From: an uncultured Treponema sp.
GTDB lineage: Bacteria > Spirochaetota > Spirochaetia > Treponematales > Treponemataceae
Reading direction: 5' to 3'
NCBI GenBank assembly: GCA_937890485.1
Contig: CALBXN010000010.1
Coordinates: forward strand, 1,178 to 65,177
DNA: 64,000 bases
In this document: positions 1-64,000 of the stretch, piece by piece
Layout of the letters: every line of letters starts with the position of its first letter
Position numbering within the stretch: the stretch's first letter is position 1
Translations under genes and position numbers: made by a program
The notes under the pieces: generated by a model
Told to the model about the DNA's origin: nothing
The model's input: only the letters and a program-made list of their open reading frames with translations
Database searches by the model: none

Positions 1-2
1 TA

Positions 3-455
3 TCTCCGAGAGAGGCAGAGAAATTACTACCACATATTCTTTCTGATTATTTAGATTGTGAAGTATTGGCTTTTGGAGGTGTAAAAGACAAAGGGATAGA
101 TGCTTTAGCAATTCATGGTGATGGTGTAAAAATGTTAATTCAAATAAAGTGGAGAAAAAATCAGAGTAAAGCAGAATCGGTATCAGTGGTGAGGGAAGTT
201 GGTGGTACAATGCTTGCGAGAAAAATTCCAAAGGGGTTTATTGTTACTACCAGAAATAAGTTTTCTATTGAAGCTAAAAAAGAAGCAGAATTAATTTCAG
301 AGAATGTTTTATATGGTTTAGGAAAATTAGAATTACAATTGAATGATTATAATAATTTAATTGATATGTTTGAGATTTCCACAAAAAAGAGAACTAAAAA
401 TATGAAATTAGAAGATTTTACAAATGGGTGGGATGAATATAGTCTATTTGGTTAA
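3..455 (+). CDS. Mrr-like restriction endonuclease domain protein (5' partial, ORF open to window edge)
   Basis: Frame is open from nt 3. GIDALAIHGDG..MLIQIKWRKN..VREVGG..GFIVTT resembles the Mrr_cat PD-(D/E)XK core (D...QxK). Confidence 0.65.
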   Translation, partial: SPREAEKLLPHILSDYLDCEVLAFGGVKDKGIDALAIHGDGVKMLIQIKWRKNQSKAESVSVVREVGGTMLARKIPKGFIVTTRNKFSIEAKKEAELISENVLYGLGKLELQLNDYNNLIDMFEISTKKRTKNMKLEDFTNGWDEYSLFG

Positions 456-501
456 TTTATATTTGTAAAAGTAGTAAAAGTGAAATTCTAAGGAGAAAAA
501 T

Positions 502-690
502 ATGGATAAAGATAAAATTCTTAAAATGAAAGAATGGATGTTTGAACTTACAGGAGATTGGAATGTTTTTCTTTTTGAAGGAGAAGGACTTATTGAAGCC
601 TACAAAGCAACAGTAGAAGCATATAAAAAGTCAAATGCAATTATCCCATCTCCACCGTTTAATTTAGAAGAAATTTTAGCAATAAATTAA
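502..690 (+). CDS. hypothetical protein (62 aa)
   Basis: SD AAGGAG 6 nt upstream of ATG. No recognisable motif. Confidence 0.6.
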   Translation: MDKDKILKMKEWMFELTGDWNVFLFEGEGLIEAYKATVEAYKKSNAIIPSPPFNLEEILAIN

Positions 691-710
691 CTATTTGATG
701 AGGTTTAAAT

Positions 711-911
711 ATGGCAAGAGCAAAGATATATTGTGAGATTATATGTAATAATTGTGGAGCATTATTAAAAGGTAGCGGATATTATAACAATTCATCCATC
801 ATATCAAGATTAAAAGAAAACGCAAAAGAATCTAATTGGATATGGAGTGAAGAATTTTGTGGTAATTTATGCCCAGATTGTCAAGAAGAAATGAAAAACA
901 AGTCTGTTTAA
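711..911 (+). CDS. small zinc-ribbon protein (CxxC...CxxC)
   Basis: CNNCG...CPDCQ cysteine pairs. GAGG SD upstream. The C-terminal end resembles that of ORF 36286-36593. Confidence 0.6.
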   Translation: MARAKIYCEIICNNCGALLKGSGYYNNSSIISRLKENAKESNWIWSEEFCGNLCPDCQEEMKNKSV

Positions 912-945
912 AAATGAAATTCTGAGGAGGTTTTATGAAAATAGA

Positions 946-1104
946 ATGGCAATTGATATTATACGAGATATTTCAAAAGAACATACAAACCAAGCAGAAC
1001 AAAGAGCGTTTGATAAAGCGATTGCTGTGTTAAGATATTGTGATGAACACGGTCTTAGCTATTATGTTGAAGGAAAATATTTTGATAAAAATGAAGAAAA
1101 GTGA
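946..1104 (+). CDS. hypothetical small protein (52 aa)
   Basis: Hand-translated ORF below the track cutoff. GAGGAGG lies 15 nt upstream, which is long spacing. Confidence 0.3.
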   Translation: MAIDIIRDISKEHTNQAEQRAFDKAIAVLRYCDEHGLSYYVEGKYFDKNEEK

Positions 1105-1136
1105 CCATGAATTGTCCGTTTTATTAGGAGAAAGAC

Positions 1137-1385
1137 ATGTTAACAATACAAGATGCAGTTCCATGTAGTATTTGTGGAGAATCACCAATTTTTCAAGGTG
1201 GCACACGTAGCGGAAGGTTGGTATGTCCAAATTATAAAAGCAACAAAATTTTACATGGAAATTTAAGTAGAAAAAATTTACCAATGGGATTTACAGAGTG
1301 GAATCATTATTTTTGGAGTAAAGAACAAAGTAGAAATGAAGGCATTCCGATTGCTGTAAAAGAATGGAATTCAATTCATGCATAG
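1137..1385 (+). CDS. Lar-like (restriction alleviation family) zinc-ribbon protein
   Basis: CSICG...CPNY plus C-terminal AVKEWN motif typical of the Lar family. SD AGGAG upstream. Confidence 0.5.
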   Translation: MLTIQDAVPCSICGESPIFQGGTRSGRLVCPNYKSNKILHGNLSRKNLPMGFTEWNHYFWSKEQSRNEGIPIAVKEWNSIHA

Positions 1386-1410
1386 TAATTATGCAATATT
1401 ATTGTACACA

Positions 1411-1444
1411 AAAAGCGATACAATTAAGTATCGCTTAAATTTTT
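1411..1444. terminator. bidirectional intrinsic terminator
   Basis: 8-bp stem AGCGATAC/GTATCGCT (1414-1421 / 1428-1435) flanked by an A-run and a T-run. It sits between convergent + and - genes. Confidence 0.6.
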
Positions 1445-1567
1445 GTATATAAATTATGGAAAAGTTTCCCACTTGTTTTTAGTGTAGTAAAGTGATAAAC
1501 TTTGGCTTACTAAAGTGACGAATAAAGTTATATGTTCAATATAAAAGTAGAATATATAAATGATGCA

Positions 1568-1795
1568 TTAATTGATATCGCTATTTTTATCAATGATTGT
1601 TATATCAATTTCACAATCCATAGCATTGCACAAGTCTTTTAATTTTTCAAGAGTAATGTTTTGTTGACTAAATACACCAGTAATTGCTCCTGATGTACAG
1701 TTAAGACGTTCTGCTAGTTCTTTATTCGAAATGTCTTTGCCGACTTTAATTTGCTTTAAATATCGCAATAATGTTTTTGTGTTAGTATAAATCAT
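1568..1795 (-). CDS. XRE-family helix-turn-helix transcriptional regulator
   Basis: ISNKELAERLNCTSGAITGVFSQQNITLEKLKDLCNAM is a classic HTH_3 pattern. It is the only convincing minus-strand gene and is divergent from mazF. Confidence 0.8.
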   Translation of the reverse strand: MIYTNTKTLLRYLKQIKVGKDISNKELAERLNCTSGAITGVFSQQNITLEKLKDLCNAMDCEIDITIIDKNSDIN

Positions 1796-1815
1796 TAGAT
1801 ATACCGTCCTTGATT

Positions 1816-1910
1816 AGATATATCTTAATTATAGTAGAAATATACAAATTAAACAAGATATATCTTTAAAATTTGGTGAATATTTTATCTTAAAAAATAA
1901 AGATATATCT
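1816..1910. promoter_or_regulatory. three identical 10-bp palindromic operators AGATATATCT
   Basis: Exact copies at 1816-1825, 1856-1865 and 1901-1910 (centre spacing 40 and 45 bp) inside the divergent intergenic region. Confidence 0.7.
1828..1856 (-). promoter_or_regulatory. sigma-A type promoter for the XRE gene
   Basis: On the minus strand: TTGTTT (1856-1851), 17 nt spacer, TATAAT (1833-1828). Flanked by operators 1 and 2. Confidence 0.55.
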
Positions 1911-1938
1911 TGAATTATTAAGGTATATATTGTATAAT
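1910..1938 (+). promoter_or_regulatory. sigma-A type promoter for the mazF operon
   Basis: TTGAAT (1910-1915), 17 nt spacer, TATAAT (1933-1938). Operator 3 abuts the -35. Confidence 0.6.
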
Positions 1939-2014
1939 CGAAAGTGTCAAAGGTAATATACAGATTCAGTTGAAACTATATAGTAGGGCATACATACAGA
2001 AAGGAGGAAAAGAC

Positions 2015-2359
2015 ATGAAGATTAGACGTGGCGATATTTTTTACGCAGATTTAAGACCAACAATTGGTTGTGAACAAGGTGGTATCCGTCCAGTTCTGAT
2101 TGTCCAAAATGATATCGGTAACAAACACAGTCCTACAACTATTGTGATTGCGTTAACATCAAAAGAGAAAAAAGAATTACCTACACATGTACCATTACAT
2201 AAAGAACAGTGTAAAGGGTTATCTGATGATTCTATTATTTTGTGCGAGCAGCTTAGGACAATAGATAAAAAGAGAATTAAAGACAAGATTGGTTATGTTA
2301 ATGAAGAATCTTTGGATGATGTTATGAAAGCTGTAAAAATTAGCATGAGTATATTTTAG
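2015..2359 (+). CDS. mazF: MazF/PemK-family endoribonuclease toxin
   Basis: MKIRRGDIFYADL..GCEQGGIRPVLIVQND..TTIVIALTS..LCEQLRTIDKKR is a canonical PemK/MazF pattern. SD AAAGGAGG precedes ATG 2015; the track start at 1970 is an upstream extension. Confidence 0.9.
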   Translation: MKIRRGDIFYADLRPTIGCEQGGIRPVLIVQNDIGNKHSPTTIVIALTSKEKKELPTHVPLHKEQCKGLSDDSIILCEQLRTIDKKRIKDKIGYVNEESLDDVMKAVKISMSIF

Positions 2360-2373
2360 GGGATGGTGATGTT

Positions 2374-2676
2374 ATGAAATCTATTCGTAAATTTAGCGAT
2401 GTAGATAGCGCAATAAAAGAGTTAGAAGATTTAAAAAAAGATGGAAAAAAAAGGGAAATTATTATTAGTACTATTGATTTTGACAACGACGAAGAATCAA
2501 CAAAACGCGCTACACCAGATGAGGGGTGCGTTTTAATAAGGAAATCGAAAACGATAATCATTAATGAAGATGAATATATCCCACACATAGAATTATATTC
2601 AAAAGTTCAAAATGATTTAGAAAATATAATATGTAAAGGAATTATGCATGATATAATCTTTCCTAAAAGAGAATAA
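2374..2676 (+). CDS. hypothetical acidic protein, candidate partner of MazF
   Basis: 100 aa, starting 14 nt after the mazF stop, with SD GGGGATGGTGAT. No recognisable domain. Confidence 0.6.
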   Translation: MKSIRKFSDVDSAIKELEDLKKDGKKREIIISTIDFDNDEESTKRATPDEGCVLIRKSKTIIINEDEYIPHIELYSKVQNDLENIICKGIMHDIIFPKRE

Positions 2677-2681
2677 AAAAT

Positions 2682-2695
2682 CGAACAAACGTTCG
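2682..2695. promoter_or_regulatory. LexA (Cheo/DinR) box CGAACAAACGTTCG
   Basis: Perfect match to the Firmicutes consensus CGAAC-N4-GTTCG. A degenerate second copy, GAACAAACATTC, lies at 2717-2728 inside the promoter spacer. Confidence 0.6.
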
Positions 2696-2705
2696 AAAAT
2701 AATTA

Positions 2706-2734
2706 TTGACAAAACAGAACAAACATTCTAATAT
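2706..2734 (+). promoter_or_regulatory. consensus sigma-A promoter
   Basis: TTGACA (2706-2711), 17 nt spacer, TAATAT (2729-2734). Confidence 0.65.
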
Positions 2735-2761
2735 TGTTCTTAGAAAAACATAAAAAGAAAA

Positions 2762-2808
2762 GACCCTGACACGGTGTTGGCAGCACCATAAAGTGTCAGG
2801 AGTCTTTT
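2762..2808 (+). terminator. intrinsic terminator-like hairpin
   Basis: 11-bp stem with one bulge (GAC-CCTGACAC / GTGTCAGG-A-GTC), an inner GGTG/CACC stem, then TTTT. Confidence 0.55.
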
Positions 2809-2985
2809 CAAAACAAACATAAACAAAAGATTCAAACTAGAAGATTGAATTTTGTTAACACAACAGAAATGTTGCTTAGAGTTATTATTACATATTAAAA
2901 CAATAAAAGTCAAGAGTTTCTAGGCAATTAGCATTTCTGCAAATTTATCCAATTATTTTTACAATTGAATATAGAAAAACACTAT

Positions 2986-3061
2986 TGGGCTGTGGCGAAG
3001 CGGTTAACGCATTGCACTTTGACTGCAACATTTTTCGTGGGTTCAAATCCCACCAGCCTAG
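2986..3061 (+). tRNA. tRNA-Gln (anticodon UUG)
   Basis: Hand-folded cloverleaf: acceptor TGGGCTG/CAGCCTA with U1-A72 and G73 as in bacterial tRNA-Gln; anticodon loop CTTTGAC; T-arm GTGGG-TTCAAAT-CCCAC. The variable loop is unusually long at 8 nt. Confidence 0.8.
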
Positions 3062-3305
3062 TTATTCCGTAGAAACATGTAGATGCGGAGTGCGTAAAAT
3101 AATAAAGAATAAATGTTTTGAAACAGAAAGGAGGAATCCTTTTCCGTTAACTTTTAGGAAGTGATTCACAACAGTTCGTTTTGTTCTTGATTGTTTGACT
3201 AATATAGACCATCACAAATTCCTACATGTAGTCTTCTGCGATGACCAAATCAATGATTTGCGAGCAGACACTTAGCTAATAACTGGAAACAGTTTAATAT
3301 AAATA

Positions 3306-3379
3306 GGACTCTTAGTTCAGTTGGTGAGAGCAATCGCCTCATAAGCGGTGGGTCGTGGGTTCAAGTCCCACAGAGTCCA
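3306..3379 (+). tRNA. tRNA with CAU anticodon (elongator Met or Ile2)
   Basis: Acceptor GGACTCT/AGAGTCC, D-arm TAGTTCAGTTGGTGAGAGC, anticodon stem ATCGC/GCGGT with loop CTCATAA, T-arm GTGGG-TTCAAGT-CCCAC. It lacks initiator features. Confidence 0.85.
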
Positions 3380-3463
3380 TTAAATATTTTGAGAAATATA
3401 TGACACATACAGAGAAGTATATGTTGTATGTGTCATTTTTATACTCATTTTTGAGGAAAGAAG

Positions 3464-4090
3464 GTGAGAATTTTGAACTACTGTATTAAAAACAATAAGA
3501 ATGTGTACATAAAACTGGATGAAAATGGAACGCCCGTTACTTGCGTAAAGAGTGTGAGAGGAAAATTTGAACACTCTAAAGCACAAAACATATTAAACAA
3601 TTTACCAAAATCATTAAAAACTATGCATTTTAAATTGCAAGCAATACCAGACATAGTTCCGAAAGAAGAAAAGAAAACGATTAAAAAGAAGATAGAAGAT
3701 AGAGATAAATATATTGTATCTGAAGATATAAGTCGTTGGGTGGATAAGTTTGGTAAATGCGCAGATATTCTTCAAGAAGCGAAGAGCCGTCAAGATGAAT
3801 TAATCAAAGAATTACATAACAAAGATAAAAAAATATTAGATATTTTACATATTATTGAAATCGAAAAACCAAAGGACTTGTATAAAGGTTGGTTGTTGTA
3901 TAAAGAAATACGTGCTAACAGAAAAGAGAGAAGACTTATTAAAGATGAGCTGTTAATTGTTGGGAATGTTTTACAAGAAATAAATCCTTCTTGTTTACAG
4001 AGAGACAGAATTCAACGAGCAATTGATGGATTATATACAAGAGAATATACATTCAGGATTGTAGATGATGAAAATATTAATAACGAATAA
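3464..4090 (+). CDS. hypothetical protein (208 aa, coiled-coil rich)
   Basis: GTG start after GAGGAAAGAAG. First gene downstream of the tRNAs. Confidence 0.6.
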   Translation: MRILNYCIKNNKNVYIKLDENGTPVTCVKSVRGKFEHSKAQNILNNLPKSLKTMHFKLQAIPDIVPKEEKKTIKKKIEDRDKYIVSEDISRWVDKFGKCADILQEAKSRQDELIKELHNKDKKILDILHIIEIEKPKDLYKGWLLYKEIRANRKERRLIKDELLIVGNVLQEINPSCLQRDRIQRAIDGLYTREYTFRIVDDENINNE

Positions 4091-4119
4091 GCCAAGTAAT
4101 TTCATCAAATATTATCCCC

Positions 4120-4317
4120 ATGAAGATATTAATTGGAGAAATATTATATAAGAGAAAAATTTCATATAGGCAGTTGTCTATTATGACAGGTATACCAAAA
4201 TCCACAATAGCAGATATATGCAACGGATTAACAGTACCAAGAATTGACACTTTAGAAACAATTGCAAAAGCATTGAATGTGCGTATTTCAGACTTATTTG
4301 ATAGTGATTTTAAATAA
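4120..4317 (+). CDS. XRE-family HTH transcriptional regulator
   Basis: ISYRQLSIMTGIPKSTIADICNG..PRIDTLETIAKALNVRISDLF. No obvious SD. Confidence 0.75.
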   Translation: MKILIGEILYKRKISYRQLSIMTGIPKSTIADICNGLTVPRIDTLETIAKALNVRISDLFDSDFK

Positions 4318-4494
4318 GTGTCCGAGTATTCGGACGATTATGTGGAAACACGTAAGATTGAAAAAATTGAATCGTATTTACTGTGAGAGGAGGAAAGTAA
4401 GGATAAGAATTGGACATGCGTCTAATTAATGTGCAAAAGATAAAGTTCAAATGGAGAAGTTAAAAATAAACAATTTATACGGGGTGTATGCATT

Positions 4495-5121
4495 ATGGGA
4501 GTGAAGAATTACACATTAGACGAAAGAATTTTATTAAATGAAAAATTACAACCTTACTTGGAACCTTATTATGAAAACGATGGTAAGAAACTCGTAAAGT
4601 TAGTAGATGAAATTCTCATGAGATTAAAGTATTACGATGTGGCAAAAGATGAATTTGTTTCGTTAGCTGACGAAATAATTGTAAATGCAATGTACGATTA
4701 CGATTTTAAACAGGATTTTAATGGTTACATCTACAGATGTTTGCAAAACAAATTTAAAACTGAGATGACCAGACGCAATCGTTATAAAAGACAAGCTGAT
4801 AGAATGGCTCTTTCATTGGAAGAAAAAGTCGGGAATGATGATAAAAACGTGACAATTGGCGAGTTAATAGCTGATAAAAAGACTGTTGAGAGTGAAATTT
4901 TTAAAGAAAAAAAGGAAGAATGGAGAAGAGAAGTTAAAGAGTATCTTGAAAAATTATCTCCACTCCAAAGAAAAATAGCATTTCTTATGTCTGATAATAA
5001 TACACCTGACGAGATATGCGAGGAATTACATATAACAATGAAACATTTTGAGAATTCTTTAAAAAGAATATTGTCAGATGAAAGAATTAAAATACTTAGA
5101 CCGATAGTAGAAAGGAATTAA
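4495..5121 (+). CDS. sigma-70 family-like RNA polymerase sigma factor
   Basis: Region-4-like HTH LSPLQRKIAFLMSDNNTPDEICEELHITMKHFENSLKRI and a region-2-like segment FNGYIYRCLQNKFKTEMTRRNR. Confidence 0.6.
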   Translation: MGVKNYTLDERILLNEKLQPYLEPYYENDGKKLVKLVDEILMRLKYYDVAKDEFVSLADEIIVNAMYDYDFKQDFNGYIYRCLQNKFKTEMTRRNRYKRQADRMALSLEEKVGNDDKNVTIGELIADKKTVESEIFKEKKEEWRREVKEYLEKLSPLQRKIAFLMSDNNTPDEICEELHITMKHFENSLKRILSDERIKILRPIVERN

Positions 5122-5124
5122 GAG

Positions 5125-6618
5125 ATGGAATTATTAAGAGACAAAATCAAAAGAGATACTTATATGGTGTCTAAACTTTGTGGAATGATTGCAAGAGGTG
5201 ATTTAAGAGATAATCATCCACAGCAGCGTAAATCAGGACAGTGGGATAATGCTACTCGTGATAATTTCATTGTTACAGTCATTAAAAATGAAGACTTTGA
5301 CCCTATTAAGATTTGTGAGCAACTTACAGATGAAGGAATTGTACTTTGGTTAATCGATGGACTTCAACGTTCTACTACTATTGAGAATTATAAGTCTGGC
5401 AAATTTAAACTTGGGAGAAATATTGACCCTTGTACTATTGAATATCAAGAAGCAGTAAAAGTAGATGGGAAAACAGTTTATCAGAATGTTTCTTATGATT
5501 TGAGAGGAAAAGCGTATAAAGATTTGCCTGAAAAACTAAAAGAAGACTTTGATAATTGTCCTGTGGATGTTAGAAAACACCTTGATTGTACGGATGAAGA
5601 AGTTGGTAGACATATCATTAGATATAACTCTGGACGAGCTATGGTAGTAGCGCAAAAGATTTCAGCTTATATGCATAATACCGCTAAATATGTAAAGAAA
5701 TTGTCTGGACATGCTTTCTTTAATGATTGTGCTAATTATTCTGACACTAAAGACAAAAATGGTGAAATTGATAAAGTAGTATCTGAATCAGTTATGGGAT
5801 TGAATTTCTTTGATTCTTGGAATAAACAAGCACAGAAAATTGGTAAACACTTAAATGAAAATGCAACAGAAGAGATGTTTAATAGTTTTGAGAATTATTT
5901 AGACAGACTTCTTGAAGTGGTTACACCTGATACTGGTAAGTTATTCACACCTAAAAATGCTTTACTTTGGTTCATGTTGTTTGATCGTTTTACTAAGAAT
6001 GGGTTAAGCGATGATAAATTCCAGTTGTTCTTAGAGAACTATGAAGAATTAAAGAAAGTAAAAGTAGAAGTAGAACATGAATATGAAGTGAAGAAAGGCA
6101 GTGGAGAAAAAACAAATATTCTTTCATTTTCCGAGTTAGATGCTTGTAAGTCTACAAAAGATAAAGGAGTTATTCTTGATAAATTACATATTCTTGAAAC
6201 CGTTATGAATGAATTTTTACATATTAATAATAACAATGAAGAAAAATCTATTGAAAAAGTAGAAACTGCTAACGAAGAAATCACAGAAGATGATGGATTA
6301 GAAGTATATATTTCTGAAATCACAGGTATTGACGTAGATACATTGCGTGAAAATCTCGATTGGTATATCTCAATGTTGGAAGATGAAAATGGTCTTAAAG
6401 ATAGATGTATTAGAGATGATTCCAGATTATTAAACAAAGATAATAGTCTTTCATTGTTGGCTATGGTGGCTTACGCAGAAAGTAAAGAAGAAAATCTTGA
6501 TGAATGGTTAACTGAATATGCGAAAAATAATGATGAATATTTATTTGACCAAGAGAAGAATTTCTTACATATGAAACAAGACTTTGATAAGTATTTGGAA
6601 GGGTTAGAGGTGGCATAG
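5125..6618 (+). CDS. DUF262 (ParB/Srx-fold, GmrSD N-terminal-like) domain protein
   Basis: QQRKSGQWD...LWLIDGLQRSTTI matches the DUF262 DGQQR-type motif. No C-terminal HNH/DUF1524 motif was seen. Confidence 0.6.
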   Translation: MELLRDKIKRDTYMVSKLCGMIARGDLRDNHPQQRKSGQWDNATRDNFIVTVIKNEDFDPIKICEQLTDEGIVLWLIDGLQRSTTIENYKSGKFKLGRNIDPCTIEYQEAVKVDGKTVYQNVSYDLRGKAYKDLPEKLKEDFDNCPVDVRKHLDCTDEEVGRHIIRYNSGRAMVVAQKISAYMHNTAKYVKKLSGHAFFNDCANYSDTKDKNGEIDKVVSESVMGLNFFDSWNKQAQKIGKHLNENATEEMFNSFENYLDRLLEVVTPDTGKLFTPKNALLWFMLFDRFTKNGLSDDKFQLFLENYEELKKVKVEVEHEYEVKKGSGEKTNILSFSELDACKSTKDKGVILDKLHILETVMNEFLHINNNNEEKSIEKVETANEEITEDDGLEVYISEITGIDVDTLRENLDWYISMLEDENGLKDRCIRDDSRLLNKDNSLSLLAMVAYAESKEENLDEWLTEYAKNNDEYLFDQEKNFLHMKQDFDKYLEGLEVA

Positions 6619-6620
6619 TT

Positions 6621-6806
6621 ATGATGTTTACACAACAAGTTCATTTTCAAGGTAATACACCTATAGATAAAGAATTTGACGAGATATGCAGAGCGCATCC
6701 AGTTTGTGAAGGATGCCCTTTGTTAAATGGGACTATAAAAATAAGAGAAAATATAATCAGTTGTATGACTGGACAGATGAAAGGAAGAGAAAGAAATGAT
6801 GGATAA
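6621..6806 (+). CDS. small Cys-rich protein
   Basis: 61 aa, CRAHPVCEGCP, SD GAGGTGG upstream. Overlaps the next gene by 11 nt. Confidence 0.45.
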   Translation: MMFTQQVHFQGNTPIDKEFDEICRAHPVCEGCPLLNGTIKIRENIISCMTGQMKGRERNDG

Positions 6807-7497
6807 AAAGAGAGCAAAACAGATTTTAGTAGCAAACGCATGTTGTACGTTAGATAAATGCAACATATGTCCTTGGAGAAACACAGACGATTGTACTAAT
6901 ACAAGTTTTTTAGATGTTTTAGAAGAGGCGATTTACGCAATGAGAGGGGAAGAACTTATGAATATGAAATTATCAGATATTAAAATCTTATCAGCATTTG
7001 CTGAATCAGTCCCAAGTGAAAAGAAAATGGAAGAATGTAGAAATAATTGGAATACATTTGAACGACAAGACCGTTGGATTGTTGTAGACCAGAACGGATA
7101 TCTTATCGATGGTTATGTAATGTATTTGGTGCTTAAAGAAAATAATATTGAAGAAACAAAAGTGAAAATTTCTGCAAGACGCAAGAAACGTTGGTATAGA
7201 AAAAACACTAAGGATTGGACAATCCCACATTACAGAACTGAATTGACTACATATGTTTATGGAATGCATTACAACAAGAATAAAGGTGAATTTTCTAAAG
7301 AATATGTGTGGAGAGTGCCGAAATCGTGGGGTAATTGGGCAGATAATGTACAGATTGGAGATACAATTATATGTGTGACTAAGTATGGATATTCACCTGT
7401 AGTTGTTAGCAAGATTGAAGTGCTAGATAAATGTCCAATTGATATTCCTGTGAAAAGAGTTGCTAATAAACAGATTAGACGTAATAGTGTGGAATGA
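6796..7497 (+). CDS. ParB-like nuclease-domain protein with N-terminal Cys cluster
   Basis: IKILSAFAESVPSEKKM...RWIVVDQNGYLIDGYVMYLVLKE resembles a ParB N-terminal domain. CCTLDKCNICPW at the N-terminus. Confidence 0.5.
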   Translation: MMDKKRAKQILVANACCTLDKCNICPWRNTDDCTNTSFLDVLEEAIYAMRGEELMNMKLSDIKILSAFAESVPSEKKMEECRNNWNTFERQDRWIVVDQNGYLIDGYVMYLVLKENNIEETKVKISARRKKRWYRKNTKDWTIPHYRTELTTYVYGMHYNKNKGEFSKEYVWRVPKSWGNWADNVQIGDTIICVTKYGYSPVVVSKIEVLDKCPIDIPVKRVANKQIRRNSVE

Positions 7498-7506
7498 TTA
7501 GGGCAA

Positions 7507-7659
7507 GTGAAAATATTAGAGAATATTGGGAAAAATATAAATAAACATTTTAAAGAGAAAAAAGAGAAATGTTGTATCTCATGTCATTGCAAAGATGATT
7601 GTGAAGATAAAGATAAAATTTTAAATTCGGATGATGATTCTTGCCCTTGGTATGCGTAA
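7507..7659 (+). CDS. hypothetical small Cys-rich protein (50 aa)
   Basis: Hand-translated GTG ORF (CCISCHCKDDCEDK...CPW) below the track cutoff. Confidence 0.3.
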   Translation: MKILENIGKNINKHFKEKKEKCCISCHCKDDCEDKDKILNSDDDSCPWYA

Positions 7660-7699
7660 CTATAACAATTAAATATGAAGTATTAGAAAGGATATTTTT

Positions 7700-7870
7700 A
7701 TGAGTAATCGTATGTTGCAGATGCAGTTGCGGGAAATAGAAGAATATAATAAGAAATCTGCTTTGTTGAACCCAAAAACCAGAGCTGAGTACATAAAGAG
7801 AACCAGAGAATTGGAAAAGAGGGAAGAGATGAGAAAGCAGTATTATAAGAAAACACGTTTATTAGGATAA
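7700..7870 (+). CDS. hypothetical small protein (56 aa)
   Basis: Hand-translated. SD AGAAAGGA upstream of ATG 7700. Confidence 0.45.
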   Translation: MSNRMLQMQLREIEEYNKKSALLNPKTRAEYIKRTRELEKREEMRKQYYKKTRLLG

Positions 7871-7909
7871 AATGTTGATTTTAAAGCAGAAAATATAGAG
7901 GAATGTACG

Positions 7910-8254
7910 ATGAAAAGAGTTAAATTTAACACAAATAAAACTGTAGATGTGGTTTGCAAGGAAATTGAACAGATGATTCCTTGTGTTTTAGGTACTAAAC
8001 CTAAGAAAGAAAAGAGAGATAAAGAGATAGTATATTATCCTGCTCGTAAATTTCTTGGAACAGATGACATGATGGATGATGTAAGTATTATTGTTAGAAA
8101 GGTAAATAACTCTTTGACTAATATCAAATTGGAATATTCTGAGTATTTTGAAAAAGAGTGTTCTTCATTTGGATTAAATTGGAGAGTTCCTGCTTTAAGA
8201 AAGGCATATTCAACACTTGAAAATATTTTGAGTCAGATGTTTAAACAGTCTTAG
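7910..8254 (+). CDS. hypothetical protein (114 aa)
   Basis: SD GAGGA upstream. No motif recognised. Confidence 0.6.
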   Translation: MKRVKFNTNKTVDVVCKEIEQMIPCVLGTKPKKEKRDKEIVYYPARKFLGTDDMMDDVSIIVRKVNNSLTNIKLEYSEYFEKECSSFGLNWRVPALRKAYSTLENILSQMFKQS

Positions 8255-8282
8255 AACACGAGTTCTATAAGGAGAATATGTA

Positions 8283-8477
8283 ATGAAAAGACGTAGAGTG
8301 GAAGTCACAGAAGATTATGTATATGAATCTTATGATCAATTCAAGAATCATCATAGAGAAATGGTTGAAGTAGGTTTTAGACCGCATTCATCATCAGATG
8401 TTCCTGAATACTATACTAATCATGAGATGGATAGTTATTATGTATCTTATGTTAAAAGTGTAGTAAACCAGTATTAA
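8283..8477 (+). CDS. hypothetical protein (64 aa)
   Basis: SD AAGGAG upstream. A GAAC-N4-GTTC box at 8254-8265 precedes it. Confidence 0.6.
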   Translation: MKRRRVEVTEDYVYESYDQFKNHHREMVEVGFRPHSSSDVPEYYTNHEMDSYYVSYVKSVVNQY

Positions 8478-8516
8478 TTTGGTCTTAAATATTTAATTTT
8501 CAAGAGAAAATGAGAG

Positions 8517-9284
8517 GTGATAAATATATCAGATAGAACAGGTGAAATCGGAAGAAATAATTTTGGAACAGAAATGAAAATCGTAGCATATCGCAGATAT
8601 GATGATATTGATGTGGAGTTTTTAGACGAACATCATTATGTAAAAGAACATAATACTTATTCTAATTTTAAATCAGGAGCAATTAAAAATCCTTATGACC
8701 GTTCTGTATACGGAGTTGGTTATGTAGGAGAAGGCAATCATATTATTATTCAGAATAAGAAAGTGTCGTTGTCTTATGAAGTTTGGTCTGAGATGCTTGC
8801 GAGATGTTATTTAGAAGATAGAAAACATTTGCATCCTGCATATTATGGGATAGTTATAGTCTGTGATGAATGGCAATGTTATCACAGATTTGCTGATTGG
8901 TATGAAGAACATACATACGAATGTGAGGGACGTTTACATTTGGACAAAGATATTCTCTATCCAGGTAATAAAATATATTCGCCAGAAACATGTGTATTAG
9001 TACCACAACGCATTAATATGTTATTTATGAATAAGCCCAATAAACGTGGCTTGCCAAATGGAATCACAAAATATGTTAATGGATATCTTGCTAAATATAA
9101 TGGACAAGAATTAGGTGTGTTTCCTACTTTAGAAGAAGCCTATCGTGAACAAACTAAGAAGAAAAAGGAAGCGATAGTACAAATTGCAAACGAATATAGA
9201 GAAGTAATACCTGAAAATGTTTACAAGGCGTTACTTGCATATGAATTTAAGATTGAAAATGATAAAAACTATGTAGCAGCGTAA
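8517..9284 (+). CDS. putative free-standing homing endonuclease with AP2-like DNA-binding domain (paralog 1 of 3)
   Basis: Paralogous to 28564-29385 and 38476-39222. Shared blocks: MKIVAYR..DIDV.F, CDEW..F..FADWYEE, GRLHLDKDI.YPGN..YSP..C, RGLPNGI..GYLAKYN..LGV.PT.EEAY (AP2-like). Confidence 0.55.
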   Translation: MINISDRTGEIGRNNFGTEMKIVAYRRYDDIDVEFLDEHHYVKEHNTYSNFKSGAIKNPYDRSVYGVGYVGEGNHIIIQNKKVSLSYEVWSEMLARCYLEDRKHLHPAYYGIVIVCDEWQCYHRFADWYEEHTYECEGRLHLDKDILYPGNKIYSPETCVLVPQRINMLFMNKPNKRGLPNGITKYVNGYLAKYNGQELGVFPTLEEAYREQTKKKKEAIVQIANEYREVIPENVYKALLAYEFKIENDKNYVAA

Positions 9285-9297
9285 ATAAGGAGCAATT

Positions 9298-9471
9298 ATG
9301 GCGAGATATGGTAGTGGAGATGACGAAACGGTTATTACAGAATACTTAGATGCTCATTTAGAATGTGGTATTAAGCAAAAGAATCTGGATTTAGTACTAG
9401 ATTTGATGGATAAGTTTGTAGAACTGAAAGAATCTGTTATGGAAGGAGAAAATAAGTTATGCATACAGTAA
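9298..9471 (+). CDS. hypothetical small protein (57 aa)
   Basis: Hand-translated. SD AAGGAG upstream of ATG 9298. Confidence 0.45.
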   Translation: MARYGSGDDETVITEYLDAHLECGIKQKNLDLVLDLMDKFVELKESVMEGENKLCIQ

Positions 9472-9814
9472 ATAATAAATTTGAAATCGGAGAGGAATGT
9501 TATTCAGTTTATAGAAAACCAACTCATTATGAATGCCCTATTTGTAATGGTATTGGTGTAAGAACTGTAGTGGTTCTGGTAAGTTACATAATCCAAAACA
9601 GTCTGTGTTGGCAGTTTGCAAGGTTAGAGTGAGAAGAATTGTTGCATCTATTTGGAATGAACGGACAACTATTAAGTATAAGGTTGATGGTGTAGATGAG
9701 TTTAAATTCACAAAGATTAATAGTCGTGGAGAAAATAATTTGTTTAAGACTATTGAAGAAGCAGACAAGTACTGTGTAGAAGTTAATACTAAGCAAACTA
9801 GACCTGAATTTTAG
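9459..9814 (+). pseudogene. frameshifted double CxxCxGxG (DnaJ-type) zinc-finger gene
   Basis: The frame starting at ATG 9459 encodes ..YECPICNGIG and then runs to a stop at 9630. The -1 frame continues CKNCSGSGKLHNPKQSVLAVCKV... into ORF 9605-9814, which has no SD or ATG of its own. Confidence 0.45.
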
Positions 9815-9822
9815 GAGGATAA

Positions 9823-10101
9823 ATGGCAAGAGTAACAATTTTGAGAACAAATAAAGGGACAAAAATTCTTGGTGCAACACAGTGTTCTAATGGAGCTTAT
9901 TGGGACGCTAAAGGTTGTTATAAGTATTGTAATAGTATGGATACAGATTTTATGAAAGAACATCAAGCATTTAAGTTAGTAAGTATTGCTTCTGATTTAG
10001 GACATGATTGTGTTGATGAAGAGCAATGGTGGAAGAATGGAGATAATTTTGTGGATGCGGAAATTGATTATGATGTTGTGCAGACATATCAATATCAATA
10101 A
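9823..10101 (+). CDS. hypothetical protein (92 aa)
   Basis: SD AGGAGG upstream. Confidence 0.6.
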   Translation: MARVTILRTNKGTKILGATQCSNGAYWDAKGCYKYCNSMDTDFMKEHQAFKLVSIASDLGHDCVDEEQWWKNGDNFVDAEIDYDVVQTYQYQ

Positions 10102-10126
10102 ACTTTCCGTTTCAAGGTGGTGTTTT

Positions 10127-10312
10127 ATGAAATTAACATTAAAAGAAGTCATTGAAAAGAGACAACATAAATACGATAAGGATTCAAAATGTTCTTGTAA
10201 CGAATGGTATAAAGGACATATGTGTGGTTGGTATTCAGCTTATCAAGATTTATCAGAGATATTAGAACAAAATGGGTTTGATGTAAACCAGATTGTTATT
10301 GATAGACCTTGA
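10127..10312 (+). CDS. hypothetical protein (61 aa)
   Basis: Internal ATG of track ORF 10004-10312, preceded by AAGGTGG. The upstream extension overlaps the previous gene. Confidence 0.55.
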   Translation: MKLTLKEVIEKRQHKYDKDSKCSCNEWYKGHMCGWYSAYQDLSEILEQNGFDVNQIVIDRP

Positions 10313-10344
10313 TGAAACCGACATTTTAAGACCGTTTTGGAGGT
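10312..10344 (+). promoter_or_regulatory. conserved intergenic cassette ATGAAA-N6-TTTTAAGACCGTTTTGGAGGT
   Basis: The 23-nt core CATTTTAAGACCGTTTTGGAGGT (10322-10344) recurs exactly at 31754-31776. Confidence 0.5.
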
Positions 10345-10350
10345 AAAACA

Positions 10351-10500
10351 ATGTTTAAATTTTATTTTGATATAACAGAATGGTATTTTCCTATCTGTTT
10401 TCATTACTCAACAGTAGGAAATAATCGTAGACCTTGGACATTACAGATAGGTTTCTTGTGTTTTAAGTTAATCATCTGTATTGATGAGGATAGCAGATAG
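10351..10500 (+). CDS. hypothetical small hydrophobic protein (49 aa)
   Basis: Hand-translated. SD GGAGG 7 nt upstream. Confidence 0.4.
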   Translation: MFKFYFDITEWYFPICFHYSTVGNNRRPWTLQIGFLCFKLIICIDEDSR

Positions 10501-10513
10501 AGAGGAGAATTTG

Positions 10514-10789
10514 ATGGACTACTCCAAAGAATTAGTGGATAGCGTTAATAAATATAATGATAATTTGGAGTCTATCGCACAGAGAATATTAAATCTGAAG
10601 ATTGATTTTAATGAAAGGGATATTGAAGTAAGGAATTTACATGGACTTAGAGAGAAAATGTCCGTTATCAATAACACAAAATCAAGAAAAGAAATGGAGA
10701 GGCTTCTTGAAGATGTAATTATTGAGTACGGTTATATGTTAGAAGTGTTTAGAGAAACAGGTGAATTTTCACAAGGAGGAGAACAATGA
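10514..10789 (+). CDS. hypothetical protein (91 aa)
   Basis: ATG 10514 is preceded by AGAGGAG. The track start at 10481 is an extension. Confidence 0.6.
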   Translation: MDYSKELVDSVNKYNDNLESIAQRILNLKIDFNERDIEVRNLHGLREKMSVINNTKSRKEMERLLEDVIIEYGYMLEVFRETGEFSQGGEQ

Positions 10790-11070
10790 AGAACGTAGAG
10801 ATTTTTACATCAAATTCAATGTATGAAAATGGTAAATGTGTAGGCGGTTATCATGAAATCCACAAGATTAACTACTTACAGAATGCACAGCATCTAATTG
10901 CAACTGTGGAATCTATCATTAAGAACAATCTTTTATATGGTTGTGATGATATAGTTTTGGAGGATGTAATGGTATCTTGTGATGACCGAAAAGTAATTGA
11001 TGAAGTCGGCAAACATTTTAACGGGCAATGTGGTAAAGTCAAGGTTTATGTTGAGTTTATTTATACATAA
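10786..11070 (+). CDS. hypothetical protein (94 aa)
   Basis: ATGA overlap with the previous gene. SD AAGGAGGAG. Confidence 0.6.
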   Translation: MKNVEIFTSNSMYENGKCVGGYHEIHKINYLQNAQHLIATVESIIKNNLLYGCDDIVLEDVMVSCDDRKVIDEVGKHFNGQCGKVKVYVEFIYT

Positions 11071-11075
11071 GGCAG

Positions 11076-11747
11076 GTGAGAACAATAAGTAAAGTTGTGA
11101 TTTTAGATTATGATGACTACTTAGACAAGCGAGTAGAAATCATTTTAGCGAACAGAAAACAAAAATATCATAAGTTATTACATATGGTAGGAACTGTAAC
11201 AAGAACTTCGTCTGGTGAAGTCGGTGTTACAGTAGATGGAATTAAAAATGAAGCAAGTCAATATGGAGTATTTTGGTTCAAAAGACATGAATTAAGAATA
11301 ATGGAGGATAAGAACATGACAGGATTTGAAAGAGTAGCAATTGTAAATTTATTGGATGATTATAATAAGAAGGATTATGGTTTCGCATTATACGAAGAGG
11401 ATTGGAAGCTATTAAAAGGCGATGGTCATTTGGTAGTTGTTAATGCAAGAGGTAAAAATAATCGTATTCTTGGTACTGTAAAGTCTATTATGAGCGTAGA
11501 AGAGTATGGAAAGAATGTAACTGCACAAGTTGTAGGCGTTGTTAATATGGACAGATATGATGCAGAAATCGCAGAAGAAAATAGACTTGCTGAAATCGCT
11601 AAGAAGAAAGTAGAAATTGAAAAGGCATTAGATGCAGAGATTAAGAAGAGAAAAGATTCTGAATATTATGAAAGAATGGCAAAGGAATATAGTGATAATC
11701 CTCTGATTGTTCAGTTAGTAGAAGAGTTGAAGGGGTTGGGTGTGTAA
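11076..11747 (+). CDS. hypothetical protein (223 aa)
   Basis: Long ORF in the co-directional array. GTG start with a weak SD. Confidence 0.6.
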   Translation: MRTISKVVILDYDDYLDKRVEIILANRKQKYHKLLHMVGTVTRTSSGEVGVTVDGIKNEASQYGVFWFKRHELRIMEDKNMTGFERVAIVNLLDDYNKKDYGFALYEEDWKLLKGDGHLVVVNARGKNNRILGTVKSIMSVEEYGKNVTAQVVGVVNMDRYDAEIAEENRLAEIAKKKVEIEKALDAEIKKRKDSEYYERMAKEYSDNPLIVQLVEELKGLGV

Positions 11748-11773
11748 CCTAATTGCTTCTTAAAGGAGGATTT

Positions 11774-12097
11774 ATGTTTGGCAAATATAAAGTGGCTCAT
11801 TTACTTGGAATTACAAGAGAACATGAAAAGCAATTCAGACATGTAGAAACCGAATTGACAAAGAAGGGATATATTTGCTTTGCACCTGTAATTTACAATC
11901 TTGAGGTATATAAGCAATATCCAGATTTGTTAGATGATATGTGTTATGAAAAATTGTTAGTTTGTGATATTTGTGTGGTTGTGACACCCGAACATATAGG
12001 TAAATCGACTTCAAATAGAATTAGGCAAGCAAAGGAATTAAATAAGCCAGTATATGTATGGGAAAATAATGAATTAAGAATTATGGAACAGCCATAA
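11774..12097 (+). CDS. DUF4406 / nucleoside 2-deoxyribosyltransferase-like fold protein (tentative)
   Basis: SD AAAGGAGG before ATG 11774. The pattern F..VE.EL.KKGY.CF.PV...CD.CVVV.P..IG.ST...I..A.ELNKPVY fits that family loosely. Confidence 0.35.
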   Translation: MFGKYKVAHLLGITREHEKQFRHVETELTKKGYICFAPVIYNLEVYKQYPDLLDDMCYEKLLVCDICVVVTPEHIGKSTSNRIRQAKELNKPVYVWENNELRIMEQP

Positions 12098-12154
12098 ATC
12101 AAAGATTTTATTGACAAAATAAGAGAATATAAAAGAGAAAAGGAGATTAAAACT

Positions 12155-14266
12155 ATGGAATTTACAACAATGAGAAACATGTTAATGGAGCATTTTGCTG
12201 AGATGACTAAGGATGTAACACATTTATTTGAGGTAAACGTAGACAAGGATGAGATGTGGAATCTTTACTTAGACAGTTTTCCAGCAGGTACAAACGAGAT
12301 TTACAGAGAGCGTAGATGGCACGATTGTTCTTGTTGTAGACAGTTTGTTAAGACAATTGGTAACGCAGTTGTTATCAAGGACAACAAGATTACAACAATT
12401 TGGGATTTCAGAACAGATGATAGTACATATCAGCCAGTATTGGATGCATTATCTGCTTTCATCAAGTCTCATGCAGTATCAGATATTTATGTAAGTAAGT
12501 TCAATAAGATTGGTACTTTTCAGAACTATGAAGAGATGGAAGATGGTCATATGCACGAATGGACACACTTCTTCTTAGACCTTCCTGATAAGTTTGTAGA
12601 TAGAAGTAGTCGCTCTGAAGGTGATATTAAGGGTGGATTCAGAGACACAAGAAATGTATTTAAGCGTTCTCTTGATGAGATTAATATGGATGCACTTGAT
12701 ACAATCCTTGAACTTATCACTTCCAACACTCTTTACAAGGGAGAAGAATGGAAGGGAGCTTTAACTGAGTTCCGTAAGTACAAGAATGAATATGACAAAC
12801 TTACAACAGAAGAAGAGAAGAATAACTTTGCATGGGAACAGTCTGTAAAGGTTGGTATTGTAATCGGTAGAATCAGAAATCACAGTATTGGTACACTTCT
12901 TGTAAATGTAAGTGAAGGTATGGATTTAGACACAGCAGTTAAGAAGTATGAACAGATTGTTGCACCTGCAAATTATAAGCGTCCAAAGGAAATCTTCACA
13001 AAGAAGATGTTAGAGGATGCAAAGAAAACCATTACAGAATTAGGTTATATGGATTCTCTTGGTAGAAGATTTGCTACACTTGATGACATTACAGTAAATA
13101 ACATTCTTTTCTCTAACAAGGATTCTGCTAAGAGAATTGGTGGAATGGATGATATCTTTGGAGAAATGGAAAGAGAAGCAAAGGTTAATCCTAAAAAGTT
13201 TTCAAAGGTTGAAGAAATTTCTGTAAAAGATTTTGTGGAAACTGTATTGCCAACTGCTAAAGAAGTGGAAGTATATTTAGAGAATAAACACACATCTAAT
13301 ATGGTTTCTTTAATCGCTCCTGAGAATGGAGACAGTAAGACAATGTTCAAATGGGACAATGGTTTCTCTTGGGCTTATAACGGCAACATGACAGATAGTG
13401 ATATCACTCAGAGAGTAAAGGATGCAGGTGGTCGTACAGATGGTGTTTTAAGATTTTCTCATAGTTGGAACTATGAAGGAATGAGAAATGGTTCTCTTAT
13501 GGACTTACACGTATTTATGCCAGGTTCTAATCAGAAAGTAGAATATAAGAATGGTAAGGAAATCCATGATAATTATGGTAATAATGAACGTGTAGGTTGG
13601 AATCATAGAAAACATTTGGCTTCTGGTGGTGTTCAAGACGTTGATTACACATCAATTGCACCAGTTGGATACATCCCTGTCGAAAACACCACATTCCCTT
13701 CTATGGATAAGTTAAAAGAAGGTATTTATGAGTTCAAGATTCATAACTGGAATTTCCGTAATCCAACAACAGGTGGATTCAAAGCAGAAATTGCTTTTGG
13801 TGGTCAGGTATATAAGTTTGTTAGAAGAGAGCCATTGCAGCATAAGGAATGGGTAACTTTAGCAAAGTTAGAATTGAAGAATGGTGAGTTTAAAATCCTT
13901 GAAATGATGGAAAATGATACAACGCCAGTAGAGATTTGGAATTTACACACAAATCAGTTCATACCTGTTTCTGTTGTGATGTATAGTCCTAACTATTGGG
14001 ATGAACAGGATGGTATTGGACATAGACATTACTTCTTTATGTTGAAGGATTGTGTAAATCCTGAGACACCAAACGGTTTCTACAACGAGTTTTTGAAGAA
14101 TGAATTAGTAGAGCATAAGAGAGTATTTGCAGCACTTGGTTCTAAAATGCGTGTTAAGAATGTAGAAGACCAGTTATCAGGACTTGGTTTCTCTGTAACA
14201 AAGCGTGATGAACTGATTGTAAAGGTAAAAGGTAACACAGAAAGGGTATTAAAAGTTAAATTCTAA
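12155..14266 (+). CDS. large conserved hypothetical protein (703 aa) with HDCSCCRQF motif
   Basis: SD AAAGGAG. Clean 2.1-kb ORF with an N-terminal YRERRWHDCSCCRQF cysteine motif and a C-terminal beta-rich region. Family not recognised. Confidence 0.75.
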   Translation: MEFTTMRNMLMEHFAEMTKDVTHLFEVNVDKDEMWNLYLDSFPAGTNEIYRERRWHDCSCCRQFVKTIGNAVVIKDNKITTIWDFRTDDSTYQPVLDALSAFIKSHAVSDIYVSKFNKIGTFQNYEEMEDGHMHEWTHFFLDLPDKFVDRSSRSEGDIKGGFRDTRNVFKRSLDEINMDALDTILELITSNTLYKGEEWKGALTEFRKYKNEYDKLTTEEEKNNFAWEQSVKVGIVIGRIRNHSIGTLLVNVSEGMDLDTAVKKYEQIVAPANYKRPKEIFTKKMLEDAKKTITELGYMDSLGRRFATLDDITVNNILFSNKDSAKRIGGMDDIFGEMEREAKVNPKKFSKVEEISVKDFVETVLPTAKEVEVYLENKHTSNMVSLIAPENGDSKTMFKWDNGFSWAYNGNMTDSDITQRVKDAGGRTDGVLRFSHSWNYEGMRNGSLMDLHVFMPGSNQKVEYKNGKEIHDNYGNNERVGWNHRKHLASGGVQDVDYTSIAPVGYIPVENTTFPSMDKLKEGIYEFKIHNWNFRNPTTGGFKAEIAFGGQVYKFVRREPLQHKEWVTLAKLELKNGEFKILEMMENDTTPVEIWNLHTNQFIPVSVVMYSPNYWDEQDGIGHRHYFFMLKDCVNPETPNGFYNEFLKNELVEHKRVFAALGSKMRVKNVEDQLSGLGFSVTKRDELIVKVKGNTERVLKVKF

Positions 14267-14288
14267 GAAAGAAAAGGAGAATAAGATT

Positions 14289-14681
14289 ATGATGAAAGAA
14301 ATGAATATTTTTGAATTTGCAACAAGACATGCGTTGAGATTTCCATACAAAGGAAGTCAGTCGGTGGAAGATTTATGGAAATTACCTGTTAAAGAATTAG
14401 ATGGTATCTATAAAGACTTAAATAAGGAAGTAAAAAAATCTGAAGAAGATAGTCTTTTAAATACAAAAGATAATGTAGATGTTGTATTAAAAGTAAAAAT
14501 TGAAATCATCAAACATATTGTATCTGTAAAATTAGAAGAAGCAGAAATTGCTAAAAAAACAAAAGAAAATAAAGAAAAAGAACAGAAGATTATGTCTATT
14601 CTCGCAGCTAGAGATGATAAAGCATTAGAAAACGCATCAGATGAAGATTTACGAAAGATGCTTGCTGAAATTAGAGGTTAA
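14289..14681 (+). CDS. hypothetical protein (130 aa)
   Basis: SD AAAGGAG. Followed directly by a strong terminator. Confidence 0.65.
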   Translation: MMKEMNIFEFATRHALRFPYKGSQSVEDLWKLPVKELDGIYKDLNKEVKKSEEDSLLNTKDNVDVVLKVKIEIIKHIVSVKLEEAEIAKKTKENKEKEQKIMSILAARDDKALENASDEDLRKMLAEIRG

Positions 14682-14690
14682 AACAGTAGT

Positions 14691-14730
14691 GGTCGTGTAG
14701 TGGTGTAATGGCTATTACACGACCATTTTT
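14691..14730 (+). terminator. intrinsic terminator
   Basis: 9-bp stem GGTCGTGTA/TACACGACC followed by ATTTTT. Confidence 0.7.
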
Positions 14731-14774
14731 CACCATGAAAAGTTAATTTTAAGTCCTTTTGAAAGGAGGAAAAT

Positions 14775-15050
14775 ATGAAACTTGGAGATGTTTATAAACA
14801 CAAAGAGAACAATTCTATTATCCAAATAGACAGTTTTGCATCACATATGGGAGATTTCTTAGAAGGACATATCGTTGTATTCCGACAGATTGAGAAACAT
14901 AATGAATTTGAAATTGGTAGTTGTCCGAGTTTCAATGGTTATGGTTCACAGGAAGAAATTGAAAATGAGTATGAGTTATTAGTTTCACAAGAAGAATTAA
15001 GTAATTATTCAGATTGGAATGAGATTTTGAAATTGGCTGAACAGTCTTAA
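14775..15050 (+). CDS. hypothetical protein (91 aa)
   Basis: SD AAAGGAGG upstream. Confidence 0.6.
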   Translation: MKLGDVYKHKENNSIIQIDSFASHMGDFLEGHIVVFRQIEKHNEFEIGSCPSFNGYGSQEEIENEYELLVSQEELSNYSDWNEILKLAEQS

Positions 15051-15089
15051 ATCCAACGATTTGTTGACAAATATTTATGGAGGTAAGGA

Positions 15090-15476
15090 ATGGATTGGAG
15101 AACTGCAACTAAAATAAGATTACTTGCAGATTTTGATGGTTCTTTCTTTAACGAAAGAGAAGAATTCATTGCACACAAATATTCTAATACATACTTTATT
15201 TTTGCAAATTGTGAGTGTTTAGAAGATGTAAATTGCAAGGTTCTGGAATGGTTATCAAGAGCAGCCGACAAAGGTATTCCATATAGACAAGAGTGGAGAA
15301 ACAAGAAATTTCAGAAGTTTATGCTTGACGGAATAAATATGTTCTTACATACAGATTTCAGCAAAGAAGATATAGACATTATCTATACATATTTAGGTAA
15401 TGCTTGCAATCATCAGAGAACATTAGAGTTTGTGCGTAGTGGGTATGATATGGAATTATTAAGAAAATTATGTTAA
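15090..15476 (+). CDS. hypothetical protein (128 aa)
   Basis: SD GGAGGTAAGG upstream. Confidence 0.6.
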   Translation: MDWRTATKIRLLADFDGSFFNEREEFIAHKYSNTYFIFANCECLEDVNCKVLEWLSRAADKGIPYRQEWRNKKFQKFMLDGINMFLHTDFSKEDIDIIYTYLGNACNHQRTLEFVRSGYDMELLRKLC

Positions 15477-15587
15477 AAGTAGCCATTGAACGAAGGTTTC
15501 ATCGGGAAAAGTGAGGTGAATTTATAATGAATCCATTAGATGAATTAAAGAAAAGAATGGAAACGCTAGAAGTCAGCAAGAAAATAT

Positions 15588-15962
15588 ATGGAAGAATACT
15601 TTGGAAGAATAGAGAAGAATAGAGAAAAGATATCTTCTAAAGAGTATATTGATTGGGTTTATGACTATGTTTCTGTTAATAAACACGCAGATGATGAAGG
15701 TGCTTTATATGTCTATGAAGGAATTGACGCTGAGAATGGACAAGTATTAAGTGCTTTTCTTGACTATGTGAAAGAGTTAGCAACACAACAGAGAGTTCTT
15801 GTAACACCTGCTGATGATTGTCATTTTGATAGTGAACAAGCAACTGTAAAGATTAAGGATAAGTATTTTGAGATTTTTAGAATGCATGGACAGGGTTCAT
15901 GGACTTCTATTGGATTATTAGACGAAGAACCTGACTATGCGTTTGTGAAAATTCCTTATTAA
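15588..15962 (+). CDS. hypothetical protein (124 aa)
   Basis: Weak SD. Overlapped by a 31-codon upstream ORF (15527-15622) that has a strong SD. Confidence 0.5.
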   Translation: MEEYFGRIEKNREKISSKEYIDWVYDYVSVNKHADDEGALYVYEGIDAENGQVLSAFLDYVKELATQQRVLVTPADDCHFDSEQATVKIKDKYFEIFRMHGQGSWTSIGLLDEEPDYAFVKIPY

Positions 15963-15995
15963 AAGAAACATTTTCAAGACAAAACGGAGGCAAAA

Positions 15996-16430
15996 ATGGC
16001 ATTAGATAAAGAACCAGTAAAATTAAGTTATGCGTTGAGAGTAGCAAAAGAATATTATCCAAAGGATAAATATGACCATGCTATGAGAGTAATGCAGTAT
16101 GTGGCAGATAACGAAATGATTCAATATGAGTATAGAGAGGATTGTTTAGCATTAGCCGTTATGCATGATTTGTTAGAAGATACAGAATATCAGGCAAGTA
16201 GTTATGGATTAGGTGAATGTTTTTTTGATGCTTTGGAGTTATTAACAAAACCAAAAGATATGGATTACATTGAATATATTAAAAAGATTCATGACACTGC
16301 TTATACAAATTGGAGAATGTGTGCTTGGTGGGTTAAGTTAGCAGATATGAAAGACCACTTGGCTCAAACGGAAACATTAACAGAAAAGTTAAGAGATAAG
16401 TATTTGGCAGCTTTGCCATATTTATTGTAA
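15996..16430 (+). CDS. HD-domain (p)ppGpp/(p)ppApp hydrolase-like protein (small alarmone hydrolase, SpoT/Mesh1 HD type)
   Basis: YDHAMRV...LALAVMHDLLEDT...LELLTKP...KLADMKDHL follows the RelA/SpoT HD_4 pattern H..HDxxED..KxAD. Confidence 0.6.
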   Translation: MALDKEPVKLSYALRVAKEYYPKDKYDHAMRVMQYVADNEMIQYEYREDCLALAVMHDLLEDTEYQASSYGLGECFFDALELLTKPKDMDYIEYIKKIHDTAYTNWRMCAWWVKLADMKDHLAQTETLTEKLRDKYLAALPYLL

Positions 16431-16442
16431 GAGGTGGATAAT

Positions 16443-16907
16443 ATGGGATTTATATATAGACTTACAGATTTAACTGATAAAGAGAAGAAATATGTTGGTA
16501 TTATTCATACTAAAAATAGAACTTTAAAAGAAAGAATTGAAGAACATTTAAAAAAGGATTCATGGTGTTGGTCATCCCCTTATATGGTCGAATATATTGA
16601 AGATGATTTTAGTAGAACTGATGCAGAATATATTGAGTCACATCTGATAAATTTATATCAAACAGATAAATACTATAATCGAAGTAAAGCAAAATGGGGC
16701 ATTTCAAGGTATATATCAGATTTAGAAGATAAATGGCAATATTATGATGTAATTAATGCACATCTTTTGGAGAAAGAATTAGAGATATTGAAAAACAGAG
16801 TAAAAGAATTAGATAAACAAAATTCTTTCTACTTAGAAATATTGAATTACATAAAGACACAAGATAAACAAATCAAAATGTTTAAACATATATGCATGTC
16901 AAATTAA
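16443..16907 (+). CDS. GIY-YIG-like nuclease (paralog 1 of 2), probable free-standing homing endonuclease
   Basis: MGFIYRL...KKYVGII..R.LKERIEEH...AEYIESHLI; paralogous to 42290-43033. SD GAGGTGG before ATG 16443. Confidence 0.5.
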   Translation: MGFIYRLTDLTDKEKKYVGIIHTKNRTLKERIEEHLKKDSWCWSSPYMVEYIEDDFSRTDAEYIESHLINLYQTDKYYNRSKAKWGISRYISDLEDKWQYYDVINAHLLEKELEILKNRVKELDKQNSFYLEILNYIKTQDKQIKMFKHICMSN

Positions 16908-17348
16908 ATTTGGTCGTTGAACAAAGATAAAGTTGCTAAGACAATAGAGACTCTACAACATGGAACGAGTGGGATACCAACACATTAAACTATGGCGAAA
17001 TCCATGAGAGGTTTGCAGTAGGTGAGAAGCCTTGCACGACCAAAAAGAGAATAATTAAATAAGCACTCTGAAAAGTTTGGCGACCTACAGAGTGCTTACA
17101 CACATAACACAACACGAAAATCGCAAAGGATAAACGTATTGCTTACATATATTATACCAATTCTTTTAGCATTATTCAATGCGATTTTCCAAACAACTAT
17201 ATATAGTGGTTGATACTCTAAATATATACAATATGTAGACTTAAAACCACCATAGAATACTGCTTTTATGGCAGAAATTATTACATATCAAAGATAGGAG
17301 GAAAAGAGGTTTGAACGTTCACTAAATTGCAATTTACTCCTATAAAGA

Positions 17349-18026
17349 TTGGAAAGAAAAATTGAACAGATAACACATGAATTGGCATTAGAGTTTATCA
17401 TGCCAAAGCATTACGCAGGAAGAAAACCACAAGTAACAAAAGCATTTGGATGGTATGAAGATGACGAATTGGTTGCTGTTTGCACATTTGGTAAACCAGC
17501 TTCACCTCAATTATGTGATGGGATTTGTGGTAAAGAGTTTTCATCAAGCGTTTATGAGTTAAACAGATTGGTGAGGATAGAAGATTTTGATGGTCAGTTG
17601 AGTCAATTTATTGCAGGTTGTCTCAGAGAATTGAAGAAAGAAAATTGGATAGTTATTTCTTATGCTGATTCTGGAATGACACATCATGGTTACATATATC
17701 AAGCGAGTAATTTTCTATACACTGGTTGTACAAAACAGAGGACAGATAGGTATGTAGAAGGTAAACATTCAAGACATGCAGATTTTGATAACCCTAAAGG
17801 AATTAGGCAAGTGAGAACTGCAAAACATAGATATGTTTATTTTTGCACATCTGACAAGAAGTTGAAACGACAGTGGAAAGAAGCACTGAACTATCCGATT
17901 TTGCCTTACCCAAAGGGCGATAATGAGAATTATGAGTTGGGTAGGGTATATTCACAGGTATTAATTGACAAAGACAAGAACATTATACATAGAGAAAACG
18001 AATATGTAATGAAAATTACTACATAA
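17349..18026 (+). CDS. Mom-like (acyltransferase-fold) DNA modification protein
   Basis: A.EFI..HYAGR.P....FG.Y.D.ELVAVCTFGKP...YELNRL...ISYADSG..HHGYIYQASNF is the pattern I associate with the Mom family. TTG start without an SD. Confidence 0.5.
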   Translation: MERKIEQITHELALEFIMPKHYAGRKPQVTKAFGWYEDDELVAVCTFGKPASPQLCDGICGKEFSSSVYELNRLVRIEDFDGQLSQFIAGCLRELKKENWIVISYADSGMTHHGYIYQASNFLYTGCTKQRTDRYVEGKHSRHADFDNPKGIRQVRTAKHRYVYFCTSDKKLKRQWKEALNYPILPYPKGDNENYELGRVYSQVLIDKDKNIIHRENEYVMKITT

Positions 18027-18166
18027 AACGGCAATAGAAAAAGTGTTTTATCGAGATTTTTAACAACTAAATAGAGAAGTAATAAGTGAAAAATAAATCA
18101 GAAAGGATAAAAGTTAGGGTAGCTACTAAGGACATGTCACCTTTCTGGTGAAAAGTTATTAAGTAT

Positions 18167-18919
18167 ATGGGAAGTAAGAGTAGGATAGCAAAACATATTG
18201 TTCCTATCATACAGAATTACATAAACGAAAACAATGTAACTAAATATTATGAGCCATTTGTAGGTGGAGCTAATGTTATTGATAAGGTAACTTGCTCTAA
18301 GAAAATTGGTTCAGACCTAAATAAGTATCTTGTAGCTTTATTGAAGCACGTTGCTGAAGGTGGAGAATTGTATGAGTCTGTTGATAAAGAATTATACGAT
18401 AAGGCAAGAACTGCTTTCAACAATGGAGATACTTCTGAATTTGAAGATTGGCAAGTTGGTAACATAGGATTTATTGCCTCATATAATGGTCGTTGGTTTG
18501 ACGGTGGATATGCAAAGGCAGGATATGAGAAGACCAAGAATGGCGAAAGATACAGAGATTATTACAGAGAAGCAAAAGATAACCTTATGAAACAAGCACG
18601 AGACTTAAAAGGAATTAAGTTTGTTACATGCAACTATAAAAAGTTTAGTGAAAACTTAGATAATCATAACGGCTATGTTATTTACTGTGACCCACCATAT
18701 CAAGGAACAAAACAGTATGCAAATGCTACAGCTTTTGATTATGAAGAGTTTTGGCAGACAATGAGAGATTGGTCAAAGAATAATATTGTGTTGATTAGTG
18801 AACAGAATGCACCTGATGATTTTGAATGTATTTGGGAGCAGGAAGTTAGTAGGAGTATTAAAGCTGCAGATAAGAGCAAATCAACAGAGAAATTGTTTAA
18901 GTGGAATGGTGGTGTCTAA
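18167..18919 (+). CDS. Dam-like (D12 class) N6-adenine DNA methyltransferase
   Basis: N-terminal (KY)MGSKSRIA...YYEPFVGGANV (FxGxG) and the catalytic IYCDPPY motif. Confidence 0.8.
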   Translation: MGSKSRIAKHIVPIIQNYINENNVTKYYEPFVGGANVIDKVTCSKKIGSDLNKYLVALLKHVAEGGELYESVDKELYDKARTAFNNGDTSEFEDWQVGNIGFIASYNGRWFDGGYAKAGYEKTKNGERYRDYYREAKDNLMKQARDLKGIKFVTCNYKKFSENLDNHNGYVIYCDPPYQGTKQYANATAFDYEEFWQTMRDWSKNNIVLISEQNAPDDFECIWEQEVSRSIKAADKSKSTEKLFKWNGGV

Positions 18920-18920
18920 T

Positions 18921-19661
18921 ATGAAAGACATCGAATTATGGAATGGAGATTGCCTTGAGCTGATGTCAAATATTCCTGATAAATCGGTTGATATGATTTT
19001 CACAGACTTACCTTATGGAACGACTAACTGTAAATGGGATTCTATCATTCCTTTGGACGAGTTATGGGTTCATTACAAGAGAATTATTAAGGATAATGGA
19101 GCAATTTTATTATTTGCACAAACTCCGTTTGATAAGGTTTTGGGTTCTTCCAATCTGCAGATGTTGAAGTATGAGTGGATTTGGGAAAAGACACAAGCGA
19201 CTGGTCATCTTAATGCCAAGAAAATGCCTATGAAAGCACACGAAAATATCTTGGTATTTTACAAGAAGTTGCCTACATATAACCCACAAATGACTGAAGG
19301 ACATACACCAATTCACTCATATACCAAGTATGTTTCTACTCAGAATAACACTGAAATTTATGGAAGAATGAATAGAGAGATTAGTGGCGGTGGAGAAACT
19401 ACAAGATATCCAAGAAGTGTACTTACATACGCAAGCGATAAGCAGACTTGTTACTTGCATCCGACACAGAAGCCGTTGGCTCTATGCGAATATATGATTA
19501 AGACATACACAAACGAGGGTGATTTAGTAGTCGATTCTTGTATGGGTTCAGGAACTTGTGGTGTTGCAGCTAAGAAATTAGGCAGAAAATTCATAGGTAT
19601 TGAAAAAGAACCGCAATATTTTGAAATTTCTAAAAACAGAATACAAGATATAGTGGTATAA
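18921..19661 (+). CDS. N4/N6 DNA methyltransferase (N6_N4_Mtase family)
   Basis: DMIFTDLPYG catalytic motif, HPTQKP, and VVDSCMGSGTCGVAAKKLGRKFIGIE AdoMet-binding motif. ATG 18921 overlaps the previous stop (TAATATG). Confidence 0.85.
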   Translation: MKDIELWNGDCLELMSNIPDKSVDMIFTDLPYGTTNCKWDSIIPLDELWVHYKRIIKDNGAILLFAQTPFDKVLGSSNLQMLKYEWIWEKTQATGHLNAKKMPMKAHENILVFYKKLPTYNPQMTEGHTPIHSYTKYVSTQNNTEIYGRMNREISGGGETTRYPRSVLTYASDKQTCYLHPTQKPLALCEYMIKTYTNEGDLVVDSCMGSGTCGVAAKKLGRKFIGIEKEPQYFEISKNRIQDIVV

Positions 19662-19728
19662 GTAAATAAAAACACAATATATAGATTAAAAATGCCGATA
19701 AATTCCGCATTTTAAGGAGAGTGAGAAA

Positions 19729-20109
19729 ATGATTGAAGAAATTAAGACATATAAAACATCAGATGGAGAATTATTTGATGATAAGAAAGAAGCAGAAAAG
19801 CACGAGTTAGAGTTGCAGAAAATCAAGATTTATCGTGTCCATTATCATCCAGAACTGAATGAAGGAAGAGGGTATTTAGATAATGGATATGTATTTATAC
19901 ACGCAAATAATTTTCATGACATGTTCTTGAAGGATTGGTTACATAAGAAATTTGGCAATCCTATTTCATTTGTAATGGGCGTGTACGGTTCAAACGCAAT
20001 CATGGACAGTTACACATGGTATGAAGTTACAGAATCAGATGTTGAGTCTAACAAGATTTTAACAAGAATTGAAGAAAACTTTGTAAATAAGATTTGGAAG
20101 GAGAAGTAA
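19729..20109 (+). CDS. hypothetical protein (126 aa)
   Basis: SD AAGGAGAG upstream. Confidence 0.6.
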   Translation: MIEEIKTYKTSDGELFDDKKEAEKHELELQKIKIYRVHYHPELNEGRGYLDNGYVFIHANNFHDMFLKDWLHKKFGNPISFVMGVYGSNAIMDSYTWYEVTESDVESNKILTRIEENFVNKIWKEK

Positions 20110-20112
20110 AAA

Positions 20113-20289
20113 ATGGCATGGTTAGACAATGAACAATGTACAGAAAAACGTGTAGCACGAGAAATCTTATCTACTATTGAAAAGGTTTGTTTTAGTGACG
20201 AGTTTAGAGATTACAGGGTAAATAACGGTAGCAATGGAGAAAGAGATTTAGTAATCAAGTTAATTAAAGAGCGATATGAGGTTGGTTAA
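20113..20289 (+). CDS. hypothetical small protein (58 aa)
   Basis: Hand-translated. SD GAAGGAG upstream. Confidence 0.45.
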   Translation: MAWLDNEQCTEKRVAREILSTIEKVCFSDEFRDYRVNNGSNGERDLVIKLIKERYEVG

Positions 20290-20332
20290 CCACAGTTAAA
20301 AATTCGATTTAAGGAGAGCGATAATAGAAAGT

Positions 20333-20632
20333 ATGACAGAACAAGAAGTAGATAAATTTGTTAAACCATATAGAAATAACTACGGATGGCAATTGGTAGC
20401 AAGAAGTGGGAGTGGAGATAAAACAAATGATAGTTATCGCTATCATTTTGTGGATGATTTAAATATATGTATCATTATAAATCCAAATAATAAAGGATTT
20501 AGTTTTAATAAAAATGTAGATTGGATATTTAAGTTGAAATCAGACGAATTTACACCATTGGATTATCCAAACCACTTTGAAAAGAACTATTTACGTTTCA
20601 GAAAAATAGTTCTAGAAAAGGAATTAAATTAG
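20333..20632 (+). CDS. hypothetical protein (99 aa)
   Basis: ORF in the array with a moderate SD. Confidence 0.55.
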   Translation: MTEQEVDKFVKPYRNNYGWQLVARSGSGDKTNDSYRYHFVDDLNICIIINPNNKGFSFNKNVDWIFKLKSDEFTPLDYPNHFEKNYLRFRKIVLEKELN

Positions 20633-20666
20633 GCGATTGAATCTAAATTTGTCAAGGAGGTAGGAA

Positions 20667-20984
20667 ATGAAACAGAGTTATATGAATATGTCAATGAATG
20701 ACATTATCAAACTGGCTGAGAAAAAGGATAAGAAAATTGCCGAATTGGAGAAGAAGTTATCAGAGGTTAATGAGAACATCAAAATTGTCGGCATAGAGAA
20801 TCGCAAGTTAAAGAAGAATAACGAGAGATATCAGGAAAGATTAACAGAAGTTTTATATAAAGGAAAGATTAAGAACTGCTCAACTTGCAAGAACAATGTA
20901 GAATTTCCACCTCCTCATACTTGCGATATTTGTACAAGCCTTGACCAAGAGGAAGATTATGAGATGTGGGAGGCAAAAGAATAA
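20667..20984 (+). CDS. hypothetical coiled-coil / Cys-rich protein (105 aa)
   Basis: SD AAGGAGG. CSTCKN...CDIC motif. Confidence 0.6.
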   Translation: MKQSYMNMSMNDIIKLAEKKDKKIAELEKKLSEVNENIKIVGIENRKLKKNNERYQERLTEVLYKGKIKNCSTCKNNVEFPPPHTCDICTSLDQEEDYEMWEAKE

Positions 20985-21263
20985 ATGAAATATGCAGAAG
21001 AAATGTATTTAGATAGTCAGATATTTGCTGGTGATATGGATGGTTCAGAATCCAATTTTACTGAAAAGATTGTGAAGATACGTAAAGAACATACTTGCTG
21101 TGTTTGTGAAAAGGAATTTGCAAAAGGAACAAAAATGGTATCACAAAGAGCAGTCGTTCAAGATTTGGGTTGGTGTAGTTGTTATATCTGCTTACCTTGT
21201 ATCGAAAATTGGTTAGAAGAATCAGGTCAAGTAGATGCTGAAGATGAATTAGAAGGAGAATAA
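20985..21263 (+). CDS. hypothetical Cys-rich protein (92 aa)
   Basis: Abuts the previous stop. CCVCEK...CYICLPC motif. Confidence 0.6.
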   Translation: MKYAEEMYLDSQIFAGDMDGSESNFTEKIVKIRKEHTCCVCEKEFAKGTKMVSQRAVVQDLGWCSCYICLPCIENWLEESGQVDAEDELEGE

Positions 21264-21269
21264 ATACAT

Positions 21270-21533
21270 ATGAGTTGGGATAAAATTGAAGACCATTTGT
21301 TTGAAAAATATTGTGTAGAAGGAGAGGACACGAAATTATCCAATCTCATGAAAGAACATGATAAAGAAGTTAAAGATAGTACTATTAAGGAATTTGTAGA
21401 AAAACTTAAAGAAAGTCTTCTTCATCGTTTTAGACATCTAGTTACAACAGATACAGATGGTTTTGAGTGGCTTACAACTGATAGCGTTGAAACACATATT
21501 GAAGAAACTGTAAAAGATTTTAAAATCAATTGA
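21270..21533 (+). CDS. hypothetical protein (87 aa)
   Basis: SD GAAGGAG upstream. Confidence 0.6.
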   Translation: MSWDKIEDHLFEKYCVEGEDTKLSNLMKEHDKEVKDSTIKEFVEKLKESLLHRFRHLVTTDTDGFEWLTTDSVETHIEETVKDFKIN

Positions 21534-21574
21534 ACTTGCATTTTAAAGTAAAAATGCGGAAAGGAAGTAGGAAA

Positions 21575-22204
21575 ATGAGTTATTGGACATATGTATCAGG
21601 CGTTGTAGATGTAATGCCATTAGGAAGGTCACAAGCAGAAAAGAGATATATTCTTGATACTGTATTAGCACATCTTCCTAAAGTAACTGGTAGTGAAAGA
21701 GATATGAATATCTATGTAATTCAGAAGAATGGTTACAACAGTTCAAGTAGTCACGATGAATTTGGTCAGTGGAGTAATCTTGGTAATGGTAGATATGACC
21801 ATAGTTTTGAAACACAAGACCATTATTTAATAGTAGTTGACGGTTCATTTAGAGACAGAATGTTTGAAGAAACATATCGTGAATTTATGAAGTGGCTTTG
21901 CAGATTGGCAAAACGAGTAATGGTAGAGGATGTGCTTGTAGAAGTAAAAGGATATAACAAGTCTACTGTTATTAGAAACACAGAAATTCAGCGAAAGAAA
22001 TACTCTTGGCATAAGGTTTTTGATGAGATGTTTGAAGACCCGAGTTGGTGTAATAAGGATGGAGAGCCGAATTGGTGCGAATTTATGATGTACGATAAGG
22101 CGAAAAACTCAGATTATCCTATGCTTCTTGGCTACAAATATTTTGCAGATGAAGAGAATGACAAGGAAGTAGAGAGAAGAATTAATTATGGAAGAGGTGA
22201 TTAA
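21575..22204 (+). CDS. hypothetical protein (209 aa)
   Basis: ATG 21575 follows GGAAAGGAAG. The track start at 21530 is an extension. Confidence 0.6.
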   Translation: MSYWTYVSGVVDVMPLGRSQAEKRYILDTVLAHLPKVTGSERDMNIYVIQKNGYNSSSSHDEFGQWSNLGNGRYDHSFETQDHYLIVVDGSFRDRMFEETYREFMKWLCRLAKRVMVEDVLVEVKGYNKSTVIRNTEIQRKKYSWHKVFDEMFEDPSWCNKDGEPNWCEFMMYDKAKNSDYPMLLGYKYFADEENDKEVERRINYGRGD

Positions 22205-22597
22205 GTGCAATTTGAATTTTATGTATTAAACTACAACTTCAATAGAAGAAAAGTAGAAATGTTTAATGTCTTTAACAATATTCTTGTTCAGGAGCATACA
22301 GAAAAAGCAGTGAGAAAATATCTACGAAGTCCTAAGAATTTTGTATATAAATCATTCCATAAAGATGTAGAACCAATATACGGATTTGATGCTCTTGTAA
22401 AAGAAATTGATAGCATAATCCATTGGCAAGAGTGGAGTCGTTCTGAATACGAATGTAGTGTAGGATACGCTTTTGAAACAGATTGCAACAAGTTAGAAAA
22501 GATAGATTGTTATTATCAAGCACATGCAAATGCAGAAATTATTACACATACAGTATTGAGGCAGTATAAAGAACAGTTAAAGAAGGAGCGTGAGTAA
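22205..22597 (+). CDS. hypothetical protein (130 aa)
   Basis: GTG start after GAGGTGAT. Confidence 0.6.
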   Translation: MQFEFYVLNYNFNRRKVEMFNVFNNILVQEHTEKAVRKYLRSPKNFVYKSFHKDVEPIYGFDALVKEIDSIIHWQEWSRSEYECSVGYAFETDCNKLEKIDCYYQAHANAEIITHTVLRQYKEQLKKERE

Positions 22598-23119
22598 GTG
22601 GGAACAAATTTCTATATGATGACCAAAAGTAAGAAGCTCGTAGAGAAACATTTTCCTTGTGAATACGAAATCGTTGACACTCCTTACTTTGGTTATGAAA
22701 TACATATTGGTAAACGCTCTGCTGGTTGGAAACCTTTATTCCAAGAACATAAAAATGCATACGATTCTGTTGAAGGAATGAAAGAATTTATCAGAAAGCA
22801 TCAGAAGAGTATTCGTATTTTTGATGAATATTGTAGAGAGTTTACGCTTGAAGAATTAGAGGATGAACTTATCACATGGGGAGAACAACAAGAAATTCGA
22901 TATATGAAACATATTCCAGAAGGTGTTCCTGATGAAGTGTTTGGTGGTAAGAAGTATTTGGTTGAATCTACAAAAGATGATTACGATATTACAATCCCTT
23001 TTGACCACATTGAATATGAAAGATTAGACCCATATAGAGAGTTTTACAGATATGAAAATCAGTCACATTATTCAAAAGATAAGGATGGATATGATTTTAT
23101 GAAAGGATGGTTTAGTTAA
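22598..23119 (+). CDS. hypothetical protein (173 aa)
   Basis: GTG start after GAAGGAG. Confidence 0.6.
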   Translation: MGTNFYMMTKSKKLVEKHFPCEYEIVDTPYFGYEIHIGKRSAGWKPLFQEHKNAYDSVEGMKEFIRKHQKSIRIFDEYCREFTLEELEDELITWGEQQEIRYMKHIPEGVPDEVFGGKKYLVESTKDDYDITIPFDHIEYERLDPYREFYRYENQSHYSKDKDGYDFMKGWFS

Positions 23120-23179
23120 TAAATAAATTCGAGATTTTAAGGAGAAAAATGGAGGTCAATGTGTCAGACCTATTTAATT

Positions 23180-23209
23180 TTGACACTTAACTGTTATAGA
23201 TATTATAAA
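23180..23209 (+). promoter_or_regulatory. host-type sigma-A promoter ahead of the ATPase/TerD cassette
   Basis: TTGACA (23180-23185), 18 nt spacer, TATAAA (23204-23209); alternatively a 17 nt spacer to TTATAA. Confidence 0.6.
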
Positions 23210-23238
23210 ACAAATCAAACAAGAGAAAGGAAGAGTGC

Positions 23239-25842
23239 ATGAAAGGATTAACAAGTAGTGAAGTATTAAGCAACAGAGAAAAGTATGGTAGCAATAAGTT
23301 GCCTGAACCAAAATTGAAGAAATGGTATGAATTTGCAAAAGAAGCATTGAGTGAAAAGATTACACTTATCCTTATTGCAATCGCGGTTGTTCAGTTGGTT
23401 CTTGCATTTATGGGAGTTATGGAATTCTCAGAGCCTATTATGATTATGGTAGTGTTTGGTATCGTAACTTGTATTGCTGTAAAAACTGGACTTGGTGTTC
23501 AGAAATCAGCAGCAGAATTGAGAGCGAAAACATCAGTAAGGTATTGTGATGTTATTCGTAATGGCAAAGTAGAAACTATTAACAAAGATGACATTGTAGT
23601 TGGTGATTTAGTTTGTCTTGGAATGGGACAAGAGATTTTTGCGGATGGTTATATCGTAGAAGGTAAGATTTCTGTGAATAACGCAGCTATCAATGGAGAA
23701 AGTAAAGAGTGTAAGAAGAAGCCAGTTGAAGGATATGTTCATCAGAAAACAACTTCAACAGATGCTTACACAAATGAAAATTGCCTATTCGCAGGTACAA
23801 CCGTTATGGCTGGCGAAGGCAAGATGATTGTAACAGATGTAGGTGTAAACACAGTCAATGGTGACACAATGGTAAAAATGCAGACATTGGAGGCACCTAA
23901 GACAGCGTTGGATATTGCACTCGACAATTTGAGTGAGTTTATTTCCAAGTGGGGAACAATCGCGGCTATTTTAACATTCATCATTCTTACAGTTTCAGGA
24001 ATTGCAAAAGTAGGATTTAGTGAGTATTTTGCAGACAGTGTATTTAATATCGTTCAGAAGTTTGCACAGAACTTCTCAGTAGCATTAACAATCATTGTAG
24101 CAGCCGTTCCAGAAGGACTCCCTCTGATTGTAAAACTTGTTACAAAGCAGAATGTAAAGACAATGGAGAGATTTAATATCTTAGCAAAGAATCCAAATAA
24201 GATTCCAGAACTTGCTTATGTGGATATTATCTGCACTGATAAGACAGGAACATTAACAACTGGAATTATGAGTCCTAAGACAATCGTTGATGGAGAAGGT
24301 AATAGTGTAAATAAAGAGTCTACACTTTGGGATGTAATTAAGAGAAATATTCTTTTGAACAATAGTGCAACATTTGATAGTGAAGGAAATATCACAGGTG
24401 GTAACTCAATTGACAGAGCTGTTCTTAGTCTTGTAGAAGCTAATGAATATGTAACAGTTTTGAAGAATTGTACTATGAAGGACAAGCAGGTATTTAACAG
24501 CTCAAACAAGTATTCAGCTTTTACTTCAAATGATGGTGATACATATTACAAGGGCGCACCTGAAAGAATTATTGGTTCTTGTTCTAAGGTAATGAGAGAA
24601 GATGGAACTGTATGTGATTTCACTCCACAGATGATAGAAAACTTAAATAATACCATCAAGGAAATGACATCAAAATCAATCAGATGTATTGCTTTATCTA
24701 CTAAGAACGAAGACTTAGTTGAGAATGAGCTTCCAACAGAAATGACATTACTTGGCATTATTGGTGTTGTTGACCCTGTAAGAGCAGAAGTTCCTCATGC
24801 AGTAGAAGTTGCTCATAAGGCAGGTATTCAGGTAATCGAGATTACTGGTGACTGTATTGAAACAGCTATCGCAGTTGCAAAGGAATGTGGAATTTACAAA
24901 GATGGCGATGTTGCTTTAACAAATGATGAGTTTGAAGCAATGACAGATGAAGAAGTAAAGAGCGTAATCCCTTCATTAAGAGTTATCTCAAGATGTTCGC
25001 CAAACACAAAACTTCGTCTTGTAACACTTGCACAGGAAATTGGTAAGTCGGTTGCTATGACAGGCGATGGCGTTAATGACTCACCTGCATTAAAGAGAGC
25101 AGACGTTGGTTTTGGTATGCAGAGTGGTAGCGATGTTGCCAAAGAAGCAAGCGACATTGTGTTAACAGATGATAACTTCGCTTCAACTGTAAAGGCAGTA
25201 GAGTTAGGTAGAACATTTATGCACAACATTATGATGTTCCTTGAATTCCAGTTACCTATCAATATCTCACTGTTAGTTTTAAGTATTGTATATCCTTTAA
25301 TTGCATCAGGTGCATCAATCTTAGCGTCAGTACAGATTTTGATTGTAAACATTATTATGGATTCACTTAACTCACTTTCATTTGGTGGCGAACCTCCAAA
25401 GGAAGAATATATGTTAGAAACACCTATTAAGAAAGGTTCTGGTTTATTTATCAGAGGTGCTAAGACAAGAATTGCAGTTGGTGCTTGTTCATTCATTGGT
25501 ATCTACGCATTATTTACGCTTAGTCCTATTGGTAATTTATTCGCAACAGATGCAGAAAGTTTAACAGCAAGATTTGCGATGTTATGTTTCATGGCTGTAT
25601 TTAATGGTTTCAACATTAGAACAGAGCGTATGAATCTGTTCCACGGATTAGGTAATAACAAGTTGTTTAGTAAAATTGCATTGGGTATTTTCGTAGGAAC
25701 TATCGCACTTTGCTCAGTAGCAGGGGAACTCATTAAGGTAACATCATTAGATGTAATGCATTGGTTAGTAATTATTGGACTTTCATTTATTGTAATTCCA
25801 GTAGATTTAGTAAGAAAAGATATTAATACAAAGAAGAATTAA
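23239..25842 (+). CDS. P-type ATPase, P2 (Ca2+-ATPase-like) subfamily
   Basis: PEGLP (TM4), ICTDKTGTLT phosphorylation site, TGDCIETA, MTGDGVNDSPALKRADVG hinge, and a Cation_ATPase_N-like N-terminus. 867 aa. Confidence 0.9.
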   Translation: MKGLTSSEVLSNREKYGSNKLPEPKLKKWYEFAKEALSEKITLILIAIAVVQLVLAFMGVMEFSEPIMIMVVFGIVTCIAVKTGLGVQKSAAELRAKTSVRYCDVIRNGKVETINKDDIVVGDLVCLGMGQEIFADGYIVEGKISVNNAAINGESKECKKKPVEGYVHQKTTSTDAYTNENCLFAGTTVMAGEGKMIVTDVGVNTVNGDTMVKMQTLEAPKTALDIALDNLSEFISKWGTIAAILTFIILTVSGIAKVGFSEYFADSVFNIVQKFAQNFSVALTIIVAAVPEGLPLIVKLVTKQNVKTMERFNILAKNPNKIPELAYVDIICTDKTGTLTTGIMSPKTIVDGEGNSVNKESTLWDVIKRNILLNNSATFDSEGNITGGNSIDRAVLSLVEANEYVTVLKNCTMKDKQVFNSSNKYSAFTSNDGDTYYKGAPERIIGSCSKVMREDGTVCDFTPQMIENLNNTIKEMTSKSIRCIALSTKNEDLVENELPTEMTLLGIIGVVDPVRAEVPHAVEVAHKAGIQVIEITGDCIETAIAVAKECGIYKDGDVALTNDEFEAMTDEEVKSVIPSLRVISRCSPNTKLRLVTLAQEIGKSVAMTGDGVNDSPALKRADVGFGMQSGSDVAKEASDIVLTDDNFASTVKAVELGRTFMHNIMMFLEFQLPINISLLVLSIVYPLIASGASILASVQILIVNIIMDSLNSLSFGGEPPKEEYMLETPIKKGSGLFIRGAKTRIAVGACSFIGIYALFTLSPIGNLFATDAESLTARFAMLCFMAVFNGFNIRTERMNLFHGLGNNKLFSKIALGIFVGTIALCSVAGELIKVTSLDVMHWLVIIGLSFIVIPVDLVRKDINTKKN

Positions 25843-25862
25843 TCACAAGGAGGAAGAAAATT

Positions 25863-26441
25863 ATGTCTATTAGCTTAGTAAAAGGTCAGAAAATTGATTT
25901 AACAAAGGGTAACAGTGGTTTAACAAAAGTCATATTCGGTTTGGGTTGGGATACCAACCGATACGATGGAAATGCAGATTTTGACTTAGATGTATCTGCA
26001 TTTCTTACAGACAACACGGGTAAGGTAACTGGCGACACAGATTTCGTATTCTACAATCAGCCACAGCATCCAAGTGGAGCAATTATCTATTCTGGTGACA
26101 ATCAGACAGGTGTTGGTAACGGTGATGATGAAACATTTACTATTGATTTGACCAGAATCCCATCCAATATCGAAAGAATTAGTTTCGCAGCAACTATTTA
26201 TGATGCAGAAAACAGATTACAGAATTTTGGAATGGTAGATAATTCTTACATTAGAGCATATGACGCAAATACAAATGAAGAATTATTTAAGTATGAACTC
26301 AATGAAGATTTTTCATTAGAGACTGGAATTGTAGCTGGTGAATTGTATCGCAAGAACGGTGAGTGGAAGTTCAATGCTGTCGGTTCTGGCTACAGTGGTG
26401 GTTTGGCAACAATCGCAAGAAATTACGGATTAAACATTTAA
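25863..26441 (+). CDS. terD: TerD-domain stress protein (paralog 1)
   Basis: MSISLVKGQKIDLTK...GLGWD...FDLDVSAF...SGDNQTGVGNGDDETFTIDL...GEWKFNAVG. Confidence 0.9.
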   Translation: MSISLVKGQKIDLTKGNSGLTKVIFGLGWDTNRYDGNADFDLDVSAFLTDNTGKVTGDTDFVFYNQPQHPSGAIIYSGDNQTGVGNGDDETFTIDLTRIPSNIERISFAATIYDAENRLQNFGMVDNSYIRAYDANTNEELFKYELNEDFSLETGIVAGELYRKNGEWKFNAVGSGYSGGLATIARNYGLNI

Positions 26442-26459
26442 TTAAGGAGGATAACGAAT

Positions 26460-27032
26460 ATGTCAGTAAGTTTAGTAAAGGGTCAGAAGATTAATTTATC
26501 AAAGGAAGTAGAAGGATTAAGCAAGGTAGTAGTAGGTCTTGGTTGGGACGCTGCTAAAAAGGGATTGTTTGGTCAGAAGTATGATATTGACTGTGATGCA
26601 TCTGTAATCGTATTAGGAGCAAATGATTCTTATAGAGGTGTTGCATACTATGGCGAAAGAAAGTTAGAGAGTGGATGCGTTTATCATCATGGAGACAACT
26701 TAACTGGTGACGGAGATGGTGATGATGAACAGATTACAGTTGATTTAAAGAAGATGCCAAGTTCCGTTGAGAAGGTAGTGTTTGTAGTTAATATCTACAA
26801 CTGTGAATCAAGAAAACAGGATTTTGGAATGATTAAGAATGCATTTATCCGATTGGTTGATGAAACAACTGGTAAGGAAATTTGTAAGTATAACCTTTCT
26901 GAAAACTATTCTGGCAAAACAGCAATGGTATTTGCAGAAGTATATAAGAAGGATAATGAGTGGAGATTCAATGCAATCGGTCAGGGAACAACTGATAAGA
27001 GTATCAGTGAAATGGCTAGAAAGTACAAGTAG
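26460..27032 (+). CDS. terD: TerD-domain stress protein (paralog 2)
   Basis: MSVSLVKGQKINLSK...GLGWD...HGDNLTGDGDGDDEQITVDL...NEWRFNAIG. Confidence 0.9.
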   Translation: MSVSLVKGQKINLSKEVEGLSKVVVGLGWDAAKKGLFGQKYDIDCDASVIVLGANDSYRGVAYYGERKLESGCVYHHGDNLTGDGDGDDEQITVDLKKMPSSVEKVVFVVNIYNCESRKQDFGMIKNAFIRLVDETTGKEICKYNLSENYSGKTAMVFAEVYKKDNEWRFNAIGQGTTDKSISEMARKYK

Positions 27033-27041
27033 GAGGTATTT

Positions 27042-27623
27042 ATGTCAGTAAGTTTAGCAAAAGGCGAAAGAGTTAGTTTAACAAAGGATAGATCATCTCT
27101 TAATAAGATTTTGGTTGGTCTTGGTTGGGATGTTAATCATTATGATGGCGAATCTAGTTTTGATTTAGACGCATCCGTGTTTATGACAAAGGCAAATGGC
27201 AAGGTAGGAAATGATGGAGATTTTATTTTCTATGGAAATCTTGCACATTCAACAAAGAGTGTTGTACATACTGGCGATAATCGTACAGGCGAAGGAAGTG
27301 GAGATGATGAAGTTATTAAGGTAAAACTTAATAGTATTCCATCTGATTACACCAATTTAGCAGTAGCAGTAACAATTTACGATGCTCAGACAAGACTTCA
27401 GAATTTTGGCATGGTCAACAATGCTTATATCAGAATCGTTGATGAAGAGACAAATGAAGAGGTACTTAGATATGATTTAAGTGAAGACTTTTCTACAGAG
27501 ACGGCATTGGTTGTTGCAGAGATTTATAAGCACAACGGAGAATGGAAGTTTAAGGCAGTAGGAAGTGGTTATAACGGAGGATTGCAGACACTTTGTTCTC
27601 AGTATGGTATTGATGCGGAGTAG
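27042..27623 (+). CDS. terD: TerD-domain stress protein (paralog 3)
   Basis: MSVSLAKGERVSLTK...GLGWD...TGDNRTGEGSGDDEVIKVKL...GEWKFKAVG. Confidence 0.9.
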   Translation: MSVSLAKGERVSLTKDRSSLNKILVGLGWDVNHYDGESSFDLDASVFMTKANGKVGNDGDFIFYGNLAHSTKSVVHTGDNRTGEGSGDDEVIKVKLNSIPSDYTNLAVAVTIYDAQTRLQNFGMVNNAYIRIVDEETNEEVLRYDLSEDFSTETALVVAEIYKHNGEWKFKAVGSGYNGGLQTLCSQYGIDAE

Positions 27624-27632
27624 GAGGACATT

Positions 27633-28382
27633 ATGACAAATTTTATGTTTATTGTTTTGGTTATTATTGCGATTGTAGCAATTATTGCTTTCTTCAACAC
27701 ACCGTTTGGTAAGCAGTTAAGAGTAAAAGCAAAGGGTAGAACTGATGAGGTTATGAGACAAGATGCCTCTACACCAGAAGGTGCAAGAGATTATTACAAC
27801 GCAGCCATTAGAGATAAGGAAGAATTTTATAACAAAGCATCTGCTACTTTTGCTGAGATTTCTGGAAAGTTAGATTCGGCAGAAAAGGAATTATATCAGT
27901 CTAATAAGGACATTATGAGAATTACACAGCAGATTAACGCTTGTCTTGATGAAAATAATGAAGAAAGTGCTATGTCTTATGCTATGAAAAAGGCAACTCT
28001 TGAAAGCAAAATTAATGTGTTAAAAGATACTATTGAAGAAATGAAACAGGCAAAAGCACATCAGAAAGAAATTCGTGACCAAGCTGCTACTGATTTGCAG
28101 AAGTTAAAAGAAGAGAAGGAACAGGTTCTTTTCCAGATGGAAGCAGATAGTCAGATTATTCAGTTACATCAGAGTATGGATAGTATGAATATCAATAACG
28201 AAACTGAGAGAATGCTTGACAGAGTTCGTGAAGGTGCAAGAAAGACTAGAGAAAGAGCAGAAGGTAGTCGTATTGCCTATGATACAAGTAGTCAAGCGCA
28301 GGATAGACGTTTAGAAGTATCTGAAAGAGAAAGAAATGCTAGACAGATGTTAGAAGAAATGAAGCGTCAGAGAGGTAAGTAA
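27633..28382 (+). CDS. membrane-anchored coiled-coil protein, PspA/IM30-like (tentative)
   Basis: N-terminal TM helix FMFIVLVIIAIVAIIAFF. The long helical region (ESAMSYAMKKATLESKINVLKDTIEEMK) resembles PspA helix 2-3. Confidence 0.45.
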   Translation: MTNFMFIVLVIIAIVAIIAFFNTPFGKQLRVKAKGRTDEVMRQDASTPEGARDYYNAAIRDKEEFYNKASATFAEISGKLDSAEKELYQSNKDIMRITQQINACLDENNEESAMSYAMKKATLESKINVLKDTIEEMKQAKAHQKEIRDQAATDLQKLKEEKEQVLFQMEADSQIIQLHQSMDSMNINNETERMLDRVREGARKTRERAEGSRIAYDTSSQAQDRRLEVSERERNARQMLEEMKRQRGK

Positions 28383-28474
28383 TGATTGTATTAAATCTTG
28401 GTGTATTTGTTTTGTGTCTTGTAGGATTTTTCTTTGCAGGATACATAGCAGGAAGACGTAATAAGTCTAAGTAA
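28382..28474 (+). CDS. 30-aa single-pass membrane peptide
   Basis: Hand-translated MIVLNLGVFVLCLVGFFFAGYIAGRRNKSK. Its ATG overlaps the upstream stop (TAATG), suggesting translational coupling. Confidence 0.4.
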   Translation: MIVLNLGVFVLCLVGFFFAGYIAGRRNKSK

Positions 28475-28483
28475 TTATCTTTG

Positions 28484-28511
28484 CTTTGCGTGGTGTCATA
28501 GCCACGCAGAG
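28484..28511 (+). terminator. hairpin / weak terminator closing the cassette
   Basis: 10-bp stem CTTTGCGTGG/CCACGCAGAG (one G-U pair). Poor U-tract. Confidence 0.4.
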
Positions 28512-28563
28512 TATTCGGTGAAATGAACCACATTGTAATAGGAAGAAACTGGTTTAAATCACC

Positions 28564-29385
28564 ATGAAAAATAAACTGAGAGGAGTGAATTACATAAGAG
28601 GAATTAAAGGAAGTCCAGATATAAGCAAAATAGGTGAAATTAGAAACAATAGTAAAGGTACACCGATGAAAATTGTTGCATATAGGAACTCAGAAGATAT
28701 TGATGTGCAGTTTCAAGATAAGTTTTATTACATAAAAGAACATCAGACATATAGCAATTTTAAAGCAGGTGTTATTAAGAATCCTTATGACAGAACAGTA
28801 TTTGATGTTGGGTATTTAGGTGTTGGAAGACACAAAATTCAATATCCTGAAACGATGACAAATACAAAAGTGTATATGTCTTGGAAGAATATGCTTGATA
28901 GATGTTACTGTGAAAGACATAAAGAAAAGAATCCTTGCTATTTTGAAATATCAACAGTGTGTGATGAATGGCATAACTTCCAAAATTTCGCAGATTGGTA
29001 CGAAGAAAGAGAATATGAAACTGAAGGAAGATTACATTTAGATAAGGATATCAAATATCCTGGCAATACGGTATATAGCCCACAAACTTGTATATTAACT
29101 CCTCAAAAAATAAATATGATGTTTGTTAATAAGTCAAATAACAGAGGTCTTCCGAATGGAATTGTTAAGCAAGGCAAGGGATATTTGGCTAAATATAACC
29201 ATGAGCATTTGGGTGTATATCCAACTGTAGAAGAAGCATATTATCGTCAGACTCAGAAAAAGAAAGAGGCAATCATAGAATTAGCGGATGATTACAGAAA
29301 TAGAAATATCATTCCACAATATATCTATGACATTGTTGTAGCTTATGAGTTTGATATTAGAAATGATAGAAACTATGTTGCATAG
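28564..29385 (+). CDS. putative homing endonuclease with AP2-like domain (paralog 2 of 3)
   Basis: Same conserved blocks as 8517-9284. No SD at ATG 28564, so the start is uncertain. Confidence 0.55.
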   Translation: MKNKLRGVNYIRGIKGSPDISKIGEIRNNSKGTPMKIVAYRNSEDIDVQFQDKFYYIKEHQTYSNFKAGVIKNPYDRTVFDVGYLGVGRHKIQYPETMTNTKVYMSWKNMLDRCYCERHKEKNPCYFEISTVCDEWHNFQNFADWYEEREYETEGRLHLDKDIKYPGNTVYSPQTCILTPQKINMMFVNKSNNRGLPNGIVKQGKGYLAKYNHEHLGVYPTVEEAYYRQTQKKKEAIIELADDYRNRNIIPQYIYDIVVAYEFDIRNDRNYVA

Positions 29386-29399
29386 AAAGGAGAATGTGA

Positions 29400-30680
29400 T
29401 TGTTAGAAGTAATTGAGATTTTCAAAAAGATACAGAATACGAGTGGTCTTAATGATAAAAAGGCTATTGTAACTGCAAATAAAGATAATGAATTATTCAA
29501 GAAATGCTTGGTGTTCTTGCTGAGTCCACACGTTTTAACTGGCATTTCAGATAAGAAGATACATAAAAAGGTAGAGCCTAGTTCCGAATTAGCACCATAT
29601 TATCTGTGTAAAATTAGCACGTTTGAAGAAGTTATGGACTATTTGGAGAAGAATAACACAGGTAAGGATGAGGATATTTACGAAGTACAAGCATTTTTGA
29701 GTGGTCATGAAGATGATAGAGAGTTCTATGAACAGATGATTACCAAGAAATTTAGACTTGGAGCTGATGCGAAGTTAGTAAATGCTTGTATAGAAGGTCT
29801 TATTCCTACATTTGACTGTATGTTAGGAACATCAATTGAAAAGTGTAAGATTCCAGAAGGTACTTGGTTCTCATTAAGTCATAAGTTAAATGGTAATCGT
29901 TGTTTATATTACAATGGCGATTTCTATACAAGACAAGGAAAGTTATACACAGGATTAGAACATATCAAAACAGACCTTGAACATTTATCAAATGCAAAGA
30001 GTTTTGTCTTTGATGGAGAACTTATTTATAAGAACCATGAAGGATTAACAGACTCCGCTGCGTTTCAGAAGGGTACTGGTATAGCAAATAGTAAGAATGA
30101 TACTAAGACAGAATTAAAGCTTGTGCTTTTTGATGTTCTTCCAAGAGAAGAATTTGATAAGGGTATTTCAAGAGATACATATAAGAATCGAAGAATGAAA
30201 CTCAATAAGTTGAGAGAACTTGAAACAGAAAACTTTGAAGTAGTGACTATGTTCTACGAAGGAACTGACCAATCTGAGATTTGGAAGTGGTTAGACTACG
30301 CAGAACAACATGATATGGAAGGATTGATGTTATCTTTAGATGCCCCTTATGAGTGTAAGCGTACTAAGAACTTGATTAAGGTCAAGAAGTTTTACGATTT
30401 TGATTTGAGAATCATTGATTGTGAAGAAGGAACTGGACGTAACAAAGGTAGATTAGGTGCTTTTGTAGTTGATTATAAGGGCAATCGTGTAAATGTTGGG
30501 TCAGGTTTCAGTGACGAAGAGCGTGATAAGTATTGGGAAAATAGAGAAGAACTTATTGGAAGAGTAATCACAGTTAAATATAAGGAAATCAGCAGAGATA
30601 AAAAGACTGGATTAGAGAGTCTACAATTCCCTATCTACTGTGGATTGAGGGAGATTGGTAAAGAGCCTAGCTATGACTAG
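29400..30680 (+). CDS. ATP-dependent DNA ligase
   Basis: Nucleotidyltransferase motifs: I SHKLNGNR (KxxGxR), III FVFDGELIY, IV EGLMLSL, V LIKVKK. TTG start 9 nt after AGGAG. Confidence 0.8.
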   Translation: MLEVIEIFKKIQNTSGLNDKKAIVTANKDNELFKKCLVFLLSPHVLTGISDKKIHKKVEPSSELAPYYLCKISTFEEVMDYLEKNNTGKDEDIYEVQAFLSGHEDDREFYEQMITKKFRLGADAKLVNACIEGLIPTFDCMLGTSIEKCKIPEGTWFSLSHKLNGNRCLYYNGDFYTRQGKLYTGLEHIKTDLEHLSNAKSFVFDGELIYKNHEGLTDSAAFQKGTGIANSKNDTKTELKLVLFDVLPREEFDKGISRDTYKNRRMKLNKLRELETENFEVVTMFYEGTDQSEIWKWLDYAEQHDMEGLMLSLDAPYECKRTKNLIKVKKFYDFDLRIIDCEEGTGRNKGRLGAFVVDYKGNRVNVGSGFSDEERDKYWENREELIGRVITVKYKEISRDKKTGLESLQFPIYCGLREIGKEPSYD

Positions 30681-30733
30681 GCTCAAAATCTCCTGAAAAC
30701 ATCGGTTTCATTGCTATTTTTGAAAGGAGTAAT

Positions 30734-31015
30734 ATGTCAGATTCAAATTATTGTCCACCATTTCAAAAATGGAATAAGCAGAAAATCATAGAAATAATTA
30801 AGAAAAATGGTTTTAGTTTTGAAGATGAGTATGGTGGGATTTTTAGCTTTTATATAGATAAAAATGTGTTTGAAAATATGTACACATTATATCTGCAAAG
30901 AACACAATTATATATTTGTGAACCTAATATTAGAATTTCAGATGGCATAAAATCTTACAAAAAATTGGATGATTTTCTTACTTGTGAAATGAATAGAAGG
31001 AGAAATAACTTATGA
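30734..31015 (+). CDS. hypothetical protein (93 aa)
   Basis: SD AAAGGAG upstream. Confidence 0.6.
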   Translation: MSDSNYCPPFQKWNKQKIIEIIKKNGFSFEDEYGGIFSFYIDKNVFENMYTLYLQRTQLYICEPNIRISDGIKSYKKLDDFLTCEMNRRRNNL

Positions 31016-31434
31016 AACTTAAAGAGAAACTAAAGAACTGGTTGTTTGCAGATGAGATTAAGAGAATACAGATATTAGAAACTTGTTATAAAGACCAAAT
31101 TGATTGGTGTAAAGATAGGGCAGATGAGTCTTATAGGACATCTGAAAGAGCAAGATTGTCATATCAACGTTCAGAAAAAGAAGTGGAAGAGTGTAGAAAA
31201 CTTCTTACGCAGCTTGTAGATATCGGTGTTGATGTAGGTTTTTATACTGAAGAACATAGTTGGGCAGTAATTTGTATTGCAGGTAAGCAAGAATATGTAA
31301 AATTCTTACCACTAAATTATGGTGATGCAAGAGATGTTCTTAGGTTTTTAAAACAGTTTGAGTATTCAAGGAGAATAGTTGATAGTCCTTTAGCGTTTAA
31401 AAACATATTGAAGAATGAGTTTTTAGAGAGGTAG
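31012..31434 (+). CDS. hypothetical protein (140 aa)
   Basis: ATGA overlap with the previous gene. SD GAAGGAG. Confidence 0.6.
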   Translation: MKLKEKLKNWLFADEIKRIQILETCYKDQIDWCKDRADESYRTSERARLSYQRSEKEVEECRKLLTQLVDIGVDVGFYTEEHSWAVICIAGKQEYVKFLPLNYGDARDVLRFLKQFEYSRRIVDSPLAFKNILKNEFLER

Positions 31435-31444
31435 GTGCAATATT

Positions 31445-31747
31445 ATGAGTCATCCAATGTGTCCATATTGTAGATTTGAAGAATCTAATTTTTGCGACAA
31501 GGGTAGAGGTGGTGTATGTCAAATATTCCAACCTAAAATAAGAGAAGTCAAATTTGATATTTGTCCTATATGTGGAAGAGAAGTAAAAGTTCGTGGTGGA
31601 GTTGAAGATTGGAAACCAACTTTTTACGACCCTGATAGTGGTGGCGACCCATATTATATTCATTGTGAATGTGGGATTGAATTTAGTATTGGACATTGTG
31701 AAATAACAGATTTAGCAAAAGCGTGGAATAAAAGAGTAAGGCAATAG
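31445..31747 (+). CDS. Lar-like zinc-ribbon protein
   Basis: CPYC...CPICG...HCECG and the C-terminal LAKAWNKRV motif. Confidence 0.5.
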   Translation: MSHPMCPYCRFEESNFCDKGRGGVCQIFQPKIREVKFDICPICGREVKVRGGVEDWKPTFYDPDSGGDPYYIHCECGIEFSIGHCEITDLAKAWNKRVRQ

Positions 31748-31776
31748 AATTTTCATTTTAAGACCGTTTTGGAGGT
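31744..31776 (+). promoter_or_regulatory. conserved intergenic cassette ATAGAA-N6-TTTTAAGACCGTTTTGGAGGT
   Basis: The TAG of ATAGAA is the upstream stop codon. The 23-nt core is identical to 10322-10344. Confidence 0.5.
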
Positions 31777-31783
31777 GTAATTA

Positions 31784-31936
31784 GTGGGTTTACCAGAAAG
31801 TTTTTACAAAGAAATGGATAAGATGTTTGAAGAACTCGGTATAGAATTGGAAGATACAGATGATAAAGAAAAGATTATAAATGCAGATATGTTTATAGCG
31901 ACTTTTACACCATCAGAACCAATAGTAATTAAATAA
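31784..31936 (+). CDS. hypothetical small acidic protein (50 aa)
   Basis: Hand-translated GTG ORF 8 nt after GGAGGTG. Confidence 0.4.
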   Translation: MGLPESFYKEMDKMFEELGIELEDTDDKEKIINADMFIATFTPSEPIVIK

Positions 31937-31954
31937 AAAAGGTGGATAGAGAAG

Positions 31955-32233
31955 ATGTATGTAGAGAATATAGTTATAGGCAAACCGATTGTAGAACCAT
32001 CTACAATGCTTTCGCTTGATGAAGACGATTGGAATAGAACTGAAAAAGAGAAAACTTATTACACAGACGAAAGATTTTTACCAAGAATCTTGGTTGATAT
32101 TGGTATCTATCCATCTGTTAATGAGATAAGAAGAAATAAACCTGATTTGATGATTGAGTTAAATCAACTAGATTTTCTTGATAATCTGAAAGTTAGCAAG
32201 AAGAGAAGATTGTGGATATTGGTAGGTGAATAA
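31955..32233 (+). CDS. hypothetical protein (92 aa)
   Basis: SD AAGGTGG upstream. Confidence 0.6.
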   Translation: MYVENIVIGKPIVEPSTMLSLDEDDWNRTEKEKTYYTDERFLPRILVDIGIYPSVNEIRRNKPDLMIELNQLDFLDNLKVSKKRRLWILVGE

Positions 32234-32234
32234 T

Positions 32235-32819
32235 ATGAGTGATGATAATAGAGATTTTTACCTCAATACACTTAGAAGTATTGTAAAAACAGATGATGGT
32301 TACTGTTTGCAAAAGGTCTATGACGAAGACGAAAATGGGAAAATGATACAAACAGAAGAAGATAAAAACAATCCAAATAAGAATTATTTTTCTAAGAACT
32401 GTTATAGGTGCTTACATAGTAGTCATGAAGATTGTTTATTAAGAACCAAGTTAGAGAATCTTCCTGAAAATCATTTTATTCCTTGTCATTGGATTGCAAG
32501 TTGCGATGCTTATTCACCATTACTCCCATTAAACATTATCAATTCAAAAGAAGAGATGATTCAGTTTATTGAAAAGTCTGAGAATTTCTTTGGCTGTCCA
32601 GAAGACTATGAATCTTATTTTGGGTTTGAGAGAGAATGGGATGAAGAAACTGGCGAGATTTTGGAGTCAACAAGAGAATATCATAACAGAGGTGAAGAAT
32701 TTAAGGATATTCCTGATAAGTTTCCTTGCGTAATTTATTTTGGAATTGTGGACTATGACGGTGGAAGAATGTATGACGAAAAGTTGGATTGGATTTATAT
32801 AGGAGAATTATATGGTTAA
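32235..32819 (+). CDS. hypothetical protein (194 aa)
   Basis: ATG 32235 follows GGTAGGTGA. The track start at 32226 is GTG. Confidence 0.6.
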   Translation: MSDDNRDFYLNTLRSIVKTDDGYCLQKVYDEDENGKMIQTEEDKNNPNKNYFSKNCYRCLHSSHEDCLLRTKLENLPENHFIPCHWIASCDAYSPLLPLNIINSKEEMIQFIEKSENFFGCPEDYESYFGFEREWDEETGEILESTREYHNRGEEFKDIPDKFPCVIYFGIVDYDGGRMYDEKLDWIYIGELYG

Positions 32820-33000
32820 AATTTGTTGCGATTTATGTGAAAGAAATATGACAAAAGATGAAAATAGAACAAGAGTTACGTTAGAAGATGAAAATGGATA
32901 TGACTATGAATTTGGTCATGTTTTTAGAAAACCAAGAAAGTTAAGAATTGATATATGTGATGAATGTTTGCAGTTGCTGAGAAGTAAAGCAAAGTCTTGA
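32812..33000 (+). CDS. small zinc-ribbon protein
   Basis: CDLCER...CDEC motif. SD AGGAG. Confidence 0.6.
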   Translation: MVKICCDLCERNMTKDENRTRVTLEDENGYDYEFGHVFRKPRKLRIDICDECLQLLRSKAKS

Positions 33001-33032
33001 AACAACTCTTTTAAAGACAAATTGGAGGTGAT
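32996..33032 (+). promoter_or_regulatory. conserved intergenic cassette CTTGAA-N7-TTTTAAAGACAAATTGGAGGTGAT
   Basis: Near-identical to 40006-40042 (TTTTAAGGACAAAATTGGAGGTGAT). The TGA of TTGAA is the upstream stop. Confidence 0.5.
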
Positions 33033-33036
33033 TTTA

Positions 33037-33465
33037 GTGAGTATATGGGAATGGTATCATCATTATAATAAAGAGTTAAAAAGTATTAATAAGACAAAAA
33101 GAGAATATGGATATGCGTTTTTAGGTACATTGAAGATTGGTTTTTGGTTTGGTGTATTTACCGATGTAATGATGTTATTTTCAGTAATGACATTGCCTTT
33201 GCTCAATCTTATTTTTAATGATGATATGAAACCAACGGAAGATATTATTGAAATGTTTATAGGAACGCCAATATGTGCCTTATGTATGTTTATGATAATT
33301 ACTTTTGTTTCAATGATAATTCGTCCAAAAACATTAAAAATGTATGGTAGTGAATCAAAAAATGAATTTCTTAATATCATGGTTGGTGGATTTGACGGAT
33401 GGTTTCAAGTATGTGTTTTTACAGGAGTTAGTAAAAAAGACAGAAATAAGTTTGAAAAACGGTAA
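33037..33465 (+). CDS. integral membrane protein (about 3 TM helices)
   Basis: GTG 33037 follows GGAGGTGAT. Hydrophobic segments FWFGVFTDVMMLFSVMTLPLL and ICALCMFMIITFVSMII. Confidence 0.6.
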   Translation: MSIWEWYHHYNKELKSINKTKREYGYAFLGTLKIGFWFGVFTDVMMLFSVMTLPLLNLIFNDDMKPTEDIIEMFIGTPICALCMFMIITFVSMIIRPKTLKMYGSESKNEFLNIMVGGFDGWFQVCVFTGVSKKDRNKFEKR

Positions 33466-33492
33466 TAGAATTTTGCTTTTAAGAGGAAATAT

Positions 33493-33786
33493 ATGGAAAG
33501 ATTAACAAGACTGTGTAATAACACAGAAAATGGAAAATTTTCTAAATATACTGCATGTGAATATACAGGTGTATATCCAGAGGTTGCACTTGGTAAGGTT
33601 ATTGAAAAACTTGCATATTATGAAAATTTGGAAGAAGAAGGAAGATTAATAATACTGAGTGTTAGCGACATATATCCATGTAAACATTGTGATTGTGGAT
33701 ATGGAAGTATTTCATTAGAAGGTTGTAAGTCATGCCATGATGACTGCGAAAGATTAAAACAATATTATGAGAAATATGGATATTGA
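33493..33786 (+). CDS. hypothetical Cys-rich protein (97 aa)
   Basis: SD GAGGA. The KLAYYENLEEEGRL motif is common in Firmicutes phage proteins of unknown function. Confidence 0.6.
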   Translation: MERLTRLCNNTENGKFSKYTACEYTGVYPEVALGKVIEKLAYYENLEEEGRLIILSVSDIYPCKHCDCGYGSISLEGCKSCHDDCERLKQYYEKYGY

Positions 33787-33815
33787 ATAATGAAAATTAT
33801 ATTGGAGGATTTGAG

Positions 33816-34328
33816 ATGAATGTAAATTGGTCTAAAGAAGAAATGAAACAATATTTTATGTTTACACATCAAACTAAAGTATTGCTTAGAGATAAATACA
33901 TTCAGTTAGAAATGGAAGTAGATGTTTTTAATGGTCATGTAAGTTACAACGTTACTGATGGTGCGGATATTGAATATGCTTCGTTTAATTTGATTGATGA
34001 TGCAATTGATAAGTTTTATGAAATGAAACAAAATAGCAAATCAAAAGAATATAAAGCACAAACCTGTATTTTAAAAGAACATTTAAATTGTCTATATCTG
34101 ACAAAAGAAAATAGAGATAAAGTTTTGAAAAGTTTAAAGCCTCGTCTTGGAGAATATGATGATGTAAAAATTATCGAAGACAATAATAAACAGGTAGTAG
34201 TACAGCATGAAGGATGGCGTAAAGAATATTATTTTTATAATCATTGGTATGTAAGAAATTATGATTGTGTGTGGGAATGTTACACAGATGAAGAATTTAA
34301 AGAAAATTTCCAGTTGGTTGAGGAGTAA
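33816..34328 (+). CDS. hypothetical protein (170 aa)
   Basis: ATG 33816 follows TGGAGGA. The track start at 33783 is an extension. Confidence 0.6.
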   Translation: MNVNWSKEEMKQYFMFTHQTKVLLRDKYIQLEMEVDVFNGHVSYNVTDGADIEYASFNLIDDAIDKFYEMKQNSKSKEYKAQTCILKEHLNCLYLTKENRDKVLKSLKPRLGEYDDVKIIEDNNKQVVVQHEGWRKEYYFYNHWYVRNYDCVWECYTDEEFKENFQLVEE

Positions 34329-34370
34329 AAAAACTCAATTGAACTAACATTTAAAAGGAGAATAAATTAT

Positions 34371-34589
34371 ATGTGGGTAACAGAATATACAGAATTTAAA
34401 TGTCCGTATTGTAATTATGAATATAAATATATTGTAGGTCGTGGTGAAAATTATGAATATAAAGAAAAAGTTTATCATCATGAGGTATGTCCAAATTGCG
34501 AAGAAGAATTTTTAGTTAATAACAATGAATCTATTAAAATGCCAAAGGACAAGAATGAGGTAAAATTTCATTCAAGATGGAGGTCTTAA
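34371..34589 (+). CDS. small zinc-ribbon protein
   Basis: CPYC...CPNC motif. SD AAAGGAG. Confidence 0.6.
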   Translation: MWVTEYTEFKCPYCNYEYKYIVGRGENYEYKEKVYHHEVCPNCEEEFLVNNNESIKMPKDKNEVKFHSRWRS

Positions 34590-34643
34590 ATCCAGAGTTT
34601 TACGAAGAAAATAAATAAAAGCGTTTTATGAGGTGTGTAGATT

Positions 34644-35051
34644 ATGTTGGATAGTAATATGGTATTAGGTTGGGAAGAAGTAACTCATGACTTATATGAA
34701 GAAAACGGATATGTTTTTGGTATAGAGCTAGATTTATTCAATGGATATCAAGTTTATTATGCTAAATCAACAGATAAAAATGGGAAGACATATTATTGCG
34801 ATTTAAGTGATGATATTTATAAAGCTATTAAGGAGTTTAATAAGATAGTAGCTATGAAAGACAAGAGACAAGAGTATATTGAATATTTTACACGTATGCA
34901 AGAAGAAGATAATAAATTTCTTCTTGGTGGAATGGCTTGGGATGGCATTTCTTGGTGGATATATAATGCTACAGAAAAAGACAAATTGTTTACAAAGAAT
35001 GAATTAGCAGATATGTTCCCTGATTTATTAGGGTATTTAAAAAACGAATAA
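34644..35051 (+). CDS. hypothetical protein (135 aa)
   Basis: SD GAGGTG upstream. Confidence 0.6.
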   Translation: MLDSNMVLGWEEVTHDLYEENGYVFGIELDLFNGYQVYYAKSTDKNGKTYYCDLSDDIYKAIKEFNKIVAMKDKRQEYIEYFTRMQEEDNKFLLGGMAWDGISWWIYNATEKDKLFTKNELADMFPDLLGYLKNE

Positions 35052-35076
35052 AAATAAAGTTCACGAGGTGAAATAT

Positions 35077-35253
35077 ATGTTTTTGCATGTAAATTTTATA
35101 AAAATGCTTGGATTTAAATCTATTGATGATTTTGTAGAGGTTTTTGTCAAAGAGCATGTTAATTATTGCATTATGTATAAGCCAGACGGAGTATATGTTG
35201 ATTATGATTTTGATAGCAATAATGGAATTGATAATAAAGGATATTTTAACTAG
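35077..35253 (+). CDS. hypothetical protein (58 aa)
   Basis: ATG 35077 follows GAGGTGA. Confidence 0.5.
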   Translation: MFLHVNFIKMLGFKSIDDFVEVFVKEHVNYCIMYKPDGVYVDYDFDSNNGIDNKGYFN

Positions 35254-35262
35254 GAGGTTAAT

Positions 35263-35457
35263 ATGGATTTTTATGAAGAATTACAGAAAAACCAAGAGTC
35301 TTTTAAACAAGAATATGAAGAAGATAAAATAATTCGTGCTTCAATAAAAGCTACAGTTACCAAACAAGATTTAATAGATACTTTTAATAAAAAATATCTT
35401 GTTGGGGTTTATCACCTTGGTATGAAAAATATGCTGGATTATCTAAATGGTAATTGA
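35263..35457 (+). CDS. hypothetical protein (64 aa)
   Basis: SD AGGAGG upstream. Confidence 0.6.
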   Translation: MDFYEELQKNQESFKQEYEEDKIIRASIKATVTKQDLIDTFNKKYLVGVYHLGMKNMLDYLNGN

Positions 35458-35482
35458 ATCTTGGTTTTAAGGTGGTGATGTA

Positions 35483-35863
35483 GTGGCAAATTATATGAAA
35501 AATGTTGCAGAAATGCTTGGTGTAGAAATCAATGAAGAGTTTATCGTAACACATGACGAGGGAAGGTCAACAGTAAAATTAACAACAAGCGGATTAAAAT
35601 TTGTGAATCATCTTGGAACATTAAAAGAGGATGCGCCAGCAATATGTTTAAAAGAAATATTAAATGGAAATTTTCAGATTGAGCATATAAATAAAACATC
35701 TTCAGATTCTAATGTCCCAAATGTGCTTTTAGTAGAGGGCTATGATGAGGAATTATTCATAAACGGCAAATCTGTATGTGTACATAAAAGGTTGTATCCG
35801 TCAGACGTGTTAAGTGCTTTAGCAGATAATAGAATCATTACTTACAAAAGAGAAGAGAGATGA
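35483..35863 (+). CDS. hypothetical protein (126 aa)
   Basis: GTG start after AAGGTGGTGAT. Confidence 0.6.
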   Translation: MANYMKNVAEMLGVEINEEFIVTHDEGRSTVKLTTSGLKFVNHLGTLKEDAPAICLKEILNGNFQIEHINKTSSDSNVPNVLLVEGYDEELFINGKSVCVHKRLYPSDVLSALADNRIITYKREER

Positions 35864-35901
35864 TACCAAATAAAAAAATGTTTTATATGAGGAGATTTAT
35901 T

Positions 35902-36249
35902 ATGAAACTTTGGATAGATGATGTAAGACCTATACCTAATGGGTATGTGTGGAAAGCAACAGTTAATGATGCAAGAAAGTTTATTGAATATTGTGAAGAC
36001 GTAGTCGCTGCACATACAACAAATACTGAAATTGATAGTTTAATAACAAAAACGTATCGGATTGAACTGATTGATATTGACCATGATGCAGGTGATTATG
36101 CGTCGGATGGTGGTGATTACATCAAACTTCTTGATTGGTTAGAAGAAACTGGTCGTAACTATCCAATTCGTATCCATAGTATGAATCCTGTTGGTATTGC
36201 AAATATGAGAGCCATAATTCAGAGAAATAATTGGGTAGAAGTGCAATAG
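35902..36249 (+). CDS. receiver-like domain protein (cyclic-phosphate-processing REC, cREC-like)
   Basis: MKLWIDDVRP.P.GY....V..A..FI....ELIDIDHDAGDY..DGGDYIKLLDWLEE....YPIRIHSMNPVG..NM matches my recollection of that family. Confidence 0.5.
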   Translation: MKLWIDDVRPIPNGYVWKATVNDARKFIEYCEDVVAAHTTNTEIDSLITKTYRIELIDIDHDAGDYASDGGDYIKLLDWLEETGRNYPIRIHSMNPVGIANMRAIIQRNNWVEVQ

Positions 36250-36285
36250 AAGGTCATTCTAAGGTGATTTGTGGAGGTGAAAATA

Positions 36286-36593
36286 TGGATACAGATAGAA
36301 GTGCTTGGTGGGCATGGGCGTTAAAGAATAGTGTATGCGTAATCTGTTGGGTTGTTCTTGCTATCATGTTTAACAAATGGTGGATTGCATTATTTTCTGT
36401 ATTGTTTATGAGTGATTTAAAAAGTCATCCTGCTATTCAACAGTATTATAGAGTTTGTGATAAGTGTGGTAAACACAGTCCAATGGCAGATAATTACAAT
36501 GACGCATTAAAATTTGCAAAAGAAAACGGTTGGACAAACATAAAAGTTGGTGATAAATGGGAAGATTATTGCCCAGATTGTCAAGAAAATTAG
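36286..36593 (+). CDS. membrane protein with C-terminal zinc ribbon
   Basis: ATG 36286 follows GGAGGTGA. Two TM helices, then CDKCGK...CPDCQEN. Confidence 0.6.
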
Positions 36594-36636
36594 CGTTAGA
36601 ACCTGTGTTTTAAGGTGGAAAGGAGAAAATGAATAT

Positions 36637-36816
36637 ATGAGTATGTTATATCCTATTTTTGAACATGGTGCAACATTTACATATCAAGGAAAGACGTATT
36701 GTACTATAGGAATTGATGCGCCAAGAGGTGAAATTGAGTGTCAGATACTTCCTTTTGATGGTAATTATTATTGGTTTAAAGTAAGTGGAAATGGCAATAA
36801 GGTACGAATGATTTAA
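36637..36816 (+). CDS. hypothetical protein (59 aa)
   Basis: ATG 36637 follows AAAGGAG. The track start at 36547 overlaps the previous gene. Confidence 0.5.
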   Translation: MSMLYPIFEHGATFTYQGKTYCTIGIDAPRGEIECQILPFDGNYYWFKVSGNGNKVRMI

Positions 36817-36820
36817 GGAG

Positions 36821-37573
36821 GTGATTAAAATTAAGAAAATATCATTAAATGTAGCAGAAGAAATCAAAAATATTCTTCCAGAAACCTTAAATAAGGACTT
36901 GCAAGATGACGAAATTATTTGTCCAGTATGTCATGGACTTGGCGTAAAAATGTGGAATAACCCATATGGAATTAAAGGAGATACATCAGAGGAAGCAAAA
37001 AGGTCAATGTTTCCTTATAAACATCAGTCCCTTCTTCCTTGTCCTAACTGTTATAACGGTGTAGTTAATTTGTGTGAATATTGTGGTAAACAGCTACCAA
37101 AAGGCAGATTGAAGTGTGATTGCGAACAACAAAAAGAAAAAGATGAAGAAGAAAAGAGAATTAAATATCAGGAAACCATTGATAAGGCTACTGAAATTGA
37201 ATTAAAAGATACTTCCTATTACATATATGATGAACAATCTGATAAGTATTTTACTGATGAAGATGAGTTTGTAGACCATTGGTGGGAGTTGTATCAAGAA
37301 GGCGACCACGATTGTAATAACTTTGATGAGTATTTTGAGAAATACGTTCCAAAGGTGTTATGGAACTGTGAAGAAGTCAAAATTTCAATAGATGCAGACC
37401 GTATTATCGAAAATGCTTGTGAAGAATTACATGAAGATGCAAGAGATAATATCTCTGACGAGAAGGAACTGCAAGAATTTCTTGATAAGTGGTGTGCTAA
37501 ACAGAGTGGTACAACAACTTATTATCCTTGTTATAGAGAATATGTAAGAGTGCAGAAGGAGTGGTTTGATTGA
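36821..37573 (+). CDS. zinc-finger protein with CxxCxGxG-like motifs (250 aa)
   Basis: CPVCHGLG, CPNCYNG, CEYCGK motifs. The start is ambiguous: GTG 36821 lies inside the SD, and an in-frame ATT at 36830 has ideal spacing. Confidence 0.6.
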   Translation: MIKIKKISLNVAEEIKNILPETLNKDLQDDEIICPVCHGLGVKMWNNPYGIKGDTSEEAKRSMFPYKHQSLLPCPNCYNGVVNLCEYCGKQLPKGRLKCDCEQQKEKDEEEKRIKYQETIDKATEIELKDTSYYIYDEQSDKYFTDEDEFVDHWWELYQEGDHDCNNFDEYFEKYVPKVLWNCEEVKISIDADRIIENACEELHEDARDNISDEKELQEFLDKWCAKQSGTTTYYPCYREYVRVQKEWFD

Positions 37574-37821
37574 AAAAAATAAAGTTTGTATTAAATGGTT
37601 GTGACATATCATTCACGGCAGAAGCTCCTGAAGATATTACACTTAAACAGCTATTAGAACAGTGTGACAAGATTAAACCAGATTGGTGTGCTTGTGGAAT
37701 TTGTTCTTATGAGAAAGCAGGATGTGACGATTCTGATGAACCTGAAATAATTATCGGGTATGACAGTATCAGAAAAACTAGTGAAGATGTTAGTTGTGCG
37801 ATTATAGAAAAGGAGAAGTAA
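37570..37821 (+). CDS. hypothetical protein (83 aa)
   Basis: TTG start 8 nt after AAGGAG. Overlaps the previous stop. Confidence 0.55.
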   Translation: MKKIKFVLNGCDISFTAEAPEDITLKQLLEQCDKIKPDWCACGICSYEKAGCDDSDEPEIIIGYDSIRKTSEDVSCAIIEKEK

Positions 37822-38181
37822 ATGAGTGTAAATAGAAATTATTATGTCATAGCTGGCTACGACTTGACTGGCATGAAAACAGATAAGTTTGACGATTGGA
37901 AATGGACTGATGAGGGAGAAAATTATACTTGCTATCAGGGAAAAGGTAAGATTCAAGTCTTCTACGACCCTATGAGTGGTGAACATTTGTACTTTGGTTA
38001 CATATTAGCAGATGGTGATATGTATGGATATGAAACAAGTAAGTTCAAAGTAGAAGATGTAAATGGTATTTATGGAGATGTAAAGGCAGAATTGGTTAAG
38101 TTAATCGAAATGGGAATCATTACAAAAGACCCTCGTTTTATTCCTGAATATCAGATTATTGCGTTTGAAGAATGTACATAA
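37822..38181 (+). CDS. hypothetical protein (119 aa)
   Basis: SD AAAGGAG upstream. Confidence 0.6.
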   Translation: MSVNRNYYVIAGYDLTGMKTDKFDDWKWTDEGENYTCYQGKGKIQVFYDPMSGEHLYFGYILADGDMYGYETSKFKVEDVNGIYGDVKAELVKLIEMGIITKDPRFIPEYQIIAFEECT

Positions 38182-38196
38182 GGAGAATAAATAAGT

Positions 38197-38430
38197 ATGA
38201 ATGAGAAATATTTAATCAATATTCCCTTCGATGACATGATTGCTGAAATGCTTGGATGTATTAGAAATGGTACTTGTTATCATACATATTATTGGTATCA
38301 CGAAGATAAAGGCTATCTTGAAATCACAGAATGTGATTTGTTGAGAGGAAGAATTATTGTAGAAGATGGTGATTTCTCAGAATTTGATTGGGAAATGGAA
38401 GAAAGTCACATTTACAGAGAAGCAATTTAG
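38197..38430 (+). CDS. hypothetical protein (77 aa)
   Basis: SD AAGGAG upstream. Confidence 0.6.
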   Translation: MNEKYLINIPFDDMIAEMLGCIRNGTCYHTYYWYHEDKGYLEITECDLLRGRIIVEDGDFSEFDWEMEESHIYREAI

Positions 38431-38475
38431 CGATGAATCGGGGATTTCCAAGAGAAAATTTTAAGAAGGAGAATA

Positions 38476-39222
38476 ATGGTAGGAGAAATAAACGAAAATA
38501 AAAAAGGTACAAAAATGAAGATAATTGCTCATAGAAGCAATGGCGATATAGATGTAGAGTTTTTAGACACTCATCATTATGTGTTTGAACATGCACAATA
38601 TCAGAATTTTAAAACTGGTGGTATAAAGAACCCTTATGACAAAACCGTTTATGGGAAAGGTTACATTGGAGAAGGTAAATATGTAGGATGGGTCAATGGG
38701 AATCACACTGAAGAATATGAAATTTGGAAAGGAATACTTAAAAGGTGTTATAGCGAAAGCCAAAAGGACGTATTTAATAGCTATTTTAATATATCTGAAG
38801 TTTGTGATGAATGGTTGAACTTTCAAAACTTCGCTGAGTGGTATCACACTCATAAATACGAATGTGATGGAAGATTACATATAGATAAAGACATCAAATA
38901 TCCTGGTAATAAACTCTATAGTCCATATCATTGCTTATTAACTCCACAACGAATCAATATGCTATTCATGAACAAACCAAACAACAGAGGTCTACCTAAC
39001 GGTATTAAGAAATATAAAAGTGGATATCTAGCGAAATATAACCAAGAAGAATTAGGGATATATCCGACAGTGGAGGAAGCATATGCAGTTTATGCTGACT
39101 CTAAGAAGAAAGCAATCGTTGCAGTAGCCAATGAATATAAAGATAAGATTCCAGAAGAGTTATATAATGCATTATTGAATTATGAAATACGCATTGAAAA
39201 TGATAAAAACTATGTTGCGTAA
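38476..39222 (+). CDS. putative homing endonuclease with AP2-like domain (paralog 3 of 3)
   Basis: Same conserved blocks as 8517-9284 and 28564-29385. SD GAAGGAG. Confidence 0.55.
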   Translation: MVGEINENKKGTKMKIIAHRSNGDIDVEFLDTHHYVFEHAQYQNFKTGGIKNPYDKTVYGKGYIGEGKYVGWVNGNHTEEYEIWKGILKRCYSESQKDVFNSYFNISEVCDEWLNFQNFAEWYHTHKYECDGRLHIDKDIKYPGNKLYSPYHCLLTPQRINMLFMNKPNNRGLPNGIKKYKSGYLAKYNQEELGIYPTVEEAYAVYADSKKKAIVAVANEYKDKIPEELYNALLNYEIRIENDKNYVA

Positions 39223-39232
39223 GAGGTGAGAG

Positions 39233-39523
39233 ATGGAGATTAGAAAGTTTAAGCCATACGGACAATGGGTGTGGGGTGAGTATGATTTCTATGTCAATAA
39301 TGAAATAGTTGCAAAATTTAGAACACAATTAATTGGTAGTGATTATGTATATGTTTATTTCTTGCCACAAATATATAGAGATGAATATTGTATACGCATT
39401 GATAAGCGATACATAACTCATGATGAAGCTCTTGATAAGGCTATAAAGATTGTACAAAAGAAGTTATATGCTTTGGCATCAAACACTTTGTCTGATATCA
39501 AACAAGTTGAAATGGAGAAGTAA
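39233..39523 (+). CDS. hypothetical protein (96 aa)
   Basis: SD GAGGTGAGAG upstream. Confidence 0.6.
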   Translation: MEIRKFKPYGQWVWGEYDFYVNNEIVAKFRTQLIGSDYVYVYFLPQIYRDEYCIRIDKRYITHDEALDKAIKIVQKKLYALASNTLSDIKQVEMEK

Positions 39524-39526
39524 GTA

Positions 39527-40009
39527 ATGAATGATAGATTTGTAATAAATTATGAAATGGATTTAAAAAGATGTAGGTCGGATTATTTAACAGAACATGA
39601 ACTTGGTAGCGAAATTGTTCGTTTAATGAGACATGGAGCGTGTGATGTGCATGTAGTTATTTTAGATTCTGAGAAACTGAAAGGAGAAGAAAATATGGTA
39701 AGACCAATCAGTGATGTTCATTTAATTGTGAATGGACAAAGTATTAAAGTAGGAAAAGTTGTTTGTGAATGTGATGAAGGAAGATGGTTTAATAATCCAA
39801 ATGAACGTATTACAAATACTGAATGGGAAAGACGTAAGAAGAACTTTGAAATTGGCGACCAAAAAATAGGTGACTTGGTTTATCACTGTGTAGGTGAGTT
39901 TAAAAACAATATTGCCTTGAAACCAATAGAGAAGAAATGGATAGATGAACTTGAAAGTATGGGTTATACAGTTCAAAACAAGCTGGTTTATGAGGTAAAA
40001 GAGCCATAG
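39527..40009 (+). CDS. hypothetical protein (160 aa)
   Basis: SD TGGAGAAG upstream. Confidence 0.6.
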   Translation: MNDRFVINYEMDLKRCRSDYLTEHELGSEIVRLMRHGACDVHVVILDSEKLKGEENMVRPISDVHLIVNGQSIKVGKVVCECDEGRWFNNPNERITNTEWERRKKNFEIGDQKIGDLVYHCVGEFKNNIALKPIEKKWIDELESMGYTVQNKLVYEVKEP

Positions 40010-40042
40010 AACAAACGTTTTAAGGACAAAATTGGAGGTGAT
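40006..40042 (+). promoter_or_regulatory. conserved intergenic cassette ATAGAA-N6-TTTTAAGGACAAAATTGGAGGTGAT
   Basis: The TAG is the upstream stop codon. Near-identical to 32996-33032. Confidence 0.5.
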
Positions 40043-40322
40043 GAAGATAGAAAAATGGCTTGAAATACCTACTAAATTCAAATTAGGAGATAAAGTTTAT
40101 AAACCAAGAGTATGTAGTGAAAAGAAAATGCTGATAGATATTAGAGAATATTACATTGTAAGGATAGAGGTTATCTTGGACAAGTATTCAAAAACCGTCA
40201 ATTATCATGCTTCACCAAACAAAGATAATGTTAGAGGTTTGAAATCTTATAACGGCGATGGATTATTTTCTACATATGAAGAAGCATTGGAATATGCACG
40301 ACAGGAAGGGTGTTTTATATGA
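40032..40322 (+). CDS. hypothetical protein (96 aa)
   Basis: The start is either TTG 40032 or ATG 40041, both in the same frame. Confidence 0.55.
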   Translation: MEVMKIEKWLEIPTKFKLGDKVYKPRVCSEKKMLIDIREYYIVRIEVILDKYSKTVNYHASPNKDNVRGLKSYNGDGLFSTYEEALEYARQEGCFI

Positions 40323-40636
40323 TAACTCACATAAGTTCAAAAGATTCATTAGACCGTTGGATAGGTTATAAAAAAGAGAATAATAGTAATAATGAAGAAG
40401 AATTGCAAGCTTTGTTAAGAAAGAGGTTTTTGAATTGTTTAAAAAACAGTAAAACAACTCAAAAAGCAATAAGTAAGGTTACTGGAATACCAGAAAGTGC
40501 ATTATCACAATGGAAAAATCATAAATCTATCGGATTTGAGAAAGTTTATTCGTATGGCACTAGAGTGTGTCCAATTACATTAGATGCATTTTCTGCTGGT
40601 GCAATTTTGATTTATTTAGAAAATGAAGGATTTTAA
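40319..40636 (+). CDS. HTH-containing protein (XRE-like)
   Basis: KTTQKAISKVTGIPESALSQWKNHK motif. ATG 40319 follows GGAAGGG. Confidence 0.45.
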   Translation: MITHISSKDSLDRWIGYKKENNSNNEEELQALLRKRFLNCLKNSKTTQKAISKVTGIPESALSQWKNHKSIGFEKVYSYGTRVCPITLDAFSAGAILIYLENEGF

Positions 40637-40654
40637 TAAAAAGGAGAAGTATAT

Positions 40655-40912
40655 ATGACAGAGAAAGAAATTAAAGTATTTGATGAGTTAAGAGAAATTG
40701 CAAACGAGAAGTATCATGGTGAATTTACTATTGTAGGTAGCGATGTTCCGAATGGTTATGGTTGTTGTTTTGGTATATGTCCATTACCAACTTGGGATGA
40801 AAACGCATTAGCAAGAGGAAATACATTAGAAGAAGCCATTAGAAAATGTATTGATACTGAGTTTGTAAATAAGTTAGGCATCGAAAATGTAACAGTAAAA
40901 GATAGAAGATAA
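40655..40912 (+). CDS. hypothetical protein (85 aa)
   Basis: SD AAAGGAG upstream. Confidence 0.6.
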   Translation: MTEKEIKVFDELREIANEKYHGEFTIVGSDVPNGYGCCFGICPLPTWDENALARGNTLEEAIRKCIDTEFVNKLGIENVTVKDRR

Positions 40913-41032
40913 AAGTATTCCGAAATTCCTTTGCAGGATATTGGATAGAGGTATTTCTGATGCCTTGTATACTCTGAAAAGACTATACGGAAGGAGAAAA
41001 TTTCTCCACAGAACTGGGGTTTTATCGAGAAA

Positions 41033-41317
41033 ATGGAGGTGATATTTATTAAAAAGAAATTGATTGTAGGAGTTTTATCATTTTCAATAATTATCGGGTT
41101 ATCTGCCTGTGGTGTAGTAAAAGAAAAGCCACAACAGAATGAACGACAATTACAATGCGAGCATGAATGGGTAGAACTTGGTTGGAATGCTGAATGGTGC
41201 TCAAATGGAGATGGTGTATCGTATGATATTTATTGTCCAAAATGTCAATGGGAAAGTAGAGTGACCTATACAGATTGGAAGAGAATGCAAGCAGACATGG
41301 AGTATAAAAAGGAGTAA
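41033..41317 (+). CDS. lipoprotein (lipobox LSAC)
   Basis: KKKLIVGVLSFSIIIGLSAC signal peptide. ATG 41033 overlaps the SD GGAGGTGAT, and an in-frame ATT at 41048 has ideal spacing. Confidence 0.65.
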   Translation: MEVIFIKKKLIVGVLSFSIIIGLSACGVVKEKPQQNERQLQCEHEWVELGWNAEWCSNGDGVSYDIYCPKCQWESRVTYTDWKRMQADMEYKKE

Positions 41318-41319
41318 TA

Positions 41320-41751
41320 ATGAGAGCAGAAGATACATTACAATACATGGCTGATTTTACTCCATTGGTATGTCCTACTAGAAAACATTGTTTAGATTTT
41401 TTGTTCTGTGTTCTTGGTAGTGGATTCAGATGGATAAACGGAGAACTAGTAGATGTACATGACAAGTATGTTGAAAGATATTCACTAAACAAGCCAATAG
41501 AGAAAGCAGAATTTGAAAATGAGAAAAACTGGTATGAAATGCATGAATGCTATAAAGAATTTTACGAAGACAGACCAAATAAGATACCTATGCAATACAG
41601 ATTTGATTGGTATGTTGATGAACCAGAAAATTGTGTATGTGAAGGAAGTAATTTTTATAATATTCCTGATGATATTAAACCAGATTGGAAAGAATTACTT
41701 GAAGAATGTAAGCAGATGTTAAGAGCAGATGGAGTTAGATTTCATGAGTAA
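41320..41751 (+). CDS. hypothetical protein (143 aa)
   Basis: SD AAAGGAG upstream. Confidence 0.6.
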   Translation: MRAEDTLQYMADFTPLVCPTRKHCLDFLFCVLGSGFRWINGELVDVHDKYVERYSLNKPIEKAEFENEKNWYEMHECYKEFYEDRPNKIPMQYRFDWYVDEPENCVCEGSNFYNIPDDIKPDWKELLEECKQMLRADGVRFHE

Positions 41752-42067
41752 TTATATACCAAACATAGAAGATATTTATAAAGATAGAACACTTTATGTT
41801 AAAGACATGGAAACATATTTAGAAAAGTTAAAGAAAGAAAAGGAGAATAAAACTATGAGCAACACAGCAAATTTAGGAAAGAGTTTAACAGAAACATTAA
41901 AAGAAGGGATGAAAAATTTCGCTGATTGGGCAAATGCAATGACCACATTATTAAATAGTGGCGATGAGTTAAATAACAATATTGAAACAATCAAGGAATT
42001 TGATTCCGCATTAACAGATTTAAAGAAGGTTAGTGAAGAAACAGTAAAAGCTGCAACAGAAAAATAG
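41744..42067 (+). CDS. hypothetical protein (107 aa)
   Basis: ATG 41744 overlaps the upstream stop (ATGAGTAA). An alternative in-frame ATG lies at 41729. Confidence 0.55.
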   Translation: MSNYIPNIEDIYKDRTLYVKDMETYLEKLKKEKENKTMSNTANLGKSLTETLKEGMKNFADWANAMTTLLNSGDELNNNIETIKEFDSALTDLKKVSEETVKAATEK

Positions 42068-42080
42068 AAGCATATAATAA

Positions 42081-42135
42081 GAGAACTTGTTGTCTCTATA
42101 TAGTTGGCGATTATATTTGCGAACAACAAGTTCTC
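42081..42135. terminator. long hairpin (12-13 bp stem), possible bidirectional terminator
   Basis: GAGAACTTGTTG...CAACAAGTTCTC. There is no clean U-tract on the + strand. Confidence 0.4.
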
Positions 42136-42289
42136 AACTTACAAAATGGAATAATCCAGATTGTTATTCTGATTATAACAATTCTAAATGACTTATTCAA
42201 GTCAGATTATCCGTTAAAAAGAGAATATAAGAAAAGGAGGCGTGAAGTGTCATGACTGAAAAATTGCAATGCTTCCTTAAATTACAAAA

Positions 42290-43033
42290 ATGGCATATGT
42301 ATACAGATATAAAGATATGTGGACTAACGAAATCCACTATGTAGGAATTGTGTGGTCTAAAACAAGAAGATTGGATACCAGAATTTCAGAACATTATAAG
42401 AATGACGAGTGGTGTACTAATGGTTGTTACATTGTTGAAGTGTTAGACGTTCCTGTTGATACACGTATAGACGCAGAGTATTATGAAGCTCATTACATAT
42501 CACTATATGATACAGGAAAATTTTACAATAAGTCAAAAACCAATTTGGGTGTAAGTAGCCTTATTCCTAATAATGAGGACAAATGGAAATATTATGGAAT
42601 TTCTTTCCCTATGGAGAAAGAAAATAAGAAGAAATATGACAGATTGTATAAAGAAATTGAAAATAAGAGTCAATTAGATGTATTTGATTATTTCTATATT
42701 TCAATAGATTCAGAAGATGGATATGATGCTTCTATTTACAAAACAAGGAAAAGAGAAGATTCTTGGGATAAAGTATATAAAAAGTTCAAATCAGAAATCT
42801 CAGAAGAATATGGCTGTTTCGGTGTTGAGCCATTAGAAACAATAACAGATTTAGCATTCAAAATTTTCATCGGTGGTATATCAATTGATGAAATCGAAGA
42901 AGACGAAATTAGATATTGCGACCCGTTTGGTGACAAATTACTTTCTTGTTGTATTCAATCTTTAAAAGAAAAAGAAGCAGAAATAAAGAGTGGAATTAGA
43001 TACATATCTGTTGAGGAGGCATTCGCAATATAA
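42290..43033 (+). CDS. GIY-YIG-like nuclease (paralog 2 of 2), probable free-standing homing endonuclease
   Basis: MAYVYRY...IHYVGIV..R.LDTRISEH...AEYYEAHYI aligns with 16443-16907. No SD; a 30-codon out-of-frame ORF with a strong SD (42252-42344) overlaps the start. Confidence 0.5.
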   Translation: MAYVYRYKDMWTNEIHYVGIVWSKTRRLDTRISEHYKNDEWCTNGCYIVEVLDVPVDTRIDAEYYEAHYISLYDTGKFYNKSKTNLGVSSLIPNNEDKWKYYGISFPMEKENKKKYDRLYKEIENKSQLDVFDYFYISIDSEDGYDASIYKTRKREDSWDKVYKKFKSEISEEYGCFGVEPLETITDLAFKIFIGGISIDEIEEDEIRYCDPFGDKLLSCCIQSLKEKEAEIKSGIRYISVEEAFAI

Positions 43034-43095
43034 TACATAGCTAAAACAGCAATAGAATTTCGGATTTAAGGTGGTTAAGAAAGGAGAAGATATAA

Positions 43096-43638
43096 ATGCA
43101 TTTGCAAATTGGTTATCCATGTTTGACTGATGTTAAGCAAAATAAAACAGAAAGAGCATCATTTATTGACATATATGATAAAACACCAGAAATGTTTATG
43201 GAAGAATATGAACCTGAATACGAATGTGATTTAAAAGGTAAATATGTGTTATCGGTAGAGAATAGATGTAATGAACAGGCAAAGAATGATTTTTCATGGA
43301 AGTATTTATTCGATGTATTAGGAATTTATACACCAAGAGTAAATCAGAAAGCAAAACTTTCATATCATGGACATATTTCTTTCGTAACTATCACTGATGA
43401 AAAAGATGAAGTGATTACAATTCTTGAAAAAGATGATGAATGTTACCCGCAATCTTTTGATGATTGGTATGAAGAAAATATGGAGCATACATGGAAGTAT
43501 TCAGAAAGGTATGGTGAGATACCTACAAAAGATGATGTGGTTGAGTTGATAAAACTAATCATTAGAGGCTCTTATCAAAATCCAGACCTTGAATTAGATA
43601 TTAAAGGAGAAGATATTATTGTAATTCAAGGATTGTAA
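43096..43638 (+). CDS. hypothetical protein (180 aa)
   Basis: SD AAAGGAG upstream. Confidence 0.6.
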   Translation: MHLQIGYPCLTDVKQNKTERASFIDIYDKTPEMFMEEYEPEYECDLKGKYVLSVENRCNEQAKNDFSWKYLFDVLGIYTPRVNQKAKLSYHGHISFVTITDEKDEVITILEKDDECYPQSFDDWYEENMEHTWKYSERYGEIPTKDDVVELIKLIIRGSYQNPDLELDIKGEDIIVIQGL

Positions 43639-43700
43639 TTGAGAATTAGAACATTGATTTTATTGACAAAAATAACAATAGAAAAGGAGAAAAGATTATT

Positions 43701-44243
43701 ATGAACAAATGGAAGTTACCGTTAATTATTGGAGCAGGTGTTATTGCAGTTATTTTACTTTGTGTATTTGGAGTGCAGAGTTCTCAGAACAAGGCAATCG
43801 CCTTAGAGGAGCAGGTTAATACTGCACAGTCAGATATTAAGGTTCAGGAAAAGAGAAGAGTAGATTTAGTATATAACCTTGCAGATTGTGTAAAACAGTA
43901 TGACAAGCATGAAGCTGATACATTAACTGCCATTGCAGAAGGTCGTGGTTCTACAGGAGATATTGAGAATGTCACAACAGCAATTACGGCAGTATCAGAA
44001 GCATATCCAGAATTGAAGTCAAATGAGAACTACAAACAGCTTATGAATGAATTGGCTATGACAGAGAACTTAATTGCAGAATATCGTAGCAATTACAATA
44101 AGCAAATTAAAGAATACAACAGATATGTTCGTAAGTTTCCTGCAAGAATGTTCTTAGACTGGCTTGGATATGAGGTTATGGATTATCAGTATCTTAGTTA
44201 TGATGCGCCTGAGACAGCACCTCAGAATTTGTTTGGAGAATAA
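43701..44243 (+). CDS. lemA: LemA family membrane protein
   Basis: N-terminal TM helix, then ALEEQVNTAQSDIKVQEKRRVDLVYNL...AYPELKSNENYKQLMNEL...N.YNKQIKEYNRYVRKFPARMF. Confidence 0.8.
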   Translation: MNKWKLPLIIGAGVIAVILLCVFGVQSSQNKAIALEEQVNTAQSDIKVQEKRRVDLVYNLADCVKQYDKHEADTLTAIAEGRGSTGDIENVTTAITAVSEAYPELKSNENYKQLMNELAMTENLIAEYRSNYNKQIKEYNRYVRKFPARMFLDWLGYEVMDYQYLSYDAPETAPQNLFGE

Positions 44244-44246
44244 CAT

Positions 44247-45011
44247 ATGAGTAGATACAGTTATAGGAGAAAAGGATTTGACTTTGGTGATTTTGAAATT
44301 ACCAAGAGAGAAATTTTAGTAAGTATTTCTATTATAGCTGTGATGATTCTAATTGGTGTTCTGATTTCTAGTAAGATTTCGGAGGCACAAATGGATAGAA
44401 ATGAGATTTACAACAAAGCAGTTAAGATAGAAAGCACAGATTTGTTTCAATATGGTATGGATACTAATGTTGGTAATGCGTTTGTATATGGCGATTTAAA
44501 AGCAGTTGATACAGTTACATATCCTGAAATAGAAGGAGAATATATGTATCTAGAGAAAGTTAAAGAGAAGTATACAAAGCATACAAGAACAGTAACCAAG
44601 TATAAAACTGTAAATGGCAAAAGGAAGTCTTATACAACAACAGAAACTTATTGGACATGGGATAGAGTTGGTAGTGAAGATAAGAAATGTAATGAAGTAA
44701 CATTTTGTGGAATTACATTTAATGTTAACAAATTTGATATTCCAAGTTCTCATCATATTGACACTATTAAAGAGTCGAGCCATATCAGATATAAGTATTA
44801 TGGCGTAGAAACTGAATTTACAGGAACAATCTTTACAGATTTGAGAGATAAAACAATCTCAGATAGTACCAACTTTTACAACAGTATGAATATAGAAGAA
44901 ACAGTTGAATATTTAGAATCTGGTGGTGGCGAAATTATCTTTTGGATATTTTGGATTCTGCTAACTGGTGGGTGTGTATACGGTTTCTTTTATATAATAA
45001 CAAATGGTTAG
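44247..45011 (+). CDS. two-TM membrane protein (LemA-associated, GIDE/DUF3137-like topology; tentative)
   Basis: TM helices near both termini flank a roughly 170-aa soluble domain. Starts 3 nt after lemA. Confidence 0.35.
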   Translation: MSRYSYRRKGFDFGDFEITKREILVSISIIAVMILIGVLISSKISEAQMDRNEIYNKAVKIESTDLFQYGMDTNVGNAFVYGDLKAVDTVTYPEIEGEYMYLEKVKEKYTKHTRTVTKYKTVNGKRKSYTTTETYWTWDRVGSEDKKCNEVTFCGITFNVNKFDIPSSHHIDTIKESSHIRYKYYGVETEFTGTIFTDLRDKTISDSTNFYNSMNIEETVEYLESGGGEIIFWIFWILLTGGCVYGFFYIITNG

Positions 45012-45034
45012 AGTAAGAAAGGAGAAGAGTAAAG

Positions 45035-45457
45035 ATGTCACTATCAGATGAAATTATTAAAGTGCTAGATGCACTAGCAGAGAAGTTTGGAATGGTTGTC
45101 GATTGGACTTCTCAGAATGTAATTCCATACTTAGAGCAGTTGTGTGGTAAATATGTAAATTATGAAATTGCAACAAGTGTTGTATGGTTGATATTCGGAA
45201 TTGGTTGTCTGATATTAGGAAGAACTTTATTTAAGAAAATGAAATACTGTTTTGGAAAATCAGACGGAATGGACGGAGATAACGGATATTCATATGGATG
45301 TATATTTGCAGCAATAGGTTGTGGAATTTCTGTATTAGTAGGATTAATGGTAGTCATGTGTCAAGCATTTGATATTGTAACTTGTCTAACATTCCCAGAA
45401 AAGATGATTCTTGATGAATTGAAGTCAATTTACACAAGTATGAACAGTGGTTCATAA
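45035..45457 (+). CDS. integral membrane protein (140 aa)
   Basis: SD AAAGGAG. Hydrophobic segments VVWLIFGIGCLILG and IFAAIGCGISVLVGLMVVM. Confidence 0.6.
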   Translation: MSLSDEIIKVLDALAEKFGMVVDWTSQNVIPYLEQLCGKYVNYEIATSVVWLIFGIGCLILGRTLFKKMKYCFGKSDGMDGDNGYSYGCIFAAIGCGISVLVGLMVVMCQAFDIVTCLTFPEKMILDELKSIYTSMNSGS

Positions 45458-45507
45458 GTCTTAAATTTCTTATTTCATTGACAAATTATTAAGGAGAAAA
45501 AGAGAAA

Positions 45508-45768
45508 ATGACATTAAGTAGTACAGTAGAAATGATGTGTAGTGATGACTACAAGGAAAGATTTAGAGCAGAATATGCTCAGTTGGTAAACAGATACTAT
45601 GGACTTCGCAGAATGTTAGAGAAGTGGGATAATGGAACATTAGAGTTTGAACCTACTTGTCCAAGAAGTACATATAATATGCAGACAAAGGCTATGGAAG
45701 ATTACATTGCAGTTCTTGAAGCAAGAGCAGTTATGGAAGATGTCAACTTAGAGGATGTGATTATCTAA
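45508..45768 (+). CDS. hypothetical protein (86 aa)
   Basis: SD AAGGAG upstream. Confidence 0.6.
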   Translation: MTLSSTVEMMCSDDYKERFRAEYAQLVNRYYGLRRMLEKWDNGTLEFEPTCPRSTYNMQTKAMEDYIAVLEARAVMEDVNLEDVII

Positions 45769-46028
45769 TGAAGTTAATATTCCAAAACAGTCGTGGTGAA
45801 GAAAGAGTAATTGCAGAGCCAACGAATAGAGAAGAAATAAGTAAAGAGATTAACAAGTTTCTCGATGACCATAATTTTAAAAGCTACTACACAAGAGTTT
45901 GGGAAGAAAATGGTCGATTGATTTATGATGTAGGTTCTCATACGGAATTCTTCATATTAGAAGGAATGACCTTTGAGGAATACACAAAGAATAACCATTC
46001 AGACAAAACGATGTTGGCGCATCGCTGA
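45768..46028 (+). CDS. hypothetical protein (86 aa)
   Basis: TAATG overlap with the previous gene. Confidence 0.6.
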   Translation: MKLIFQNSRGEERVIAEPTNREEISKEINKFLDDHNFKSYYTRVWEENGRLIYDVGSHTEFFILEGMTFEEYTKNNHSDKTMLAHR

Positions 46029-46270
46029 ATGGAGAAGTATTTATTAAGACAAACATAACATAAGAGAATCTTAAAAAATTCCAAGTTTTGAAAAGTAAAT
46101 ACGTTTGTTTGTAGGTGGCAAAACAGCACACCTTGGGCGAGTGCGCTCTAAATTAGCTGTTTGTAGATAGATTTTACATAAAATTATCCCCAAATTCCAG
46201 TTCCGAAAGGACTGTTAATTATAAGTTACTAATTAAAAAATTTTTATATTACAAGGAGGACATTTTTAAA

Positions 46271-47152
46271 ATGGCAGAAACAAATTTAAGACAGGCAAAC
46301 GCAAAGGCATTTGTACAGGGAGTAGTTAGTGAAAAGGATTTAAAGGTTGTAACAGAAGAAGGTAAGACAAAGATTACTGGTCATATCACAGTAAAGACTT
46401 CAGATGTCAACTTCGTTAAGTTCAATGTCAATGTTAATGAAAAGACAAATGCAGGTACAGACAACAAGACTTATGCAGGTATTCAGACTGTAATGAATGA
46501 GTACAAGTCTATTGCAGAAGTTGGAGAGGAAGAAGCTACAAGAGTTAAGGTAAGTGGCGATATCAGTCCTTTTACTGGTAAGAATGGTGAGAAGATTGTT
46601 TCTTACAAGAGCAATTTCTTTAACAGATTAAAGGCTGATGAAGAGTTAGAACCAAAGGCTGAGTTCTCAATTGAGTTATTTATTTCTGGTATCAATCCTG
46701 AACTTGATACAGAAGGTGTAGAAACTGGTAGAACAATCGTTAGCGGTTGGATGCCTACATATAACGGAATTGAGCCTATTGATTTAGTGGCAGAGGGTGA
46801 AGTTGCACAGGCTATTGATTCTGGCTTTGAAATTGGACAGACTGTAGAGTTCTACGGAGAAGTAATCAATAACAGAATCGAAACTGTTACTGAAATTCCT
46901 GTAAAGATTGGTAAGCCAAGAAAGAAAGTATCAGTAGAAATTAAGAATGACCTTGTTATTACTGGTGCATCTGAGGCTTATGAAGAGGGCATTACACCAG
47001 AACTTCCTTATGAAGCTGATACTATTCAGGCAGCTATTCAGGAAAGAGCAAACAGACTTGAAGAAGCAAAGGCGAAGGCTCAGAGTGGTGCAAAAGCTAG
47101 TGGTAACGCAAAGCCAAGTGGGGCAGCACATGGTAGAAGTTTAGGCTTCTAA
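46271..47152 (+). CDS. putative single-stranded DNA-binding protein (by position only)
   Basis: 293 aa. First gene of the replication module, directly upstream of the Sak4-like ATPase. No canonical SSB motif recognised. Confidence 0.3.
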   Translation: MAETNLRQANAKAFVQGVVSEKDLKVVTEEGKTKITGHITVKTSDVNFVKFNVNVNEKTNAGTDNKTYAGIQTVMNEYKSIAEVGEEEATRVKVSGDISPFTGKNGEKIVSYKSNFFNRLKADEELEPKAEFSIELFISGINPELDTEGVETGRTIVSGWMPTYNGIEPIDLVAEGEVAQAIDSGFEIGQTVEFYGEVINNRIETVTEIPVKIGKPRKKVSVEIKNDLVITGASEAYEEGITPELPYEADTIQAAIQERANRLEEAKAKAQSGAKASGNAKPSGAAHGRSLGF

Positions 47153-47242
47153 GACAACTGAATAATCGGTGTGAATGAAATAGTTTGAAAATATACACCA
47201 TTCATTTTTAAGAAAAATACATAAATTGGAGGAAACGAATTA

Positions 47243-48229
47243 ATGGAATTAGATATTTTTAATCCACAGGTCAGTACAGTAGCAAAAGGTTTAGAAGGAA
47301 AAGTTATTTTAGTTTACGGTGGTAACAACTTAGGTAAGACAAAACAGGCAACACGTATGAAGAAGCCTTTTTATCTTCCTTTTGAAGCAGGTTTGAATGC
47401 AATCCCTGGTATTCCATTCTGTCCTATTACTAAGTGGTCTGACTTCATCAAGATTAACAAGCAGTTAACTGACCCTGCAACAGTAGAAAAGGCGAGAGAA
47501 ATGTATTCAACAATTATCTTTGATGAGATTGAAGCGGCTGCTAACTACTGTCAGGAATTTATTTGTCAGAAGTATAAAGCACCTTCTATTGGTGAGGGTA
47601 ATGGTGGATATGGACTTTGGAAAGAGTACGAAACAGAGTTCTGGAAGCAGATTAACAAGTTAGTTGGTGCTGGATATTGTTGCTATTTCATCGCACATGC
47701 ACAGGAAAAAGAAGGTTTTATTTCACCAAAGGCAGATAAGAGAGCATTGTCACCTATCATTAATAACACTGACTTATGTGTATATGTTCGCTCTAATGGC
47801 GTTGATAAGGATGGCAAGGTTGTAAAATCTTCTGGCTATTTAGCACAGACAGACGAATTCTTTGCTCGTTCTCGTTTTGATTATCTTCCTACAACTTACA
47901 TTGAAGAGTTCACAGCAGAAGCTCTTGAAGATGTAATTGTTAAGGCTATTGAAATTCAGGAAAGAGAAGAAGGAATTACAGCCGTTACTTTTGCAGAACA
48001 GAAAGCACAGAGAACAGTAGCGGTTAAGAGTTATGACAACTTAATGGATGAGTTACAGAAGCTAGGTGAAAAGATGGCTGATAATGGTTATCTTGAAGAT
48101 TTGCAGTCAATTGTGGCTAATCAGTTAGGAGAAGGCAAAAAGGCAAGTGACCTGAAGAAAGGTCAGGAACAGCTCATTGAAGCTATTATTTATGATATTG
48201 AGAGTTTCATTGAGGAAAATAACTTATAA
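47243..48229 (+). CDS. Sak4-like RecA-fold ATPase (AAA_24 type)
   Basis: Walker A YGGNNLGKT and Walker B IIFDEIE. Size and position are typical of the phage Sak4 family. Confidence 0.6.
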   Translation: MELDIFNPQVSTVAKGLEGKVILVYGGNNLGKTKQATRMKKPFYLPFEAGLNAIPGIPFCPITKWSDFIKINKQLTDPATVEKAREMYSTIIFDEIEAAANYCQEFICQKYKAPSIGEGNGGYGLWKEYETEFWKQINKLVGAGYCCYFIAHAQEKEGFISPKADKRALSPIINNTDLCVYVRSNGVDKDGKVVKSSGYLAQTDEFFARSRFDYLPTTYIEEFTAEALEDVIVKAIEIQEREEGITAVTFAEQKAQRTVAVKSYDNLMDELQKLGEKMADNGYLEDLQSIVANQLGEGKKASDLKKGQEQLIEAIIYDIESFIEENNL

Positions 48230-48243
48230 GAGGTTAATTGTAA

Positions 48244-48834
48244 ATGGCTCGACAGAAAAAATGCGTAATATGCAATGAGCTAATTGTAGATGAGGAGGGC
48301 GTTCCTTACAAGGGACGCTTTGCCCATCAAAAATGTTTTAACAATGCAATCAAGACATTGCAACAAGATAAAAGTAAACAGATAGACAAAGTTGCTGAGA
48401 AGAAAAAAGTTGGTAGAAAAGCAAGACCAAAAGCTGAATTAAAAGAAGCACTGTCGGAAGAAGAATATGAAAAGAAGCAACAATATTATAAGTATTTAAG
48501 ACAAATTATTGGAAATGATGAATTGAGTGTTAAAACATATGCACTTACAGAAGATTATATTAGGCGTTATGAGTTTACATACGAAACCATGCAACAAACA
48601 TTGGTTTACTTACACGAAATCATAGAAAAAGATTTAGTAGGTGATGTTGTTGGTTTGATTCCATATTACTACAGTGAAGCGATGCAATACTATGACGCTA
48701 TTAGCAAAGTGGTGGAACTTAATGAGGGTATAGACATTTCACAAATGTATAAAGAAAAGACCATTATAGTCCAACCAAAAAGGAGAAGAATAAAACAGAT
48801 TGATATTGAGTCAATTGGAAAAGAGGTGGATTGA
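48244..48834 (+). CDS. zinc-finger protein, possible replication initiator or helicase loader
   Basis: CVICNE...HQKC motif. Lies immediately upstream of, and overlaps, the DnaB-like gene. Function inferred from position only. Confidence 0.3.
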   Translation: MARQKKCVICNELIVDEEGVPYKGRFAHQKCFNNAIKTLQQDKSKQIDKVAEKKKVGRKARPKAELKEALSEEEYEKKQQYYKYLRQIIGNDELSVKTYALTEDYIRRYEFTYETMQQTLVYLHEIIEKDLVGDVVGLIPYYYSEAMQYYDAISKVVELNEGIDISQMYKEKTIIVQPKRRRIKQIDIESIGKEVD

Positions 48835-50462
48835 TGGCACATGAAGGACTTGTAGATAAAAGAGCATATCTAAATACGATAGGATGTTTACTGCAAGATT
48901 CGTCATTAATAGATGATATAGACAGACCATTGGACAGGACTGATTTTAATACAGAAAACTTTTATGAATTGCTTTTTGTAGCGATTTATAACCTACATAT
49001 GCAAGGTTGCACCACAATTGACGAGTTTAGCATAGATTCTTATTTAAGTAATTACAAAGAGCAGTATTCCATTTTTCAAGAAAACCAAGGTATTGAGTAC
49101 CTTTCCAATGCTAGAGAAATGGCTACTCTTGAAAATTACGATTATTACTATCATAGATTAAGAAAGTATTCATTACTTCGTTACTACGAAAAACAAGGTT
49201 TGGATACTAGATTTATATACGATAGCACAATTGCAGACACTTCTAAAATGGAGTCTGAACAAATCAAATTTGATAATTATACAGAACAAGACATTATTGA
49301 AATGGTTGAAGCAACGTTTGTTATCAATCCTAATATGAAATATTGTACCAATACTCTAAGCACAGACGTACAAGCTGGTGATGGTATGACAGATTTGGTC
49401 AATGAATTGATGGAAGTTCCCGATGTTGGTTTAGCATTAAACAACGAAGGATTAAACACTGTATCAAGAGGAGCAAGATTAGGATGTTTATTTATGCGTT
49501 CTTGTCCTCAAGGTGGTGGTAAAACTCGTATGGCTGCTGGTGATGCTTGTAAAATAGCTGTTCCATACTTTTATGATGTGAATACAAATCAGTATGTGTA
49601 TACAGGTAATTGTGAACCAACAACAATTTTTTCAACTGAGATGCCAGTAGATGAAATTCAAACATTATTGATTGCTGCTGTTAGTAAGGTGAACGAGGAA
49701 CACATTTTATATGGAACTTATGAAAAGGGTGAATTGGAAAGAGTAAAACAAGCTATTTCTTATATAGAATCTAGTCCTTTATATATTGTTCACATTCCAG
49801 ATTTCTCAATTGAGGATATTAAAAATCAAATTAAGAAGTACAACAGAGAGTTTTCTGTTAGATATTTTTTCTTTGATTACATACACACTTCTTTACGTTT
49901 AATGGCAGAAGTTAATAGTAAATCGGGCATGGGCTTAAAAGAGCATCAGTTGTTATTGGTATTTGCTACCGAGTTAAAGACAATAGCACAACAGTTGGAT
50001 GTGTTTATCTACACAGCTTCACAGTTGAATGGAGAAGCACAAAATGCCTTATATAAAGACCAAAATTTATTGGCAGGTTCTAAGGCTTTGGCGAACAAGT
50101 TAGATATGGGTGTTATTTCTATGTCGCCTACTAAAGCTGAAAGAAAGAAGATTGAAGCGGTTTTACATAGAATGGTCAATATGCCAGTACCTAATATGTG
50201 TCATTGGGTATATAAGGTAAGGCGAGGCAGATTAACACGAATTATCATTTGGACAAAAATTGATTTAGGTACGATGACAGAACAATGTCTATTTGTCACC
50301 AATTATGATTTTGAACTTATTGATATGGATTTTACAAAAATAGAGCAAGTAGAAGAAAAAATAAAAGAACATTCAGTTTTATTATCACAAGTACCTGATA
50401 GTCCAATGAGCGAAGAAGCAGAAGAAGAACCAACTGATAAGAAGAGTTGGGGAAATTGGTAA
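48834..50462 (+). CDS. dnaB: DnaB-like replicative DNA helicase
   Basis: DnaB N-terminal-like RAYLNTIGCLLQDSSLIDD, a RecA-like core with Walker A PQGGGKT, and FFDYIH. Confidence 0.65.
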   Translation: MAHEGLVDKRAYLNTIGCLLQDSSLIDDIDRPLDRTDFNTENFYELLFVAIYNLHMQGCTTIDEFSIDSYLSNYKEQYSIFQENQGIEYLSNAREMATLENYDYYYHRLRKYSLLRYYEKQGLDTRFIYDSTIADTSKMESEQIKFDNYTEQDIIEMVEATFVINPNMKYCTNTLSTDVQAGDGMTDLVNELMEVPDVGLALNNEGLNTVSRGARLGCLFMRSCPQGGGKTRMAAGDACKIAVPYFYDVNTNQYVYTGNCEPTTIFSTEMPVDEIQTLLIAAVSKVNEEHILYGTYEKGELERVKQAISYIESSPLYIVHIPDFSIEDIKNQIKKYNREFSVRYFFFDYIHTSLRLMAEVNSKSGMGLKEHQLLLVFATELKTIAQQLDVFIYTASQLNGEAQNALYKDQNLLAGSKALANKLDMGVISMSPTKAERKKIEAVLHRMVNMPVPNMCHWVYKVRRGRLTRIIIWTKIDLGTMTEQCLFVTNYDFELIDMDFTKIEQVEEKIKEHSVLLSQVPDSPMSEEAEEEPTDKKSWGNW

Positions 50463-50475
50463 GTGAGGTGAAGAT

Positions 50476-51642
50476 ATGTATTTGAATAAAGATGCAATCC
50501 TAAACTCACTTACCAAAGATGATGTGATAAAAATCGTTACAAGTTTAGGTTCTAGTTATCCCAAAACGGATAGTAATGGCGATTTAATATTTCAATCAGT
50601 TTGTCATGGCTCAGATTCATGGAAATTGTATTATTACCACGAATCAAATGAAGAAAAGGGTTATAAAGGCAGAAGTTTTCATTGTTATTCTAAATGTTCT
50701 GATAATTTCAACATTGTCGAATTGGTCATTAGAGCAAATAGAGTTAAAGGAAAAACTATTACTTGGTACAAAGCACTTAGATATATCAGTCAATTAACAA
50801 ATAAATTGGCTATTGCAAGTGCAGAAGATATCGAAAAAGAGAAAAACCGTATCAATGACTTTGAATGGATAAATCGCTTAAAAGCAGTTAAGAGAACAAA
50901 AAAAGAAGTTCCTACATTGTCTGAGATAAACGAGAATGTTTTGGAAACTTTCTATTACGCACCTCATGAAGATTGGTTAAATGACAACATATCTCGTGAA
51001 GCACTAAGTAGATATGAAATTGGATATTACGGCTTAACAAATCAGATTATTATTCCTCATCGAGATAAAGATAATCGTTTGATTGGTATACGAGGACGTT
51101 ATCTTGATGAGAAGGATATAGAAAGAGTAGGCAAATATGTTCCATTGCAGATTGGTGGTAAATTTTTAAGTCATCAATTAGGGTCAAATCTATATGGCAT
51201 TAATGTTACACAAGACAAAATAAAAACCATTAGAAAAGCAATGATATTGGAATCTGAGAAAGGGTGTATGCAGAATTATTCATATTTTGGGGATGATTCA
51301 TTTGCAATTGCAACTTGTGGTAGCAATATAACACTTACTCAACAAAAGTTGTTACTTCACTACTTAAAATGTGAAGAAATCATTATAGCTTTCGACAGAG
51401 AATATCATGATGCCCATTCTTTTGAAGCGGAAATATATTACAACAAACTGGTTAAGAAAGTTGCGAATATAGTGCCTTATTGTAAAGTTTGCTTGCTGTT
51501 AGATAGTGAAAATAGATTGCCATACAAGGCAAGTCCTACAGATATGGGAAAAGATATATTACTAGAATTGCTTGATGAAAAGATTGTTATCACTATGGAT
51601 GAAGTTAACAGAGTATTGAAAGAAACAAAAAAGGAGAAGTAA
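50476..51642 (+). CDS. dnaG: DnaG-like DNA primase (zinc finger plus TOPRIM)
   Basis: CHGSD...FHCYSKC zinc-binding motif; a TOPRIM-like MILESEKG and IIAFDRE. Confidence 0.6.
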   Translation: MYLNKDAILNSLTKDDVIKIVTSLGSSYPKTDSNGDLIFQSVCHGSDSWKLYYYHESNEEKGYKGRSFHCYSKCSDNFNIVELVIRANRVKGKTITWYKALRYISQLTNKLAIASAEDIEKEKNRINDFEWINRLKAVKRTKKEVPTLSEINENVLETFYYAPHEDWLNDNISREALSRYEIGYYGLTNQIIIPHRDKDNRLIGIRGRYLDEKDIERVGKYVPLQIGGKFLSHQLGSNLYGINVTQDKIKTIRKAMILESEKGCMQNYSYFGDDSFAIATCGSNITLTQQKLLLHYLKCEEIIIAFDREYHDAHSFEAEIYYNKLVKKVANIVPYCKVCLLLDSENRLPYKASPTDMGKDILLELLDEKIVITMDEVNRVLKETKKEK

Positions 51643-52635
51643 TTGGAAGAACTATTAAAAAGAATTAGACCTGTAACAGAAGAGGATAGAAAAAATCTTC
51701 CTGTATTTTCTTATAGTAAACTCGAAGTTTTTAAAAACTGTCCTTTGCAATACAGATACAAATATATTGAAAAGAAGTACTCGCAAGATACTTCTATCGC
51801 TTTGGAGTTGGGAAGTCTTTGTCATTATGTATTAGAACGTAAAGGTCACATGATTGTAAATGGAGAAATAATTGATTATGAATTACTAAACGACCTATTA
51901 GCGAATGGTGTTAAAGAGACAGATGAAAAAACAAAAGAAGAATTAATTGGTGTAGCACAGTTAAAAAGAAAATATTTTGAAACATGGTATGAGGCTGATA
52001 ATGCAAGTGGAGCTTCTTATGATGAAAAAATGAAATTGTTTGATAAAGTATTACACGAAGAAATGGAAGAATCAGAATGGAAGCCTACATATTTTGAAAT
52101 GCCTTTTGAATTCGTTTGGGACAATAAAGTAATTATAAAAGGTTTTATAGACAGAATAGACACCAAAGATACAGAAGAAGGTGAAACACAATATAGAACT
52201 GTTGATTATAAAACTTCTAAGAAAGTGTATGAACAAAGTAAATTGGCTACTTCGTTACAGTTTGGAGTATATGCTTTAGCAATTTTAAATAAGTTTGGTG
52301 TGTTGCCAGTAGAATCAGAATACAGATTTATTCTTATAGATGACAAGCAATTTGCTCTTACAAAAGGTTGGGAAAATCGACTGATTAAAGCCTTAGATAA
52401 GGTGTTTGGTGACATTGAAGCAAGTGAAAAGAAAGAAGTATTTGTTCCAAAGCCTTCACCATTATGTCATTGGTGTAATTTTTGTCAAACCAATCCAGAA
52501 GCGACTATTTATAGAAATGAATGTGAATATTTTTCTAAATGGACACCAAATCAAAAGACATTTGAAGTAAATAAAAAATGGAATGCTTTAGAGAATATGA
52601 CTAAAGCAACACCGAAAAGAAAGTTGGTATTTTAA
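51643..52635 (+). CDS. PD-(D/E)XK nuclease, Cas4/RecB-like exonuclease
   Basis: FSYSKLEVFKNCPLQYRYKYIEK, GFIDRID...VDYKTSKK, and a C-terminal CHWCNFC cysteine cluster. Confidence 0.7.
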   Translation: MEELLKRIRPVTEEDRKNLPVFSYSKLEVFKNCPLQYRYKYIEKKYSQDTSIALELGSLCHYVLERKGHMIVNGEIIDYELLNDLLANGVKETDEKTKEELIGVAQLKRKYFETWYEADNASGASYDEKMKLFDKVLHEEMEESEWKPTYFEMPFEFVWDNKVIIKGFIDRIDTKDTEEGETQYRTVDYKTSKKVYEQSKLATSLQFGVYALAILNKFGVLPVESEYRFILIDDKQFALTKGWENRLIKALDKVFGDIEASEKKEVFVPKPSPLCHWCNFCQTNPEATIYRNECEYFSKWTPNQKTFEVNKKWNALENMTKATPKRKLVF

Positions 52636-53384
52636 TGACAGAAGAACAAAGAAAAATGATAGAGCCTATTTTCGATAGTTTTGAAAATGAGGATATAAAA
52701 GAGTTTTGTAAAATTTTAGTTGACAATCTTCCTTTGTATTGGTGGGAAGTACCTGCTTCTTCAACAGGTAAGTATCATCCATCGTATGCTTTAGGAGATG
52801 GTGGATTAATGAGACATAGCATATCTGTTGTACGCTTTTTAAATTGGTTCTTTAGTTTAGAGCAATATCAGAAGCAGTATACAGATAGAGAAAGAGATTT
52901 ATTGAGATGTGCTGGCTTGGTACACGATGGTAGAAAATCGGGTGCTAGTGATGATGTAAAAGAAGTATTTACTGTCTTTAATCATCCTTTACTTATGGCA
53001 GATGCAGTTAGAGAGCATAAAGGGTGTGGTGTTATTTTAGACGGAGAAATTGAAATTATAGCACATAGCATTGAATCACATATGGGTCAATGGAATGTAT
53101 CAAACAAACCAAAAGACGAGGGTATTATTTTACCAAAGCCAGAGGGCAAATATCAGGAAATTGTACATTTGGCTGACTATCTTGCTTCAAGAAAACCTTT
53201 GGAGATGGAGTTTGATGATTGGAAGAAGCCAGAATTACCACCTTTGGATTCATACATTTTAACTTTTGGTAAGTATAAAGATAGAAAGTTATTAGAAATT
53301 GCTTCTGAAGATAAGGGATATATTGATTGGCTAAAAGAGAATTATGGTAGAGAACCGTTAAGAAGTTTATTGAAACAGTTATAA
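52635..53384 (+). CDS. HD-domain phosphohydrolase with C-terminal DUF3820-like motif
   Basis: GKYHP...LMRHS...GLVHDGRK (HD motif), and a C-terminal FGKYKDRKLLEIASEDKGYIDWL. Confidence 0.6.
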   Translation: MTEEQRKMIEPIFDSFENEDIKEFCKILVDNLPLYWWEVPASSTGKYHPSYALGDGGLMRHSISVVRFLNWFFSLEQYQKQYTDRERDLLRCAGLVHDGRKSGASDDVKEVFTVFNHPLLMADAVREHKGCGVILDGEIEIIAHSIESHMGQWNVSNKPKDEGIILPKPEGKYQEIVHLADYLASRKPLEMEFDDWKKPELPPLDSYILTFGKYKDRKLLEIASEDKGYIDWLKENYGREPLRSLLKQL

Positions 53385-53395
53385 GGAGGAAATGA

Positions 53396-56300
53396 GTGAG
53401 TTTTTTTGGAGTACACAACCATAGTGCGGAAGGAAGTAATCTAAGATTAAGAGATTCTATAAACAAAATACCAGAAATGATTGAATATGCTCACTCATTG
53501 GGTCATTCTGGTATCTGTTTTACAGAACATGAATCTATTACTTCTTCATTGGACGCACTTAAATATTACGACAGTCATAAGGATTTAGAAGGTTGGGAAG
53601 GTTTTAAAGTTGTATTGGGCAATGAGATATATCTTTGTACAGAAGATGTAACTGCTGAAAACAAATTTAATAATCGTTATCCTCACTTTATATTGGTTGC
53701 ACTTAATGCCAATGGTCATAAAGGCATTAGAGAACTAAGCACAAATGCATGGATTAAAAATTCTTTCATGCATGTAATGATGCGAGTTCCTACCTATTAT
53801 AGTGACCTTGAAGAAACGATGGTGAACTATAAAGGAGATATTATTGGAAGTAGTGCTTGTCTTGGTGGAGCTTTACCACACAGATTATTACAATTCCAAG
53901 ATTTAGAGAAAAGCAATCCTAAAGAGTATGCTGCCATTTGGCAATCTTGTAAGGATTGGGTTACTTATATGAATGAAATATTTGGAGAAGGTTATTTCTT
54001 TTTAGAATTACAACCTTCTCATATGGCAGAACAAATATATGTGAACCATAAATTAATACAGTTGTCAAAAGAAACCAACACACCTTATATCATTACAACA
54101 GATGCTCACTATTTGAAAAAGGAAGATAGAGAGATTCATAAAATCTTCTTAGAATCGCAGGATGGTGACAGAGAGGTTGATGATTTCTATTCTACTACAT
54201 ACATCATGAGTGAAGAAGAAATTCATGAATACATGGATGAGTATTATGGAAGTGACGTGGTTCAAAAAGGATTGGATAATACAATGCTGATATATGAAAA
54301 AGCAGAGTATTACAAACTAACAAAAGATTTGGATATTCCATATCTTCCTCTTAATACAGATGAGCCAGATAAAGCATTATATATGAAATATAAGGACAAA
54401 ATTGCTTTGCTAAAAGACTTTTATGAGTCAGAACATGATTGTGATAGACACTTAGTAAGAGAAATTGTTGCTTATATTGATACAGACGAATACTATCGCA
54501 CAGAAGAAGCGTATGAAAAAATCAATGAATGTCTTCATTATATTAAAGATTCGTCAGAAAAGATGAAAGTTCGTTGGTCTAAGTATCTTTTACAGATTGC
54601 AATAGATGTTCAAATAGCTTGGGATGCTGGCACATTAGTTGGTGCAGGTCGTGGTTCAGGTGTTGGTTTTTGTTTGTTGAATATTCTTGGAATTACACAG
54701 ATTAATCCATTAAGAGAAAAGACAAAAACGTACCCTTGGAGATTCTTAAATCCTGAACGTGCTTCTGTTTTGGATATTGATATTGATATATGTGGTTCAA
54801 AACGAGAGACAGTTATTCAAGCAATGAAAGATACTTATGGAGAAGATAGAGTTAGTAAGGTTATGACTTTATCAACTGAAAAAAGTAGAAGTGCAATATT
54901 AACAGCAGCTCGTGGTTTGAAGATTGACAACGATATTGCACAGTATATCAGTTCATTGATTGTAGCAGATAGAGGACAATTAAGAACATTATCTCAAATG
55001 TATTATGGAGATGATGATAATCCACCTGTAAAAGAGTTTGTTGCAGAAATGGATAAATATCCCGAATTATGGGAAGCAGCACAGAAGATAGAAGGATTGG
55101 TTAATGGAGTTGGTTCACATGCTGGTGGCATTATTCTTGTTGACAAACCATTTACAGATACAACAGCATTAATGAAAACTAATTCAGGTGATATTATCAC
55201 ACAGTTTGACCTTCATATGTGTGAAGATTGCTCATTGATTAAAGTAGACCTTTTGTGTATTGATGCTTTAGATAAGATGCAAGCAGAATTAGAACTGTTA
55301 TTAGAAAATGGTTTGATTGAATGGCAAGGGTCTTTAAAAGCTACTTATGAAAAGTATTTAGGTGTCTACACACTAGAGCGTGAAGCAGAAAATATGTGGA
55401 GAATGTTATGGAATCACAAAGTAATGTCTTTCTTCCAAATGGAAAAAGAAAGTGGTGTACAAGCTGTCGCATTAGCAAAACCTGCTTCTGTCGATGAATT
55501 AGCAACAATTAACTCAGTTTTGCGATTAATGGCACAAGAGAAAGGTGCTGAAACACCGTTACAAAAGTACGCAAGATTTAGAGAAAATATTCAGTGTTGG
55601 TATGATGAAATGACTGAATACGGGTTGACTCAAGAGGAACAAGATATATTGAAAGATATTATTGGTGTATCTTTTGGTATTTGTGAAGCACAAGAGTACT
55701 TGGTTTTGTTGACTCAGCACCCTAAAATCGGAGGATTCTCATTAGCATGGGGCGATAGATTAAGAAAAGCAGTTGCTAAAAAGAAACCAAAAGAGTTCTT
55801 ACAGTTGCAAGAAGAGTTTTTTGCAAATGCAAAAGAGAAGAATTTATCAGAGAACCTTACCAATTATGTTTGGAATGTATTGATATGTACTCAGCGAGGT
55901 TATGGTTTTAACAAATCACATACATTGGCTTATTCGATTATTGGCTTACAAGAATTGAATTTGTGTTATAAATACAATCCTATTTATTGGCAAACGGCTA
56001 ATCTAATTGTTGATTCAGGTGCAATTGATGAAAATGCTGGTGATTCTACTAATTATGGAAAGATGGCAATAGCGATTGCGTCCGTTCAGAAAGAGAAAGT
56101 AAAAGTAGAGTTACCACTTATTAACTCAGCAGAATTTGGTTTTAAAGCTGATGTGGACAACAATCGAATTATTTTTGGACTAAAAGGAATAAATGGTATT
56201 GGTGATGATATTGTACAAGCCATTGTTCAAAATAGACCATTTGCTTCTATTGAAGACTTTGCTGAAAAGATGTTGGATACAAAATTAATTACCAACGCTA

Positions 56301-57334
56301 AAATGGTGCAGTTGATTAAAGCTGGTTGTTTTACAGAATTGCATTCAATTGACAGAAAAGAAACAATGGACTGGTTCTTAAAAAAATATGTTTATAGTCC
56401 AAGTGAGAAAATTACTATGCAACAATTTGGCAAGATGAAAGAATTAGAAATCGTTCCTGATTCGTTAGACTTGCCTGTTAGGATGGTCAATTTTAAGAAA
56501 TATGTATTGGACGAAGAAGGTTTGTATGAAAAGCATATTGATGAAGGTAAAAAGGTACCAAAACGAGGATATCACGATGGGTATTATATCTTAGATAATA
56601 ATTCACAACCTTTCTTTAAGGAACATTTTACAGAAGATTCAGTTGTAAAAACACAAGGAGATTACTACATCGTTTCGGAGAAGTTATTTACAAAGGAAGT
56701 TGATAACAAGATTCAACCATTAAAGGATTGGTTTGATAATTCAGATACATTGAGTTTATATAACGAAGCATTGTATGGGACTGTTTGGAAAAAACACGCA
56801 GATGGCACTTTGCCTTCATGGTCTATGCAAGCATTAAGTTATTACGATGGAGAACATGAATTAGAGCATATCAATGAAGAATTATATGGTGTAGTTAACT
56901 TCTTTGAATTGCCAGAAGAACCAGAACCTTACGATTATTACACTCGTTATATTGATGGTTCGCCTAGACAGATACCAAAATTTAAGATTTCACGTATCGC
57001 AGGAACAGTTATTAATGCTGATAATTTGCATTGTATGGTAACACTTTTAACCAAGTATGGTGCTGTACAAGTGAAGTTCAATAAAGGACATTATGCTTTT
57101 TACAATAAACAAATTTCAGCAAAACTTGACCCAAATAGTGATAAGAAAACAGTTCTTGAAAAAAGTTGGTTGAGTAGAGGTTCTAAAATTATTGTAGCAG
57201 GTATTAGAAGAGAAGATAATTTCAGACCTATGGTATATAAAGATACAATTTATCAACATACAGTAAATAGAATTCAAGAAATACACGAGGATGGTACTTT
57301 ATTATTACAGTCTGAAAGAACAAAAGTAGAATAG
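53396..57334 (+). CDS. dnaE: DNA polymerase III alpha subunit (DnaE-type, N-terminal PHP domain)
   Basis: 1312 aa. PHP motifs GVHNHS and CFTEHES, AGRGSGVGF, HAGGIIL, and a GYGFNKSHTLAYS finger/HhH region. Confidence 0.85.
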   Translation: MSFFGVHNHSAEGSNLRLRDSINKIPEMIEYAHSLGHSGICFTEHESITSSLDALKYYDSHKDLEGWEGFKVVLGNEIYLCTEDVTAENKFNNRYPHFILVALNANGHKGIRELSTNAWIKNSFMHVMMRVPTYYSDLEETMVNYKGDIIGSSACLGGALPHRLLQFQDLEKSNPKEYAAIWQSCKDWVTYMNEIFGEGYFFLELQPSHMAEQIYVNHKLIQLSKETNTPYIITTDAHYLKKEDREIHKIFLESQDGDREVDDFYSTTYIMSEEEIHEYMDEYYGSDVVQKGLDNTMLIYEKAEYYKLTKDLDIPYLPLNTDEPDKALYMKYKDKIALLKDFYESEHDCDRHLVREIVAYIDTDEYYRTEEAYEKINECLHYIKDSSEKMKVRWSKYLLQIAIDVQIAWDAGTLVGAGRGSGVGFCLLNILGITQINPLREKTKTYPWRFLNPERASVLDIDIDICGSKRETVIQAMKDTYGEDRVSKVMTLSTEKSRSAILTAARGLKIDNDIAQYISSLIVADRGQLRTLSQMYYGDDDNPPVKEFVAEMDKYPELWEAAQKIEGLVNGVGSHAGGIILVDKPFTDTTALMKTNSGDIITQFDLHMCEDCSLIKVDLLCIDALDKMQAELELLLENGLIEWQGSLKATYEKYLGVYTLEREAENMWRMLWNHKVMSFFQMEKESGVQAVALAKPASVDELATINSVLRLMAQEKGAETPLQKYARFRENIQCWYDEMTEYGLTQEEQDILKDIIGVSFGICEAQEYLVLLTQHPKIGGFSLAWGDRLRKAVAKKKPKEFLQLQEEFFANAKEKNLSENLTNYVWNVLICTQRGYGFNKSHTLAYSIIGLQELNLCYKYNPIYWQTANLIVDSGAIDENAGDSTNYGKMAIAIASVQKEKVKVELPLINSAEFGFKADVDNNRIIFGLKGINGIGDDIVQAIVQNRPFASIEDFAEKMLDTKLITNAKMVQLIKAGCFTELHSIDRKETMDWFLKKYVYSPSEKITMQQFGKMKELEIVPDSLDLPVRMVNFKKYVLDEEGLYEKHIDEGKKVPKRGYHDGYYILDNNSQPFFKEHFTEDSVVKTQGDYYIVSEKLFTKEVDNKIQPLKDWFDNSDTLSLYNEALYGTVWKKHADGTLPSWSMQALSYYDGEHELEHINEELYGVVNFFELPEEPEPYDYYTRYIDGSPRQIPKFKISRIAGTVINADNLHCMVTLLTKYGAVQVKFNKGHYAFYNKQISAKLDPNSDKKTVLEKSWLSRGSKIIVAGIRREDNFRPMVYKDTIYQHTVNRIQEIHEDGTLLLQSERTKVE

Positions 57335-57348
57335 GAAAGTGAGGACTA

Positions 57349-59604
57349 ATGGCATTAGAAGATAGAATTAAAATTATTTGTAGTGTAGAAACCATAAGGT
57401 TTTATAAAAATGAATTTGGTATTGCTGTTGTATCAGTGGATTCAGTAAAGGAAGGAAAACCAAAAACGGATAAATTCAATCAGATTATCATTAAAGGGGT
57501 TATGCCACAATTGGTAGAAGGAAATCCATATGTATTGGTAGCTGATTATGTAGAAGACCCAAAATGGGGAGGTCAATACAATATTATTTCAATCTATAGT
57601 GCCATTACCTTTGGTGACAATGACAAAGTTGGACAGAAGAAATTCTTGTCCTCTTTGTTCACACCACTACAGATTGAAAATATGTATTCTGCTTTAGATA
57701 ACCCATTTGATTCATTGAAGAACAATAGAGCAGAAGATTTAGTTAAGGTAAAAGGATGTGGCTTAGATACGGCTGCAAGATGGATTGAAAGATTTAATCG
57801 TAATATGCATTTGGCAAAAATCTTCTCAGAATTGGAAGAATTTAACCTAACAAATAATATGGTGAACAGACTTATGGAGAAATATAATTCACCAGACCTT
57901 GTTGTAGAAAAGGTAAAAAATAATCCATATGTTCTGTGTAATGAAGTAAAGGGTATTGGTTGGAAAACGGCTGATAAGATTGCTCTTGAAGGTGGTATGG
58001 AAGAGTTTTGTACGCAACGTATTAGTGCATATATCTATAAGTATTTAGAAGATTCAGGTCAAAATGGTTGTTCATGGGTAACGCCAGATGAGTTAATGGG
58101 TGGAATTATCGAAATGCTTGGTGAAGAAGTACCTGATATGAATATTACAGAAGCCATTCATGAGATGGGCGAAGAATTATGGTGGAATGATGATAAGACA
58201 CAAATTGGTCTGAGAAAGTATTTTAATATAGAAGAGAAGATTGCAAAAGAACTTATTAGAATACGAGACGCTAAGTCAGAAATTACATATGGTGATTGGG
58301 AAGATACCATTAAACACGTAGAACATAAGAATGGATGGAAGTTCACGGAAGAACAGCGATTAGGTGTAAAAGAAGCACTTGAAAACAATGTAGTTGTTAT
58401 TCATGGTGAAGCTGGAACAGGAAAAAGTTCATCTGTATCTGCTTTTCTTGAGGCATTAAAGAATTATGTATATGTACAGTGTGCTTTGTCTGGTAGAGCA
58501 AGTTCACGAATGACAGAAATTACAGGCGAAGAAGGATATACAATTCACAGATTGTTAAAGTATCCGTGTCAAGGAGATGATGGTAAAAATGGTTTTACTT
58601 ATCATGATGAAAACCCTTTAGATGTAGACATTGTTATTATTGACGAGATTTCAATGGTTGATGCGTTTTTATTCTATTACTTATTGAGGGCAATACCTTC
58701 AGGTGCTAAGTTGATTTGTTTAGGAGATATGGGACAGTTAGAGTCTATCGGATGTGGAAATATTGCATTTGATATGATTCATTCACCTGAGATTCCAACT
58801 GTATATCTTAGTCAGGTACATAGACAAGCTGCTTCATCAGCGATTGTTACAGAAGCAAGACGTATTAGACAAGGGAATCAAATTGTAGAAAAAGATTGGG
58901 TAGGTACTGATATTCGAGGAGAGTTAAAAGACTTATCATTGGATTGTTACTCTGATAAGAGCAACACGTTCTATAAGATTATGCAGAAATTCTCAGAAGC
59001 AATGAGTAAAGATGATTTCAATGTCATGGAAACTCAGATTTTAGTACCAGTAAAAAATAATGGTGATGCTTGTACCTATAATATCAACAATACTATTCAG
59101 GACTTATATAATCCAAGTGATATTGATAAACCACAGATTGAGGTTGTGTCACAAGGAAAAGTAACCATTCTCCGTAGAGGAGATAAGGTAATCAATACAC
59201 AGAACACTTACAAAACCAATCCACCAATCTTTAATGGTAACTTAGGAATTATTAAAGAAGTGTTTCCAGAAGATAAGGCACTGATTATCTCATTTATGGG
59301 AATTGGAGATGTGTATGTAGAAGGAACACAAGTAAATAGTATTGAACTTGGTTACGCAATAACAGTTCACAAGTCACAAGGTTCGCAGTTTGACCACGTA
59401 ATATTTGGTATTGATTTTGGTTCTTATTCATTGCTGACTAGAGAATTATTATATACAGGCATTACAAGAGCAAAGAGAATGTGTGACTTGATTGCACAAA
59501 CAGGTGCTTTGAGAATGGCTATTAGCAAAGAGGGTGTTAGTAAAAAGCAAACACACTTGCAACAGTGTCTATATGATACAGCACACCCTAAACTGGTATT
59601 TTAA
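57349..59604 (+). CDS. RecD2-like SF1 DNA helicase
   Basis: Walker A GEAGTGKSS, IIDEISMVD, ITVHKSQGSQFD, LLYTGITRAKR, and an N-terminal HhH-like region. Confidence 0.8.
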   Translation: MALEDRIKIICSVETIRFYKNEFGIAVVSVDSVKEGKPKTDKFNQIIIKGVMPQLVEGNPYVLVADYVEDPKWGGQYNIISIYSAITFGDNDKVGQKKFLSSLFTPLQIENMYSALDNPFDSLKNNRAEDLVKVKGCGLDTAARWIERFNRNMHLAKIFSELEEFNLTNNMVNRLMEKYNSPDLVVEKVKNNPYVLCNEVKGIGWKTADKIALEGGMEEFCTQRISAYIYKYLEDSGQNGCSWVTPDELMGGIIEMLGEEVPDMNITEAIHEMGEELWWNDDKTQIGLRKYFNIEEKIAKELIRIRDAKSEITYGDWEDTIKHVEHKNGWKFTEEQRLGVKEALENNVVVIHGEAGTGKSSSVSAFLEALKNYVYVQCALSGRASSRMTEITGEEGYTIHRLLKYPCQGDDGKNGFTYHDENPLDVDIVIIDEISMVDAFLFYYLLRAIPSGAKLICLGDMGQLESIGCGNIAFDMIHSPEIPTVYLSQVHRQAASSAIVTEARRIRQGNQIVEKDWVGTDIRGELKDLSLDCYSDKSNTFYKIMQKFSEAMSKDDFNVMETQILVPVKNNGDACTYNINNTIQDLYNPSDIDKPQIEVVSQGKVTILRRGDKVINTQNTYKTNPPIFNGNLGIIKEVFPEDKALIISFMGIGDVYVEGTQVNSIELGYAITVHKSQGSQFDHVIFGIDFGSYSLLTRELLYTGITRAKRMCDLIAQTGALRMAISKEGVSKKQTHLQQCLYDTAHPKLVF

Positions 59605-59617
59605 CAAAATTGACAGT

Positions 59618-59659
59618 CTATATATAGTGGTGCAGACACAAAATAACCACTATATATAG
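59618..59659. repeat. perfect 14-bp inverted repeat CTATATATAGTGGT / ACCACTATATATAG
   Basis: 14-nt loop and no U-tract. The 14-mer recurs exactly at 17197-17210. Confidence 0.7.
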
Positions 59660-59724
59660 ATAAAAATGAGTCAAAAACAGCCATGAAATAGGACTTTCAT
59701 CGGGATTTTTGGAAAGGAGATTAT

Positions 59725-59949
59725 ATGAAATTTGTATTAGATAAGGACGATATTATTTGTCTACTTAAATCAAAAACTGTTCCCTATGAAAAAATAGACG
59801 AGTTTTCAAACAAAGAATGGGGACATTTTATTGGCGGTTTTGATGATAGATGGGAATGGAATACTGCGAAATTAAGAGAACTTTCGGAAGAGCAACTGTT
59901 TTCTATTTATTATTTTTTGAAAAATTATTGGAAACAGTATTTAGGATAA
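59725..59949 (+). CDS. hypothetical protein (74 aa)
   Basis: SD AAAGGAG upstream. Confidence 0.6.
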   Translation: MKFVLDKDDIICLLKSKTVPYEKIDEFSNKEWGHFIGGFDDRWEWNTAKLRELSEEQLFSIYYFLKNYWKQYLG

Positions 59950-59959
59950 GGAGAAATAT

Positions 59960-60259
59960 ATGTTAAGCAACGATGCAAATTACAATATGGATACTGTGTT
60001 AAACGAGATAAATCAGAAGAAACTCTTGTTGGATGTCAAGGTTGAAACACAGTTAATCCTTCAACTATTGGTTGCCAAAGGTATTGTGACTAGAGAAGAA
60101 GTCTCTGAAATGAGAAACAAAGTAAAGAATAGTTCACAGTATAAGCCTTTATATGATTACTTTGAGCAAGCAGAACAGAAGGCAAATTATTATAAAGCTA
60201 ATCCTGAACAACATTTAAAAGATGTATTTGCTGCGAAGATGAATGGAAGTATTAAGTAG
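59960..60259 (+). CDS. hypothetical protein (99 aa)
   Basis: SD AAGGAG upstream. Confidence 0.6.
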   Translation: MLSNDANYNMDTVLNEINQKKLLLDVKVETQLILQLLVAKGIVTREEVSEMRNKVKNSSQYKPLYDYFEQAEQKANYYKANPEQHLKDVFAAKMNGSIK

Positions 60260-60274
60260 AAGGAGAAGTAATAT

Positions 60275-60496
60275 ATGAAAGAAGGATGGTTGTGTCCAAG
60301 ATGTGGAAGAATAAATGCACCATTTACAATGTATTGTGATTGCAAAGAACATCATGACGATAATGCAAAAGTTGATTCTATTATAGATATAAGCGAATGT
60401 AAAAGAGGAAATCACGATTGGAAATTAGACCTATATTCATCAGCAATAAAATATAGATGTAGTCGATGCGGAATAGTGAAATATGATACCTTATAG
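60275..60496 (+). CDS. small zinc-ribbon protein
   Basis: CPRCG...CDC...CSRCG motifs. SD GAAGGAG. Confidence 0.6.
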   Translation: MKEGWLCPRCGRINAPFTMYCDCKEHHDDNAKVDSIIDISECKRGNHDWKLDLYSSAIKYRCSRCGIVKYDTL

Positions 60497-60532
60497 AACA
60501 AGTCTTTTATTGACATAGATTTGGAGGTAAAA

Positions 60533-60688
60533 ATGGATAAAAACACAGAAATTAAAGAAATTGCACTAAATCCAAGGTTTTTGACAAATGGTGTCTATGA
60601 AAGCCTTAAAAATCAAGGGGTTTCAGTACGATGGATGAACGATGCAGAAATTAATGAAGGTGAGATGAAAATGGTGATTTACTGCTAA
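60533..60688 (+). CDS. hypothetical small protein (51 aa)
   Basis: Hand-translated. SD GGAGGT upstream. Confidence 0.45.
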   Translation: MDKNTEIKEIALNPRFLTNGVYESLKNQGVSVRWMNDAEINEGEMKMVIYC

Positions 60689-60725
60689 AACACCATGAAA
60701 TCACGGTTTCAAGGAGAAACAATAA

Positions 60726-60923
60726 ATGAACATAGAAGAAAGATTATATAACTGCTTTAAAAAGATTTTCGATAAATATAACGGCAAGTTAAAAATTCCA
60801 TTGGATTGTTCAGGAATTGTATATGATACGGCTGGTCATGAATGCAGTGATGAATTTTTGAGTGAAATGTATCAGCGTTGGTTGAATGAAGGAAATCAAG
60901 ACAAAGATGAAGCAAATGGTTAG
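60726..60923 (+). CDS. hypothetical protein (65 aa)
   Basis: SD AAGGAG upstream. Confidence 0.6.
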   Translation: MNIEERLYNCFKKIFDKYNGKLKIPLDCSGIVYDTAGHECSDEFLSEMYQRWLNEGNQDKDEANG

Positions 60924-61059
60924 AATTTTCGAAAACGATAATTTTGTTGTAGATTACGACAAAGAAAAGAAGAAGTACAGAGTAAGCACTTTTGAAAATA
61001 ATCATTATTGTGACGAATGCGAGTTTGATGCTTACGAAGAAGATAAAGAAAACAACTAA
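60916..61059 (+). CDS. hypothetical small protein (47 aa)
   Basis: Hand-translated. Its ATG overlaps the upstream stop (ATGGTTAG). Confidence 0.4.
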   Translation: MVRIFENDNFVVDYDKEKKKYRVSTFENNHYCDECEFDAYEEDKENN

Positions 61060-61076
61060 GAATGGAGAAGATAATT

Positions 61077-61241
61077 ATGAGCAACGAAACAGTAAAAAGA
61101 TTTGATATCACAATTAAATTAAGAGGAGACAATGTATATGATTTATACATAAATGACAAGCATACTTCTTCTCGTGGTATCTGTGATGCGCTTTTAGATG
61201 ATGCTAAAGTTGCAATTAAAAAAGAATTACTTGGAGAATAA
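61077..61241 (+). CDS. hypothetical small protein (54 aa)
   Basis: Hand-translated. SD TGGAGAAG upstream. Confidence 0.45.
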   Translation: MSNETVKRFDITIKLRGDNVYDLYINDKHTSSRGICDALLDDAKVAIKKELLGE

Positions 61242-61244
61242 ATT

Positions 61245-61745
61245 ATGGATTTAATTGATAGAAATGAATTGATTAAAAAACTTACAGACAGGCATAGTAA
61301 GCATTATGTAAATTGGAAAGCATTTGAAAATTACATGGGTGAAAGAAAAGTAATTCACCATACAGAAATGGATGAATGCAAGAAAATTATAGATATTATC
61401 GTAGAACAACCAACTGTCGAAGCTGTTCCAGTGGTGCATTTGGATGTAGAAAAATCTGAAATATTAGATACTTTAGATAAAATGCAGTTTTTCCTAGGAC
61501 AAAGAGCAGGACGTGAATTATGGAATGACAAACCAGAAGATATTCAAGAGAAAGATTTAGAAAACTTTAACAGAGATATTCAAAAGATTAAAGAATATCT
61601 GTTTAATGTTAAACCTGTTAAACGTGGAGAATGGCTCGGAGACAAATCGTGGAGAGAATGTTCAGAATGTGGAAACGTCGTTTCATCTTCCAAAACAACT
61701 AAGTTTTGTATTGAATGCGGTGCCGATATGCGAAAGAAGGTGTGA
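61245..61745 (+). CDS. hypothetical protein with C-terminal zinc ribbon (166 aa)
   Basis: The MDLIDRNELIKKL N-terminus is common in Firmicutes phage proteins. CSECG...CIECG motif. Confidence 0.6.
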   Translation: MDLIDRNELIKKLTDRHSKHYVNWKAFENYMGERKVIHHTEMDECKKIIDIIVEQPTVEAVPVVHLDVEKSEILDTLDKMQFFLGQRAGRELWNDKPEDIQEKDLENFNRDIQKIKEYLFNVKPVKRGEWLGDKSWRECSECGNVVSSSKTTKFCIECGADMRKKV

Positions 61746-61746
61746 T

Positions 61747-61878
61747 ATGACAAAAGAAGTGTGTGATGAATGTTACAAATGTCATTGGTATTGGTTAAAT
61801 AATGATACAGGAAATGAATGTTTTGGATACAAAATGACTTGTATTGATTTTAATAGGAAGGTGGAAGTAAATGAGTAA
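61747..61878 (+). CDS. small Cys-rich protein (43 aa)
   Basis: ATG 61747 overlaps the upstream stop (TGATATG). CDECYKCHW motif. The track start at 61606 is an extension. Confidence 0.4.
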   Translation: MTKEVCDECYKCHWYWLNNDTGNECFGYKMTCIDFNRKVEVNE

Positions 61879-62203
61879 TTTAAATACTTATTGCCCATTC
61901 TGTGGTGGCGAATTAACAATTAGAAAATGGATTGCATTTGATGGAGAGTCTTTTTCATTAAAATGTAACACTGATGGTTGTGTATTAAACGTTGATTCAT
62001 TTAGAAACAAAGAAGAATTAATTAGAAAAGCAAATACTCGTAAACCAATGCAGAATATTATGAAAAAGTTAGAGGCAGAAGATTATAAAAAAGACGGTGG
62101 AGAATTATTTCTAAATCATAATCTTGAAGATTGTATTCCGTTGAGAAGAGTTTATGAAATCATAAAAGGAGAAAATGGATTATATGAAACTGAAACTATG
62201 TGA
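61871..62203 (+). CDS. Lar-like zinc-ribbon protein
   Basis: YCPFCGGELTIRKW...LKCNTDGC...ELIRKANTR fits the Lar family pattern. Confidence 0.55.
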   Translation: MSNLNTYCPFCGGELTIRKWIAFDGESFSLKCNTDGCVLNVDSFRNKEELIRKANTRKPMQNIMKKLEAEDYKKDGGELFLNHNLEDCIPLRRVYEIIKGENGLYETETM

Positions 62204-62372
62204 TGCTATTGTAGTGGTTCAGAATTTACAATCTGAAAAATTGACAGATGAAACAAAAGGTCTTGCAATCTTGAGAATATTAGAAGCAAATACGTTAAAC
62301 TCAGTAACGAAAAATGACATGAAAAATATTATAAAATGGCTTTTTGAAAAGTGTTATGAGGTAAGAGAGTAA
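62175..62372 (+). CDS. hypothetical protein (65 aa)
   Basis: SD AAAGGAG. The start is ATG 62175 or 62184. Confidence 0.55.
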   Translation: MDYMKLKLCDAIVVVQNLQSEKLTDETKGLAILRILEANTLNSVTKNDMKNIIKWLFEKCYEVRE

Positions 62373-62635
62373 TGATAACACCTAATGAACAGATTTTAAT
62401 ATATGCCGTACGATATGCGCTTGGAAGAATGAGTTATATAGTTGGTGATGTCGCCAGATATGTAAAATCAAAAAACAACACATTGTCTAGTCAATGCAAA
62501 AACATTATCATTCGTGATATTGAAGAAAAAATGGAAAGATACCATTCAGTCGGACAAACATTAGGTATGGAATGTGATGAAAGAACTTGGGAAAATTTAT
62601 TAAAACTTTTGAAATTTGAAAGGAGAAGTAAATGA
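62372..62635 (+). CDS. hypothetical protein (87 aa)
   Basis: TAATG overlap with the previous gene. Confidence 0.6.
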   Translation: MITPNEQILIYAVRYALGRMSYIVGDVARYVKSKNNTLSSQCKNIIIRDIEEKMERYHSVGQTLGMECDERTWENLLKLLKFERRSK

Positions 62636-62727
62636 GTAAATGGAAAATGTGTTCAATTAAACATAGTGGCACTTGTGGAGAACGTGGAACAGAACGACAA
62701 GAACCATATTATTTAGAAAGAAATTGA
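62632..62727 (+). CDS. short ORF (31 aa), possibly truncated by the IS insertion
   Basis: ATGA overlap with the previous gene. Ends 8 nt before the IS left-end hairpin. Confidence 0.3.
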   Translation: MSKWKMCSIKHSGTCGERGTERQEPYYLERN

Positions 62728-62758
62728 GTGAAATCCCACTATGTCTTTAGCGTAGTGG

Positions 62759-63190
62759 ATGAAAGCGAATATTATGAGAAAGAAAAGACAAAACAAAAAT
62801 TATACTTCTGTCAATCACAGTAAGTTCATTCTTACATACCATATTATATTTACCTGTAAGTATAGAAAGAAACTTCTCATAAAATATGGAGAAGATATAA
62901 AGCAGATGATTTATGATATAAGCAAGAAATACGACTTTGAAATTAAGGAAATGGAAGTTGATAAAGACCATATACATATGATGGTTTCTTCTATACCGAA
63001 AATATCACCACTTCAAATAGTGAGGATACTGAAACAACAGTCTGCAATGGAAATATGGAAAATGTATCCAAAGGAACTGAAAAAACATTATTGGAAAGAA
63101 CATACATTTTGGACAGACGGATATTTCGTTTCAACAATTGGAGAAGTAAGTAATAAGACATTAAAACATTATATACAAAATCAAGGATAG
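62759..63190 (+). CDS. tnpA: IS200/IS605 Y1 (HUH) transposase TnpA
   Basis: YHIIFTCKYRKKLL, HUH motif DHIHMMV, and the catalytic Tyr region WTDGYFVSTIG. An alternative ATG lies at 62774. Confidence 0.9.
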   Translation: MKANIMRKKRQNKNYTSVNHSKFILTYHIIFTCKYRKKLLIKYGEDIKQMIYDISKKYDFEIKEMEVDKDHIHMMVSSIPKISPLQIVRILKQQSAMEIWKMYPKELKKHYWKEHTFWTDGYFVSTIGEVSNKTLKHYIQNQG

Positions 63191-63202
63191 GAGGTGAGAC
63201 GG

Positions 63203-64000
63203 ATGAAAGTTGTTAATCGTGGTTATAAGTTTAAAATCATTCCGACACAAGAACAAAAAGACTTCTTTTTGCAGTCATTCGGCTGTGCAAGAAAAATCTA
63301 TAATCTTTATGTGAACGAATTGTATGAAAAACTTGAAAAGTCAGGTTATCAGAATGGACTGATAAAGAAATCTGATTTGCATTTGAGCAAATACACTGAT
63401 TTTGTAAAAGAATATGAATTTATGAAAAAAGTGGATTCGCAATGTTTATCAAGTGCAAAGATGGATTTTAATAATGCAATTCAGAAATTTAATACTGAAT
63501 ATGATAGGAAGACTTATACAAAAAGAAGTAGAAAAAGAGAAAAGACATTAGGCATTAAACCCACTTTTAAGGACTTGAAGGGTATGCCGAATTTTAAAAG
63601 CATAAAGAAAAATAATTTTTCGTACAGAACATACAATCAGTCTTGTGGCGGGAAATGGAATTTAATCACGCTTGTCGATTTAATGTTGAAAATCCCAAAA
63701 GTAAAAACCATGATTAAAGTCAAACAACACCGACCACTTCCTGATGGCTGTATTATTAAAAACTGTACTATTTCAATGGACGGCAAAGGTATATTTTATG
63801 CAAGCCTCTGTGTTGAATATGAAATAGAGGAAAAACAGACACCATCCAATAAGGTTCTCGGACTTGATTATTCCCAGCATGATTTTTATGTGGACAGCAA
63901 TGGTAAGAAAGCCAATTACCCACATTACTACAGAAAATCAGAAGAAAAACTGAAGAAACTGCAAAAAGAATTATCAAGAAAAGAATTAAAATCAAACAAT
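63203..64000 (+). CDS. tnpB: TnpB (IS605 OrfB, RuvC-like RNA-guided nuclease family), 3' partial
   Basis: Hand-translated; open for 266 codons to the window edge. YKFKIIPTQEQKDFFLQSFGCARKIYN N-terminus and the RuvC-I motif VLGLDYS. SD GGAGGTGAG. Confidence 0.85.
   Translation, partial: MKVVNRGYKFKIIPTQEQKDFFLQSFGCARKIYNLYVNELYEKLEKSGYQNGLIKKSDLHLSKYTDFVKEYEFMKKVDSQCLSSAKMDFNNAIQKFNTEYDRKTYTKRSRKREKTLGIKPTFKDLKGMPNFKSIKKNNFSYRTYNQSCGGKWNLITLVDLMLKIPKVKTMIKVKQHRPLPDGCIIKNCTISMDGKGIFYASLCVEYEIEEKQTPSNKVLGLDYSQHDFYVDSNGKKANYPHYYRKSEEKLKKLQKELSRKELKSNN

Follow-up and report, generated by a model that had tools for sequence, protein, structure and literature searches.

An uncultured gut phage carries a two-fold symmetric DNA repeat of about 22 bp, its roughly 28 copies lying between a stop codon and the next gene's ribosome-binding site (Table 1; the window is the whole 64,000-nucleotide stretch analysed), and the same repeat is present in some of the phage's relatives. 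Its sequence features suggest a binding site for a protein, present in many copies, more than a promoter or RNA hairpin; we suggest tentatively, giving the idea somewhat less than an even chance, that it is a lineage-specific multi-copy operator of a candidate phage regulator and that the repeats recombine as a side effect.

The consensus, CC(A/T)T(A/G)(A/G)AA-N6-TT(T/C)(T/C)A(A/T)GG, describes about 28 intergenic and no coding copies, and an A-run often lies 5' of the repeat. The element is dyad-symmetric, minus-strand matrix matches falling on plus-strand sites. Among 59 unique sites, left halves and reverse-complemented right halves differ little in composition: C stands at position 8 in 42 versus 44 sites, T at position 5 in 56 versus 57, and G at position 4 in 13 versus 14. 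The spacing is specific, with 24 intergenic dyads at N6 versus 2–6 at N2–5 and N8–11; the 21 counted at N7 are largely the N6 sites again, since the T run permits a shift by one base. The site is nevertheless not perfectly symmetric, as TAGAA occurs mainly on the left arm (27 versus 6) and forward sites outnumber reversed ones (47 versus 12), about 20% of copies being inverted relative to the genes and their transcription.

The strict motif WTDGAA-N6-TTTTAAG was found 5 times versus 0.13 expected, and the bare dyad TRRAA-N6-TTYYA 21 times in the window versus 6.2; none of 100 shuffles reached either count. A position-weight matrix trained on 22 instances gave 20 plus-strand matches at >=14 bits versus 0.47 in shuffles (maximum 3). 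All matrix matches at >=12 bits were intergenic, none coding, and leave-one-out scores were at least 8.7 bits in 20 of the 22 instances. TTTTAAG alone is not enriched overall (28 versus 28.1 expected); its plus-strand copies number 12 in the intergenic 11.5% of the window and 5 elsewhere (P = 6e-9). All 18 instances listed in an earlier note on this DNA were found where they had been placed. The note's exact match of 23 nt linking 10322-10344 to 31754-31776 (CATTTTAAGACCGTTTTGGAGGT) was confirmed, the right arm and leader of the 10310 copy being identical to those of the copy at 31754-31776. The list is real but incomplete, and its motif too short: the repeat includes an outer C/G, 11 positions to either side of the centre (+/-11), and no fewer than 10 copies were missing from the list (1105, 8249, 12092, 18032, 30692, 41006, 43644 and 60491, and, flipped, 906 and 45459).

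In most copies the stop codon of the preceding gene (TAA, TAG or TGA, then AA) lies in or next to the left arm, and the right arm adjoins the Shine-Dalgarno sequence. The note's observation that the upstream gene often ends on the TAG or TGA of the first hexamer holds: among intergenic dyads, the stop lies exactly at the arm in 10 and is offset by one base (TTGAA) in 2, while in 5 an in-frame stop precedes the arm by 3-9 nt. Intergenic gaps have a median of 42.5 nt with a copy versus 14 nt without; the genome bears a cost for the site.

Table 1. Copies of the repeat in the window (left arm, spacer and right arm as read on the plus strand; fwd, forward; rev, reverse)
Feature	Position	Strand	Sequence	Bits	Remarks
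dyad, inverted	906..927	-	GTTTAAAA atgaaa TTCTGAGG	15.0 (- strand only)	intergenic; upstream stop in left arm
dyad	1105..1126	+	CCATGAAT tgtccg TTTTATTA	14.7	start codon 11 nt downstream
weaker dyad	8249..8270	+	TCTTAGAA cacgag TTCTATAA	11.1	perfect TAGAA/TTCTA; arm TAG is upstream stop
dyad	10310..10331	+	TGATGAAA ccgaca TTTTAAGA	13.9 fwd, 18.4 rev	in-frame TGA TGA tandem
dyad	12092..12113	+	CCATAAAT caaaga TTTTATTG	19.5	arm TAA is upstream stop
dyad	14733..14754	+	CCATGAAA agttaa TTTTAAGT	15.5	immediately 3' of strongest terminator-like hairpin, 14690-14725
dyad	15483..15504	+	CCATTGAA cgaagg TTTCATCG	23.9	
dyad	17250..17271	+	CCATAGAA tactgc TTTTATGG	29.0 (best copy)	5' of Mom-like gene; arm complementarity 8/8; RNA minimum free energy -6.6 kcal/mol
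dyad	18032..18053	+	CAATAGAA aaagtg TTTTATCG	27.4	orthologous in L059, L094, L262, L264, arms changed
dyad	19696..19717	+	CGATAAAT tccgca TTTTAAGG	18.0	
dyad	21527..21548	+	CAATTGAA cttgca TTTTAAAG	16.0	
weaker copy	23121..23142	+	AAATAAAT tcgaga TTTTAAGG	9.9	on earlier list
near-symmetric copy	30692..30713	+	CCTGAAAA catcgg TTTCATTG	18.4 fwd, 18.0 rev	inverted orientation scores highest in the L261 and L059 orthologs
dyad	31742..31763	+	CAATAGAA ttttca TTTTAAGA	20.2	arm TAG is upstream stop
copy	32995..33016	+	TCTTGAAA caactc TTTTAAAG	9.7 fwd, 12.0 rev	listed earlier as N7 case; arm TGA is upstream stop
dyad	33463..33484	+	TAATAGAA ttttgc TTTTAAGA	21.7	in-frame TAA TAG tandem; Shine-Dalgarno begins within right arm
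dyad	34336..34357	+	CAATTGAA ctaaca TTTAAAAG	18.0	
dyad	35451..35472	+	TAATTGAA tcttgg TTTTAAGG	20.9	arm TGA is upstream stop
copy	36244..36265	+	CAATAGAA ggtcat TCTAAGGT	10.4	perfect TAGAA/TTCTA, 5-nt spacer; arm TAG is upstream stop
dyad	36594..36615	+	CGTTAGAA cctgtg TTTTAAGG	21.7	second TAG in frame, 6 nt past stop
dyad	40004..40025	+	CCATAGAA caaacg TTTTAAGG	27.4	arm TAG is upstream stop; leader similar to 33009-33032 leader
dyad	41006..41027	+	CCACAGAA ctgggg TTTTATCG	22.0	absent from earlier list
dyad	43050..43071	+	CAATAGAA tttcgg ATTTAAGG	23.3	
dyad	43644..43665	+	AATTAGAA cattga TTTTATTG	13.9	
dyad, inverted	45459..45480	-	TCTTAAAT ttctta TTTCATTG	12.5 (- strand only)	
dyad	59681..59702	+	CCATGAAA taggac TTTCATCG	26.0 fwd, 21.3 rev	A5/T5 flanks; orthologs (L058, L142) vary at one shared arm position: G-C, A-T, G.T
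dyad	60491..60512	+	TTATAGAA caagtc TTTTATTG	14.2	arm TAG is upstream stop
dyad	60693..60714	+	CCATGAAA tcacgg TTTCAAGG	22.7 fwd, 18.2 rev	
weak inverted copy	472..493	-	TAGTAAAA gtgaaa TTCTAAGG	9-10 or under threshold	simple-dyad match, intergenic
weak copies similar to 472..493	14247-14268, 7865-7886, 20293-20314, 34584-34605			9-10 or under threshold	simple-dyad matches, intergenic

The arms vary independently, as predicted for two separately read half-sites and not for a base-paired stem: arm pairing is 73.4%, where column shuffles give 74.5 +/- 1.2%, covariation scores 0.175 versus 0.183, and the counts of G-C and A.C equal the products of single-arm frequencies. An RNA hairpin, or the RNA or translational element that the earlier note had offered, finds no support in covariation, nor in the predicted RNA stability of the repeat, which is marginal; what such a stem would lead one to expect is the sense-strand excess of G.T over A.C (34 versus 11), only part of which is explained by the GC skew (G about 1.9 times C). 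Recognition as a promoter by the sigma-like factor at 4495-5121, also proposed there, is disfavoured, although the factor is a credible sigma (PHROG sigma families matched, E = 2e-10; weak region-4 match) and the dyad at 14733, which is all that lies between a strong terminator and the gene after it, fits a promoter better. From a sigma with region 4 one expects -35 and -10 boxes separated by about 17 bp; the repeat offers no such pair, in agreement with the earlier remark that its spacing is unfit for a normal pair, and no conserved -35 was found upstream of it. Taking TTTTAAG as a -10 would put the start site on or past the Shine-Dalgarno at 33463, 19696, 34336, 35451 and 60693, and the inverted copies include top-scoring ones of the relatives. 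Together, near-equal arm composition, independent variation, flipped copies and marginal RNA stability favour a site on double-stranded DNA that a symmetric dimer reads, and speak against both a sigma-type promoter and a selected hairpin.

As an operator, the repeat would consist of two inverted 8-bp half-sites, 5'-C(C/A)(A/T)T(A/G)(A/G)AA-3', exactly 6 bp apart, recognised by a putative lineage-specific, probably phage-encoded, protein as a two-fold symmetric dimer. The copies would occupy the sole free DNA, the 25-60 nt from stop codon to next Shine-Dalgarno, the left arm usually serving as stop codon too and the right arm extending into the ribosome-binding site; binding in co-directional gene arrays might then control downstream genes, as a roadblock or silencer like stoperators or SPBRE. 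A 65-aa Cro/C1 helix-turn-helix protein (4120-4317) is the only clear candidate binder; the window holds no YopR/MrpR homolog, and a co-occurrence scan of 80 related loci returned no protein family specific to dyad-positive ones. Against the operator reading we count these two negative results, the orientation bias, the TAGAA left bias, the G.T excess, the promoter-like setting of the dyad at 14733 and the copy density in one relative (L211), along with the possibility that the phage is not temperate.

Mycobacteriophages have similar intergenic repeats, themselves still unexplained, and the nearest known counterparts of the phage repeat are cluster K SAS/ESAS, cluster O palindromes, stoperators, SPBRE and PeSLs. 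In short intergenic gaps, cluster A stoperators (PMC9283540, PMC6550527) and SPBRE/MrpR in SPbeta (PMC10516654) are established as repressor sites present in many copies. Among cultured relatives, SPbeta has the DnaE closest to that of the phage, and its SPBRE copies at yopV and yopM adjoin the Shine-Dalgarno, like the right arm of the phage repeat.

Among relatives, the bare dyad is strongly enriched in some distant ones, such as L211 (32 found versus 3.1 expected), and enriched also in L198 (16 versus 1.2), L263 (8 versus 1.2) and L187 (9 versus 2.9). It is absent from others, close relatives included: L179, L009 and those with 91-93% DnaE identity. This lineage-specific distribution is the pattern that a site travelling with its own, putative, binding protein would leave. 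In L211, about half of the genes have a copy upstream (34 for 61); one copy per roughly two genes is denser than in any operator system known to us. Two inverted copies among the highest-scoring in relatives (22.9-23.9 bits) stay inverted in three lineages, L261/L263, L262 and L094.

The earlier note, whose interpretation as a whole is partly supported, had also suggested a recombination boundary, and as an observation this stands: mosaic junctions with relatives are located at or within the spacer. As a side effect of an operator, the repeated 22-35 bp blocks would act as crossover points, so that gene cassettes might be swapped precisely, each with its own stop codon and ribosome-binding site. 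A 98% identical block begins inside the 18032 copy; at 19696, motif and leader are 92-94% conserved in L094 and L262 and the neighbouring genes differ; and 93% identity to L059 stops at 21543, directly past the spacer of the 21527 copy.

Every instance of the intergenic cassette that the earlier note had described is present at its position in the window, and the proposed enrichment between genes holds (strict pattern, 5 against 0.13 expected). TTTTAAG itself shows no overall excess, but 12 of its 17 + strand copies fall in the intergenic 11.5% of the window. A self-written EM motif finder was swamped by Shine-Dalgarno sequences, and k-mer enrichment with a seeded matrix was used instead. The position-weight matrix built from 22 copies finds 20 sites of at least 14 bits, compared with 0.47 in shuffled sequence, and all sites scoring at least 12 bits are intergenic. 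Altogether the 64 kb hold about 28 copies, ten of them outside the earlier list, and intergenic gaps have a median length of 42.5 nt with a copy and 14 nt without one.

Alignment of the copies reveals an element longer than had been claimed, with a frequent upstream A-run followed by C(C/A)(A/T)T(A/G)(A/G)AA, N6 and TT(T/C)(T/C)A(A/T)(G/C)G. Since a scan of the reverse strand matches the same sites, the element is a dyad, with the consensus CCWTRRAA-N6-TTYYAWGG in the window. Across 59 unique copies from the window and its relatives, the left half approximates the reverse complement of the right half in composition at positions 8, 7, 5, 4, 2 and 1; the half-sites differ at position 3, where G (as in TAGAA) lies mostly on the left (27 versus 6), and at position 6, where the left half is rich in A and the right half in T. 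An outer C/G at ±11 is conserved on either side. The spacer is fixed at six nucleotides, with intergenic counts of 24 in the window against 2–6 at other lengths, and of 29 against 0–3 in L211, a contig from a related phage. The dyads always lie 6–40 nt 5' of a Shine-Dalgarno sequence and start codon. Of the unique copies, 47 point forward and 12 are reversed, so that about 20% are inverted with respect to transcription; two of the inverted copies score 22.9–23.9 bits, and the inverted state is conserved in three lineages.

We read the dyad as squeezed between two genes and sharing bases with the signals of both. The inner left arm is TAAAA, TAGAA or TGAAA (rarely TGGAA), that is, a stop codon followed by AA, and the suggestion that the stop codon of the upstream gene often sits in the first hexamer is borne out by 10 window dyads with that stop inside the arm, plus two TTGAA cases; an in-frame stop precedes the arm in 5. 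Of the 34 intergenic dyads of L211, 15 hold the real upstream stop codon inside the arm, and in another 8 an in-frame stop lies 3–9 nt ahead of it. No upstream reading frame reaches into the spacer or right arm of the window and L211 dyads, and the Shine-Dalgarno sequence begins 0–15 nt after the right arm. Because the right half carries the same TRRAA on the other strand, where it has no role as a stop codon, we interpret the stop overlap as compaction; a translational role for the dyad is possible.

The distribution of the dyad among relatives is uneven. By DnaE, the nearest cultured phages are SPbeta-like Bacillus phages (39% identity), while uncultured relatives, namely ~150-kb IMG/VR contigs and one contig binned with a Lachnospiraceae genome, reach 91–93%; these closer relatives have no dyad around DnaE, and they match the window only as far as the RecD2 stop codon. 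A 703-aa protein, which served as a second anchor, has relatives at 50–74% identity in many large phage contigs, and the genomes are mosaic, such that one contig can be 91% identical in DnaE and yet 63% in the 703-aa protein. Scanning viral contigs for the pattern, and also for conserved leaders, recovered window-type dyads before ribosome-binding sites in L059/L143, L066/L094/L261/L263 (a ~132-kb contig, also binned as Eubacterium sp.), L142/L089, L262 and L264. The bare dyad, TRRAA-N6-TTYYA, is found 21 times in the window (6.2 expected), 32 times in L211 (3.1), 16 in L198 (1.2), 8 in L263 (1.2) and 9 in L187 (2.9), with no enrichment in L179, L009 or L260. In L211, where about half of the genes have a copy in front of them (34 copies for 61 genes), the consensus reads aTAAAA-N6-TTTTAtAAGGAG. 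Besides that of the window, dyad-positive lineages include ULYF01056991.1/USBB01000003.1, IMGVR_UViG_3300025073_000027, 3300000921_000001 and 3300042922_000906, and consensus sequences range from TAGAA-rich to TAAAA-only. Bacillus phage Kioshi has a homolog of the 703-aa protein and no dyad system. Retention of the bare dyad in lineages whose 703-aa proteins are only 57–64% identical points to a sequence-specific reader, and an element that is old in the phage group yet patchy is what would be expected if it travels with such a reader.

The observation of the dyad is thus confirmed and extended, and the best-supported account, which we put forward tentatively as plausible though short of probable, is that it forms a multi-copy operator for a putative dimeric DNA-binding protein, placed in stop/start junctions, with cassette exchange as a consequence; the mechanistic steps beyond the sequence statistics are ones that we infer. 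An account at the level of RNA has the + strand arms pairing as a small hairpin, a 5–8-bp A-U/G·U stem with a hexaloop, in which the stop codon occupies the 5' arm and the Shine-Dalgarno sequence lies next to the end of the stem, and which might couple termination to reinitiation, mark a processing site or bind an RNA-binding protein. Several features suit such a stem: a real or in-frame tandem stop in the left arm of 23 of 34 L211 copies and ~17 window copies, a Shine-Dalgarno sequence adjoining the right arm, the capacity of any of the three stop codons to pair with the U-rich 3' arm, the bias in orientation, an excess of G·T over A·C on the sense strand (34 versus 11) that G>C skew explains only in part, one pair that occurs as G-C, A-T and G·T among orthologous copies, and seven window copies that fold at −4 to −6.6 kcal/mol. 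The arms nevertheless do not covary. When the 3' letters were permuted among sequences, 74.5 ± 1.2% of cells were paired, against 73.4% in the real alignment (a level that 422 of 500 shuffles attain); the score for covariation, 0.175, compares with 0.183 in shuffles, G-C and A·C pair counts equal the products of single-arm frequencies, and position 6 is paired in 23 of 59 sites, at or under chance. The argument that sense-strand G·U proves an RNA stem is weakened by A·C in 11 of the 59 sites and by its being as common as G·U in L211 and L198, where G-C is no commoner than independence predicts. Predicted stability is marginal, the mean folding energy being −2.45 kcal/mol against −1.40 for shuffles (mean z = −0.77, Wilcoxon P = 0.018), with many copies at 0 and about 7 of 24 forming a stem at −4 kcal/mol or below; the sense RNA of inverted copies cannot form the stem, a loop length fixed at 6 is unusual for hairpins, a scan of the window at Rfam gathering thresholds gives two tRNAs only, and genome compaction can account for the stop-codon overlap. 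We therefore consider a hairpin unlikely; reverse-complement symmetry without compensation is the pattern that a symmetric dimer reading double-stranded DNA would predict. Intrinsic termination was rejected, the A-U/G·U stems being weak and a T run following within 10 nt in only ~6 of 23 copies, and the three real terminator-like hairpins of the window are separate from the dyads. The earlier note had preferred a phage-specific promoter read by the sigma-like factor encoded in the window. In the form considered here, the left block CCATAGAA would be a −10-like element for this or another phage transcription factor, and transcripts would start near the G before TTTTAAG, with short leaders that open with UUUUAAGG and carry the Shine-Dalgarno sequence. 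The constant downstream Shine-Dalgarno sequence and start codon, the sigma-like gene itself, the duplication of right arm and leader as one unit, and a T-run start with CCATAGAA as the −10-like block, geometrically possible at all copies, agree with this idea, as does copy 14733, the sole element between a terminator-like hairpin (−24.7 kcal/mol) and gene 14775. Against it stand the two-fold symmetry of the half-sites and the inverted copies, among them the best-scoring ones of the relatives. No column is conserved 17 bp upstream, leaving no −35, and the conserved blocks lie 6 bp apart, whereas a 208-aa sigma factor with a region-4 motif implies a −35/−10 pair ~17 bp apart; a sigma-A consensus scan gave no excess of pairs (75 against 104 expected). 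Taking the T run as the −10 would put the start on or after the Shine-Dalgarno sequence at 33463, 19696, 34336, 35451 and 60693, L211 copies stand before about half of all genes, and L260, the sole relative found with a sigma homolog (46% identity), has 3 dyads against 1.7 expected, which is not significant. No PDB relative of the sigma-like factor was found. The promoter claim is accordingly disfavoured, and we regard it as improbable. By inspection, an ECF-type −35 GAAC with a downstream −10, a T4-late-like and a sigma-54-like geometry likewise showed no second conserved block or placed the start past the ribosome-binding site.

The notion of a recombination boundary stands as an observation, in a small sample, in that similarity to relatives starts or stops at dyads: 93% identity to L059 stops at 21543, a 98% identical block shared with motif-bearing contigs opens at 18038, and a 35-nt block of motif plus leader (19698-19732) is 92–94% conserved with different neighbouring genes on each side. 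Two pairs of window copies are alike in right arm and leader and not in left arm, and 10322-10344 equals 31754-31776, the identity beginning in the spacer. One could suppose that the 8-6-8 inverted-repeat layout is a crossover site whose main reason to exist is shuffling, either as the core site of a tyrosine-type recombinase or as a hot spot of homologous recombination like the stem-loops of T4-like phages, and that the unit exchanged is the right arm, Shine-Dalgarno sequence, reading frame and stop/left arm. The geometry is akin to that of dif and lox-type core sites. Junctions with relatives that fall at spacer or arms, the duplicated segment within the window and the make-up of the dyad-dense 31.7–36.6 kb region, which consists of small genes of unknown function, favour this proposal, and in T4-like phages crossovers have been located within the loop as well as in the interval from the −10 to the ATG (PMC2839356). 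Several points weigh against it. None of the ~50 window proteins scanned (~60 small ones lay outside the scan) is a recombinase, integrase or transposase, SPbeta YopP and YopR have no homolog in the window, and longer, less degenerate arms would be expected of a recombinase core site. Junctions do not in themselves show purpose, since those of homologous recombination gather at any conserved repeat, and we judge shuffling as the main function to be quite unlikely. It might finally be argued that there is no element at all, the dyad being a by-product of an A-rich post-stop stretch and a U-rich tract before AAGGAG in short AT-rich gaps; TTTTAAGGAGG is simply an extended ribosome-binding site in many relatives, and TAAAA and TTTTA are common words at 28–33% G+C. 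This is close to refuted by the spacing and phyletic data, and we give it almost no credence: the 6-nt spacing is exact in both L211 and the window, the outer C/G is kept on both sides, copies 14733, 17250, 41006 and 59681 sit 50–350 nt from any stop codon, the equally AT-rich L179 and L009 show no dyad enrichment, and dinucleotide-preserving shuffles never reached the observed counts.

Candidates for the protein that would bind such an operator are few. Queried with YopR, phmmer found no YopR/MrpR homolog (E ≤ 1) in the full set of window proteins; the small helix-turn-helix protein encoded there is similar to SPbeta YopS and YopO. In 81 neighbourhoods of the 703-aa gene, no protein family is specific to dyad-positive loci, and only two universal families are shared. 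To our knowledge the dyad matches no Rex, CodY, CRP/FNR or LexA box, and the SOS box of the window is separate from it. The idea that the dyad is a cleavage site for the MazF toxin encoded in the window was set aside, nothing speaking in its favour.

Among known multi-copy phage repeats, the closest in kind are the SAS/ESAS elements of cluster K mycobacteriophages, which likewise occur in many copies per genome directly 5' of start codons, sometimes enclose the upstream stop and keep one main orientation with rare inverted copies. ESAS form imperfect inverted repeats, each sub-lineage having its own consensus, their departures from symmetry speak against an mRNA hairpin, and the function of SAS/ESAS was still unknown as of 2025 (PMC3203893, PMC12699233). 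The dyad too is a start-adjacent imperfect inverted repeat whose consensus varies by lineage and whose arms show no compensation of the kind expected of a hairpin. The likeness is only one of kind: SAS (GGGATAGGAGCCC) is asymmetric, GC-rich and 13 bp long, holds the ribosome-binding site and has no sequence likeness to the dyad, ESAS has 17-bp arms and a variable spacer of 4–13 bp where the dyad has 8-bp arms and a fixed 6-bp spacer, and the phages concerned are ~60-kb siphoviruses of actinobacterial hosts. Stoperators of cluster A phages (L5, Bxb1, TipsytheTRex) number 20–35 copies genome-wide, in short gaps and often touching stop or start codons, and they act within transcription units through a lineage-specific consensus that co-evolves with the repressor (PMC9283540, PMC6550527). 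With ~28 intergenic copies in 64 kb and a patchy occurrence among relatives the dyad is comparable, but stoperators are asymmetric 13–14-bp sites, each bound by a monomer and always pointing in the direction of transcription, whereas the dyad has two like half-sites and is inverted in ~20% of copies.

SPBRE, the MrpR/YopR operator of SPbeta, is also a repeated intergenic element, with ~10 copies, though these sit in longer intergenic regions, at the sigma-A promoters that serve early operons (PMC10516654); the dyad is about three times as numerous, in gaps too small for a promoter. Derived from the SPbeta genome, SPBRE is the 15-bp CAAATACAAAWAATATGTATATA with an inner ATACA-N7-TGTAT dyad and no sequence likeness to ours, and at yopV and yopM it adjoins the Shine-Dalgarno sequence, the same habit as in the window. 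The 17-bp cluster O palindromes (TGTTCGG-N3-CCGAACA), of which a genome holds more than 30, share with the dyad their symmetry, the lack of a meaningful orientation and an unknown function, but one-third lie inside genes, they are untied to starts and their arms are invariant (PMC4351075), whereas the window dyads are all intergenic, at the stop/start junction, and degenerate. Promoter-early stem-loops (PeSLs) of T4-like phages, too, are regulatory cassettes, repeated between the small, functionally uncharacterised genes of hyperplastic regions, where crossovers shuffle gene cassettes with junctions in the loop or beside the ATG (PMC2839356, PMC4122927). The dyad similarly marks junctions of cassette exchange, in a small sample, but PeSLs span ~60–70 bp and combine a sigma-70 promoter of consensus type with a stable, G/C-rich hairpin terminator; the dyad has neither. 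As it shares no sequence with any of these systems and lacks at least one defining feature of each, the dyad falls outside the named families; it belongs to the general kind of multi-copy intergenic phage repeats, as a new variant.

Such repeats recur in large phage genomes with a mechanism demonstrated only for stoperators and SPBRE, and for over a decade none has emerged for SAS/ESAS or the cluster O palindromes. The dyad adds a third, independent example, from unrelated uncultured ~150-kb phages of gut Lachnospiraceae or Eubacterium-type hosts, and its rules are unusually clean: a fixed 6-bp spacer, a stop in one arm, a ribosome-binding site beside the other, and presence that differs between close relatives. 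That patchiness offers a direct route to the binding protein through comparison of complete genomes, and so short an element lends itself to simple reporter and pull-down assays. As a multi-copy operator, the dyad would define immunity or regulatory groups of these phages; if it also guides cassette exchange, it would explain how arrays of accessory genes stay expressible while being shuffled. For annotation, the dyad marks true gene boundaries and start codons in these genomes. A more ambitious proposal, speculative enough that we think it has little chance of being right, is that the dyad and its putative dimeric binder form a genome-wide, gene-by-gene switch, confined to one group of uncultured gut Firmicutes phages, that also supplies the joints for cassette exchange. 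Because up to half of the genes have a site at their junction (34 for 61 in L211), a single protein might control, at every stop/start junction so marked, either the passage of transcription or the initiation of translation, and the same sites would be precise joints for swapping promoterless gene cassettes. If true, this would amount to an integron-like architecture without an integron integrase.

The window (32% G+C, strong G>C skew) carries every gene on the + strand; its main features are collected in the table. A megablast of its 31–41 kb portion against GenBank phages matched nothing, exact-protein look-ups for two window proteins gave no record, a search for relatives of gene 36821-37573 returned none, and the 23-mer cassette is absent from the viral contigs searched. 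Only three strong terminator-like hairpins occur in the 64 kb, so the transcripts of most of the window are probably very long.

Features of the window, in order of position (coordinates on other contigs are marked)
Feature	Position (nt)	Remarks
Strong terminator-like hairpins (three)	1413-1436; ~2762-2804; 14690-14725	−12 to −25 kcal/mol, then T runs
MazF/PemK-type endoribonuclease toxin gene	2015-2359	Pfam E = 2e-35
LexA (SOS) box CGAACAAACGTTCG	2682-2695	perfect Bacillus-type; just 3' of gene 2374-2676 and 5' of both tRNA genes; also scores as a small − strand hairpin
Cro/C1 helix-turn-helix protein	4120-4317	65 aa
Sigma-like protein	4495-5121	
~250-aa paralogs (three)	8517-9284; 28564-29385; 38476-39222	64–80% nucleotide identity in several blocks
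703-aa protein	12155-14266; L265 20001-22037	PHROG 1735
DNA-modification cluster	16443-19661	GIY-YIG nuclease domain protein, Mom-family (Mom-like) protein, two DNA methyltransferases (Dam-like D12; N6/N4)
Stretch with no reading frame	16908-17348	440 nt
Palindrome CTATATATAG	17197-17206; 59618-59627; 59650-59659; 19675-19684	last copy with one mismatch
P-type cation ATPase, three tandem TerD-like genes, PspA/IM30-like gene	23239-28382	ATPase 867 aa
cREC_REC domain protein	35902-36249	cyclic-phosphate processing receiver, E = 2e-16
LemA-family gene	43701-44243	
Replication module		DnaB, primase, exonuclease, DnaE-type PolIII alpha subunit, RecD2
Ligase		
tRNAs (two)		
Tandem dyads	L094 236-297; L261 6870-6930; L263 4140-4190	32 bp centre to centre

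Several of these features are of interest apart from the dyad. The LexA box suggests SOS-responsive control and hence, possibly, a temperate lifestyle. The genes for the MazF toxin, the helix-turn-helix protein and the sigma-like factor share one regulatory-looking region with long intergenic gaps, and the arrangement recurs in L260, where the opposite strand carries a divergent helix-turn-helix gene. The 703-aa protein, for which there is no Pfam or PDB match, occurs in 556 GenBank phage records of widely differing groups, among them Bastille-like Bacillus, Vi1-like enterobacterial and Caulobacter phages, and is named 'DNA-directed RNA polymerase' in a few of them with no visible support; it shows no similarity to SPbeta YonO, and with no PDB match either we rejected it as a YonO-type RNA polymerase. 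The three ~250-aa paralogs are dispersed over 30 kb, the second and third, which were scanned against Pfam, gave no match, and the family may be a free-standing homing-type or other selfish one. The ATPase, TerD-like and PspA-like genes are unusual cargo for a phage and, with the LemA-family gene further along, look like an envelope or ion-stress module. The cREC_REC protein, in the middle of a dyad-dense gene array with no known function, may have a link to counter-defence.

The DNA-modification module and its dyads are the part of the window common to L059, L143, L261, L262, L263 and L264. Within it, part of the stretch that has no reading frame (especially 17042-17193) is 69–82% conserved in L059 and L066 and holds a 10-bp stem, AAGCACTCTG...CAGAGTGCTT; the stretch may be a non-coding RNA, though it matches no Rfam family. 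The palindrome CTATATATAG, flanked by (A)CCAC/GTGG, recurs ~20–45 nt upstream of dyad copies, its two copies at 59618-59660 making a 14-bp inverted repeat, and the same ACCACTATATATAGAC block also lies 5' of the orthologous dyads in L058 and L142; the palindrome may be a further regulatory element, or else the actual promoter for the units concerned. The tandem dyads of L094, L261 and L263, which read ATAGAA cccacg TTCCAAGG ... TTAGAA aaagtg TTTTAAGG, resemble a pair of adjacent operators.
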